Part shown: piece after piece, positions 1 to 64,000 of the stretch
How positions within the stretch are numbered: the stretch's first letter is position 1
Layout: each line of letters opens with the position of its first letter
Source: Takakia lepidozioides
Lineage: Eukaryota > Plantae > Bryophyta
Length of the DNA stretch: 64,000 bases
Direction: 5' to 3'
Assembly (NCBI GenBank): GCA_030704615.1
Contig: CM060733.1
Span: 30,566,001-30,630,000, forward strand
The notes under the pieces: generated by a model
What the model was told of the DNA's origin: nothing
The model's database searches: none
What the model saw: the letters and a program-made list of their open reading frames with translations, nothing else
Position numbers and translations under genes: made by a program

Positions 1-2830
1 ATACCATCAGGTCCACCAGCTTTATATCCATTTAAATGTTCAATTGCTTCCACAATCTCAGAAGAACTAATGGGAGCGTTATAAGCCATTGAAATATACT
101 CCAGTTCATCAGGGCTGTTGTGAATCATAGGAACAGTTTTTCCAACTGTGTCCCTCCATTCAGCAGAAGACCCCTCACTGTTAGACCTAGAAGTTCTGCC
201 AAGGATACTGTAGTGATTTTCAAAGGTTTTGACAATGTCAACCGATGAAGTCACCACTGCACCTTTAGTAGTCTTCAGCGCTTGTACTTGCTGACCGTTT
301 TTAGGCTTGTACAAACGTTGAAGGGCCAACCAGAATTTCTTGTCATTACCACCATGGTGGTTTGAGTTTCTTTCACTGTATAACTTGTCCCAGTATAATT
401 TCTTCTGAGACCTAACAAGCTGATTGATATCTTTACGGAGCTGGTAGTACCTCGCCCACAATTCTCTGTTGGTTTTCAAATTGCAGCACTCTTTATAAAG
501 GGCTCGTCTCTCAGCTATCTTGAGTTTGATCTCATTGGTCCACCAATTAACAGCTCTACCGCAGACAATTAGTTTCCTCCCAATGATCTTGTCAGCCACG
601 GAGGAAACGAAACTCTCCCAAGAGTCCACTGCTCTTTCGACTTCATTTCTTGCATTGTCAGAGCGAGACTGAAGTTCTTGGAGCGATTGGACAAAATGAG
701 GGAGAGCCTCTTGCAAGGCCTGGACGTACTCAGCCTTGACCTCCTCATTATGGAGTTTTTCTATGCGCCACTTCCGAATCGAATGTTTCACAGATCTCTT
801 GGTGTTGGGAAAACACCTTTTGATCTCACTCCAAACCAGGAAGTGGTCAGAGGTACCAATATCAGTTCTGTCGATCAACACATTGGCACACTGGGGAAAC
901 AAATTTTTGTCCATTATGATATAGTCCACAATGGAACGTTCCCCAGTTTGGGATTACTCACGAGTCCACTGCACTTGGTCACCTGTTGTCCTGTTATTCA
1001 AGGTCAAAAGCTGAAGCTCTTCCAGACAGTTAATTAACCGTCTGCCATTAGAATTCAGCTCGTCCTCGCCAAAAGGCCCAATGATATCGTCCTGATGGAG
1101 CCCTTTGCCCACCCGGGCATTGAAGTCACCCAATAGCACTACCTGACCTTTGGCAAGGAACGAAGCACAGTCCAGCTTTACATCTTCGAAGGCTTTGTCT
1201 GCGTCAGCACTAAGGGTCCCCTCTGTGGGCATGTAAACACAACCCACAAAGAGGTCCTTCGTACTCATGCCGCCCTTCAGATTCAGTTTTAGCCAGATAC
1301 TATGCTCGTACCTCAAACCCTTGTTGATAATTTCACAATTATCAAACAAGAAATCACGGACAAAGAATCCAACCCCTTTTTGACCCCGTTTGGCAGAGGC
1401 TGCCTTGAGAGTACACATCCTACCTGCCCATTTATAACCATTGACATCTCCAACCAGTTTATCCGATGTTTCCCATGTTTCTTGCCCAGCACAGATATAA
1501 ATATCATTAGTCCGAAGGACTTGTCCCACTTCGAGTTGTTTCCTTTGGTTAGTAAGCCCTGAGAAGTTGAAAGTGGCCAGCCGCAAGCCAGCCCTTTGCA
1601 TGTGAATTGTTTGTCGTCTAGGTAGCTTTTGATTGCTCCTGGACGGCGAACCGTTCTGCAAAGGGGGAACAGTTACCCCATGTGTAGATTTTGCTCGTCT
1701 TGTGTAGACTTTGAGAATTGGTAAGCCATTCAGGGTACCAAATCCTTCGGTTACACGACGCACAGGCTCCGCACACTTAGGGGCATATTGTCCATCAGAC
1801 TGCTTGGGGAAAATTACCCCGTGTATAGATTTTGCTCGTCTTGTGTAGACTTTAAGGATTGGTAAACCATTTAGAGTACCAAATCCTTCAGTTACACGAC
1901 GTTCAGGCTCTGCACACTTAGGGACAGATTGTCCATCTGACGGCTTGGGGACAATTACCCCGTGTATAGAATTTGTTCGCCTTGTGTAAACCTTGAGGAT
2001 TGGTAAACCATTCAGAGTACCAAATCCTTCAGATTCAGGACGTTCAGGTTCTGTACACTTAGGGGCATCTTGTCCTTCTGGCTGTTTGGATTCAACCTCA
2101 TCCAGAGCATCAAACCGATTAGAAACTCTCAAGTTGAAGTCCTTGCCCTTGGTTGTCTTCCTAGAGCGCCCCATTGAATCACCAATGTCTAAGACCGCTC
2201 TCCAGCCAGTCAAGGGACGAACTTCTTTGAGATTGAATTGATGTGGGACTCTATTAGAAGCACTTTTGGACATTGCAACCTTCAACGTACCCCTGTTATC
2301 AAGTCTCGAGATGGAACCATTAGCCAAGAAATCCAAGCCTAAGCTAGAGCATGTAGTTTTAAAGGACACATCGTCCATCCTGGGATTCACCCCAAAAACT
2401 ACACATGAAGCCCTAGATTTGGCATAAGTAACCAATTCCCAGGAATCACCCTGGGGAGTGTTGATGTTGATAGGAGCTAAAATATTGATTGATCTCGCAG
2501 GCTATAAGTTTAAGCACAGGAACCAACCCGAGCCCAAGTGCCGAGCATGCTATACAGAGCATACGACTGCCCAAATTGGGCGGAGGGGCTGCCCCCAAGC
2601 GGTAGGGGTCCGCTTGTTACCATTCAGAGATCACACTCCAGGGAGTTGCAGGGAATGGCCCGTGTAGGCATATTCTAAAGAGGGAAAGGCCCCAAGCTTT
2701 CCAACATGCACTACCTTACCTGGAGCAAAGCGCTTCAGGTCGAAACAAACAAGGACACGAGGTCACAAGGCCGGCATTTAGTCAGAGACATTCATGTACT
2801 CCCGTATCAAGACCACCCAATCGAAATAGG
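1..2830 (-). mobile_element. LINE (non-LTR retrotransposon), APE-endonuclease plus start of RT; runs off the left edge
   Basis: ORF 954..2435 has APE motifs (LATFNFSG, GQETW, VGCVYMP, LLGDFNARVG, LNSNGRRL). After one in-frame TAA at 954-956 the same frame continues with IVDYII, TSDHFLV, NWWTNEIK, KKFW and KAGGPDG (RT N-terminus) to position 1. The 5' boundary near 2830 is approximate. Confidence 0.9.
1665..2066 (-). repeat. ~3 tandem copies of a 141-bp (47-aa) unit in the LINE ORF N-terminal region
   Basis: PKC.EP.R...EGFGTLNGLPILKVYTRR...HGV occurs three times; cacttaggg recurs at ~1774, ~1915 and ~2056 (period 141). Confidence 0.95.
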
Positions 2831-2933
2831 CTTCCTAGAGGACAGGGAGAAACAATAGGAGAAACAGAGAGAAGAATTAACTACATCCTTGGGAGGTGCA
2901 ATACAACAGAGAAACCAGGGTTTGGGAGAGGAC

Positions 2934-5900
2934 TCACTTTGCTCGAAGGGAGCGTGTTGCATCCTCCAAGGCATCTTTCTTGTCACTTATGATATCCAGC
3001 AATTCCTCTTCACTTTCAATCTGTTGAGTGTTGCTCTTGATTTGGTCAAGAGCACTGTTCAGCGTCATGAGCCACTCATCCATATTGGCCTGTACACATC
3101 AAACCAGGTATTGACTACTAGCCACTTGATTTCCATCATACAACAATGATCTGGATGTGAAGTACACTGGACCATGCATCAAAGAAGAATCCACAGGGGT
3201 GTATACCCTTTCTCTCTAGAATCTACACAAGGACTCTGACCTGATGTTCTGGGACAGGGAAGCAGGAGGCCAGGAACAATGGAGGACACTTGTCATCACG
3301 CAACAAATTGCCATGGAAAATATTTGGCAGTTGCTGATTGACCAAAAATAGTTTCCTGGATGTACTGATGCAACGTCTACAATGCACTGGGGAAGCTATG
3401 TGAACCAAATTCTAGTATGATTAATCGGGGAATTACTTATGCATAAGTCCAAACATCTCTGGTTTGACTTCATTTGTATCGAGTCCTGTACCTGCAGGGG
3501 GCAAGCCTCAGAAATGAAGGCTTCGACATAACCCTTGTCATTGAGCGCCATTCGTGTGAAGGCTGCACGTGCCTCTCGCTGGTAGCGCTCTATAGGAGAT
3601 AAAGGCTCAAGCAGCCTTTGCCTGACATAATGCAGATGACGCTGCAATTGCCGAACAATAAATCCTGCGATGGTTACACCCTCCTCCAAACTTATGCGAT
3701 CTGACAATATGATCGATGGAGATATTTCTTCTGGTACATCCATAGCTTGGCTTCCTGCTTCTACAGGTTGAACGTAAGTGTCAGCAACAACTTAGAAAGA
3801 AAGGTCATCATCATGTATCATATCATAGTCTTTACTTTCACCCCCAATTTGTTGCTGGTTGGTGTGGGGGCTAGCTTATGGCAGACACTGATTTATCTCC
3901 AGGTTATTCATGCACTCATTTTGTTACGATCACAAGTCAGTTATCAGAAGTGATCATATTGCTACCCTTAATACATCATGACAATATGCTACAATGTCAC
4001 TTTACCCTGTCCTAAGTATTAGTGAGGTTCATTACCTGCAGTTCTCTCAGTCAACCTTGTTGGCCAGAGTTCCTCGGAGGTTACTCCTGTGTCGGTAGAA
4101 AGCTGGAGTAAATTTTCATCGTCACCATCCAGATGATTCTCAATGTCGTTTGTGTTCTCAAGGTTGCCCTCCTCCCTCTCATGACCTGTCTTGTCTCCTG
4201 ATCCGTCCTGCTCACACTGTCCATTGCCAAGCTCAGCAGTATCCAGGTTGAATCTGGACAAACCATTGTCTTCCTTGATCTCCACTGTTGCAATGAGTAA
4301 GTTGTTGCATGTCGCAAATTTCCAGATATGGTCGGGTACTCGTCCAGTGCTCTTTAACAGTATCAAGGGGTCTCCAATCACAACCATGGCTCCAGCAAGT
4401 GTAGACACAAATTGCCCAATTTTCATTAGCGATGCTTTCCTGTAATTGAAGGGCTTTTGCATCTCCTTCAGGAAAGTAATAGGAAGCCCAGTAAGGACGG
4501 GGGATTTTTCCTCAAAGATCATGGTGAAGTTTCTGATTATTTTCGCCTGAATGGTTCCATCCCTGATATTGATGCATATAGTCATCAGAAGAACCAGCAA
4601 GCGAAGGACAGCCATAGGCAGAAATGTGGCATGGTCAAGTTTTGCATGCTGCAGCCAGGTCTCAAATTGGGTGACATGAAAAAGAAGGTCAAGTATCACA
4701 TCAACAATACATTTCAAGGTATCTGCAGAAGTTAGACAAACCCAAGTTTATCAGAATGGTGTTTCAAGCTATGTCAAGTCTACCACTGGTACCTGAGTAT
4801 CCCACTTGCCATGAGCAGACTCACAGTGCATCTGCGATGATAAAAAACCAGTGTCGGAACAAACACTTTTAGCTAGATCTCACATAGATGTGAGACTCAT
4901 TTCATGATGGGACCACAACTGACATTTTGCATCAGGTCAGGGATGAAGACAGAAACACTAGCAAGAGAGAAAAGAAGTTGGAGGGTTATGAATGTGGTCC
5001 AGCAATGCCACCCCACTAAAGCACAGTTCAGAGAAAGACAGTACCTGTAAGTTTACCACAGTCTCTCGTGCATCTGGAATTGAGTAACATGGTATAGTAG
5101 GGCTCTTGGTGTCTGCCACCCATATGAATCAGAGCCAGATTCTTTGGCAGAACGATGCTCCTCAGATGTGAGGAGCATGTGCATGTTCTCACTACCACTC
5201 TCTCCAACAAGGCCAGGAAAACGAAAGGAGTTATGTACCCCTGTGCCCACCACTGGAGATCGTAGAAGACTGACTTCAATGAGATAGTGAATTTGTGCGC
5301 ATTCCAACTCCAGAAAGAACATCGACATATGTCCCGTGACACTGCTGTGGAGAGGGTAATGCTGTGCTCCCCACAAGAAATGCTCCAAAGCTTGAGCATG
5401 CATTGGTTTGGCATCTTCTGTAGTGCCCGACCGACAGCCTGGGAACACCTCCCTGAAACCCACTCCTTGCTTAGAAAGGGGTTCAAAGTAATCAGTTTAC
5501 CGATTTCATCGTATGTCATATTCTTGACTGCTGGATCCCCAGCCCCTTTGGTTTTAGTCTGACTAAAATGAACAGCAAGTGACTCCAAGACAGCCAATGA
5601 TTTCGCATCCTCTCGTGCAATCAAAACATTTTGCATGCTTTCCAGTTGGTTGGGGATCGCCAGTGTCATATACAGATGCATCAAACACAGTTGTTGTCTT
5701 TGGCATAGCAGTACTTGTGCTTCTTTTTCCCACGTCCTGCTATCCAGCAATGCTTGTACAACTCTGTATGAATCCACCATAAGCTTCAAACGTGCACCCG
5801 TTGTAGGCTGGAAATGTCTATCAAGAGTTGAAAATGCAGTCAATTTGTTGTCTGAATTCAAATCTTCCTCAGCCCCTGCGAATACCTCCGAAACTTTCAA

Positions 5901-8900
5901 CCCAGTGTGCAGTAACTGTCCAACCCAAAACTTCACAGCCAATGATGCAAATGTCATGGTGCCTATTTGACCCCGCTTATTTTCCTTGGGAAGAGGCATT
6001 ACACTGGTATTCTCCAACCAAGCAAAATTCATATCTTCCACTATTAAAGATTGTGGTTGAGAGTGCTTTGCCACCCCTAGATGCAGGAAGACAAATTCCA
6101 ACAAATTTTCATCATCAGCTGTATCCCGCCCCTTCAGGAGTCTCTCAAGGGCCTGTATCAAAGATACCAAAAACTGGCACCAATGTTCCCACACTTCATG
6201 TAGTTGAAGATCCTCTGCCTTCTCATAGGCAGCATGTGTGATATTACACCCATTCTTGGGTGCCTGTACAAATTTTATCTGCGGCGGCTCTGTAGAAGGA
6301 GCTGTATACAGAGACTTAAACATGGCTAGGGCTGCATCTATGACAAGGTGGCATGAAATCACTTCAAGCCTAACCTTTTTCTGGGCCTTAGATCTTCCCC
6401 AGTTCTCCTTGTATAGCTCAAATGTTCCAGAGTTTACCGATTGCAAAACCTTGATTTCATCTAGTAATGCAGTGTCAACGCCATTCCCTTCATTTTCTGC
6501 CAGATCTCTAGCTTTCTCCAGCAGCTGGGTTGTCTCATTGGTAGGCCTGAGAGGCCAACCGTTGTTGCCATTCCCCCACAGCATCTCCAACCACACAACC
6601 TGAAGCATTTTCACAACTGCCTGCCCAAAACACCCAGCCTGTTGCAGCAATGCAGCTGAAAGGTTCATATCCCCCTTTGCCTCTGCCAATTCAGCAGCTT
6701 TTGTGAAGTTCCCCGCGGCCTCCTCTATCTCGAGAAGTTGGTCGAAGTAATCTCTCCTGAGGAGAAATGACCTTCTTGAAACCAAACTAGGGAACAACAA
6801 CACAAATCTCATCATCCCTTCCACGTTCTTCTGCTGATGATGATAATGTGCACATTTCTTGAGGAAGTCAGTCTTCACTGAGTCGAACTCCTCCCACCCC
6901 TTTGCTTCACAGATTGTCTTTCTGCATCCTCTGTGGGCTGACAGTCCATCCGCAGCTTTGGATGGCCCTGTAAACTCTTGAATACCTTTAATTGCTGTGC
7001 CTTTAATGGTTGTCTGACTGTTTCGCTCCAGCTCCCACTCATAGATAAAAGACAATCCAATAACCAGAAGTTTGCCTCGCCAGCAAGCATTTAGACATTT
7101 GTTGGGGCATATGTGGAAGTAGGCATTGGCTGCCTCCCCCCAGCATTTTGCCTCACTGAAGCAGTGTCCGGCATCTTCCAGTCTAGGAGGAGTACATATG
7201 TCTCGATAAACTTGTCCTGTCAGTCAAAACATAAAAACTTTAGTGAACATGGTCAGAATATGATGTCTAGGGCTTCAGACAAACAAGAACATATTTGTAC
7301 CAGACTTTGTGGCGGCTGAGGGCCTTACATCCTGCTCAATTAACAGACATCCTGCGTTGTAATAAGGAATCCCAAGGATGACTTGCATGAAATTGAAACA
7401 ACTTCAGGGTGGAAGTGCATCTGTTACAATAACTTACCAGCTTTCTTATGGTCTCCCAATTTGCTGTAGCATTTTGCTGCACTTTCCCCTTTACAGAGAG
7501 AGACATATCTCTCGGCAGCATCCCGTAGAAGGCGGCCTGCTTCATGGGGGTTTATGCCTTGCAGCCTCTCTGCGGCCTGCTGAAGGCTTGCAGCTTTTGC
7601 CCATTGAGCCCTGGATGTATCCCCTGCTCGCTCAAAGCATAATTCTGCTGCGTCATAGTGATGCTCATTGAACATCTGTGCCATGCACACACTAAATATG
7701 TTATGTACTATCCTCACGGAGGTATGATCACAAGAAAACAGTTCTGGCTGACTGGCCACACTTAGTCAATGCTCTGGGGTGCATCCAGACCTAGAAAGCC
7801 TCGAAGACCAAGTCTATAATCCAGCCTGCAGGACCTCAGGGGCTTGATTCAAGTACCTTGATTCCTGGCCTTATCCAGTCCTCCACGGTACTCTTTCCCT
7901 GCAATTCTTCAGCAAGGGATGCATCCAACCGCTTCACCTGCACCAGGCCTGCAGCCTTCCAGTAGTCTAGCATGGGGCGATGATGCTCAATGCTCTCGTC
8001 ATAGATCCAAAGCCTCTGCCGTGCCCTTGTCAACACGACGTAGAGTTGTTTCAACTCCGAGCACAAGAGATTGTGCCGATTTGGATCAAAATGTGGGAAA
8101 TTCACCTGGCTCTTCTCCTGTTCTGATAGGGGGATGTGCTCAACCATGAAAGAATAAACCACTCTCCATTTATTTTCCAATGGAGAATCAGCAAAAAAGT
8201 TGTATAGTAGGACATCCTGCAGCCATGCTCCACAGTTGGGTGAGCCTATCCCCTCTTTGCTGAAGTTGCACTGGATTTCTAACAGTTCCAATAGCTAGCA
8301 TTCATTGTGACTATACTTTGTCAGGCACGTTCGGACCCCACTTACCACTGTCATGCAGAAAACAGATAGAGGTCTTGTTTAAAATTTTCATACCTGAAAC
8401 TCCAGCCCTTTGCATTCATGGACACTGAGGACAAGACCTCTCCGACCAAGCCGATCAACCATCCGACGCTTGGTCTCAGTATCACGGACCAGGATAACCT
8501 GCTCTGCTCCAAATTCACAGCCACCTCCCCCAGCCGCCCCTCCTCTATCGAAGAGGGTGGCAACCAAGTCATTTTCTTCTGTTTCCAGAAACACAGGGGT
8601 TTCCCCATGAAGCAAGCTGCTTTCAGGATCCAGTTTATCTACAGAGTTTGGGAAAAAGTGGTGCAGTAACTGAACCGTGCTGTCTGCAATTCTGACAATC
8701 CCCATATGTGTCCTGAAGTTCATGCTCAAATGGTGGAGGTCTGGCACCTTGGAGGCTCTTCGACTATATTTGCGGCACTGTTGCCCTCTCAGCCCTCCAA
8801 CAGCCCTACCTGTATTGTTGCCAATCTCATTGTGTTCTGTTGTTGGAGAGATAGAGGGACACAAGTGGGGAAGTTCAATTTCCGTCTCTTCCCTTCCGAG

Positions 8901-11900
8901 AAACTCTGTATAAAACAATCGCCGGATATCTTGAAACCGAAACCCAACACCTCTGGCAATTGTTTGTGCAGTATCACCAGCAAACACAAAGCCCTCCTCC
9001 AGATTGTCGCAGACAAATTTATAGAGTGCAATCTGGGCCTGCGTGAAATCTTGCACCTCATCAACATATACAAAGTGCAACTTTTGGCCTAAATACCCTC
9101 CATTCCGCAACTGCCAAGAGAGGTGAGATACAAAATCAGCCATATCATAATCCCTAGTTTCTCTTTTTTTCTTCTCATACTGCAGGAACACCGAGTAAAT
9201 GTCCTCTCGCTGCTGTTCATCAAAAATTGAGACCCGCCTTTCAGACATAGCAAGGTAGTCCTTCTTGCTTAGTTGGCCTGTTGGGTTCCGAAGGGCCTCC
9301 AGGCTGCCCTTGATGTAGGACATTATTTCAGTATATACGAGAGAGGCATCCAGCTTTTTGGTCACTCTGGTGTTGAGATGCGGCCAATAGAAAGACACAA
9401 ATCTCTCGTAGTCCACTTCTGTTCGTCTCAGCCGCTGGTCTTTTCTCTGCAGCCCTCCCCTGGTGGTGTCAAGGCCACCCTCCAAGGTGATCTCACAGAC
9501 ATCCTCCTCCTCACTGGAGTATCCATTATCTTCCAGAGGATCTATGTGGTCATCTTGGTCTTCCTCAATGCATTCCCCATCAGTCAAATTTGCTTCAATA
9601 TCTGCAGCAGAAGATTCTTCTTCCAGACTAACAATCTTATTATCTGCACATGGACTGGAAGACAAGAAAGGGTTTTCAATGCTGCCATCGAGCATAGTCA
9701 AAAACTTTCGGAAAGTTATGACTAAAGGATATGCATCATTGGGAACATTGGAAAAGCTATTTGGGATCGATCCCATGAGCTTGGCTTCTTGCTCCTCATC
9801 CAGCATCATTTCTTCATAGACCTCATCACTCCCCGGATCTATCCCTCCATCGGCTTCCCGCATTGACCTGCAGGAGATAGCATCATGGCAAAGCACAACA
9901 TGATCAGATTTAGTAAGAACTGCCTTGAGGCATAGTCCATCAAAACACACAGATGACACACCCAACAAAATGAATGGTACGTTATACCGTCTGTGGGAAG
10001 CTCAAAGAGCTCATGGAACAAAAAGGGGGCTTGCAAATCCAGAGTCTTCAGTCTCCAAGAACATGATCTTACAGGTGCTTGCTTTTATATTGCATGACTC
10101 TGGCGATCCCAGCAGAAAAGCATCAACAGTTTAGGCAAGCCAACTATCTTGTGAACTTTCTGTGGAGAGGAGCAAGAGGGGTCCAAGTGCGAGCACCTCG
10201 TACCTACGGGTCTTGCCAATATGGTGCTTGACGGCTGCACACAGCTTGGGGCTGAGTGTAACGAGAGCTTGTCTCAGGACTGCTGTGTCTTTAGAAATTT
10301 TCAGACGTCCACAAGCATCGTTTTCAGCTTGCTGGCATACAGACAACATACCGTTTGTTGCAATCCAAAATTCCTGTTCTCGCCGTAGTAGCTTTGTGCT
10401 GATAACAGTTGTTTTTCCAGTTCCAGATCTACCGATGATGAATGAGCTCATCGGATACTGAATAATTGCCACCTCTTGTTCATTGACCTCAAAGGGTAAC
10501 TCCACCTTTGAGCCATCTGAGGCTGTCAGCAACTGCCGGGCTATGCCAGAGGAGAGGGAATAGAACTTCATCAACAGAACACTCTCATCCACTAGTCCAT
10601 TAGGTGAGCCCCGTGGAGCTCCTCTCTCTCTAGGTTCGCGTCGCTCCAAAGCCTTGTACCAGGTGAAGTAGGGGTCCCACTCCCATTTAGTGGGAATAAC
10701 CAATTTTCGAGTCCTGCTCCACAACATCACCCATGTTCAAAACATGCCCGGTTTCCTAAGGAGGAAAACAAATGAAGTGAAAAATAAAATGAAATGATAC
10801 TTTTTAACATCTGCTGAAAGATCAAAGAGCTTGACAAGAAAGCATGAAACAAGAGAAATAAATGGGACTTTATAATGTCCACAGAAAGCTCAGGGAGCTT
10901 ATGGGGTAAAAAGAAACAAGAAACAAGAAAGAGAACAATAGACAAAGAGTGAAGCCAGAAGCAGAGCCCAAAAGCAACTACTGCTCAAGCTTCGTGCAGA
11001 TGGCATTTCTGATCCTCATAATGGAAGACTTCTTTTAGAGACTGTGTTATCTCCCACACATCTCATAGTAAAGAGGGTAGTAAAAGAAGTGTACAATGGT
11101 TGGGCCCCGTGCAGGCTGGGCACAGGCGGTCTTCTCACTGCAGGTTTTCCCACCTACCAGTCTCTATCCGTAAATTGTGGGAGCCCACCCTGAACCGCCC
11201 CAATGCCTCAGAAGAGAGGGAGATAAAGGTGCACATAGGTAACTAGACCGCAAGATTCTATCATCATGGAGAAATGAAATGAAATGAAATGGTGCTTTAT
11301 AACGTCCGCGGAAAGCTCGTAGAGCTTATGGGACAAAATGGAAGAAAACATGAGAGAGGAACAAATCCAGAAACCACAATTAATGTTCTAACGATTGTCT
11401 AAGGGTGAAGGCCTCGTGTAGGTAGGCTGCCACGCATTTTTGATCCTCATAGTGAAAAACATCAGTGAGAGTTTGGGTTCCACTGAATAAACAGTGAAAT
11501 CTCCACCGGATCTCGTAGTATAGAGGGCAGTAGAAGAAGAAGTGTTCTTCAGTTTCAATTTCCTTGCTGCGCCCTATGCAAGCTGGACATAGGCGGTCCT
11601 CCCGTTGCAGGTTTTCCCATCTGCCAGTCTCTATCCGTAGGTTGTGGGAACCCACCCTGAACCGCCCCAATGCCCTCAAGAGGGAAGGAGATAAGGGTGC
11701 TGAAAGGTAATTTGGTCTCAAGATTCTATCATCGCGGAGCACCAAGAATGTCTCTCGATAGAAGTGGAGCTTTGTCGTGAGATTGGGTAGCATCCAAGTT
11801 CTCTTGACATGTAATTCCATAAGCTCTCTCCGAATGAGTCTGTTGCGGTCATGTCTGGATGTGATGTCCACCTCATCTGGGTTCATTGGTAATAGGAAAG

Positions 11901-14900
11901 CAGTAGAAAGTCCGTTACGTTGAAATAAACTGTCCACTCGAGCATACCAGGAGTTCCTGAAACCTGCAGCTTTGAGCCTCATAGATGTTGTGAGGGCCCT
12001 TGCCACTAGCCCTTTGAGTGGAAGGGCCTGCAATCTATGGAGAAAGATTGTAAGCCTGAAGAGGGCCTCGGATTGCAATGGTACACATGCGAACTCTGCA
12101 CCTAGGATCTGAGATGGAGTTGTGCTCCTGGCGCCAAGCATTGCTTGGAGAAAAGATGACTGTAATGGTTCCAAATTCTTTTCCCACCAGGAGACAGGAC
12201 CAGGTGCCCAGAACTCACAACCATAGATGGTAGCAGGGCTGACGACGGTGTCAAACAGCCACTTTTTGGTCGGGGGATGCCGCAGATGTATTTGCTTGCA
12301 TTTGGCCTGAAGGCGGACGGAGGCCGCCTTACCTTTAGTCAACCTGTCCAAGGCAGTGGCTGCAAAGTGAAACTTGGGGGAGTGGATAACCAGACCTAGG
12401 TACCGGTATGATTTCACAATCTCAATTTCCTGCTGGTTGAAGATGAATCTACGATCAGCCTGGCCATTGAAGACCATGATCTTGGTCTTGCTAACATTGA
12501 CCTGCATCCCATAGTCTTTGCAGAACTGTTCCAAAATTTTGAGATGGCGTTGCAGAAAGACCGGGGATTGTGCCAAAAGGGCAACATCATCAGCATAGAG
12601 GAGATCTGATTGGGTTGGTCCCCCATCCAATGGGACCCCAACCCCATGGTCCAATGGGACCCCTCCACAAGCAGCCCAAAAACAAATAGTGTTCAAGGGG
12701 TTGTCTAAGAGTGGATGTGTCATGCAGATATGCTGATCGCTTTCGATTTCCCTGTTGTTTCCAGTTAAAGAATGAAACTCTATAACTTCCATCGGAGAAA
12801 TGATAGCAAGGGGTCGCATAATGCCTTGGTTGTGTGGTCAAGCTTTACCTGTCAATATACTTCTTTGTGCAGCGCTCGATGTAAGTCTGGGTGTATGTCA
12901 GATACCCAGCTTCGAGTCGCCTCACAAGCCCAGCAAGATGAGATATATCGACTGCATCCCACACCTTGATCACTTGGACAACTGTCGGCCCCTTTTCAAC
13001 ATCAACCGTCCATACCAACAGAAGCCCTGCTACTGGTTGAACCTGTATCAGCTTGGCAAAAGCTTCAGTGGCAAGGTCTGTGGATGTGGGATATGGTGAT
13101 CGCTTACCCTTGGCCAAATTGAGCATTGTGTTCAGAAGGAGCTGACGACCTTGAGTGGACCTCATTTGTGTTATTGTTACCTTCATCTCCTTAGCAAACA
13201 GTACCTGTGGGAGAAAATGAAGTTCAAACTATTGATGCAAGCTCCAGCAATGGGGTCTTCACACAGAAATCATCTGGTGTGTAACCAATTGAGAGTTCAT
13301 AAATGAACAGCAGAGGTGAATCCAAACTATAGCTGAGCAACGGTAAGTCATCTCAGACGACAGCACTAAGCTACAGTCATCTTTACTCACCTTCCACAAT
13401 GGGGTCTTCACACAGAAATCATCTGGTGTGTAACCAATTGAGAGTTTATAAATGAACAGCAGAGGTGAATCCAAACTATAGCTGAGCAACGGTAAGTCAT
13501 CTCAGACGACAGCACTAAGCTACAGTCATCTTTACTCACCTTCCACAAAGTCCCATTGAAAAGTATTGACTTTGGGTCAAGCAACTCTGCAAGCTGATTG
13601 AGCTCTTGCTTCACCCTCCTAATGACTTTTGTCATGCCCTCATCAAGTCCTGCAGAGACAAAGCACTTTCTCTGCCTCACATTCTCCAGCAACCTCTTCC
13701 AGACTGGGTCTTTCAATCCCAACGTGCTTGAATTGCCCACAATCCACATGCAATATCTGGAACAAACAACACAATGTTCTTATAAGCTTACAACTTTATT
13801 AACTTTTCAATTACAGAATGTTATATCCTCAGAACCATGGCAAGGTATAATTCTTCCCGGCTGATTGACAATCTGTACGGGATTGCTATGTGAGATTGAA
13901 CTTTCTAACTGGTCACACCAACCACGTGAGTCTGGTCACCACACTATGATTGCTATTCTACAAACCTTGGGGGTATTCTTAGTCTAGGACTCAGTAGCTG
14001 CATCTATTTGAATTGAAATGGAACTTTGAAGAAAGTTACACTGATACAAAAATCAGAAAGCCGCGAGCATTCGGAGTCCAGTTTGGCAAGATAATCAGAG
14101 TGTCTTAGTTTTGGAAGACAAACTGGACGTTACCTAGCCCGTGTGATGGCAACATTGAGTCTCCGGTAGTCACTGAGAAACCCAATGATGCCTGATTTAT
14201 TTGCACGAACAGCTGAAAAGATGATGACATCTTTCTCTCTCCCCTGGAAACCATCAACTGACTTCACTTCAACATCCACACTGCCAGTGTGACCCTTGGT
14301 CTGTTGGACATTATCCAGGCGTCTGTTGAGGGCTTCTACCTGGCTTTTATATGGAGAAATAATTCCAATTGTCAATCCTGTAATCTCCCATTCTGCACAC
14401 ACTGGAAGCATTCACCTGTAGTTGAGGAGAAGATACTACCAGGACAGCAGACAAGTTGCAAATGCTGTACTAGAATCAAGAGTTCGACATGGTCGCATTA
14501 CTGAAACAACCTGTCTTTTTTGTGCCTGGTAAACTCCGGACTCCCGTTTGAGAGGTACCCCCACCCAAGATGAAATAAGAGCCAAATCCAAGGTAGGAGA
14601 GCTTTCAAAGATGAAAACTTCCAGGACAGACCAGGTCAAAACTTCCACGAAAGACACATGGAAGAAGAAACAACAACAATCGGAAGGAAACCAGAAGAGT
14701 GCTGCCTCAACCTTATTTCAGTCTAATGCAATAATCTCACTTACACTCCACAAAAAGATCCAAACAACTTCCACTTGTGTTGTCTAGAAAATGATCAATG
14801 TAACCTCACTAACATCTTCACAATGATGAGCAACATACTGGGTAGAGTTTCAGGAAAATATGAGCAGAACTACAGCTGCCGTATATACCTGCACGTAACC

Positions 14901-17900
14901 TTCCAATCAAATGGAGCACAACCTCAACCTCCACTAGGTTCCTCCAAGATCTGCTCCCACTATTTTCGTCTCTATCCTCACTTCCATCACGGACATCAAT
15001 AAATGCATAGGGACCAAAAAGCTTCTGCTGATAGGGCAGGTTGGAATATGTCTCTTGCAAGACATTTTCCCCATCACTGACTTCTGCATTATAGAAGTGA
15101 AAATTTGGGAAAATACTAATAGCTGGATGCATCCTATACTGCACATTTAGAAGACTGCATGGATGCTTCAATGTCTGAAGCCTCTCAAATAAGCTTCGTC
15201 CATAGCCGCAATCCTTGGCAATCTGAAGTAAGAACAACCCACACAAGATGTCAGAGATCATCTCAGAGTCCCAATTCGATCGCCACAAAGTAGATTGAAA
15301 TCACAGTCGAAGGTAAAAAGGAAGACACAGAAAAGAATTGAGGAGAACAGAAGTGAAGAACTGCCAACCTTAAAAAGGACCGGTGGCACAAGTAGACCGC
15401 ATGTGTGATGATATGGTTACTCAACCACTAGTACAATTGACAACCTGAACTTTCAAGAACAAAATTCTATTCATGCAGAGAAATCTGCATTGAAAATTTT
15501 TGGAGTGGAAGGGGAACACATTCAGGCAGGCTACCTGACTTAAGACTGTAGCTGGCAGTTGCATGTGGTCTCCTACTAAGATGGCCTGTTTCAATCCAGT
15601 CATCCGAGTGACAATGGCCATCTCAGCCTCTACACATTGAGAAGCCTCATCGACAATCAAACACTCAAAAGGTGGACTTGTGCACACAGATCTGCTTCCC
15701 GCTGAAGTGACAGTGCAGAATACAAGGGAGGCATTTTCCAGACAAAGCTCCTGCAGCAGCTCCTCCACAGGTCGAGGTAAAAAGATGGACCCAGGCTCCG
15801 TTAGTGAGGTCAACATCTGGCAAAGAGACTGTCTTGCATTCTGAAAACGGAATCCAGAGCTTCCCTCGTTACATTGCCCTGCCAGCAGTAAGGGCTCACT
15901 CCAACTGGCAAACAGATCAAACCAAAGCTGGACCTCTGCATCCGTCAAGGTGGCATCACTCACAAGCCTCAAGAGCTCTGTTATCTGATTCCCTGCGGCT
16001 TCCAGTTTCTGAATCGTGTCCCTACTAATATATTTACTAGGCAAGTCCGTGCACAGAATGTGACCCTTTTCCTTCATACTTGGTGCCAATATTTCCAATT
16101 TTGACCTGACAAACTGCAAGAAGCTTGACATGGGGGTTGTGGCCACCTTGTTCGTCTGATAATTTTCTTGATAGGCTTCATACTGACTGCCTGCCAAGTT
16201 CAGAAAATCCAGCACCGCATTTGTGGTTGCCCGCCAACCATTGATCGAGTCAAGAGCAATCATTAGCCGCTTGACTCTATGGGTGAGATATATTTGTCCT
16301 AACAGGCCCTCCACATCCAGCCTGTCCTCATTACCAACCAAAACAAGATCACCCAACTGCAAAGGACAAGTGCTGCACTCACATTGAAATCTGTGCAATT
16401 GACAGAATTCAGCAAATTGGAGGTCTCTGCAAGTGAAGAAGTTCAAGAACCTTCTAGCAACCTCAGAGATTGCAGTGTTTGTTGGTGCACAAACAAGAGT
16501 TCGGCAGTTCAGAGAGCTCAAAATTGAGAGCAGGGTAGCAAGGGTTGAAGTCTTCCCCGTGCCTGGGGGTCCCTGGATTAATCTCACCAGAGGTTTCTCT
16601 CTCCTTAGAAGCCCAAGAATTGTAGTCCTTATGGCAAGTGCTTGTGAATCATTCAGCCTCTGGAAATCACAGTAGCTGCAGATGCCTTGTTCAATTTCGA
16701 AGTCATGATCCACCACTGAGCAATCTCTGTCTGTTACTTCTGTCCCCTGGAAAAAAGTAAAGAGTTTTACTTTGAATTCTGATTTGTTGTACATCAGCAG
16801 TGTTGCATCTAACCCTCCAAAGAAATTCCTATATGTTCAGAGGTGCCTCCTTCACTGCTGTTTTCCTTTACTCCTCAGCAATACAGTGACAAAGACAAAT
16901 TAAAAGCTACTATTTATGTCCATGTCCCTCATGAGCTGCGTGGGCATGCTAATGGTACTTTGGAGGTATGAACTATAGAGATGGAAGAATGCAACCCATA
17001 CCTCTGCCCCTCTATAAAGTGTCTCCTCAATAATGGGTAGCTTGACCTTTTCAGACGGGTGCAGTGCATCCCATATCCGCAGCCCTGTTGCAAGGTTTCC
17101 CAGACACACAGCAAACCAACTCTTCTTTTCATCCAACATAGATGCATACTCCGGACTTTCTGATGGGGCATACACTTTGGCCCGCAAAATTTTTGAATCT
17201 TCAGAGTCTTCACGACTCAACCCTGCTAGTGATGCAAGAGCATAGTGAACTCCCGGTCTCTGAAGTTCACTGTAATCATTGTCCGGCACATATGTGGTCA
17301 GGACAATGAGGTCAGTTGGTTTTGGTTTCCAAGTAGGCTTCCCGTTTTTGCCTTTGCTTATTGGGAGTTGGTCATTTTGTGTCAACATAAGAGTTTTCAG
17401 GTGGCTAGTTTTGTCCAACTGACGTTTTTCATCAATAGAAGTAAGGACTATATATGGTGCAACGCTGATCTCCTCAAAGGCCTGTTGGAGCTGCGCTCGA
17501 GTTTCCTCCACCAATGGCCAAGCAAATACTTCCATGTACTTCTTCAAGGTGGCAAACTGAAGGGGTATGGCCTCCACCTGCTTAGGCAAGAAGATGGTGC
17601 ACCTGATTAATCTTCACTGCAAAAGGAAGGACTCTTTAGAGTGCCCACATCACTTTTGTCCCCAATCATATCTCTGTTGGTGTATTCACCAAAAATCCAG
17701 GAAATCAATCCCTAACCGCCCCCTCCACAACATAATTCTACAGAAGAAATCATCCTTGCCCACAAATCATAGCATACCAAGCTATCATATTTACAGCTTG
17801 TTCTTCCTTGATCGGTGGCATAACCATGTATCTCTTCTAATTTGCTAGTTTGCTAGTCTACTTGTTACTTGTGACAAGTTCCAGGTAGGTGGTGCTTTTG

Positions 17901-19130
17901 ATAAGCAGTGGTCCAACTCAAAGTTTCCCAAGACCATTGTGAAGAGAGTTCTCAATACATCCGTAGCATACTGGTTAGTTCATTTAATTTAATCTGATCT
18001 GCACACCCATCGAAGGAAACAACCAATCTGCGAGTGGTACTTCCAATTGGGTAGGTATGCAGTCAGACTTCTCACACACTTTAACATAATGTCAGGTCCT
18101 GAGAGGAAAACGGCACTGACTGGGCTTCCAGCACAAATAGCTGTGGTTCTCATGAGTTACCAGGGTGAGGTTTTATACTAAATTACATAGCAAGCCATAA
18201 GTGATAATCATGCACTTGTCACTACAGAGATGACCTCCCTTCCATGTTAAGAAAGCACCAAGTGCAGGCAGAAAAGTCTCATCCTTGGGGCAAGGTAAGA
18301 GCAAGAGACTAACAACTGTGGTCGTTGAAATAACACGAACTAACCAGTAGGGTGCTTCAAGCAATGTCAGACTTCTGGAGTAGTACCCTGCCGTCTTTTG
18401 AACTTCAAAGTGCTACTACTTTGAGGCACTAGAGTAAAGCTCAAGTGCTAGGAGATGTTGGGGGGAACTTCGCAGGGCCACTGCAGTAGTAGGTCGGTGT
18501 AAGTACTGGCCTAAATGCTGGTATCACCTTTCCAGTTGATTTCCAATATTCACCAAAGTAGTACATACAGAGGGTTGGGTAGATTTTCACCTTGTTCACT
18601 AGAAGTCTCTCTTTCATGATGTCCTCGATTGACCACCTGAGCACCTCTTCTAATAGAGAGTGGTTTTCCTTATATTCCTTCGCATCAGCAGCACTCATTA
18701 TCCGTACAGCCTCCCCATTTCCTTGTACAGAAAGCTTCTGGAAGAATTCTTTGTCAGGCTCTTGAATGAGCACAGGGATTAACTGAGCCAATTCTTTGAA
18801 AACCCATAACCTTCGGTTATCCAGACTGTACCAGCCACCTTTGTGATTGACAACTCGGATGGGGGGAATATCAGTGACCTTCAATTTTCCCTCCTTGAGC
18901 TGCTTAAGTGTATCATTCAAAGACACAATTGGAGAGGCCTGCAAGGCCTCTGCATAGGATGTTCCTGTGGCAGCCTGGCCGGCACCAACATTTCCGGCCC
19001 CTTTCTGTACTGGTTTTAGGAGGGTCCTCCGGAAGACTTTGCTGATTGAGGCCTGAGTGTATTTGATGTCTTTGGGATCCATCAAGACCCTGGAATCCAA
19101 TTCCACGGCTGAGGTTTCTTGATCGGCCAT
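2934..19130 (-). CDS. TRANK1-like double SF1 helicase (SEN1/Upf1-type + UvrD-type + TPR) with N-terminal ParB/Srx-like domain, ~3,120 aa, apparently intact
   Basis: Exons read by eye, all GT-AG and phase-compatible: 19130-18591, 17577-17002, 16746-15535, 15222-14889, 14401-14134, 13756-13540, 13204-12849, 10713-10204, 9867-8394, 8216-7857, 7675-7438, 7216-5045, 4722-4036, 3760-3492, 3089-2934. The last exon ends either at TGA 2936-2934 or at a donor AA|GTGAGT leading to a further exon. Helicase 1 motifs: [55 protein letters not shown]. Helicase 2 motifs: [44 protein letters not shown]. Confidence 0.88.
7857..10713 (-). other. UvrD/REP-like SF1A helicase module, exons 8-10
   Basis: [70 protein letters not shown]. 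Confidence 0.92.
10855..11270 (-). mobile_element. Older, degenerate 3' fragment of a LINE in intron 7
   Basis: Homologous to 11290-11735 (e.g. ccagtctctatccgta...cccaccctgaaccgccccaatgcc, caagattctatcatc, gaaagctc...gagcttatggg), but with indels. Confidence 0.8.
11271..12650 (-). mobile_element. 5'-truncated LINE (RT C-half + C-terminal CCHC) in intron 7
   Basis: [44 protein letters not shown]...[13 protein letters not shown]; stop at 11380; (CATTT)n tail at 11271-11290; short duplicated filler (tccaatgggacccc x2) at the 5' junction. Confidence 0.9.
13248..13548. repeat. 149-bp tandem duplication spanning the exon 6 donor site
   Basis: caatggggtcttc starts at 13248 and 13397; the copies differ at one visible base (gttcata vs gtttata); both contain TGGAAG|GTGAGT on the minus strand. 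Confidence 0.95.
13540..17577 (-). other. DUF6469 + SEN1/Upf1-like (AAA_11/AAA_12) helicase module, exons 2-6
   Basis: WSIEDI...KVEAIP..F.....Y...[11 protein letters not shown] (DUF6469-like, beginning in exon 1), followed by the full SF1B motif set. Confidence 0.9.
18765..19082 (-). other. ParB/sulfiredoxin-like domain in exon 1 of the helicase gene
   Basis: [15 protein letters not shown]...[12 protein letters not shown]....[24 protein letters not shown] matches the I.[FY][ST]Q.SI / P.I.VV / DNRRL pattern of ParB-like domains; SLDNRRL at 18827-18807. Confidence 0.7.
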
Positions 19131-22100
19131 TACAGAATATGTCAGGAGTTGTGTCTGCAAGTCAGGGATCGAAATGCGGTTGACCGCCTACATGTGAACT
19201 GATTGTACTCCGCGCTGCTTATACCGCGCTGGCCCACTTTGATCATCGACTGTCAAGACTGCCACATTCACCTGAAAACATGCAATTCTGCCAACCCATG
19301 TGATTATTATGAAGAAACCATATCAAGACTGAGTTAGATGAGTCTGGTCCTTACACTTGCTGTTTCTGGATCGGGGTAATAAATACACACAAATCATGGG
19401 CTGCAGAGAGACATCAGATGAAGTGTGCTGAAGCTGTACCACACTCGTCAATTGTCTCCTTGGCCCTGGGGGCCCTGTGGACGTTATAATGTATCGATCT
19501 TTGAAGCAGCATTTCATTCTCCCACAGGATTTTAGACTGGGAGACAACCGGAGCTACGGATTTCGAGCTGTTTGTGCCGACAATCGGCCAGGCATACATG
19601 CAAACTGCAATATCCAGAAACAGCAAACTCCTACCGAGACAGCGTTGGCGGAAGTATGCGCTCTCAGTCTTGCACGCATAAGCTATACACTAGCAAAAGC
19701 TGAGCAACCAGCTACTTGGAAGTCTTCGACTTTAGCCAAAGTCGGAGCGCTGCAGAATTGCATGAATATGATAAACATATTGCACTCAAGCTTAAGATTT
19801 TCTTGAACGACGCTGCCAATGCCCAATAACAACAGGTTGACAGCACACTGTCGTCGGAGTGTCTGAGAACAAGAGACGAATTCACATAGCCAGGAAATGC
19901 GTGCTTGAAGATACAAACCTCTCCTGAATTCACCTATGATGCCCACCTACGATGCCCTTGCCATCTCCAGCTCTCCAATGCCAGTGAAAAAGAGAATTCA
20001 GGAAACATTAACATGCTATACCGAAATTGCCAGAAAGAGAATTGTCAATCTCTCAGCCCATCCCCGGCAGTCCTGCAACCGAACTCTCCACTCCGACACT
20101 ACTCGTTTCTACAGTCCCCTGAATCCATACTCACACCCCGATGAGCAGCTCATCAATCGCCACTTTCCAACGAAGCTCCGGAACCAAACTCTCCACAACA
20201 TCCCGCCCCCCACCTGCTCTACCACTATCTAAATCCAGCATATCAACACCCCCAACGAATCTCCCAATTCTGCATCACCCAGCCTCCTGATCCCCCCCAA
20301 TGCGCTGCCGCAATCACTCTCTTCCCACCACCTCTCCATCCATCTCCACTGCTTCTGCGGACCCCCAAACTACACACCTCCCGTTAGAATCCTGCAACAA
20401 CAATCTGCAGTTTCGCATCACACTCTCACCCCGCTACAACTCTCGAGCAATTTCCGCATCCACAATTGCATCAATCTTTCCAAACCTCCTCTCCTCCCGT
20501 CTTCGGTCTCAAGGGGGGTGGGGGGAACCAAGATTTGTAGCGCACTGTTTGCAATGAAGGCGCTGCATGTGCGGCACCCTTTTCTTAAAAGGTGGTATGC
20601 TAACAAGCTTGCGTGCCGTCGACGCTTGAATACAGCGAGAAAAGGGTGGCGAGCCCGAAGACGTGGCGCCGCCTTTGGCACTTGGGTTTAATGACTAGTA
20701 ATGCCCATTGTCGTTTAGGCCCATATGGATATTTAGAGCCATCTTGGCCGTTGGAATCCTTGACACGTCACCAATCTCATGATTTCGGACCGTCCGGATG
20801 CGCTGGCGAGATAGTCGTATCGGCGGCGGATTGTACGGTGAGCTTGAACGGCGTAATTTTAGACGACTGTCTGACGTACATATATTTACGTAACAGTTTA
20901 TTTTACCCATACGAATACAAATACGGTATCCAGTGGGCTCTTGGCCAGTTTCCTTTTTTGTTTATGTTTTGGTTTTGATTTTTTGGCGAATAAAAAAGGG
21001 GAAGGTCAGCTAGAGCTAACTTTTGGGCAGGGTTAAAAATAAAGTTGCTTAAATCTTTGGTAAAAACAAACTTACTCTTCGGCAGCATCTCCTCTATCAG
21101 CTGCCAGCAAGCTCTAGAACTGCAGACTGTGAGAAGAGGAATGTCGAACAGAGATCAAAGTGAAGGGTAGGGACATTGAGGAAGATGAAGATGGAGATGA
21201 AGACGAGCATGAAGATAGAAACATCCATGCTGTATTTTTGGGGAGGACGCCTTTAAGTCATGTAAAGATCCAAGGAAAAGTAACCTCCATGCTACTTCCT
21301 GTTCTACTTGCTAGTTGCTACAGTAGTCTGCTTCGCTTTCTTCTTATTCGTATTGCTATATAATTATTTATGGAAAGTAGGAGCAGGTGATGCAGGGGCC
21401 TCAATCTGTGTCACTCCCTGGGAGTGCTGTCTTGGAAACTAGTATTCACAATCTATAGTGTCTACGATTTCAAGGCTCTTGTGGTAAGTGGCGATCAAGC
21501 AAAAGATGCGGAGCTAGCCTACGTGATGACAGAGGTAGGCGTTGTCTCATTACTGAAGAAATATGCTGATCAGTGTCTTTGTGATGAGCCTCACCTCGCC
21601 TGTCAGAGGTAATTGAACACTTCAACACTTCGGAAAGAGAGACACGAATGACCGGCAAATTTGGTGGCCTAGATGCAAAAATGTTTTAAGCTCGGAAAGT
21701 TTCTCCGTTTAGAGTCTTGTTTAGGTCTTGGCAGAGACATTATCACTGTGGGTAAAGCTCATTGGGCTTGGATTCAGCTTCACTCTTCCCAAAGGAGTGC
21801 TGATGTGCAAACCTCCTTGGAGAATGAGTTATATGGTAATTGGTCATTTCGTGCTTACATTTGGATCATCTTTCCTGTGAGGGGCTGATTCGTTGGCATA
21901 TGCCCCTGAGCATTTGTTGGTGTTGTTGCTGAGTTGAGTTGGGGCCTGCAGCTCCTTACTGTTTCTTTAGCCTCTTTTGGCATGTTAAGCGTGTTCATCT
22001 TCCTTCCAAATAAAAACGGAGACACAATTTGTTGTGTCAAGTGGTATCGACCAGCCTCCAATAACCCCCTCAGCCCTCTCACTTGATCCTCTAAGCAGCT

Positions 22101-22695
22101 GAGGTCAGCATGTGTTTGTTGCACCTGTGACTGTTTTTCATATTGCAATCAGCATCATGCAAAACATCTTGCAACACAGGTCGGTTCTCACAGGGGCACT
22201 AGTACACTGGCCGGTTTCTAGCAGGCATTGGAAGGAGGGAGGAAGAAAGAAAACCAAAGAACAACTAGGGACCATGGGAGACAGTAGAAGAACAAGGCAG
22301 ATAGTGACGAGAGTTTGGGAGAACTAACTTTGGTCGCAAGGATTGTGTTGCATCCTCCAAATTTTCAATAGTCCCTGATCATATTCAATCAACAAGAGAA
22401 AAAAAAGCTACTTTCATTTCTTGGTGCACTCTGGATCTGGGTGTAATGTGATATGATATGGCTGTGAATGCCACATATACTGGGAATGATGAGGCCAGGG
22501 AGGATGTCCAGAGGACATTCATGGTCACCAACTGCAGGGGAAACGTTCTCATGGCTACAGTACATTCTTTAATTTCTGAACAAAACCAAGGGTTGAAGGA
22601 TTTACCACACTTTGAATCTCAATGAGGTGTTTCTGAAGGTGATATAAAGATGAGATACTTGACTGAAAAGCCAAAATTATTATGGGTGAGCTTCA

Positions 22696-23013
22696 TTGCC
22701 TTTTCCTGTCAAAATCCAGAGGTTCATTTCCATCTGGACATCATCGACCCTGCTGGATTGACTTGCAGAGTCACATTTGCTCATTGTATGAGCCTTGAGG
22801 TTGAATTGGGACTCGCCATTTTCTTCCTCAATCTCCACTGCGATTACATGCAGGTTGCCTTTTCCTGTCAAAATCCCCAGGTTCATTTCCATCTGGACAT
22901 CATCAACCCTGCTGGATTGACTTGCAGAGTCACATTTGCTCATTGTATGAGCCTTGAGGTTGAATTGGGACTCGCCTTTCTTCCTCAATCTCCACTGCGA
23001 TTACATGCAGGTT
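22696..23013. repeat. 159-bp tandem duplication in exon 13 of the pseudogene
   Basis: ttgccttttcctgtcaaaatcc starts at 22696 and 22855; GESQFNLKAHTMSKCDSASQSSRVDDVQMEMNL is repeated in ORF 22680..22988. Confidence 0.95.
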
Positions 23014-26000
23014 TTGTAATTCTTCAGCTCTATCAATGGGTCACTGATTGCAGCCAAGGCCCCAGCAAGTGCTGGTAAAAGTTCATCGATCGTCAACAGC
23101 TGTGCATTCGCTTCGTAGAAAGGCTTTTGCATGTCCTTGACAAAAGAAGGAGGAAGCCCAGTCAGGATGGTGGAGTTCTCCTTAAAGATCTCTGTGAGGT
23201 TACACATCACAGTTGCCTGGATGGTTACATCCCCCACATTGATGCATATTGCCATCAACAGAACAAGTAACCGTAGAACAGCCAGCGGCAAAACCTTTGC
23301 GCAGTCAAGTTTTGCAAGGTGTAGCCAAGCTTCGAGTTGGTGCACGTCAAAGAGCAGAAATAGAATCAGATCAACCATGCGGTCTAGAGTGCCTGCAGGG
23401 TTGGAATAAGTTAGAACATGTGTATGATTATGTGCCTTGAAGCTTCTTGTTGAACGTATTAGTTAGCTCTCGGTTCCCGACTGTGCCCACATGCAATGTA
23501 CAGAATTATATCTGAATGTATATCGGATAGACCAGCGGAAAAGTTGGATTGCTCCCATAAGATGATAATAAGTCACTTGAGGGTACCCAACCTTCTTGGA
23601 CTAGATCACACACAACATCCACATCTTGCTGCATGCCAGAGAATGTGGAATGTAAGCACTGAGAAAGAGAGAAGAGCTTGGCAGGTTATCATCGCGAGTT
23701 CCACTGTGACCCCACGAGAGCAACAAATGCAGAGAGAGGACAGTACCTGTGAGGTTCTTGCAGCCCCCGGTGCATGAGCTATTCAGTAACATTGTATAGA
23801 AAGACACTTGGTGCATGCGACCCATGTGGATGAATGCTAGACTCTTTGGCAGAATCATGTCCCTCTGATGCGTGGAACATGCACTTGTGATCACCATCCC
23901 TCTCTCAAACAAGGCCAGGAATACAAAAGGAGTCTCCACTGCCCTCCAATCAAGATTGTGGAAGATTGAATTCAAAGCTCCAGTGAAAGATTTTGCAGTG
24001 GAGCTCCAGAAAGAATACTGCCACTCATCTTCCAAAAGTTGTGTGGACAGGACCCCTCTGTAAAGCCACCGGGAAGCTTTCCAAAGTTCGAACATGAAAT
24101 TGCTTGGCATGTTCTGAACTGCTTCATTGATTTTCCTGGACCACCTCCATAACTCCCAGTCCCCACTCATTGATGAAAGACATTCCAAGATCCAGCAATT
24201 TTCCCAGCCAGCAAGCATTAAGACATTTGCCCCGGCAAATTGGGAAGTAGGCTTCGGCAGCCTCCTGCCAGCATTTCGCCTCACTGAAGCAGTCTCCAGC
24301 TTCTTCCAGTTTTGGAGGAGCGCATATATCTTTATAAATATGACCTGTCAGCCAAAACCAGAGAAATTGAATCACATGCTTATATTATTGTGTCTAAGAC
24401 AGGGGGTTGACGAGCATGATTTGGGTAGAAGGTAGCAGCAGCTGACGTCTTACCTATGCTCCATCAGCAGACTCATCCCAAGTTCCTTCATTGCAATCAC
24501 AAAGCTTAGAGGAGCCATCTCCTTCTGTGTCCAAGTCTAATGTAAAGTGCAGGAAAAGAAAAAAAAACCTGGCACAATCAAAGGGTAGAGTAAAGAGTGC
24601 ATTTTGTTAGTGTGTGACATGACAACTTACCAGCTTGCTTATGATCTTGCATTTGCACAAAACATTTCGCTGCAGTTTCGGCTTTCTTTAGAGACAAGTA
24701 AATAGCAGCTGCATCACTTAGAAGGTGATGTGCTTTCTTGGTGTCTGTTACTTGCAGCCTCTCTGCGGCTTGCTGAAGGCCTGCAGCTTTAGCCCATCGA
24801 GCCCTCCATACTTCCCCTGTTCGCTCAAAGCATAGTTCTGCCACATCATAATGATGCTCATTGAACATCTGTGCGATGCGGACGATATGCATTCATCAAC
24901 CATCCTCAAACAAGTTCTCAAAAATTAACAGATGTTTGTGGCCACTGGAAGAAATTGAGCAAAGGCACTCCAACGGATTCAGACCAGAAAGTCTCCATGC
25001 ATGCTAAAGGTCTAGCTCATAAGGATGGCCGCACGAGCCTAACTAGCTATTGTCAACGTTTCATCTAGTGCCTCAGAGGGTATTTCAGATATTAAAGATT
25101 TGGTACCAATTCCTGGTACAGCTAATGTCATCTTTCTCAGTCTGAGAAATTCTACTTCAAAGTCATTTGGAACCATTTTGGTCGCACAGCCCCAAGCAGA
25201 GGTTGAGAAATTTCCTGTTCGGCTGACTAGAGCTGCCAATACCAGTGAGCGGCTGTGTCCCTTGCATTCCCCCTGCCACTACAAATGGAGACTGACAGAG
25301 ACTGCAAGGATGGTTTCCCGGGTCCTCTAGCTGACTCAATTTCCGCTCACCTCCCAGAGATGGTCACAACCTCTGCAGGTTTCTAGGGAAGTGACTGTTG
25401 ACAGAAAAACCCAAGACCTCATTACCTTAATCCCGCGTCTTCTCCAATCCTCTGCTGAGCTCTTCCCTTGCATTTCTTCAGCAAGGGAAGCATCAAAGCG
25501 CTTTGTCTGCACCACCAGGCCTGCAGCCTTCCAGTAATCTAGCATTGGCTGGTGATACTCAACACTCTCATCGAAGCCGCTGACGTGCCCGTGTCAAGAC
25601 AACATATAGCTGTTTTAACTCGCTGCACAAGAGATTGTAGCGTTTTGCATCAAAATTTGGGAACCTCTCCTGCCCAGATGGGGACGTGTGCTCGAACACG
25701 AAGGAATAAATGACTCTCCATTTGTTTACCAAAGGAGAATCGGCGAAGAAGTTATATACTAGCACATCCTGCGGCCATCATCCAGTCGAACATTACTTGC
25801 AACTTGAACCATTGGATCTTGAGGCAAAGGCCTACAATATCTAACAATTTCAATACAAAACTACTTTCTACTTCAATGTGTCTGAGGGGCATGCATAGCT
25901 GAACGAACCTTAGACTGGTGTCCCAGAATATCTGGCATTGAAATGAAGTGCTTGGTTATTCATTTCATACCTGAAACTCTAGGCCTTTGCAATCATGGAC

Positions 26001-26544
26001 GCTGAGCACTATGCTTCTCTGACCAAGCTGCTTAACCATCCGATCCTTAGTCTCCCTATTGCGGACCAGAATGACTTGTTCAGCTCCGAACTCACAGCCA
26101 CCTCCTCCAGCAGCCCCTTCTCTACTGAAGAGAGTTGTCACCAAGTCATCATTTTCCTCCCTTTCCAAAAACACAGGGGTTTCCCCATGAAGCAAGCTGC
26201 TCTCAGACTCCACTCTATCAATGGAGTTGGGGAAAAAATGGTGCAACAACTGTACAGTGCTGTCAGCGATTCTGACAATTCCCATATGGGTTCTAAAGTT
26301 TATGCTCAAATGATGGACGTCTGGGACTTTCATGTCAGCCACATTGGAATATCTTTGCCTGCATGGTTGTTTTCCTAGCCCACTTTCAGTAAGATCCCTA
26401 CTGGTATTTCCCTCAATGTCTTTCTGTTCCAAGGTTGGAGAGACATGGGCATTTGAACGGCCCACTTCTACTTCAGTCCCTGCCCTTCCCAGAAACTCCC
26501 TATAGAATAACCGCCTCATATCTTGGAATCTAAATGCAACACCT

Positions 26545-27566
26545 TGTTAGAGGACTGTAGGGGACTTAGAAACTTATACGGGATCTGTAGGGTACCCTTA
26601 ATTTTTGCACAGACTGAGACCAACAGGAGCCTTAGGGGTGACAGCAGCGCACTGTAGAGGGGGGTTACATAGCCCACACAGCCGACACAGCAGTCACAGG
26701 CCACACAGCCAACACAGCCCGTCACAGTCGTTACAGCCCACACAGCCCACACAGCCCACACAGCCCGTCACAGTCGTCACAGTCGTCACAGCAGTCACAG
26801 CCCACACAGCCGACACAGCCGACACAGCCCGTCACAGTCGTCACAGCAGACACAGCCCACACAGCCCACACAGCCAGTCACAGCCCGGCACAGCCACACA
26901 GCCAGTCACAGCCAGTCACCGCTTGACACAGCTGTCACGATAATAGGGAACGAAGAGTAGGACAGGGAACGACTGTGGGGAACAACACCTGTGAAGGGAA
27001 CATGTTAGTTCACATACGACGGTTAGAGAGGGAAACGGTTAGAACCGCGGATAGGAGGATAAAGGGAGAAACGGGGAATGAAGGATGATCATTATTCGGA
27101 GGGGGACTTCGGAGTCAGGCAGGAGCGGAGATCGGAGGCAAGAGATGGAGAGCACGATGAAGGAGGAAAGAGGATTAGTAGATGCTTGTTATATGCAAAG
27201 CGGTAGTGATATTGTAGAGCAGATTAGAGACATAATGGCTTCGGCCTGATACCTGATAAATCATAATCTGATACTTATACGATACAATCACACTGTGTAG
27301 AGAGATCTGAGAGAAGCTGTGGATTGAATGGATGAGTGAAGGAAACCGATAGATTGATGAAGCAACTGATACTTAATTATCAATGCCAAAGGTAGCTAAG
27401 ATGAATGCGAAAAGGGAAACGCATAGGAAACACCCCCATGATACACTAGCTGTAGGTCATGACTGATTGTTCTGCGCGGGCTGAGTACTTAGAGATTTCC
27501 AACTCTTCTATCTTGGAGTTTCCGCCTCGGATAGCGAAGGGATGGGTGAGTAAAAGCTGCGCGACA
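26545..27566 (+). repeat. 5' LTR (1,022 bp, TG...CA)
   Basis: Begins tgttagag, ends gctgcgcgaca immediately before the PBS; contains a CACAGCC/GTCACAG array at ~26668-26938. Confidence 0.93.
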
Positions 27567-28154
27567 TTTGGCGACCATACTGGGGACCTGGGACATGAAC
27601 AACCAGATGTGACAGGCATCTGGTGGGATCATGGTGGTTGGACCATTAAAGAATTTGAAGTGAATCAAATTCCATGTGGAACGAAGGAAGAAAGATTGTC
27701 CAAACAATTCTTTCAAAGGTTCTTGGAATTGCCAGACGGATGTAAAGAAAATATTCTTAAACGAGTGCATGATGCTGATCCAGAATGGGGTCTGGAGAAA
27801 GGAGTGATAAAGATTTATCAGGTAGCCTGTAGAGGAAGAGCACGTTGGTTACCAACATTAGTTTATGTGATAGCGTTGCTATCCATTAAACGAGTAGAGT
27901 TTGAAGGCTGGGAAGAAAGAAAGGTGAATGTTTATACTCATATGCATGAAGAGCTTGTACTGGTAAAGAATTGGATTCCAAAGGATATTTTGTGGATCAA
28001 ACTCATACCAAGAACAGCTTTTCAGACTTGTTTGCCATATGGTTATATGGTAACGGAGACTTCAAGTATAGCCAAGGGTGCATTGAAGCTTGAAAGAAAC
28101 CCAGGCATATACGAGAGATATTACAGAAGAGAGTTTTGGTTATTGCCACATTAA
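27459..28154 (+). CDS. Extra ORF upstream of gag, unknown function (231 aa)
   Basis: Uninterrupted ORF starting in U5 and crossing the PBS, ending 21 nt before the gag ATG at 28176; no recognisable motif. Confidence 0.4.
   Translation: MTDCSARAEYLEISNSSILEFPPRIAKGWVSKSCATFGDHTGDLGHEQPDVTGIWWDHGGWTIKEFEVNQIPCGTKEERLSKQFFQRFLELPDGCKENILKRVHDADPEWGLEKGVIKIYQVACRGRARWLPTLVYVIALLSIKRVEFEGWEERKVNVYTHMHEELVLVKNWIPKDILWIKLIPRTAFQTCLPYGYMVTETSSIAKGALKLERNPGIYERYYRREFWLLPH
27569..27587 (+). promoter_or_regulatory. Primer-binding site, tRNA-Arg-like
   Basis: TGGCGACCATACTGGGGAC lies 2 nt after the LTR; TGG is complementary to CCA, and TGGCGAC...CTGGGGA resembles the complement of plant tRNA-Arg 3' ends. 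Confidence 0.75.
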
Positions 28155-28175
28155 AAGAAATGAAAGACATGGGAC

Positions 28176-31100
28176 ATGAGTGATGAAAGAGAAGCTAGAC
28201 GACAAAGATATTCATCAAAAAGAGAAAGCTATCTGAAAGCTAATTATCCATATCTTTGGGAGAGAGGAATAGACATAGGGGAATCATCTGGACCTCTCAC
28301 ACCATCAAGATCAAAAAGTGCATCACCTATACCGGAAGAACTAGAGTTGGATGCCACTCCTTCTGTTTCTTTGCAAGAAAGATTAAGGGAATTGGTACAG
28401 GAAGAAGATCAATCACGAGGTGAAAGATCTGAAGTACATCCTTGGATAAAAGACTTGACATAAATCTTTGATAAGAGTTGGCATGGAACACCAAAAGCAG
28501 GAACTCCAGTTTCTGAAGCAGAAGATGAAGAAGGAGAAGAGGATGTGGCAGAGCCAACGGAGAGTTCAGACTCTCCAACACCATTACAGTTGAGTTACAT
28601 GAGTGAAGAAGAAACCCAGGGCAGAACTTGGAGGATGAAAACAGAGAGAAGAAATTGGAAGAGGAAGAATATGAAGAAGTAGACCCAACCGCTGAGGTTG
28701 AGACTACAACCAGGACATCCCAACCCGTTGGACCTGGATCAAGTGGAGCACTTGGATCACAGGCCAACGAAGGTGTCGGCTCAGGGGATCAGGCGGGCTG
28801 CCTGGATCTGGCTCTGGGGGGACAGGGAGTGTGGGAAGTAGTGCAACTGAAGCTGGGAATACTGTGAATATCGTGGGACCAGAAGCAAGGAGTGCTCAAG
28901 GGCCACCACTTGGTGGAAGATCCACCACAAAAACAACAGGTCCAGAAGGACCAGCACCAGCAAGGGTGCCAGCACCTGCCAGTGGGCAGAAGGTAGGGCC
29001 ACAGATGGCGTTACAACCAACACGGGCAAAACCACCCTTTCCAATATATTCAGGAAAAGGGGATCCCGATGTACACATTAGCCAATTTGAGCACATGTGT
29101 ATAGTGAACAATGAGAATGGCGATGATGCCAAGATGAGACTGTTTCCTTGTTCACTTATCAAAAAGCAAGTGAATGGTATGCAAGATTCCCTGATAATCA
29201 TTTCCTAACCTGGAATGGCTTGAATACAGCATTTCGAAATAGGTTCAGGACAAGTAAAACTGAGGATGAAGTATATGGAAGTTTACAACAGCTGAAGCAG
29301 AAGAAGCATGAAACTGTTGAAGAGTATATGGAGAAGATGGAATTGATGATGAAAAAGCTGGCTGCAGTACCAGCGCCCGGTTTACAGAAGACTTGGTTTG
29401 TGAGTGGATTAAGACCAGAGTTGCAAAAGAAAGTGGATATGTTACCCCATAATACAGTGGAAGAGGCATTTGAAACTGCGAACAGAATTGAGCAATTGGG
29501 AATGCTCAGGAGAGAGAAAAAAGAAGATGAGGACTCTGAGGATGAGTCAGATGAAGAAGAAGAGCAAGAACTAAAAAGAAAGAGTAAGAGAAAGGAGAAG
29601 TTGAAGAGGGATAACTATGAAAAAAAATTGGAAGAAATCTTGAAGAAGTATGCCACAGAGGCTGCAACACATTGGAGGAAGGGTGTATGGTGTGCAAAAT
29701 GCCAGAATGAAGGCCATACCACCACAGAATGCCACATGAAGGAGAAACACTGTACTATCTGTAAAATGGATAACCATTCTACTGAGAATTGTTACTACAA
29801 CAGAAGGACAGCTGCAAGAGAACCTAGGCAAGTAAGGGTGCATCAGGTGCAGCCCCAGCCAAGAAGAAATAATGATCAGGACCACTATGGTAGGTCTGGT
29901 GGTTATAACAATGGCATGGAAGGGAGAGGTAATTCAAGAGGGAATTACCAAGGGAATTCCAGAGGCAACTATCAGGGTAACCCAAGGGGGAATTACCAGC
30001 CCGGGAATCAGGATTATAGAAATAATCCAAGAACAGACCAAGGGCGAGGACCCAATGGTGAAGAGCTATGTTACTATTGTAATCAGCCAGGACATCGCAA
30101 GGCAGCCTGTTCATTCTGGATAAGACACCAGAATGAGATGAGAGCTCCTGTGAATGAGGGCCCAGTGGTGGCAGCTCACATGGTTAGGCCATGTGTTGTA
30201 CCAGAAGTAAGTACAATGATAGTAACAAGAAGTAAAGCCAAACTAATACCTCCAGTAGAAGAGGAAGAAGATGAGAATGGAAGTGGCAATGATATGCCTG
30301 AAGATGAAGAGACTTGGAAAGATGAGAGGGAACTGCACAAGGAAGTGGCAGATACTATAAGGGAAATGCAAAAGAGTACTGATATTCCTGTGGCAGATTC
30401 CTCTGATTCGGATGGAGAAAAAGAAGGGAGTGAGGAAGAAAGGAAAAAAAAAGATGCAGACATGCAAAGTAATGAAGAGACTTTGGCTGCAGTAATATGT
30501 CAGACCAAAGCAGAAATTACCATTGGACAGCTATTAGCTGTGGCACCTTATTGTAGGCACAGGCTGTATCAGGCAATCAATCGAATTGCCCAAGAAACAG
30601 GAAACACAGACCTGAACAGCAAGGTGACCAATTATAATGTGAAGCCGGAAGGGCGAGAACCAGTCATGGACTTTGATGATTCTATGCCAGTAATCCAATT
30701 GAGAATTGGAAGCACAGAACTAACTGATGTACTGATAGATGGTGGTTCTGGAGTAAATATCATGACAGACCAATTAAGGAAGAAGCTTGGTCTAAGTAAC
30801 ATGAAACCAGCCCCATTTACAGTAACAATGGCAGATCAAAGAAGTGTACAGCCATTGGGATTAATAAGAGGAGTTAAGATACAGATACAGAAAATGATCT
30901 TTATGATCACAGTAACTGTATTAAAAATGGATGAAGTCATGGAGGCTTACTCCTTATTATTGGGACGTCCATGGCTGAAACAGGCCAGGGTATTCCATGA
31001 CTGGAATTCTCAGTTACTAACTGTGCATAATGGGATGCACGAGATACAAATTACCACAAAGAAATCTAGTAGATTACCTGCTACAAGAAGACCTCGAGGA

Positions 31101-34100
31101 GTCAGAGAGTATGACTGGAGAGGAGGACTGGATGAGGAGCAGGAAGCTACCCTATTTGCTGCACACCCAGAATGGGAGCAGGTTGCGGAGATGCGGCTGG
31201 AAAGCCTAAGTTGTTTAAGAGGTATCTGCTGTGGTGTAGTGTCGGCAACACCAATTGAAGAGGAAACCAACTGTTACCCACCACATTTCTATGAAGAAAA
31301 GGAGGGAGAGATAGAAATCCTAGAAGAACCAGCCACTGTGAGCTTAAAGGATGAAGTGGTGACTGGTTGGACAATCACAGCTGATGAGCAGGTGAGAGAA
31401 GTAAATGTGGGAACTCAGGAGGAACCGAGAATGGTGAAAGTAGGAGCTGAATTGGAGCCGGAATTCTTCGAAGAAGCTAAAAGCTTGTTCATCAAATACA
31501 AAGATGTATTTGCTTGGAGCTATGAGGATCTAAAAGGGATACCACCTGAAGTCTGTCAGCATAAGATTGAACTGGAACCAGGGTCAGTACCAATCAAACA
31601 GGCGAGGTATAGAATGAATCCCAACTACGCACAGAAATGTATTTGCTTGGAGCTATGAGGATCTAAAAGGGATACCACCTGAAGTCTGTCAGCATAAGAT
31701 TGAACTGGAACCAGGGTCAGTACCAATCAAACAGGCGAGGTATAGAATGAATCCCAACTACGCACAGAAGGTTGGAGAAGAGATAAAGAAGTTGGCTGAG
31801 GCTAAGTTTATATACCCAATAGAGTATACAACTTGGTTGTCACCCATTGTTATAGTTCCAAAGAAGAATGGCAAGCTAAGAGTATGTGTGAACTATAAGA
31901 AGCTGAATGCTTGTACGAAGAAAGATCCTTTCCCTTTGCCATTCACAGAAGCAGTATTAGACACTGTGGCAGGCCATGAGATGTACTCATTCATGGATGG
32001 CTTCAGTGGTTATAATCAAGTGCAAGTGGCAGAAGAAGACCAAGGGAAAACAGCTTTCATCACAGACTGGGGGGCTTATGCATACAAAGTCATGCCCTTT
32101 GGACTTTGTAATGCACCAGCGACCTTTCAGAGAGTGATAAGTGAATCTTTTCATGAGTATCTGGATGATTTCATGCAGGTGTTTTTGGATGATTTCAGTG
32201 TGTACAGCTCTAAGAAGGAGCACTTGCATAAATTGGAGTTATGCCTGGCCAGATGCAGGATGAGAGGTCTGGGCTTGAATCCAGAGAAGTGTACTTTCTG
32301 TGTGAACTCAGGGGTGCTTCTGGGACACATTGTGTGTAAGAAGGGACTTCTTGTGGATCCCAGGAAGACAGAGTCCATTAAAATCTCTCCACCACCAGTG
32401 AATGTTAAGAGTTTAAGGAGATTCCTTGGGCAAACCAGTTATTACAGAAGATTTGTCAAAAGGTATGCACAAATAGCAGCACCATTGAGCAAGCTTCTGA
32501 AGAAAGATGCAGTGTTTGCCTGGACAGCTGAATGTCAACAGGCGTTTGAGGAACTTACACTGTCAGTAACAACTACACCTGTGCTGATTAACCCTCACTG
32601 GCATGTAGTATTTCATGTTCACTGCGATGCATCAGGAGAAGCGTTGGGTGCGGTGTTAGCCCAGAATGTTACAGGAAATATAGATTCACCTGTGTACTAT
32701 GCTAGCCGATTGATGAACAGTGCTGAGAGGAACTATAGTACAACGGAAAGAGAAGCATTGGCAATGATTTATGCAGTCAAGAAATTCAGGCATTACCTAT
32801 TGGGAAGAAAGTTTATGTTTTATGTGGATCACCAGGCTCTGATATATCTGGTGAACAAACCTTTGATAAGTGGAAGGATAGCGAGGTGGTTAATAATCTT
32901 GCATGAGTTTGAGTTCGAGGTTATTTACAAGCCTGGCCGTTTGCATCTTGTGGCAGATCATTTGTCACGACTAACAACATGAGAGGCCGCCACAGGAGTG
33001 GACGATCAGTTACCTGATGCGAGTTTATTTGTAATGGAGGTGCAAGGAAGTGCAGATGAATGGTTAGATTGGCAGTGGCCAATCAGATACTACCTTGCTC
33101 ATGGTCAGTGCCCACCTAGTTATGGTAAGGAGCAGAGGAAGAGAATTGCTATCAGAGCTTTACCTTATACTATGGTAGGAAGCAGAATGTATAAGTTAGG
33201 ACCTGATGGAGTACTAAAACGATGCTTGTACCACCATGAAGTAAATAAAGTCTTGGAGGAAGTTCATAAAGGAGTGGCTGGAGGTCATTTTGGAGAAGAG
33301 ACTACCAGTAGAAAGATACTACTCGCAGGATACTGGTGGCCTACTTTGTTCAAAGATGTACATGAGTATTGTCAGAAGTGTGATGAATGTCAGAGGCTAG
33401 GACCTTTGCAGAGATCTGGAAGAATGGCCTTGTATCCTACAATGCCTACGGAACCATTTCAGAAATGGGGACTAGACTTTGTTGGACCAATTAATTCACC
33501 ATCCAAGAATACACGAAACAGGTACATAATTACAGCCACTGATTATACTACAAAGTGGGTGGAAGCTAAAGCTTTGAGGGACAACACAGCCAAGTCCACA
33601 GCAAGGTTCCTGTACGAGAACATACTTACACGATTTGGATGTCCCTTAGAATTTATCAGTGATCAAGGAAGTCACTTCATGAATGAGACCATTGAGTTGT
33701 TGACTAAAGAGTTTATGATTGTGCATAGAAAGAGTACAACATATTACCCACAGGGTAATGGGCAGGCAGAGGCTACCAACAAAATACTATGTACTATCTT
33801 GGCTAAGATAGTCAATGCAAACAGAACGGATTGGGATACAAAGCTGCTGACAGCTTTGTGGTCATATAGGACTTCATATAAAGTCACAACTAAGTATACA
33901 CCATTCCAATTAGTTTATGGTATGGAAGCCTTACTTCCAGTGGAATTCCTGTTACCTACCATGAGAACGGAGTGGGGAAAAAGAATGGAATTGCAAGACT
34001 CCATCAAGGTCAGGAAACATGAATTATACCATGTGGAAGAAGTACGTGCTGATGCAGCTGATAATATGACCAGAATTCAGATGAAGCGAAAGGAACAGTT

Positions 34101-34658
34101 TGATGAAGGCAAGTTAAAGACTTTTAAGACGGGGATTTGGTTCTATGGTTGCAGAAGAAAGGAAAGATTCAAGCTTCTAAGCTCAAATCACCGTGGAAAG
34201 GACCTTATGTCATACAAAAGATGTATGATAACAACACCGCCATGTTACAAACCATTAACAAAGAAATGCTGGGAAGAGTGAATGCAAATAAGTTGAAGGG
34301 GTACAGTGGTATCCATGACAAACCCCTGCAGCATGATTTGCATGTTGAACCGCAAGAGCAGTCACGGGCTGCACCAGTGTTACGAACGGAGTATGGAACA
34401 CTAGTTGCTAGGCCAGCATATACGACCAGGGTGGGCAAAACAAACGTAACACAGCCTATCACAGCCCGCCAAGGCGCAACACAGCTTATCACAGCCCATC
34501 ACGACGTGATACAGCCAACCACAGCCCATCACGACGTGACACAGCCTATCACAGCCCATCACGACGCAACACAGCCTATAACAACAACAAACAGCGTGTC
34601 ACAGCCTATACAGCTTACCACAGTGCATCACAGCCTATCACAGGGTAACACAGTATGA
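28176..34658 (+). pseudogene. gag-pol polyprotein with frameshifts and a stop
   Basis: Gag FPIYSGKGDPDVHI...WY; three CCHC knuckles (CAKCQNEGHTTTEC, CTICKMDNHSTENC, CYYCNQPGHRKAAC); protease LIDGGSG; RT MPFGLCNAP and FLDD; RNase H CDAS, NYSTTEREAL; integrase H..H/C..C, GLDFVG, SDQGSHF, GQAE, WKGPY. Lesions near 28460, 28820, 29160, 31637, 32980 (TGA) and ~34110. Confidence 0.95.
31504..31769. repeat. 133-bp perfect tandem duplication frameshifting pol
   Basis: atgtatttgcttggagc...cgcacagaa starts at 31504 and 31637. Confidence 0.95.
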
Positions 34659-34687
34659 CACAGCCTGTCACAGCTCAACACAGCCTA
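34449..34687 (+). repeat. ACAGCC-based short repeats (about 30-bp units) at the integrase C-terminus
   Basis: acacagcctatcacagcccatcacgacg-like units, translated as TQPITAHHDV repeats. Confidence 0.85.
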
Positions 34688-34958
34688 CTAAAATTACACG
34701 AACCATAGAATCAGTGACAAGTGGACACATAAAAACTTCAGGAAAATGGATGACGGAAGAGGAAACGGAAATTACTTTAAAAATAGACACGTGGAGGTCA
34801 GGATGCGACACACAGCAGAGAATGAAGTGCAAGGACAGGTGTCAAAAAGAAAGAGGAAAAGAACGCCGTCAAATGGGATGAAAGGCGGGCCCATTAATGA
34901 ATACGGAAAATAGGAAAAAGAACGAACGGCAAGTACAGAAAAGCTGAATTCATGTCGC

Positions 34959-37900
34959 ATGTGTGATCCTAGTGGACTATCCAACAGGGAAAGTCCACTA
35001 AAGAAGATAAAAGTTAAAATCCAGTCACAGCAAATACAGCCAATAGAAAACCAGAGAAATGATCAAGAAAATGGAAGAAAATTGAACGCAAGAGGCGGCG
35101 TCGTTCTGAGTAACGGGCGTCTCGACAGGACAGACCATAAATGCTATAACTTGGAAACTATGGAGGAACTAACCAACTATACGCTCGCAATATTACTTAC
35201 GCAATGGCATAGACACGAAACGACAGAGCAGAGCTTTTCTCTTGAACAATGCTTGCAAGCCCCGCAGGCTTACAAGAGATTACCCATAGCTTTCTGCGGC
35301 AACCATACGTTTCTGCTTTGTGCACTACAGGCATTCCTGCAGTTGTTACAGCCAAAGCAGTTCTGTGAGTCTAAGATGAAGAGAGTGAGAGGAATGGAGG
35401 AAATCAGGGTGAAGAGCACCACAATTCTGCAGAAACAAACGATGGCTACCCCACAGGCGATAAAGATACTGGAGGAGCTGAGATTGGAAGGATTGCAAAG
35501 TCTAGATTGGACACTACACCATAGACAGTACATGTTACAATTTTTGAAGAACTTTGAGCCAAGGACAGGAACAACAACGGTGAAGGGAGTTGAATTAATG
35601 CTTACTCCCCTATACCTCCAGCAATTGTTTCAATTGCCACAGGTCAGGTGCATGTGGGGGAACACAGGGCAAGACTGCAAATAGGGGACTTATTCCAAGA
35701 AGGGAGTTTCTTTAAAACTCAGGGTTATGCTTGTACCAAAGCTGTGTACCCAGGGTTAAAAGAGATAGGCCAGGTATTGAACGTTCTGTTTGCCCTGAAA
35801 CAGAACCAACAATATTTGAGCAGATCCTTCACAGAGGAAATACTCAAAGGCCTGAAGGGACAAGAGGTACAATGGGCGGACATTATGTACAACGCACTAG
35901 TAGAGGAGATGAAAAGATTACAAGGTACTACCGCAAAGTCTCCTATCATAGTGTCTGGCCCAATCATTGCTCAAATAATCCTTAATTCTGGCATACTTAA
36001 TGCACAAGAAAGGAAGGAAATGGGAGTGTTTGAGCCAGAAACAACTGCAATGGAAGAGCAAGGCTCTTCACACAGTGAGGGTGGACTAGCAGCACAACCC
36101 GAGACTAAGAGGCAGAGAAGGGGAAAGACTGTAGTGGCGGATCCACTGGCTTCACGGATTCCGCATGATAATGTTTCCCAAGCTCATGACCAGGAAGGGG
36201 CACAGCAGCACAAAAGAATGTTATTACTGGAAGCAGGACCTTCAGAGAGGGAGGAGGAAGTTACTTCTGCATCACAGCCAACACAGCCACTTGAACGACT
36301 TGTCACAAGGTCACAAGTTATCCATGCAGCTCAACCCGAAATAATTGATTTGGAAAGTGAAGGGATAGAGATTCCAACTACAGAGCAGATAGTGGCAGAA
36401 ATAGAGAAAGGGGACCTTCTCTATGAATATTCTGGTCTGGTCAAGGAGACAGAAATCCCAGAGGTGCAACAGTTGCCCAAGGGAAATCCTGAGGTGCATA
36501 TAATGCACACACCTGTGTTGGAGGTACCACAGGCGGAAGGTCATGACACTGTAACACCAGTCATAGATGAAGTAGTTCAGGAAGAAAATCGGTGGGACAA
36601 TGGCCTGAATGGTTAGTGAGACATCATACTGTTGAAGATCGGGAGGAACAGCAGCAACCTCACCATGATGACCCTCAACAGGCAATGCTGATGAGTTCCA
36701 TAGGCAGGACACTTAATTTGTTGGGGACTTATGTCAAATCCCATGTTCCAATTACCCAATTGACAGCCTTGAAAGAGGAACTCAGGAAGGAGTTTGAGGC
36801 TCGACTTGCACTGAGTGTGCAAACAAGGTCGATGAAGAGGTCACTCTCAAGATGAAGCAGGACTTGGGCAATACAGAAATGGCTTTGCAGTTGGCCAAGC
36901 AACAACTGATTGAGGCAAACCTCACACAAGACCAGTTGCACGAAGCACATAAGCAACAGCTATACCAAATGCAGGTGCAGCATGAAAGCAAGTTGCAAGA
37001 ACTGAATGCACTACATACGGAGTTGCAGACAGTGCATAACAGGATGGCGATACAATGTGCTACATTTACAACTATGCTTGACCAATCAACAAAAGAAATA
37101 AACAGTCAAGCGGAAAAATGTACGAAGGCAGAAGAAGAGAATGTTGAGCAAATGAAGCTCATTGTCGATATGAAGAATACAATATGTCGCCATGAAGATA
37201 CTTTCAAGCAATACAGGCAGAGGGAAGCTGATCAAGAGAAACACATCGTGGAGTTGCAACAAACCATCGTGGCCAATAGAAATGAAATCGCGGTCAGTAA
37301 CAAGGCTTCGAAGGAAGCCAATAATCTACTTGCTGCCTATGCGCAATTGGTTGAGCCACAGGCGAAGCGCATGGAGGCTTTACAACAGCAGTTGGAATTG
37401 TACAAGCTAAGAGAAGAGCAAACTCTCAGGGGAACCACATGCAGCTTGGTGGATAACAGCCTTATGCAGGTCTGGTTAGCACAAGGGCCAGTAGAGGGCA
37501 AAAGCCCACGGAAGCTCACCCAAAGCGAAATGAATGAGCTCAGACTGCAGGTGCAGAACATTGCCACAACTACTATAGACAATGTCTATAGTAGGATAGC
37601 AGAGTTACAAGAGGATGTAGACGGACTCCAGACTCAAGTGGAAGACCTCACTTCAAACATCGACCAAAGAATCTATATCCCTCAAGAACAGCTAATGGCT
37701 TCTTATTTGCAAGCCAGAACTCTGGCTTTTCAGTCTTCACAGGAGGTGCAGGAGATGCCAATGATACAGGAGCCAGTACCACCACCACCACAACAGGTCA
37801 CTGTACCAATAGCTGAACCTGTGGTTACTACAACCACACCACAGCCACCACAGCCGGAGGTATGGGGCAATGCCGCTTTTAACCCACCTAAAACTCCAGC

Positions 37901-38924
37901 TGCAAGGGAGTACAGCAGGGCTATGCTTATGCCCTTCAACCAAATTCCCATCATGTTGGATTTGGCTTGGAAAGAATTTAGTCCTCCGCAGTCATTCGCA
38001 CATTACTACCAAATCATGCGTATTTGGCTGCCAGTGGCAACTAGGACTAAAGTTCTTCCAAACAATCGACATATTGAAGATCATCACTTTGCACAATACT
38101 GGCACGAGGCAGGTACCATGTTGAGGGAATTGGTTGCTTTCCAGGTTGTACATGGACTCATTTATACCAAGACCAAGGAGATAGCAAGTATTGTCATGGG
38201 GTGCGGGCTATACTACGCTGCTTGTTTTCTGGTACGTTACCACATTGAGCAACAAAAGATGCAAACACGCTTTCAAAGTTACTCCAGTGGAGATCATTGG
38301 GTATTACCTTCGGTGCCACCTCATATGTACCTATATGACCCAAAAGTTATGATGCAGAAGGATTCTCAAATTCGTTCATGGTTTCAAGCAGCCTGCAACC
38401 AATTGTCAACACAGAAATTCGGACTTGATGACATTTTCTATAAGGGACATGTGGCATGGAAGTACTTGCACGCTGCACCAGTAATTGGTACCCCACTCAT
38501 CTGGACAGACAAGGAACTCAGTGCCTACACCAATTTTGCTGTTCAGCGGTTACACCAAGTTGTAAAATACAAACTTCTAGACATGGTAGGACAGCATTGT
38601 ATGCCCCAGATGATTCCACAAAAAGTTCGAAAATTAAAACACCTGAGAGGCGATGAGGATTCTGATACAACTGTTTCTTCACACAATTCTTTTGACATGG
38701 GAGAAGACTATGCAATTCAGATGGAAGAGAAGAAACAAAGGGGATCTCCTATGCCGGAAAGATTACCTCGATATCAGCCTCCAGAAGGCCTCACTTATCC
38801 AGGTAGTGATCAACCATCTCCATCAACCAGAGACAGACCTCGGGCTCGTACACACAGCCCACCACGAAACTCTCAACGTCAACAAGGTGCTCACTCACAA
38901 AGGTTTGCTACTCGGAAACAGTAA
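34959..38924 (+). pseudogene. Large extra sense ORF between pol and the PPT (env-like position), broken by ~3 frameshifts
   Basis: Overlapping ORFs 34959..35684, 35648..36616, 36592..36855, 36852..38924. N-part LQFLKNF...TVKGVE...LQQLFQLP and VQWADIMY resembles plant-retrotransposon accessory domains; long coiled coil (~36750-37680), Pro-rich linker, then a ~250-aa W/H/C-rich domain. Confidence 0.7.
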
Positions 38925-38945
38925 ACCGTGAGGACACGGCTTTTT

Positions 38946-38959
38946 GAGGGGGGAAGGGG
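38946..38959 (+). promoter_or_regulatory. Polypurine tract
   Basis: ttttt-GAGGGGGGAAGGGG-taa immediately before the 3' LTR. Confidence 0.9.
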
Positions 38960-38962
38960 TAA

Positions 38963-40348
38963 TGTTAGAGGACTGTAGGGGACTTAGAAACTTATACGGG
39001 ATCTGTAGGGTACCCTTAATTTTTGCACAGACTGAGACCAACAGGAGCCTTAGGGGTGACATCAGCGCACTGTAGAGGGGGGTTACATAGCCCACACAGC
39101 CGACACAGCAGTCACAGGCCACACAGCCAACACAGCCCGTCACAGTCGTTACAGCCCACACAGCCCACACAGCCGACACAGCCCACACAGTCCGTCACAG
39201 TCGTCACAGCAGTCACAGCCCACACAGCCCACACAGCCCACACAGCCCGTCACAGTCGTCACAGCAGACACAGCCCACACAGCCCACACAGCCAGTCACA
39301 GCCCGACACAGCCAAACACAGCCAGTCACCGCTTGACACAGCTGTCACGATAATAGGGAACGAAGAGTAGGACAGGGAACGACTGTGGGGAACAACACCT
39401 GTGAAGGGAACATGTTAGTTCACATACGACGGTTAGAGAGGGAAACGGTTAGAACCGCGGATAGGAGGATAAAGGGAGAAACGGGGAATGAAGGATGATC
39501 ATTATTCGGAGGGGGACTTCGGAGTCAGGCAGGAGCGGAGATCGGAGGCAAGAGATGGAGAGCACGATGAAGGAGGAAAGAGGATTAGTAGATGCTTGTT
39601 ATATGCAAAGCGGTACCATGATCCCACCAGATGCCTGTCACATCTGGTTGTTCATGTCCCAGGTCCCCAGTATGGTCGCCAAATATCGCGCGGCTTTTAC
39701 TCACCCATCCCTTCGCTATCCGAGGCGGAAACTCCAAGATAGAAGAGTTGGAAATCTCTAAGTACTCAGCCCGCGCAGAACAATCAGTCATGACCTACAG
39801 CTAGTGTATCATGGGGGTGTTTCCTATTTGTTTCCCTTTCCGCATTCATCTTAGCTACGTTACCATTGATAATTAAGTATCAGTTTGCTTCATCGATCTA
39901 TCGGTTCCCTCCACTAATCCATTCAATCCACAGCTTCACTCAGATCTCTCTACACAGTGTGATTGTATCGTATAAGTATCAGATTATGATTTATCAGGTA
40001 TCAGGCCGAAAGCAGATTAGAGACATAATGGCTTCGGCCTGATACCTGATAAATCATAATCTGATACTTATACGATACAATCACACTGTGTAGAGAGATC
40101 TGAGAGAAGCTGTGGATTGAATGGATGAGTGAAGGAAACCGATAGATTGATGAAGCAACTGATACTTAATTATCAATGCCAAAGGTAGCTAAGATGAATG
40201 CGAAAAGGGAAACGCATAGGAAACACCCCCATGATACACTAGCTGTAGGTCATGACTGATTGTTCTGCGCGGGCTGAGTACTTAGAGATTTCCAACTCTT
40301 CTATCTTGGAGTTTCCGCCTCGGATAGCGAAGGGATGGGTGAGTAAAA
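38963..40348 (+). repeat. 3' LTR with a 395-bp inverted insertion and a terminal deletion
   Basis: Near-identical to the 5' LTR except for repeat-array differences, an insertion at 39616-40010 replacing gtgatattgtag, and loss of the terminal gctgcgcgaca. Confidence 0.93.
39695..40348. repeat. Long inverted repeat (316-bp arms, 22-nt loop)
   Basis: 39695-40010 (ttttactcacc...tcaggccgaa) is the reverse complement of 40033-40348 (ttcggcctga...ggtgagtaaaa), with scattered mismatches. Confidence 0.95.
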
Positions 40349-43300
40349 CCTCTGGCAATTTTTTGAGCTGTGTCACCAGCACACACAAAGCCCTCTTCCA
40401 GATTGTCACAGACAAATTTGAGGAGTCCAATCTGCGCCTGGGTGAAATCTTGTACCTCATCAACATAGACAAATTGCAACTTTTGACCCAGATATTCTCC
40501 CTGTCGCAACTGTCGAGATAGGTGACACACAAAATCAGCTACATCAAACTCCATCAATTTCTGTTTCTGTCTTTCGTACTGGAGGAACAGACAGTAAATT
40601 TCCTCCCGCTGCTGTTCATCAAAATTTGAGGCCCGATGCATGGCCATAGCAAGGTAGTCCTTCTTGCTTAGATGGCCCATTGGCTTCTGGCCTCAAGGCT
40701 GCCCTCAATGTAGGACATGATCTCAGTAAATACCAGTGAGGCATCCACTTTCTTACTCACCCGCGCATTGAGATGCGGCCAATAGACAGATGCAAACCGA
40801 TCGTAATCCACTTCTGTTTGTCCCAGCCTCTGGTATTTCGGATTCTGGTAGTTATTGTTTGCTCTCTTTGAAGAGAAGAACGAGTTTGAGATGCTGCCAT
40901 CCAGCATCTTCAGAAACTTTCTGAAAGTGATAACTAGCGGATAGACATGACTAGGAACATGAACAAAACTATCTGGTATGGATGCCATGAGCTTGGATTC
41001 TTGCTCCTCGTCCAGCATCATCTCCTCAAACTCCTCTTCAGCTCCATCCTGTATGTCTCCATCAGCTGCCCGCATCGACCTGCAGGTGAGAGAATCATAG
41101 GGACCCCTGACATTCTCAGATTCCTGAAAGAATTACCTCCAGCATTATCCACAACTTTGAAACATCCCAATTATTAACAAAGTCCATCTACAATTTGGGC
41201 ATGAACAATGCCTAACAAGGTTTTCACTACAGATGCAGGCAGATGAAATTTTAGCATCTTAAAGAAGCCCATTATCTTAAGACAATCTCTGCGGGAATGC
41301 AAGAAAGTTGTGGACTACCAACAACCATTACCTTCGGGTCTTGTCAATGTGATGCTTCATAGCTACACAAAGTCTGGCTGAGTGTAATGAGAGCTTGTCT
41401 AAGGATGGGGGCGTTCTCAGAGTTTTTCTGACATCCTGACATAATCACATCCTTTTCAGCTTGCTGACAATCTGACAATATTCCATTTTCTGCAAGCCAA
41501 AATTCCTGTTCTCGCCGAAGAAGCTTTGTGGTAATGACTGTTGTTTTGCCTGTTCTAGATCTGCCAATGATGAATGAGCTCTTGCGATAATGGCTTATCT
41601 CTGCTTCCTGCTGATTAACCTCAAAGGGCAACTCTACATTGGAGCCATCCCTAGCAGTAAGCAGTTGTCGAGCTATGACAACATCTTTTTCTCTCCCTTG
41701 AAAACCATCAACTGACTGCACGTCGATATCCACACTGCCAATCTGGTCCTGGTTCTGTCGAGAGTGACCTAAGCGTCTTTCAAGGGCTCCCACCTGGCTT
41801 TTGTATGGAGATATCACTCCAATACTCAATTCCGGCACCTTGTTTTGTGCACACACTGTCAGCAATTATCCACAGTTAAGAGAATATGTTAGTGGACACT
41901 CTGCCTTCAGCTCAAGGTATTGGTTCTAATTATTAGATCATTTTCAAAACCAATTGCAAGCAGGCTGGCCTTGGATTTCCAATGCCACACTTTGGACTTG
42001 ATCAGAAGAAAATCCAACAAAGTCCAACTCCTAAATCTATAGCTACTACACCTCAGTTGCATCATGAGAGGGATTAAGTATACCTTTGCGCAGCTTTGCA
42101 ATCAAATAGAGCACAATCTCAACCTCCGCAAGGTTCGTCCAAGACATTCTCTCACTGTTTTCATACCTCCCCTCCATCCCATCGGGGACGTCAATAAACG
42201 CATATGTGCCTAAACCCTCACATTGTTGGAAGGGCTTATTACCATATGTCTCTCTCAGAACATTCTCCCCATTACTGATAGCTTCATTGTAGAACTGCAT
42301 ATTTGGGAAACGGCCAATATCTGGATGCATTCTGTACTGCACATCCAGAAGGTTACATGGGTGACTCAATGTCTGAAGCCTTTCAAAAAGGCTGCGGCCA
42401 TAGCCACAATCCTTGGCAATCTGCAATGAAACAAAGCCCCACACATGTCAGAGATGTCCTCAGCATGGATTCAATCAATCCGAGTCGGCTTGATTTGAAT
42501 GCAAGAATTCAAGACGCTCAGAAGATGGGATCGAGTAGTCTTTTTGTGTTTCCTTAGTGACGTGTTTCTGAAGCACGAGTTTAGGGAGTATATTTTAGTG
42601 TACCTTACTCATGACCGTAGCTGGAAGTTGCTTGTGGTCTCCTACTAAAATGGCCTGTTTTAAACCACTCATGCCAGTGACAATGGTCGTCTCCGCCTCC
42701 ACACATTGCGAAGCTTCATCAATTATCGCACATGCGAAAGGGGGACTTTGAAAAACACAACTTCGGCCAGCTGAAGACACGGTGCAAAATACAATGGACG
42801 CATGCTCAAGACAAAGCTTGTGCAGCAGATGCTGCACCGGTTGAGGCAACATGATGAACCCAGGCTCTGTAATTGACGTCAACATGTCACAAAGGCGCTG
42901 TTTTTCCTCCCAAAACAGATTGTGGTGGCGCTCCTGCGATTGTGTCCGAGTACTCCAACCACCGAATGAGTCTTCAAACCACATCCGAACCTGCACATCG
43001 GTCGTAGTGGGCTGAAAAACGCGCTCCAAGACTTTGGCCAACTGATCGCCAGCAGCCTCTAGTTGTTGGATTGCATTCATGTAAGCTATATACTTACTGG
43101 GCAAATCTGTGCACAGAACATGATAGTGTTCTGTCATTTTTGCGGCCAAAGCTTCCAATTTTTCCCTGAGAAACTGCAGGAAGCTTGGTATGCATCTAGT
43201 GACCTTGTTTGATCGATGAATCTTCTCTTGATAAACTCCATATTGTGTGTCTGCTGAGCTCAGAAAATTGGGCATCGCAATTGTGGTTGCTCGCCAACCA

Positions 43301-46300
43301 TCAATGGAGTTGAGGGCTTTGAGGAGACGATTCACTCGGTGGGTGATGAATATCTGCCCTAGTCGGCCCTTTACATTTAGTCGATCCGCGTTTCCAATCA
43401 AAACCACATCGCCCAATCGTATAATGTGAGTGCTACCCATGGATAGCAATGGCTGCAATTCACAAAACTGGGAAAACTGGAGGTCTTTCGTATTCAAAAG
43501 TTTAACGAACCTTACCGCCACTTCCGATACTGCAGTGTTGGTTGACGCACATACAAGAGTTCGGCAATGTAGAGAGCCTAAAATTGAGAGCAGTGAAGCC
43601 AGAGTAGACGTCTTCCCAGTGCCTGGAGGACCCTGGATCAGTCGCACTAGAGGCTTCGCTTTGTGGAGAAGCCCGAAAACTGTAGTCCTAACAGCGGATG
43701 CCTGGGACTCGTTCAGACCACGGAAGTTGCAACAGCCGCAGATTGCTTGTTCAAAGTCGAGTGGGTTGTCCACAGCTTTGCATATTCCATATGTTGCAGC
43801 CTGCGTCTCCAGGTAGATCAGCTATGTAAGAGCTTCCGATGGTGATGCTCCTTACCACTTGTTTAGAAACTTAAGTATAGATTCTTTGGAAAATTCTTAG
43901 CAGCACGATAGTGTACATATTGTATGTATTATTAAAATCAAAGTACCATGCATGAGCGAATATTAAAGTAGAGCCTATAGGAATTTGAGAGACAAAATTC
44001 TAACTGTGTCCATGGAGCTGCAAGAGTTTAATGAGCTCAACAGAGATTCCCTGTACCTTTGCGTCAGTGTAAAGTGTCTCCTCGATCACAGGTAGCCTCA
44101 CCATTTGAGGGGGGTGCAACGCATTCCATATACGTAGTCCAGTTGCAATGTTGCCCAGACACAGAGCAAACCATCTATGCTTCTCATCCAAGAGGGCTGC
44201 AGACTCAGGACTTTCTGATGGAGCATACACTTTTGCCCTCAACAAGTTTAATGGCCCTTCTGACTCTTGGCCTGGTCCCATTCCTTCGAGTAATGCAAGA
44301 GTATAGAACACTCCTGCTCTCTTAAGCTCGTTGTAATCATTATCTGGCACCACTGTTGACAAGAGAATAATGTCGAACTGTTTTGGTCTCCAGGCAGGGT
44401 CACCGTTTCTGCCCCTGCATACTGGGTGTAGTTCATCCCGGGACAATACGAGAGATTTGAAGTATCGATTCTGGTTCGACTGATCTCCTTCTTTAATTTT
44501 AAAGCTTACAACTACGTAAGGTGCGGCCCCGATGTCCTGGACAGCACGTTCGAGCTGTACACGAGTCTCCTCTACCAAAGGCCAAGCAAACGCTTCCAGA
44601 TACTTTTCCAGACTGGGAAATCTCCATGGTATAGCCTGCACCTGCTCATAATGAAGGCAAAGGCACATTTGATTACGAACCGTCGGCATCAATAGATTCA
44701 CCAGGTTGCACAGATGATCAAGCTTGCTGCGCTTGCAAGCTTTTTATTACATGCAGTAAATGTACATCAGTTCTCTATACAGCATAGTTCTCGCAGCACT
44801 CGCAGCCACCACATTGAAGCGTAACGGTCCATCACCAATTAAGAGGTCCCACGAGTTCCCAAAGTACAGTAAGTAGCAGATCCACTCAGCGAGCACTCAG
44901 CTACTCCAGATCATACTAAAAAAGCTGGCTCCGGGGTACTAGTGTCAACTACAGGTCTGGGGATTCTTATAGCTCGTAATGCTAAAACTGAAAGCTCTAG
45001 TTACATCTTTTGTGACGTATACATAACATGTGATCTGATTTTGAGATATACCCATTAGATCGAAGTTACTGGATTAACCTTGGAAAGTTCATATGTATCA
45101 TTTTTAATACATATTTGATTTGCAGGACCTTCAAGAAACACTCCAGAACATGTACATAGCTAGATACTCTTCTCCGTTGGGATAAACTCAAGTGACTCCA
45201 TGTGATTAAGCCCTTGTGGCATGTATAGTAAGAAGGACAAAATGTGCAGAGCTACTAAACTGGACACTAACTAGTGTTCGGGCCATCTCTTTTAAGTCTC
45301 AGACCTGAACTGGAAGGATTCCTCGTCGATCATCAGGCTGCTCAATCACTACAGCGATAACAAAATGTTAAAAAACGCGCTTGTACATAATCTTTTGAAT
45401 TAGCCGAGCTAAGGGCTGATCAATAGTTCAAGTAATATGTACATCTGATTGTACCTTGTTCGCTAGAAGTCTCTCCTTCATGATGTCATCGATTGACCAT
45501 TTGAGCACCTCTTCTACCAGAGAGTGGGTTTTCTTGTCTTCGTTTGCGTGGGGAGCACTGATGATCCGAACAGCCTCCCCATCTCCTTGTACAGAAAGTT
45601 TCTGGAAGAATTCTTGGTTAGGGTGCTGAAGTGTATCTTTCAAAGCTAATGGTTGGGTGGTGTGCAAGGTCTCTGCAGATGATGTTCCTGGACTAGCTGC
45701 TATCGCTTCAGGGGATCTCAGATGAACAACAGGGATAGAGGAGGTTGAATCCTGAGTGTATTTCATTCCATGGGCATTCAACCAACGGACCTCGTCCGCT
45801 TCCCTGGTTGAATGTACTTGACCCATCTGCAGGACGGATTATGAACTATCAAAGTTATCAGATTTGAACACTTGGAGTGGGCTCAGAATTTTCTCTCTAA
45901 TGAAGTACTGGGAGACCTGTATATTCTAAATGCCGAGCCGCTCAGTCCATATAACTCTCTAGATGTAAAGATATCTACGATCTGTGAAGGCCTTGATATT
46001 CTAAGGAGAATGCTCGGAGAATGGAACACAGTCAGCAGTACACAAGCTGTTCGACACGCACAAGAACCTAACCCGGACCTAGTCCCACATTAAACACGTA
46101 TAGTTCATATCTATCAGACTCATAAGGAATCACCAACATCATTTCCACCTTCCAGAGAGACGCCAATGAATGAAGTGACACAGTAATACAGCTTAAACTA
46201 TGCCAAACTACTCCCAAACTGTAGTACCATGAGAGAGACGAAGTCGCACCTCTCCCCAAACCTGCATACTCTTACAGATCAGTACACATCTGAACGATGA

Positions 46301-47924
46301 GCTGTAAGCCAGGTCCAAAATCTCAGTCTATTCAGTACAATGGGGGACTGATACCATAATTCAAAGCAATCCCAGCAGATGAAGGGTCATGCAAGGAACA
46401 ACACCATGACATATTGCATCCAAAGAGCCAATTTCCACCTGATTTGACCCAATATGGAGGTCATGGCACTTGTTCAACGCAGGGGGGGGGTTCTGTTTTC
46501 ACAGTTTACAGCCAGCTCAAAAGGGGGTACTGATGCCATAATTCACAGCAATCCCAGCAGAAGAAGGCACTTGCAAGGAACAGCACCACACACACACAAG
46601 CAGTCTCAAGCTAGCTACTGTGCCGGAGTGGGATTTGACTTCCTCAACTGTAGTGGTTTCTGGAACACTCACATCATGAATGAGTAGATTTAAACACTGC
46701 AGTTCATTCAGTATCTGCCCAACACTTAATACTACACTGTAAAACAATTAATGATGGTGTCTACCATGTAGGCAAGTCCCTGCAAACATTTGCTACAACA
46801 GATTCAGTCAATCAGACTCCCCTACTACTAGAGTTCACATCACATGGCTGTCAACCACTTTGTCAGAAATTTTTTTGAACTTAACTAGGTAGCAAAAGAG
46901 GTGGAGCTAAACATTGTGAGGTCTAAGTACTAAAACACACAGCAAAGACACCAATTTCCACCTACTGTCTTGGTACCATTCATCAAGAGGGGGTGTTTCC
47001 TCCTTTGTAATATCCATACCATGTAACACAAGTATTGTTTTGGTTCCCTGCCAAAGCAGACAGCCCAGTAGAGACTTAAATTGACCACTGCACATACAGA
47101 TCGAGCCCCACCTTAGAACATAATGTTGTAATCTCTCCAACTCAAACACGCCCCTTGAATCCCAGTATGCCTAAGCATTTTCTCCAAATCAGAGAAGTCC
47201 TCAACACACAAGCATATTATGACAATTGCTTCTTCACGGAGTCGTTCATTGCAATCCAAATGCTCCAGCAACTGCTCCAGCCTTTGCACAGGATAGAGAA
47301 GGTCAACATGACCAGCACCTTCCACGTCACTTACACACATATACACACAAAAAGAACTTGCCTCAAGGCTGAATGGGTCCTTTTGTTATGGAAATCACTT
47401 TGTGCACCGGACCACTCTGTCACAACTATAATTAGGTCAGCTGTGGTGGCCATGAAGAGATAGAGACACATTTTAAAATTGTGGGTCTATCACTGTGAAA
47501 TCCAAGGCTCATTACAAATTCATTTTGTACAAAGCAGTGATCAGGCAACAGTCACTTACAGTAGGGTACTTGTGATTTGTGTCTAAGTTTTCAGTCACTT
47601 GAACTTCCCCTTTGACGTCCCACGTTTATGAGGTTGAGCAGTAGCACGGGTTGTCTTTGCTATAGAGATCCCTTGGACGCAGACTTGGCCATCATTTTCC
47701 TTACACAACAATTACCTTGGTGCAGACTAACATTTTCCAAAAACTCAAGAAATGGATTTTGCTTCATCCAATCTGGTTGCCAAAGGAGTATAAAGACAAA
47801 TATCAGCTTTCAGAGAGCAGATTTTTCACTTTATGCAATTTCTGCGGGCAGCTAAGTGACCTACACTGATGGTAGCAAAAATAAGATTTGAATATAGACA
47901 AACAATGAGCAGTCTCTACACCAG

Positions 47925-48855
47925 TCACTTGTTTGCCTCAATGAATTCGCGGTACTCCCTTTTCATTTTGACACCAGCTATATGCCTGCAAACAAGAATG
48001 GCCCAGTTCAGCATAACTAACATCGTGCCAAGAATTACCTTTGCCAGCTGTTTCAGTCTCAGATAATAATAGAGCTTCGGCTAGTGCCCTAGCTGTGTTT
48101 ACGTGGCTACACTCTAAAACAAAACAGGGGCATTTGAACAGTTGAAGTGACTTGTGTGTTATAGAACCACTTTAAGCCTGTATGACCAAAAACCAGCATG
48201 CAGCCATCTTTGCCTAGACTATGCTGAGAAGGCCTGTATGCTCCTCTCCCATGAATAAAGCTTGACACCATGGCATTCTTCATCCTTCTTCAGATGTCCA
48301 GGCAGTATGCAAAACAGCATGAGGTCTGCACCTTATTAACAATAGGTTTGAGTGTTCGGCAAGGCCCGCAAGTAGGTGAAGTGTACAGGACCCCAAGCAA
48401 CCGAGGGCTCTCATGATACAGTTTCCTTAGCGTGTACTGTATAAAAGGAAGACAATTAGAGGACTCTTTGATGGATACAATACTACAAAACACTGATGCT
48501 TTATCGGACATTTACTTTCACTCAAACACAATGGACCCACCTCTCAGTTCATGCTCAAATCAAAGGCTTTGTTGCGTTGAAATCGATAAAAAGAAGAGAC
48601 AGGTCATCAAATCACCATCACTCGAGTGACTGGGCCCTAAACTTGCTGAAATATGTTCACTACCAAAACTAAGAGGACAACGTTCAGTCTATGATCGTTG
48701 TCCAGCACAGCGTCATAGGCGATTAAACAGTAGGGCAATGAATGAATGAACACCACCAGGCTACAGTATCACGAGAGCGACATGACCTCTTGGTTACCTG
48801 AAGATCTCCGGCAGCATATACACCCTCCACTGACGTATCAGTGCTGTTTTTCGAT
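47925..48855 (-). pseudogene. NTRC: 3' fragments of NADPH-dependent thioredoxin reductase C
   Basis: Exon pieces TSVEGVYAAGDLQ|gt (to 48798), ag|[35 protein letters not shown]|gt (48436-48332), ag|..IAGVKMKREYREFIEANK* (47985-47925). The intervening coding segments and the whole 5' part are absent. Confidence 0.85.
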
Positions 48856-49261
48856 TCTTTCCTGTTGCCACATTGGCAGTAACATGTTAAGATCACTCCA
48901 AAACCACCATAGATCCACCAATGAGCTACCATGCAGAGTTCAACATCGGAATTTAGGGACGACTCCGATAACAGGATCTCAGGGCCGAGTTTCATGAGAG
49001 GTAAAACAGGCTGAAACAGGTCGAAGACGAAGGTGCCCTCACCACATTGCGTGAAACCCCTCCGCGCTCGAGCACGCCCTTCCCCGCGCTGCTTTTCGGG
49101 CATTTCGGGCAGGTTCCAAAGAAATTGATGACGACGATGACATGGCTACGATGATGTGTCTATGATGACCTGGCGACGATGACGTGGCACTATGGCACCC
49201 TATTCCTGCTCTACGCTAAACTAGCTTCCGACCTTAGGTCGTCGCTAGAATTCCCAGTACA

Positions 49262-50472
49262 TATTTTATGGGTTTTATGGGCCGCAGCAGACCTGCTTGC
49301 CCAACAGACTGAGCCGCAGCGGACCCTCCGTCGGGTAGGGGAGCTCCCACCCTTTGTGACCCTCTCTGCTACGCATGGGCCCCACCGTAAGCACCAGTGT
49401 TGGGCGGGTATTACTTTTTCTAATACCAGCCGGGTCCGGGTATTGAAAAGAAATTAATTTGCAATACCAGCTGGTTCCATAGTATTGAAAGATTTCCTTC
49501 ATTTTAATACCCCCCGGTTCTCAATAGTAGTATGATTTTCGATTTGCGGACGGGTATCAATAGGATGGGTATTCCAATCTAATACCAGCCGGTTATCAAC
49601 CCGGGTATAAATAATAAAAACTAAAAATAAAAATAACCACTAAATCATTAATATGTATTGAGTTTAGAAGATTTCAGTTGATTTCACAATGAAATTAATT
49701 ATTATGTTGCAAAATTCAGTCTTTACATTACATAATAACAGCGTTGCAGATTTTAGTATCCAAATTGAAGCAATCTTAGTTAAAAGAAGACTGATTGCAA
49801 CCACATAAGCCACCCTACATGTGCTAAAACAAATAAAGAATAGGGGCGGGCCCGCCCTATATGTGGTAAGAAATCAAGCATAGTGGCGGCCCTTGGGGTT
49901 GGACATGCTCTCCCTGACATGTGCACCCTCTTACCCTGACCCCTGACATATTGTGCACCTAGCCAATTTCCTATTCATACCATGGTATAGTCCTTGTTTT
50001 CGCCCATAATACGGGTATGCACCCGGGTATTGCCTTGGCAATACCAGCCGGTCCGGTTATCAACCATAGTATTGGAATTGCCAATACCAGCCGGGTTGGT
50101 TATTCAATACCCTAGTTGATACCCGGCCAGACCCTACATACCAGTCCAACACTGGTAAGCACACGCGTGCGCATTGAAGACGCTATTATCTTTCAATGAG
50201 AAGTGGCGACAGCGGTCCTTGAGGAGGGGGAAAAATTAACCCCACTGCAAGCACACGCGTGCGCATCGAAGACGCTATTATCTTTCCATGAGAAGTGAGC
50301 CCACAATTCAAGTCCTTGAGGAGGGGGAAAAATTAACCCCCTTTATTTATGGGCCATGAATAGGACGATCAACGTCACGAGCAATCCCACACACAGGGCA
50401 GGGCAGCGGGTTTGAACCCCAGACCACCAGGGCGACACACTGTGCACTTACCAGCTGAGCTACCAGCCAATG
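49262..50472 (-). mobile_element. tRNA-derived SINE-like element, interrupted by a MITE
   Basis: Minus-strand A box TAGCTCAGCTGG (50462-50451) and B box GGTTCAAACCC (50418-50408); ~92-99-bp internal tandem unit; ends near ggcccataaaacccataaaat. Boundaries approximate. Confidence 0.65.
49395..50154. mobile_element. Non-autonomous hAT-type DNA transposon (760 bp)
   Basis: TIRs CAGTGTTGG...CCAACACTG; perfect 8-bp TSD GTAAGCAC (49387-49394 and 50155-50162); many subterminal AATACCAGCCGG / CCGGGTAT repeats. Confidence 0.93.
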
Positions 50473-51159
50473 TGCGATGGTATTCTATTCTCTCTTTCTT
50501 AGGTTGTGCTCATGCGTGGTTATTTAAAATTTTACTAGGGCTTCGCGTTGCTCCGCACTACTAGCTACGAATTCTGAGAACTGCGTTCAATTTTTCATAA
50601 AAAAAAGGGTTGGTCATCCCCACGGTGTTACATGCAGAGATCTCATGTTTTGTTTTTTCTGGAATAAAAATGGCAGATCTGCATTTCAATGTTCAATTTT
50701 CACAAGCTGCACTAATCAATAACAACATACCCAAATACCCCTACATTCATTATATGAACTTTCAAGCAGCCACCATGGGATTGGATCTTGGTGGGTTAAG
50801 GCTAGCTTTTGACAATATTCATGTAAGTTCATCAAGGGCTCCATCCAAAGCCACACCACAAGAAACAAACAAACATGTCCAAATTTAAGATGTTGAACAA
50901 ACTTATGCACAGTGCTGCCTCTTTCATCAAGCTCATTAAAATTCGTATTCACTTCCATCTTCAAGCTTTGGAGAAGCTCCACCACCCAAACCCAGAATTA
51001 GGACAACACTCTGATTTCCATCCACTGTCACCAGAATCAGTAAAAAATCACCCCTTTAGTCAAGTGCAATTGTGGGCTGACTTCCTACCTATGCCGGGTA
51101 GACCCCACTATCAGGAAATGGTGGATGGTCTGAGTAGCTACACAGATCAATGAATGAAG

Positions 51160-54100
51160 CATTGCTCGGCCAACAATCTTTGAGATGAATTTGGTGGAGG
51201 TGTGGCAGTCTCCACACACTCGAAGATTCTTGATGAGTCGTGCTGATCAGCCCAAAACCAATGGCCAGCTTTTCACTGTGGTGACAAAGAGAAAATTCAT
51301 TTCCTCCACATCATGCAATAAAAAGCGTGTGTCAGGCACATACCCCGCCTCCTTCATCTGCCCAGACAATCTTCTCAGCTCAGCATGGATTTCCTTAATT
51401 CTGGGATGCAACTTATCATCTCGTTCCTTTCTAACCCCTCTGACCTTCATCATTCTTCTCACCTTTGCAGTATCATCCCACCTGCCAGCTGCAGCATAAA
51501 TGTTTGATATAGCAGCACATAAGTCGCGGCATCCTGTTCATCCCACTTGATGATAGATGTTGCCACACATTCAGCCATCTCCACATTGCCATGGATTCTG
51601 CAGGCACCAAGCAAGGCTTTCCACACCACAACATCTGGATTGATTGACATTTTATTAATCAGGTCCACTGCCTTATCCAGTTGTCCCGCACGTCCAAGAA
51701 GGTCCACCATGCAGCCAAAGTGTTTTACTGTCAGATTGATACCATGATCTTGACTCAGGGAATCGAAGTAGTGTCTTCATTCATTCAGTAGGTAAGTGTG
51801 GCTGTATGCAGAGAGAACACATATAAAGGTGATATTGTTCGGCTTCAAGCCTTTCTTTTGCATTCCTTCAAATAGTTGCAGGACCTCCCTATGACAACCA
51901 TGTTGGGCATATCCTACGATCATCGCATTCCACGACACCATATTTCATTCAGCCATATTGTCAAATACTCCCTTTGCATCCTCAATGCACTCACATTTCG
52001 CATACAAGTGAACCAGGGCAGTGTCCAGAATGACATTTGGTACAATTCCAGCTTTGATGATGTCACCGTGCACCTCTTTGCCTTTTTCCAGGGCTGCCAG
52101 GCTTGCACACGCATTGCAAACGTACACAAACATGATGTGGTTGGGCTTCACCCCTTCCCCCAGGCCTCCATCCCGCACCCCTGCTATGCATATCCTACAA
52201 GCATGGCGTTCCATGACACCAAATCTCATTCAACCATATTGTTGAACACTCCCTCCACATCCTCAATGCCCCCACATTTGGCATACATGTCTACAAGGGT
52301 ATTGTTCAGAATCACATTTGGTACAATTCTAGCTTTGGCAATGCAACCATGCACCTCTTTGCCCTTTTCAAGGGCTGTCAGGCTTGCACATGCATTGCAA
52401 ACGCACACAAACGTGATGTGGTTGGGCTTCACCCCTTCGCAAATCATTTGCTCATAGGTCTCCAAGGCCTCCATCATGCGCCCCTGTTGTGCATACCCTA
52501 CAAGCATGGCGTTCCACGACACCGAAACTCGTTCAGCCATATTGTGGAAAACTCCCTCCACATCCCTCAACGCTCCCACGTTTGGCATACATGTCCACCA
52601 GGGTAGTGTTCAGGATGACATCTGGTACAATTCCAGCTTTGACGATGCAACCATGGACCTCTTTGCCCTATTCCAAGGCTGCCAGGCTTGCACACGCACT
52701 GCAAACACACACAAACGTGATGTGGTCGGGCTTCACCCATTCGCACATCATTTGCTCATAGGTCTCCAAAGCCTCCATCCCGCGCCCCTACTATATATAC
52801 CCAGCAAGCATCGCGTTGGGCAGTGTTCAGAATGACATATGGTACAATTCCAGATTTGACGATGTTACCATGGGCCTCTTTCCACTTTTCCAGGGTTGCC
52901 AGGCTTGCACACACACTGCAAATGCAAACAAACGTGCCTTTAGTTAACCATCTACCCATGCAGGTTGCTTGTAGCTACCGATCCACAGGGAATCATAGGT
53001 AATCTGGAGCTTGAAGTCCGGTTCCCTTGGATGAATCTGGACCTACACTCTATCCCTGCTCCTTCAACTATCCATGCCTCTGCACAAATCATGTATACAT
53101 CCTTGCCTTCATGCTAGCAGCTGACAATGACAGCCTGTGACAGGCTCAACAAACTCTAGAATAGAGCTCCAAAGCCTCCATCCCGCGCCCCTGCCTTATA
53201 CAGTTCATTATATAACTCCGTAATACACAGTTCACTATATAACTCCGTAATATAGATGCACAGCGGGCTAGGGTGGAGTAGATAGAGAAAAGATAATGAC
53301 CATGGACCTCTTTTTACTTTTCCAGGGCTGCCAGGCTTGCATACGCATTGCAAACGCAAACAAACGTGATGTGGTTGGGCTTCACCCCCTTCGCACATCA
53401 TTTGCTCATAGGTCTCCAAAGCCTCCATCCCGCACCCTTGCTGTGCATATCCTGCAATCATTGCACTCCACGACACCACATCTCGTTCAGCCATACTGTC
53501 GAACACTCCCTTCATACATGTCCCGTATCATTAGCTCATAGGTCTCCATAGCCTCCCTACCACACCCATTCTGGGCATATCCTGCGATCATTGCACTCCA
53601 TGAGACCAAAATTTGTCTAGCCATATTGCCAAACACCCGAGTTGCATCTTCAAGGCTGCCACATTTGGCATACCATCGACTAGGGTATTCTCCAAAATGA
53701 TATCTGGCTTACCAAGGCAGTACCTAGAATGTTATCTGACACAATTCTGGCTTGATAATGCTAGCATGGATCTCTTTGCCCTTCTCAAGGGCTGCCACAC
53801 TGGCACAGACCTTGAGAACCCACCTCCATGTAGCCTATAATCATGGAGTTCCATAACACAACATCTCGTTCCGCCATTTTGTAGAGCACTTGACGCGCAT
53901 TCTCCATGCCCCCGCATTTGACAAACATGTCAGTGAGGGCAATCTCCAGAATGATATCTGCTGCACTTTAACCTCTGATGATATCAACATGATCTCTTTG
54001 CCCTTCTCTAGGTCTCCTAGACTGGCACATGCATTGAGCACAGAAGTGAAAGTGACCCTGTTGGGCATCACCCCCTACCTATGCATTAGCTCATAGATCT

Positions 54101-54470
54101 CGAAAGCCTCCCTAACACACCCATGTTGAGCATATTCTGCAATCATGGCATTCCATGAAACCACATATCGCCAACCCACCCCTTCGAGTAGCATTTGCTC
54201 ATAGGTCTCCAAAGCATTCCTACCACACCCATGCTTGGTGAATCCTGCCAACATTATATTCCACGTGATCAAAGATCGTTGAGGCATTTGTTGAACACTT
54301 GGTGAGCATCCATGATGCTCCTGCACTTAACATACATGTTGACAAGGGTGTCGAGTAGAAAAACTTTTGGCGCGAATCCACTTTGGATAATGTGAGTGTG
54401 CATCTGCTTTCCAGCTTCCAGACCTCCATCTTGATGCACTTAAGCAAGAGACAGACATTTGTATCTGAAT
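51160..54470 (-). pseudogene. PLS-class PPR protein with E and DYW domains (RNA-editing factor), degenerate
   Basis: Repeated VVSWNAMIAGYAQ.G / GVKPNHITFVCVCNACASLAALEKGKEVH / LV.MYAKCG.IEDA motifs; E domain MVDLLGRAG...WKALLGACRIHGN; GYVPDT, HSEKLA, IKNLRVCGDCH. Many frameshifts, PG-box deleted, no terminal DYW, foreign insert at ~52940-53300. Confidence 0.92.
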
Positions 54471-56199
54471 CTTCTGAAATGCCTCATTGGTTTAAAGTCT
54501 GTAGAGGCTCTGTCAGACTGCTTGCCGCACAAAGCATCTTCACATGCCCAGAAGTGCCATTCTCTAGCTCAACAGGGAAACAAACCCTACAAAAATGCCA
54601 CGGGCTTCCATTAACCGACCCTTCACTTTCAGATTAATGTGGACCTCCCCCCCATCCAAAGGCTTCTTCTCCTCCTCTTTGTGAAATTTTCTCCTGCATT
54701 GTAATAGAGGGAATGGGCGTGTTGGCGATTCGGCCCGTAAGCGGCATTTGGGGAGCCCTATGGCCCGCGCACAGGGAGGTCGGCCCAACACGCTCGTTCA
54801 ATGGCGTTAAAAGAGGTGTGGCGGATTCTCGCCGCACGTGGTACAATAGATTGAGGTTCGATTATTCTATCAATTGCCCAGATTCAGAGCCCGGAGGAGG
54901 ATACGTTATAAACGGGTCGAAAGCCTCAGGGGAAGGGGGTGGGTTGATGGCTGATGACATGGCCTCGGTGGTAGGTCCCGTAGTCCTCTGTGCGTATCGG
55001 ATCCCTGCGATTCTGCCCTGGGTGGCAGATTCGGCCTGAGAATTAGGCCGAAAAAGTGGCAGAAGCCGCCACACTTGTTTTTAACGTTGGTGCTATCCTC
55101 CACACCAGCCATGATTATAACAACCACACCTAGCCACAAAAGGCAGACGCGCACAGAGCGGATTCGTCAGCCTCATTGTCAAGTTATTATACCACTAGTC
55201 TGAAACTAGCTAGGAAATAGCTAGCTTTTACATATTGACATTTGGGATTGGCCCAAGTGTCAATCCAGGGGTCAAGGCAGATTTAGGCCCTGGAGTGGTT
55301 ATCTTCACGGCAAGCGCGGAGGCTCATCTTTCTCGAGTTGAGCCTCACCGCGCCTAGCTATGGCGCCGTAGTGTGGATTCCTATGGCATGGGGTGCACTT
55401 GGCTTGACTTGTATTTGTGTGATGAGGTTATATATGCATGAGTTTATGCTTCAGCTTTGTGAGCTCGCATGAGCTTGTGCTTGTATTCTTCTTCTTTATC
55501 ACTCGAGAAAGATAAGCTCGTATTTGTGAGTGCCAGATACGAGTTAGTTGTAGCACTTGTGGTTTTTGCTTGAGAATGAGAGAAACCAAGTTGTTATGCA
55601 AGGAGCACCGTGGAGCTCTTGGTTGTTAGAAGCGGAGGCGATGGGGTTACGAGGTGGTGTAGACCTTGGCATTCGATCTTCAGCTTCAGAGATGAAAGCA
55701 CCATGCTGAAGGTAATTCCAGAGCACCTTGATGGTTTCAGATTGTGTACATGCATGAGCAAGCACGATTGGGAAGAGGACCAGTCAAGAGCAGGTTATAG
55801 TGGCTTTGGTGGCAAAGCTGAGAATTGGACTTGGGAATGCGAGCTTTCATTGTGTGAAGGATTGCAAGACCAAGCGAAAGGGCTGATTTGGCTTGGGGCA
55901 AATCAGTGCACTTTGTGAGTATGGTGAGATTGGGTTTCAATCTCGAGCTTCAGCATTGAGAGGGCTCTTGTCATGGCAAGAGCAGGGCTGGAACAAGAGC
56001 TAAGAGGTGCGGCAAGGCCATGGATTGTGCACCTAGGGTTTAGAGCTTGGAAGAAAAGCTCTTGCCCCCACAAGAGAAGTGTCTTGTGGCTGGAAATGTA
56101 AGCCTTAGGGTTTCAGGAGATTGGCAAAGGTTGTGGAGTGCTTAGTCTTGTCTTTCTTAGAGAGCATCAAGAAGCCAAGGAGCCAAGATAGGGGGCTGA

Positions 56200-56560
56200 T
56201 ATCTCTTGTGTGAAGAGGTTGCATGTATGGAGCATGTATTCAGCTCATTGAAGCTTCCATCTTCAAGCTTGGAGGGCAAGCAAGGAAGAGGGAAGGGCTG
56301 ACTTCCCTTATGTGAGGGCAATGCATGTGTGGAGCATGCTATCAGCCTGGTGAAGGCTTGCACTTTCAGGTGTGGGAGTGCAAGAAAGGAAGGAAGGGGC
56401 TGGTTTCCCTGTAGGGCATGTGGAGCATGCTTTCAGCCTGCTGAAGCTCGTATTTTCAGGTTTGTGGGTGCAAGAATGAAGCAAAGGAGCTGATTCTCTT
56501 ATGGTGAGAGTGGGGCATGTGTGGAGCATGCCTTCAGCCCATTGAGGCTTGTTTTCAAGC
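56200..56560 (+). repeat. Four diverged ~100-bp direct repeats with core GCATG..TGGAGCATG..TCAGC
   Basis: Cores at ~56221, 56322, 56415, 56514 in the presumed LTR. Confidence 0.75.
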
Positions 56561-57034
56561 TTTAGAGAGCTAGAACTGAAGGTCTAGGGCTGGTTTCCAC
56601 TTGGAGTGAAAGAAAAGCACTTGTAGGGCCTATGTGAGTTGGGGTTTCAACTTCAAGCTTGAAGGGAGCGCAACTCTTGAAGTAGCAGGTGTAGGGGGCT
56701 GGAATAGGCTCTAAGACAGATTCTATGGCCAAGGAAAGTGCTTGAATGAGTGCTCACAAGGGCTGGGAACAGCAGGGCTTGGTTGTTTGCCATTGAGTTT
56801 AGTGGCGTGTTGGGGAGGCTAAGTGAGAAAGAAGGCTTGGTTTGTGGCAACCACCTCATGGCTTAGGGCTACTATGGTGGTGTGTGGGAGCCGAAAGAGC
56901 AAGAATACCTTGCTGATTTCCTCACAGCCGCCATAGCTCGGTGGAAAGAAGCCTAGAGTCCAAGAGACACAAACCTAGCTTGGCGCGGCTAAACCCCTTG
57001 GAGAAATGGCTAAACTGCTAGAGCGGCCATGGAT

Positions 57035-58195
57035 GGGGCTGTGAGGGGCTGTTCCCTGTGGCTGGGGGTGTGACGGGCGTGAGGGCTGTGCCGGTGGCCT
57101 TCGGGTTGTGACGGGCTGCGCCTGTGGCTTGGGGGTTGTGATGGGCTGTGAGGGGCTGTGACAGGCGTGCTGAGGCCTGGGGCTGTGACGGGCTGTGAGG
57201 GGCTGTGTCAGGCCGTGCCTGAGGCCTTGGGGCTGTGAGGGCTGTGACAGGCTGTGCCAGTGGCCTGTGGGGTTGTGACGGGCTGTGCGGGGCTGTTGGG
57301 GGGCTGTGGTGAAGGGTGTGACAGCTTTGCCAATGGCCTTTGGGGCTATGAGGGGCTGTGAGGGCTGTGCCCGGGCCTTTGGCTGTGATGGGCTGTGAGG
57401 GGCTGTGACCAAGCGTGATGAGGCTTTGGGTGTGAGGGGCTGTGGGGCTGTGATAGGCCGTGCCTGAGGCCTTTGGGGCTGTGACGGGCTGTCTGTGAGG
57501 GGCTGTGTAGGCCGTGCCTGAGGCCTTTGGGGCTGTGAGGGCTGTGAGGGGTGCGTGGTGGCCTTGGGGCCTGTGTGTGACGGGATGTGAGGGGCTACCA
57601 GGGCTGCCACCGGTGGCCTTCGGGCTGTGAGGGCTGTGCAGGGCCTGTGAGGGCCTGTGACGGTGGCATGGGGTTGTGATGGGCTGTGAGGGCCTGTGAC
57701 GGGCTGCGCGGTGGCCTTGGGGCTGTGATGGGCTGTGAGGGGCTGTTGCGGTGCCTTTTGGGCTATGACAGGCTGTGCCGTGGGCCTTTAGGCGTGCTGT
57801 GATGGGCTATGAGGGGCTGTGACAGGCCTGTGACTGAGGCCTTTGGGGCTGGGACGGGCTGTGTGCTACTGCCGGTGGGCTGTGACGGGCGTGCGGGGCT
57901 TGGGCAGTGGGCTGTGACTGTGGTTGGTGGTGGGGCTGTGGACTGTGGTTTGTGCTGGTGGGGGCTGTGTGGTGATGTGTGTTGTGGCGGGTGCTGTGCC
58001 CTGTGGCCTGTGGGGCTGTGACGGGCTGTGTGTGACAGCTGTGGCGAGCTGTGTGGCTATGAGGGGCTATGACGGCTGTGTGGCGGGCTGTGACAGCTGT
58101 GCCAGTGGTTGTGGGACTGTGACGGCTGTGACCAGTGAGCTGTGTGGGCCTGTGGTCTGTGGTGGCCTGTGTGACTGTGGACGGCCTGTGCTGAC
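57035..58195 (+). repeat. ~1.15-kb degenerate GGGCTGTGA array
   Basis: Dozens of gggctgtga / gtgacgggctgtg units; reverse complement of the CACAGCCC / CCCGTCACAG motif in the other element's LTR. Confidence 0.92.
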
Positions 58196-61100
58196 TCGTG
58201 GAGGCACTGGTGGACTGCCTAAGGACTCAGCATGTGGTTTGAAGGCCGAATTTTGAAGCTCGTGGAAGGCGGTTTGAGGAGTATCTTCATGATATTCCCA
58301 TGGTCATGCAAGTGAGGGAAGAGAGGAGAGGAAGAGTGTTGGGATGAGGGCATGCTGGGGTTAGGCATTGCTTTAGCTTCTGTCCTGTAGTTTCCACCCT
58401 CTCATTAGGCCAAGACCTTTCCATAGGTGGAGGCAAGAGTCAGTCGGGTTTGGCTGGGGTGTCCTTGCAGGAGCAACACGTGGTGGATTGTTTTTGGTGT
58501 GGGGGAGTTGTCGGTCTGATTTCTTGTGTTTGGATCCCCTCCATACCTGCATGCTTGACTGTTGCCATGCTAGTTTTGTGGGGCGCTTGTTTTTATAGGT
58601 GATTGGTCCGGATTTGATCACCGGCCAGTCCTAGAGCATGCTGTCGATGGTGAGGCTGGGGTGATGACCAGCCAGCCATCATTGTTTCTCCTGTGGTGAG
58701 GTTGGAGGTGATGACCAGCCAACCATAGGAGTGCTTGCGGTGGATGCAGGTACAGGTGTAGGCTATGTTAGGAACTTAGTATTCAAACCATAAGCCGCAA
58801 CAGGTTCTCTACCCGGTTACCGTGGAGAGGGGTTAGGGACATGTTCATGACCGGTTGAGTGTCAACACGGAGGTGCCACTAGTTGCTGGGGACAGTGCCG
58901 GTTCGAGCACTAGCGATACTAGTGGGTACACGAGACGAGGTGTGCGGTTTAGGCCACCTTCACCTCCTGTGTCTTCTACGGAAGGTTCTGATTCGGATTG
59001 TGAATCAGGAGGACTCATACCGGCGGTGCAAGTTGTTTCTTTGCCATTGTTGTGGGACACAATGGAGGAGATGTATGGAGCTACCAAGGGGCCACGAAGG
59101 TACTCTGGGGCGGTGGGCACCATCGAGTTGGATGATTTATCCAAGAGTTTGATAGTTGGTGTGATTTGCAGCAAATGCGCAATCCACAACTATTTACGCC
59201 TTTCATGGCATGAAAGGGCTGTTTCAGCACCTTGAGGGCCGCCTATGGATGATTACCATGAGTTCAGGCGGGGGCATGAGGTTGAGATCGAGGAGTGGAG
59301 GATGTACTGGTCACCCGACTATGTCTCCATCACTAGGGGCACTAGAGCCACGAGGGCAGTGGCTACACCTGCCGCTGCACGGCAGCTTCAGCAAGTAGCA
59401 GTGGGACTAGTGGGACTGGTGGTACAGTAGCTACGACGTCCACCCAAGCCACTACCGCACCAGCACTAGCACCCGTGCCTGCCTTCAACCCTGTTGTGGA
59501 GTTCTTCGAAGAGTTGAGAGGAAACTACCAAGGGGTGAGGACAGAGAAGTTGCGGAGCTTGCAAGAGTTCCAACGGAAGCCGACCGAGAGCTTGAGGGAG
59601 GTTTTCACTCGCATGAGGCGCTTGATAAATGTAACCCAAGGGGTTACGGAAGCTCAGGCAGTCCAATTCTGGTATGGGATATTGGACAAGGAGCTGAGGA
59701 GAAGGGTGCGGGATGCAACTCTCCTACAAGCGCCCAACCCACCTTAGCAAATGTGTTTTTGCTGGCAGAGCGGATAGAGCTCAACATGGTGGAGGAACGA
59801 GTGGTCATGGTGGGATTTGCTAAGGAGACACCACGGGGTAGTGGTGCTCCTAGCCAACCACTACCTCAACGTGCTCAAGGCAACAAGGGGGCTCAGGTGA
59901 AGCTCAGGGAAGGGCAGAGAGGACCTCAGATGCAGGGGTCTCTCCTTCATTTGCTGGCCAACAACGGGCGGATGTGGTGTGCTGGACATGTGGAGGACCC
60001 ATGTCAAGAAGGATTGCCCAGAGGGAGGCAAAGGGCCGGCACATGCACAGCCTGCACAGTTGCAGTGTGGGCATTGTGGCAAGCACGGGCATGGAGAGGC
60101 CCAGTGTTATGGTTTGCATCCTGAGTTGTTGCGCCCAGGCCAGTTCCAAGGGAACAATGGTGGCCGGGGGCGAGGTGGAGCAGCCCAGAGAGGACGAGGT
60201 GGCCAGCCACGAGGTGCAGGCCAAGGGCAAGCTCAACATGGCCAAGGACGCGGAGGTCAGGGTGTTGACCAAGGCATGGCCACCGGCTTCAGGTACCGGC
60301 ATCTAAGGCAAGGATGGTCACCTCAGCCTCTGAGGAGGAGAAGGAGATATGGAGGAATGGGATTCATTGTGGAGCAGCACTACCACTGTGCCGGGGAGTC
60401 TGCTGCAGCCGGACTCCGGAGCAGCACAAGTTTCTGAGCCACGAGGTACAGAGGTGGAGTTGGATCCACAGCGAGGTGAGGCAAGCCGTTCAGGCTAGGC
60501 TTCCTCCGTCATGCACATTGGCGGAGACAATTGTCGGGGGGGGGGGGGGGGAACCGCCATCCATGGCACATTAGTTGCTCGCCGACTGTTACCGAGGCGG
60601 AGTTACTATGCCATTGGGGAGAGCTACACGGGTAGCACCACTACCTAGTGTTGCCAAGGCTACGGCAGCAGTGTGATGCTAGGAGCGGCACATCTGTGTG
60701 TCAGGCTCCATGTTCTCGGCTACCTGATTGCGACACCGAGGGTAAGACCAGCTGAGGTGTTCAGATGGCAGCTACACTCTGTGAGAGTGGGGAGGTTACT
60801 TCATCTTCTACGGAGATAGTGGGAGGTGTAGTGCCGGAGGGATCCTCGGATTGAGGGTCAAGACTGCCACTGGCGGCGCCATGACAAGCTGCAGCTGCCA
60901 AGTTGATGGAGCTGTCAGCTAGGCCAGCATGAGCGCGCCATGGTGACACCTGGAGTTGTCATGTTAGACAACCAGGGTTGGAATTTTTCTGTTTGAGTGG
61001 ACCGGCAGGCAGAGGTACCGGCCACTGCGGGTCTTGTTGGACTCGGTCAGCCATGATGCTGGGCAGAGCTGCTATTGCAGGCTTGGGCCTCACGGAGGCG

Positions 61101-61724
61101 GATATGGAGCCTTGTCCTTTCCAGATACGACGTCTCTGGGAGGATCGGAGCAGGCTCGGGCATGACACGGCGTGAGTTGGCTATCAGACTACGGCCGGAT
61201 CACCTACAGATGGCTCAGTGATGCGAGCCAAGGCCATTGTGACAGACGCGGTCTCATACGATGTCCTGTTGGTGGGGGCAGTGTTGTACCCATGGGCTTC
61301 ACCCTGGATTTTGGGAGGAGTCAGCTTCCTATAGGCCTGCATGGCAGTCAGGGGAGGGCCGGCGTGTGCAGCTCCCTGTGACGTTCATAGGAGGAGTTGC
61401 GGTTGCCCAGCGAGGCAAGATGCCGACACTAGCAGCATTCACAGCGGCAGTGAGTGGCCTAGAGAGTTGCTTGAGGGCAACGCTCATTCAGAGGATGTGC
61501 CATCCGGGAGAGCAGGAGAATGACATGTATGTATGGGAGTTGCCTACCATGGTTGCTCAGACTCCATTGTGGGGCACGAGCAAGGATTTGCAGCGGGATG
61601 CTGATCGACGGGTGCAACAAGCCTGGGTGGAGGCTTTTGTACCGTCAGGAGAGGAGGAGAGTGGGGGATTGCACCAGGACCACCTCAGTTGTCTCCATTG
61701 GACACCACACCTATTGTGTGGCAG

Positions 61725-62690
61725 TATCCGGATGAAGGCATTTGTTTTCTGGACTTGTTTGGCGGATCAGCACCGGATTGGCTGCTGTGTTACAGGCAGG
61801 TGTACGAGTTCGGCGTTACCTGTATGTGGAGAGGGATGAGACTGCACGACGGTTTCACTTCGCCATGTTGCTCAGTTGGGTAGCGGTACCCTGAGTTGTT
61901 GTCGGTGTCTGCAATTCGTGGATATCAGCAGGCCTTGCCAGCAGACATTTCGTTGCTGGGGGGCGCAGGATTTGGAGCGGGTTGGCTCCATTGATCTGGT
62001 AGTGGCAGGTTGGCCCTGCCAAGGGCATTCATCAGCCGGGCATGGCAATGGATTGCGAGACTCGAGGTCGGGTCTGTTTTGGGAGATGGTGCGGGTTTTG
62101 CGCCACTTGCAGCTTCATCAAGCTGTATCTCCAGCATACATCTTGGAGAATGTGCCACTGATGGGCGATTCTCGGGCCAGGGTGATGGCCGTGTGCATCA
62201 AGTCCGGTCGTGGCTTGGGTCAGCAGTGTTGCTAGATGCAGCTACAGTGGGGTCACGGGCCATCGTCCACGGCTATGGTGGACTAACTTGATGCCACCCG
62301 CACTGCTCAAGCGTGCATTTGATGGGTGCAGCGGCCAGCACATCTCACAGTGGATAGCATTCTGGACACAGGGAGGCAGTCTCAGCGTGTGAGACACGAT
62401 GACCGTTCGCCTTTGGCAGTGGTCAACAAGGGGGGGTCAACCACGAGCATCATTACCTACACTGCTCAGCTTCCCAGGATCGCATGCTTTCCGGGATAGT
62501 GGACCTGGCCTCCTGTGGGATGCTCAGTTGCAGCAGTTAGTGGAGCTAATGCTGACGAGCGTGAGCGGGCAATGGGTTTACCACTGGTACCACGGCGGTG
62601 TCGTCTCTTTCTGAGGCATCACGTCGTCAAGTGTTGGGGCAAGCAATGGATCTCAATTGCTTGACCTGGATTATCAGCTTGGCTATGGCT
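61725..62690 (+). pseudogene. C5 DNA cytosine methyltransferase domain (DNMT3-like) inside retrotransposon pol, frameshifted
   Basis: Motif I LDLFGG(I)STG (61749), II YLYVE, III ADI, IV DLVVAGWPCQ (Cys 62017-62019), D.RSGLF, VI ILENV (62146), VIII HRPRLWWTNL (62261), IX ERERAMG, X RRQVLGQAM (62622), in canonical order. Confidence 0.9.
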
Positions 62691-62971
62691 GAGCAACGCA
62701 GAGTGCGGAGTACACTTCCCTCGATGGTCTCTCTGCCTACCGAGACGGTACAGGCAGTGAGTGGGGGCGAGCATATGAGGACCACGGGGTGCATGCATCC
62801 ATGGCACACGTGGGAGGTGCTCGAGGTTCAGAGGGAGTTGGCAGCCAAGGTGACGATGTGAAAGATGAGGTTGGGGATTCTTCTCGGGTTGAGGAGTCCT
62901 CAAGGATGAGATGATGGGGCAGGATGAGGCCTTGTCATTGACTGAGCAGGCAGGGAGTACTGCTCAAGAGG

Positions 62972-64000
62972 TTGCAACATAGCAACCACTGGACGCGTCC
63001 TCTACCTCTAAGCCCACTGGACTTAAGGTTGCAGTTACGGAGGACAATTGGGAGCCTGACATTGGACCATTGTCACGGAGGAGAGAGACGACGTATACGG
63101 CGGTTCCTGAGGGCTTACAGGAATTGCTTTGCCTTCAGTTTGAAGGACTTGGGAGCACTGAAGGGTCAAGAGATCCGTATTGAGTTGGCCACTGACACGC
63201 CAATCTTTCGGAGACCCTATAGATACAGTGACATGGAGAGGTCTTTGATTCAGATGAGGACTCAAGATCTCTGGGAGGCAGGTTTGGTGGAGCTCTCTGG
63301 TGGAGAGTATGCTTCAGCCACAGTGATGCCAGCCAAGAAGGATGTCTATGGCAATTGGACGGAGAGACGTATGTGCGGTGATTACCGGCCTGTAAATCGT
63401 CAGACCAAGTCCGATAAGTATGCCATGCCAACACCAGAGGAGATCTTTGATGCCATCGGGCATGCTAAGGCCTTTAGCACTTTGGATTTACGATCCGGAT
63501 ATCACCAGTTGCCAATCAAGGAGGCGGACAAGCAGAAGACAGCATTCTGGGGGATCAATGAGCACGGCAAGGATTGCCTATATCAGTGGCGGTTCTTACC
63601 ATTTGGGCTTAAGAATGCTCCTGCAGAGTTTCAGAGAGTCATGGATAGGATTCTAGCAGGGGGGACTTTGCTCGGTGCTACATAGATGACATCATCATCT
63701 TTAGTGTTACGATGGAGGAGCATGAGAGACACCTTCAGGTGGTATTGGAGCGCTTGAGAGCGCACGGATTGAAGTTGCATCCGGGGAAGTGCAAGTTTTC
63801 CACAACCAGATTGAGTATCTGGGTCACATGATATATCCTGGAGGATTGGGGGTACAGCAGACTAAGGTAGAGGCCATTGCACAAATTCCACGCCCCACGG
63901 ATGTGAGCCGAGTTCGAGCTTTCATGGGGTTGGCAAACTATTATAGACGGTTTGTCAAGGGATTTAGTACCATTGCAAAGGCTCTAACCAAGCTGACCAA
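62972..64000 (+). pseudogene. Reverse transcriptase of the MTase-bearing element
   Basis: ORF 62972..63685, then a frameshift to FARCYIDDIIIFS...GLKLHPGKC and VRAFMGLANYYRRFV. Confidence 0.93.

Follow-up and report, generated by a model that had tools for sequence, protein, structure and literature searches.

The Tox-ParBL1 family was defined by Zhang, de Souza, Anantharaman, Iyer, and Aravind as a toxin family with a predicted ParB fold, which is marked by an N-terminal Ser/Thr that is absent from classical ParB, and by a [NT][RT][RT] motif, mostly N-R-R, that is equivalent to DGHHR (Zhang et al., 2012; PMC3482391). The family is linked to MafB, RHS, filamentous haemagglutinin, and HINT toxins, and its type example is NGK_2271 of Neisseria gonorrhoeae. 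Stramenopiles, Viridiplantae, Chlorophyta, fungi, metazoa, ciliates, and kinetoplastids were listed as hosts, and it was suggested that the eukaryotic ParBL1 domains have been absorbed into core systems (Zhang et al., 2012; PMC3482391). Another toxin with a ParB fold is the CDI toxin ToxB, which has no HTH. ToxB has been described to bind and hydrolyze ATP, to depend on its Box II arginine, and to be toxic to plant cells (bioRxiv 10.64898/2026.05.05.722872). ToxB was found via PF02195 and has a GxxR P-motif, and therefore it belongs to the related Tox-ParB group and not to ParBL1.

A domain with the characteristics of Tox-ParBL1 is encoded in the window, i.e., the 64,000 nucleotides of Takakia lepidozioides contig CM060733.1 that were analyzed, in exon 1 of a gene that we call gene 1. 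Exon 1 is located on the minus strand (18591..19130) and comprises 180 stop-free codons, from an ATG at 19130 to a GT donor at 18590. When the homologous protein P0160 of Ceratodon purpureus was mapped onto the window DNA, its residue 1 aligned to this ATG, and all motifs quoted in the original prediction were found in the minus-strand translation of exon 1. A HMMER search with exon 1 in 1.84 billion representative proteins retrieved 544 relatives at E<=1e-3, 31 of them at E<=1e-10, and the coding pattern W-Y-S-L-D-N-R-R occurs once in the window, compared to an expectation of 0. At the sequence level, the domain is far beyond chance. It extends from residue 12 to residue 147 of exon 1 (18690..19097, minus strand), as delineated by profile search, AF2, Foldseek, and the two alignments A1 and A2. 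The conserved parts are residues 12-36 and 70-147, while residues 37-69, approximately, form an insert that was modeled with lower confidence, lowest around residues 40-59. The consensus of A1 (150 sequences) reads P..I..TQ.SI...F, followed by a short helix, DIP.IRVV, a stretch of 14 residues, and IPV. The signature D104-N105-R106-R107 (18810..18821, minus strand) is the counterpart of the DGHHR or Box II phosphate-binding motif of ParB. In A1, the residues D, N, R, R, and L show little or no variation. In A2, the helicase-linked and the toxin versions do not vary in the N, in the second R, or in the L that comes next, and the D and the first R are kept in at least 90%. In the alignment, Thr25 takes the position of the Ser in the F-S-Q motif of the toxins, and Ser28 is conserved as well.

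Family models were of little help for the classification of this domain. No Pfam family, PF02195 included, matched exon 1 at E<=10, the domain had no match in NCBIfam or PADLOC, and searches of the PDB sequences yielded only chance-level matches, whether the single sequence or the profile was used. When the relatives were scanned one by one, ParB_N was the commonest Pfam match, which was weak and found for 6 of 150 proteins (best E 0.0012). The AF2 model of the single exon 1 sequence was unusable (pLDDT 34), and a model based on A1, with its 150 sequences, was used instead, which had a pLDDT of 86 and a pTM of 0.77 for the core residues 12-147. The best 50 Foldseek matches of this model in the PDB were all sulfiredoxin, ParB, Noc, KorB, SbnI, SerK, or Atu1540; the E values of the best matches were modest (about 1e-2), with probabilities near 1. 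An all-against-all structural search with VIA-align had 11 chains among the matches listed at Z>=2. The top matches were 2hwj (Z 8.3), the sulfiredoxin 6ky4 (7.9), and the SerK structure 5x0b (7.2), and SbnI, KorB, PadC, human sulfiredoxin, and pNOB8 ParB were further matches; among those listed, every match with a Z of at least 3.5 was a ParB/Srx-type protein. As the AF2 model, Foldseek, VIA-align, and the ParB_N matches agree, the fold call is correct, and the core of exon 1 is predicted with confidence to adopt a ParB/sulfiredoxin fold. This is the outcome that the original prediction had expected from a check with AlphaFold and Foldseek.

Both structure and sequence profiles indicate an affinity to toxins, as had also been proposed. 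The nearest predicted structures in the ESM Atlas were the C-termini of bacterial PT-HINT, RHS, PT-VENN, and MafB proteins (TM 0.63-0.69, rmsd about 2 Å over about 105 residues); proteins of molluscs and cnidarians were also among the neighbors. The A1 profile matched the PT-HINT protein P0349 (E 2e-10), in which the domain is located at residues 175-257 of 285, the DUF4157 proteins P0321 (E 1e-19) and P0325 (E 3e-18), in which it forms the extreme C-terminus, and the metagenomic protein P0360, which is annotated as 'ParB N-terminal domain-containing protein'. The F-S-Q and S-L-D-N-R-R-L-W motifs are common to all four proteins. Hence the predicted fold, the N-R-R motif, the N-terminal Thr/Ser, and the relationship to toxin warheads were all found, and together the sequence and the model identify the window domain as Tox-ParBL1. 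This assignment is based on the published definition and on the matches to P0349, P0321, and P0325.

The window domain thus shares the fold, the N-terminal Ser/Thr, and the N-R-R motif with the Tox-ParBL1 toxins, but its context is very different. In the toxins the domain is located at the C-terminus of secreted RHS, CdiA, MafB, or HINT proteins, whereas in the window it forms the N-terminus of an intracellular helicase of a eukaryote. A further difference is the insert of about 33 residues, which is specific for the helicase versions of the green lineage. Pfam families for PT-HINT, RHS, VENN, or immunity proteins were not found on the exons of gene 1. As there is neither a trafficking module nor an immunity gene, the domain stands outside any polymorphic toxin system, and gene 1 was rejected as a candidate for such a system because of the N-terminal position of the domain on a helicase and the missing pre-toxin module. 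Two further assignments were also rejected. A canonical ParB N-terminal domain (PF02195) would be expected to give a Pfam match and to be followed by an HTH, in place of the helicase lead-in that follows here, and the G-G-C-H-R-type site of a sulfiredoxin reads L-D-N-R-R and contains no cysteine. The domain has the core fold and the phosphate-binding motif at a strand-to-helix turn in common with sulfiredoxin and the ParB, Noc, and KorB clamps, but it differs from them by the absence of an HTH, a C-terminal dimerization domain, a catalytic cysteine motif, and a Pfam match.

The rest of gene 1 is also encoded on the minus strand. Its exons were treated piecewise, by mapping of homologous proteins onto the window DNA. 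Intron 1 (17578..18590) has GT...AG borders and is in phase 0, and the reading frame of exon 2 resumes in phase with V-E-A-I-P after an AG acceptor just before 17577. The homology-supported part of exon 2 (17014..17577) contains helicase lead-in sequence and DUF6469. According to alignment A2, exon 1 passes at its end into a conserved lead-in of this helicase family, V-L-x-W-S-x-x-D-I, which is situated upstream of the Pfam DUF6469 domain. As the lead-in begins inside exon 1, the ParBL1 domain and the helicase share one exon. The original prediction had gone a step further and had let the same exon run into DUF6469; this applies to the lead-in, but the Pfam domain itself is recognized only from exon 2 onwards, where profile position 32 corresponds to residue 81 of the exon-2 ORF, and exon 1 alone has no DUF6469 match in Pfam.

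Two motors follow, both of which are supported by Pfam, Walker motifs, and homologue mapping. The first motor is a Upf1-like SF1 helicase (14133..16674) and is composed of an AAA_11 exon (15526-16674) with the Walker A motif GPPGTGKT and the Walker B motif DEASQ, and of two AAA_12 exons (14857-15246 and 14133-14399; Pfam and homologue mapping). Two linker exons (13534-13773 and 12869-13213, together spanning 12869..13773) were identified by homologue mapping. The second motor is a UvrD-like SF1 helicase (7851..10706), with one exon that carries the Walker A motif GRSGTGKT (10203-10706), one that carries the Walker B motif DEVQD and the Pfam UvrD-helicase match (8394-9869), and one that was found by homologue mapping (7851-8231). 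A reverse-transcriptase ORF fragment (RVT_1; 11380..12819, minus strand) is intronic, between 12869 and 10706, and does not belong to the protein, as all mapped homologues bypass it. The C-terminal region (3489..7678) is encoded by four exons (7436-7678, 5058-7211, 4232-4717, and 3489-3740), which are collinear with the homologues; Pfam recognized no family on 5028-7055 or 7427-7765, including TPR and ankyrin repeats, and the TPR-like region of the original prediction thus has no Pfam match. Walker A and B are intact in both motors. The homologues have lengths of 2,600-2,920 aa, and the gene 1 protein, for which the original prediction had given ~3,120 aa, is predicted to comprise roughly 2,900 aa.

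Gene 1 has the features of a plant TRANK1-like helicase, namely DUF6469, AAA_11/AAA_12, and a UvrD-like motor in one collinear gene, and with both Walker A/B sets intact the proposed fusion to a plant double SF1 helicase is borne out. Protein P0160 (2,920 aa) was mapped to gene 1 with 14 collinear HSPs that range from 19130 to about 3489, contain 0 stops, and cover 2,799 of its residues, i.e., 96%. The Calypogeia and Selaginella proteins map onto gene 1 in the same way. The plant TRANK1-like helicases M758_8G126400 (Ceratodon) and SELMODRAFT_438696 (Selaginella) are collinear over the full length, which corresponds to 96% of the Ceratodon protein, and they share the order ParBL1, DUF6469, AAA_11/AAA_12, UvrD-like motor, and C-terminal region. 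The identity between gene 1 and the Ceratodon protein is 45-68% per exon, therefore the two are from different species or are paralogues. The helicase of gene 1 belongs to the plant family that carries the NCBI label 'TPR and ankyrin repeat-containing protein 1'; another label in use for TRANK1-like helicases is 'UvrD-like helicase ATP-binding domain-containing protein'.

An N-terminal ParBL1 domain is also present on double helicases of Calypogeia fissa, Ceratodon purpureus, Selaginella moellendorffii, Closterium, and Chlamydomonas eustigma, on single Upf1-like helicases of Riccia, Calypogeia, and Closterium, and on helicases with CCCH fingers. Alignment A2 revealed that the double-helicase versions from chlorophyte to lycophyte have an insert with an S-Y-A-E/R motif in common. 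Because both ParBL1 and this lineage-specific insert are shared over that range, a single ancient fusion followed by vertical inheritance would be the explanation. The sequences thus argue for an origin of the fusion at the base of the green lineage and its persistence in green algae, bryophytes, and a lycophyte. In contrast, angiosperm TRANK1-like members differ by the absence of the domain: none of about 115 angiosperm homologues that were retrieved with the helicase region contains ParBL1, and the median leader ahead of their helicase is 23 residues long. For angiosperms, it is therefore correct that the plant homologues begin at the helicase, as had been stated. The idea of a swappable N-terminal effector is not supported by the 133 homologues sampled, which start with ParBL1 or else with a short leader (median 23 aa), and the variation is one of presence or absence only; a few of them have longer N-terminal extensions, none of which is established as an alternative effector. 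Outside the helicases, proteins that consist of a stand-alone ParBL1 domain or of repeats of it are common in bivalves, chytrids, and Endogone. When the Ceratodon N-terminus was used in a word-based search, only the query itself and one Closterium protein were recovered, and this method is too insensitive for a survey of taxa.

The window contains a second copy of the gene. Gene 2 is a tandem double-helicase paralogue on the minus strand (22866..45826), which covers 1,860 of the 2,920 residues of P0160. Its exon 1 (45455..45826, minus strand) is 55% identical to exon 1 of gene 1 and has lost residues 76-122 in frame, i.e., the IPPIRVV strand together with the DNRR motif and the next helix and strand. 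In addition, the UvrD-like exon of gene 2 is split at 40348/26546 by a Ty3/gypsy LTR retrotransposon of 13.8 kb (26545..40348, plus strand), which encodes gag, RT-RNaseH, and integrase. The compared LTR segments of this element are 99-100% identical, and the element is young. From its sequence, gene 2 is a decaying duplicate. Angiosperms have several helicase paralogues per genome on one contig. At the level of sequence, the family is therefore a multi-copy family that is turning over, and not a single-copy family.

We favor the view that gene 1 encodes a Tox-ParBL1 domain that is natively fused to an intact double SF1 helicase, that this fusion is as old as the green lineage, and that the domain represents an NTP-acting output in nucleic-acid surveillance. 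We assign a probability of roughly 55% to this reading. Since Thr25/Ser28 and D104-N-R-R107 have been kept, the domain would bind, and probably hydrolyze, a nucleoside triphosphate. It could thus be the enzymatic output of the helicase, and engagement of nucleic acids by the motors would license an NTP-consuming activity or a phosphotransfer/nuclease activity. The protein may then act as a nucleic-acid surveillance factor against viruses, transposons, or aberrant RNA. By analogy, the ATPase ToxB would be the closest experimental precedent for the activity of ParBL1. Both are ParB-fold domains without an HTH, but ToxB has the GxxR P-motif and was detected with PF02195, whereas the window domain has DNRR and does not match this model. 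Phosphotransfer or switching would also be possible, as the structural neighbors include the kinases SerK and SbnI, sulfiredoxin, and CTP-gated clamps. A prediction of the ParBL1 domain as a homodimer with ATP had a score of 0.00, which weighs neither for nor against binding and lends no support to an NTP-gated dimerization.

A trivial explanation would be that exon 1 represents a separate small gene that is not joined to the helicase. In its favor it can be said that the join of exons 1 and 2 is known here from DNA and homologous proteins alone; the RNA contigs that match the window are fragments that are 90-99% alike and confined to helicase exons, and they are probably derived from paralogues or relatives; none of them is located on exon 1 or on its junction with exon 2. 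However, the helicase lead-in motif already begins within exon 1, the GT and AG sites are in phase, and annotated proteins of four other plant lineages span the exon 1/exon 2 junction without interruption. Moreover, an identical exon structure is found on an independent contig, on which P0001, the best database match to exon 1 (56% identical), is an exon-1-sized ORF that ends at the end point of exon 1 and precedes a DUF6469/AAA_11 exon. A separate gene is thus highly improbable and, as far as sequences can tell, the ParBL1-helicase fusion of gene 1 is genuine. The function of the fused domain leaves more room for alternatives. A domesticated ParBL1 domain could serve as an NTP-gated switch or a phosphotransferase that aids a conserved helicase of RNA or DNA processing and has no role in conflicts. 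The proposal by Zhang et al. (PMC3482391) that core systems of eukaryotes have incorporated ParBL1, the presence of kinases and CTP-gated clamps among the structural neighbors, and the conservation of architecture and lineage-specific insert from chlorophyte to lycophyte are all in line with such a housekeeping role, and an architecture that is so deeply conserved is as compatible with a core cellular role as with surveillance. Nevertheless, a multi-copy family that contains tandem duplicates as well as a decaying paralogue would be unusual for core machinery, and the domain is missing from all sampled angiosperm homologues, so that we regard this alternative as possible, at distinctly less than even odds. 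The ParB clamp would be the analogue of a switch, and sulfiredoxin, SerK, and SbnI would be analogues of a phosphotransferase.

The angiosperms without the domain and gene 2 without its core also indicate that the helicase may not depend on ParBL1. This raises the question whether ParBL1 is a catalytically dead structural remnant, which does no more than cap the N-terminus or offer a surface for interactions. The retention of the helicase after loss of the domain in angiosperms and the loss of the ParBL1 core in gene 2 would be compatible with this idea. On the other hand, gene 2 is broken as a whole and not only in its ParBL1 core, and the N, the second R, and the L are invariant, with at least 90% conservation of the D and the first R, across plant helicases, bacterial toxins, and stand-alone proteins of animals and fungi. 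A dead remnant is thus improbable.

The domain family was described already in 2012, when plants and chlorophytes were also reported to contain it (PMC3482391), and homologous fusion proteins are already present in public databases. The main text of that paper does not mention a helicase fusion. In a literature search for the name 'ParBL1', the 2012 paper was the only one that concerned this domain family. DUF6469 was not mentioned in the literature searched, and nothing was found there on plant TRANK1-like helicases, nor any biochemical, genetic, or expression work on the plant homologues of the gene 1 protein. As the domain is not recognized by any Pfam or NCBIfam model, the fusion proteins are annotated without ParBL1. 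The results tie a family of bacterial toxin warheads to a very large and so far uncharacterized plant helicase family. The sampled angiosperm members are devoid of the domain, and therefore model angiosperms cannot reveal the role of ParBL1, for which mosses and liverworts are suited. With ToxB, a related ParB-fold ATPase that kills plant cells, a concrete biochemical hypothesis for ParBL1 is also available.

Immune proteins that combine a helicase with an effector are known from animals, i.e., ZNFX1, and from bacteria, i.e., MkoA of the Mokosh system and GajB of the Gabija system. A PADLOC search with gene 1 resulted in a match to MkoA (E 2e-19), which extends over the generic AAA_11 core, and in a weak match to GajB (E about 1e-5). 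Neither GajA nor a PLD nuclease nor NFX1 zinc fingers could be recognized in gene 1, in which it differs from these systems; the likeness is that SF1 motors are accompanied by an effector, either fused to them or as a partner, and it exists at the general SF1 level only. A role of gene 1 in surveillance or defence would fit the toxin ancestry of its domain, the tandem birth-and-death of its family, and, by analogy, the likeness of its motors to MkoA and GajB. It is tempting to extend the surveillance reading and to speculate that the ParBL1-helicases constitute a lineage-wide, cell-autonomous defence of algae and early land plants, in which the motors recognize nucleic acids that are foreign or aberrant and release a toxin-derived NTPase head, and which was later dismantled toward the angiosperms. 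This immune reading is a conjecture, and in this extended form we consider it doubtful. If it were true, the released NTPase head would shut down the cell or the invader, the intact and the decaying copies in the window would be parts of an evolving defence locus, and the ParBL1-helicases would be the plant counterpart of the bacterial helicase-effector defences.

The double helicase of gene 1 has a tandem paralogue in the window, which is encoded on the minus strand (22866-45826). In its exon 1 (45455-45826) 47 residues have been lost in frame, and this deletion takes out the predicted catalytic core of the ParBL1 domain. The C-terminal region of the paralogue is also short of about 500 residues. 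In addition, its UvrD-like exon is interrupted by a Ty3/gypsy LTR retrotransposon on the plus strand (26545-40348), which carries gag, RT-RNaseH, and integrase. The retrotransposon is young, and its LTRs are 99-100% identical over the segments that were compared. They are of unequal length, the 3' LTR exceeding the 5' LTR by about 380 bases, and the excess lies between 39605 and 40011.

A retroelement fragment was also found within gene 1, and a probable element lies next to it. A gene 1 intron of about 2.1 kb (10706-12869) hosts a reverse-transcriptase ORF fragment (RVT_1, 11380-12819, minus strand), which has the same orientation as the gene. Directly downstream of the 3' end of gene 1, the minus strand contains an endonuclease/exonuclease/phosphatase ORF (954-2435), followed by a second long open frame (3-953), and this region (3-2435) looks like a non-LTR (LINE) element. 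At the other end of the window (56000-64000), the GC content climbs from about 45% to 53-58%, and the GC skew is strongly positive.

The ParBL1 domain is also present in other lineages. In bivalve molluscs it makes up numerous small proteins, among them P0008, P0075, and P0292, which carry it singly or in up to three tandem copies and have no further recognizable domain. A euglenid protein (P0084) combines six WW domains with a C-terminal ParBL1. The architecture of P0149, which is encoded at locus L001 on a 2.58-Mb ENA metagenome contig, comprises ParBL1, AAA_11/AAA_12, and CCCH-finger sequence. Its coding region is a single uninterrupted ORF of 3.3 kb, and the adjoining ORFs match the bacterial families Host_attach and baeRF_family12. 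The fusion of ParBL1 to a helicase may extend beyond plants.
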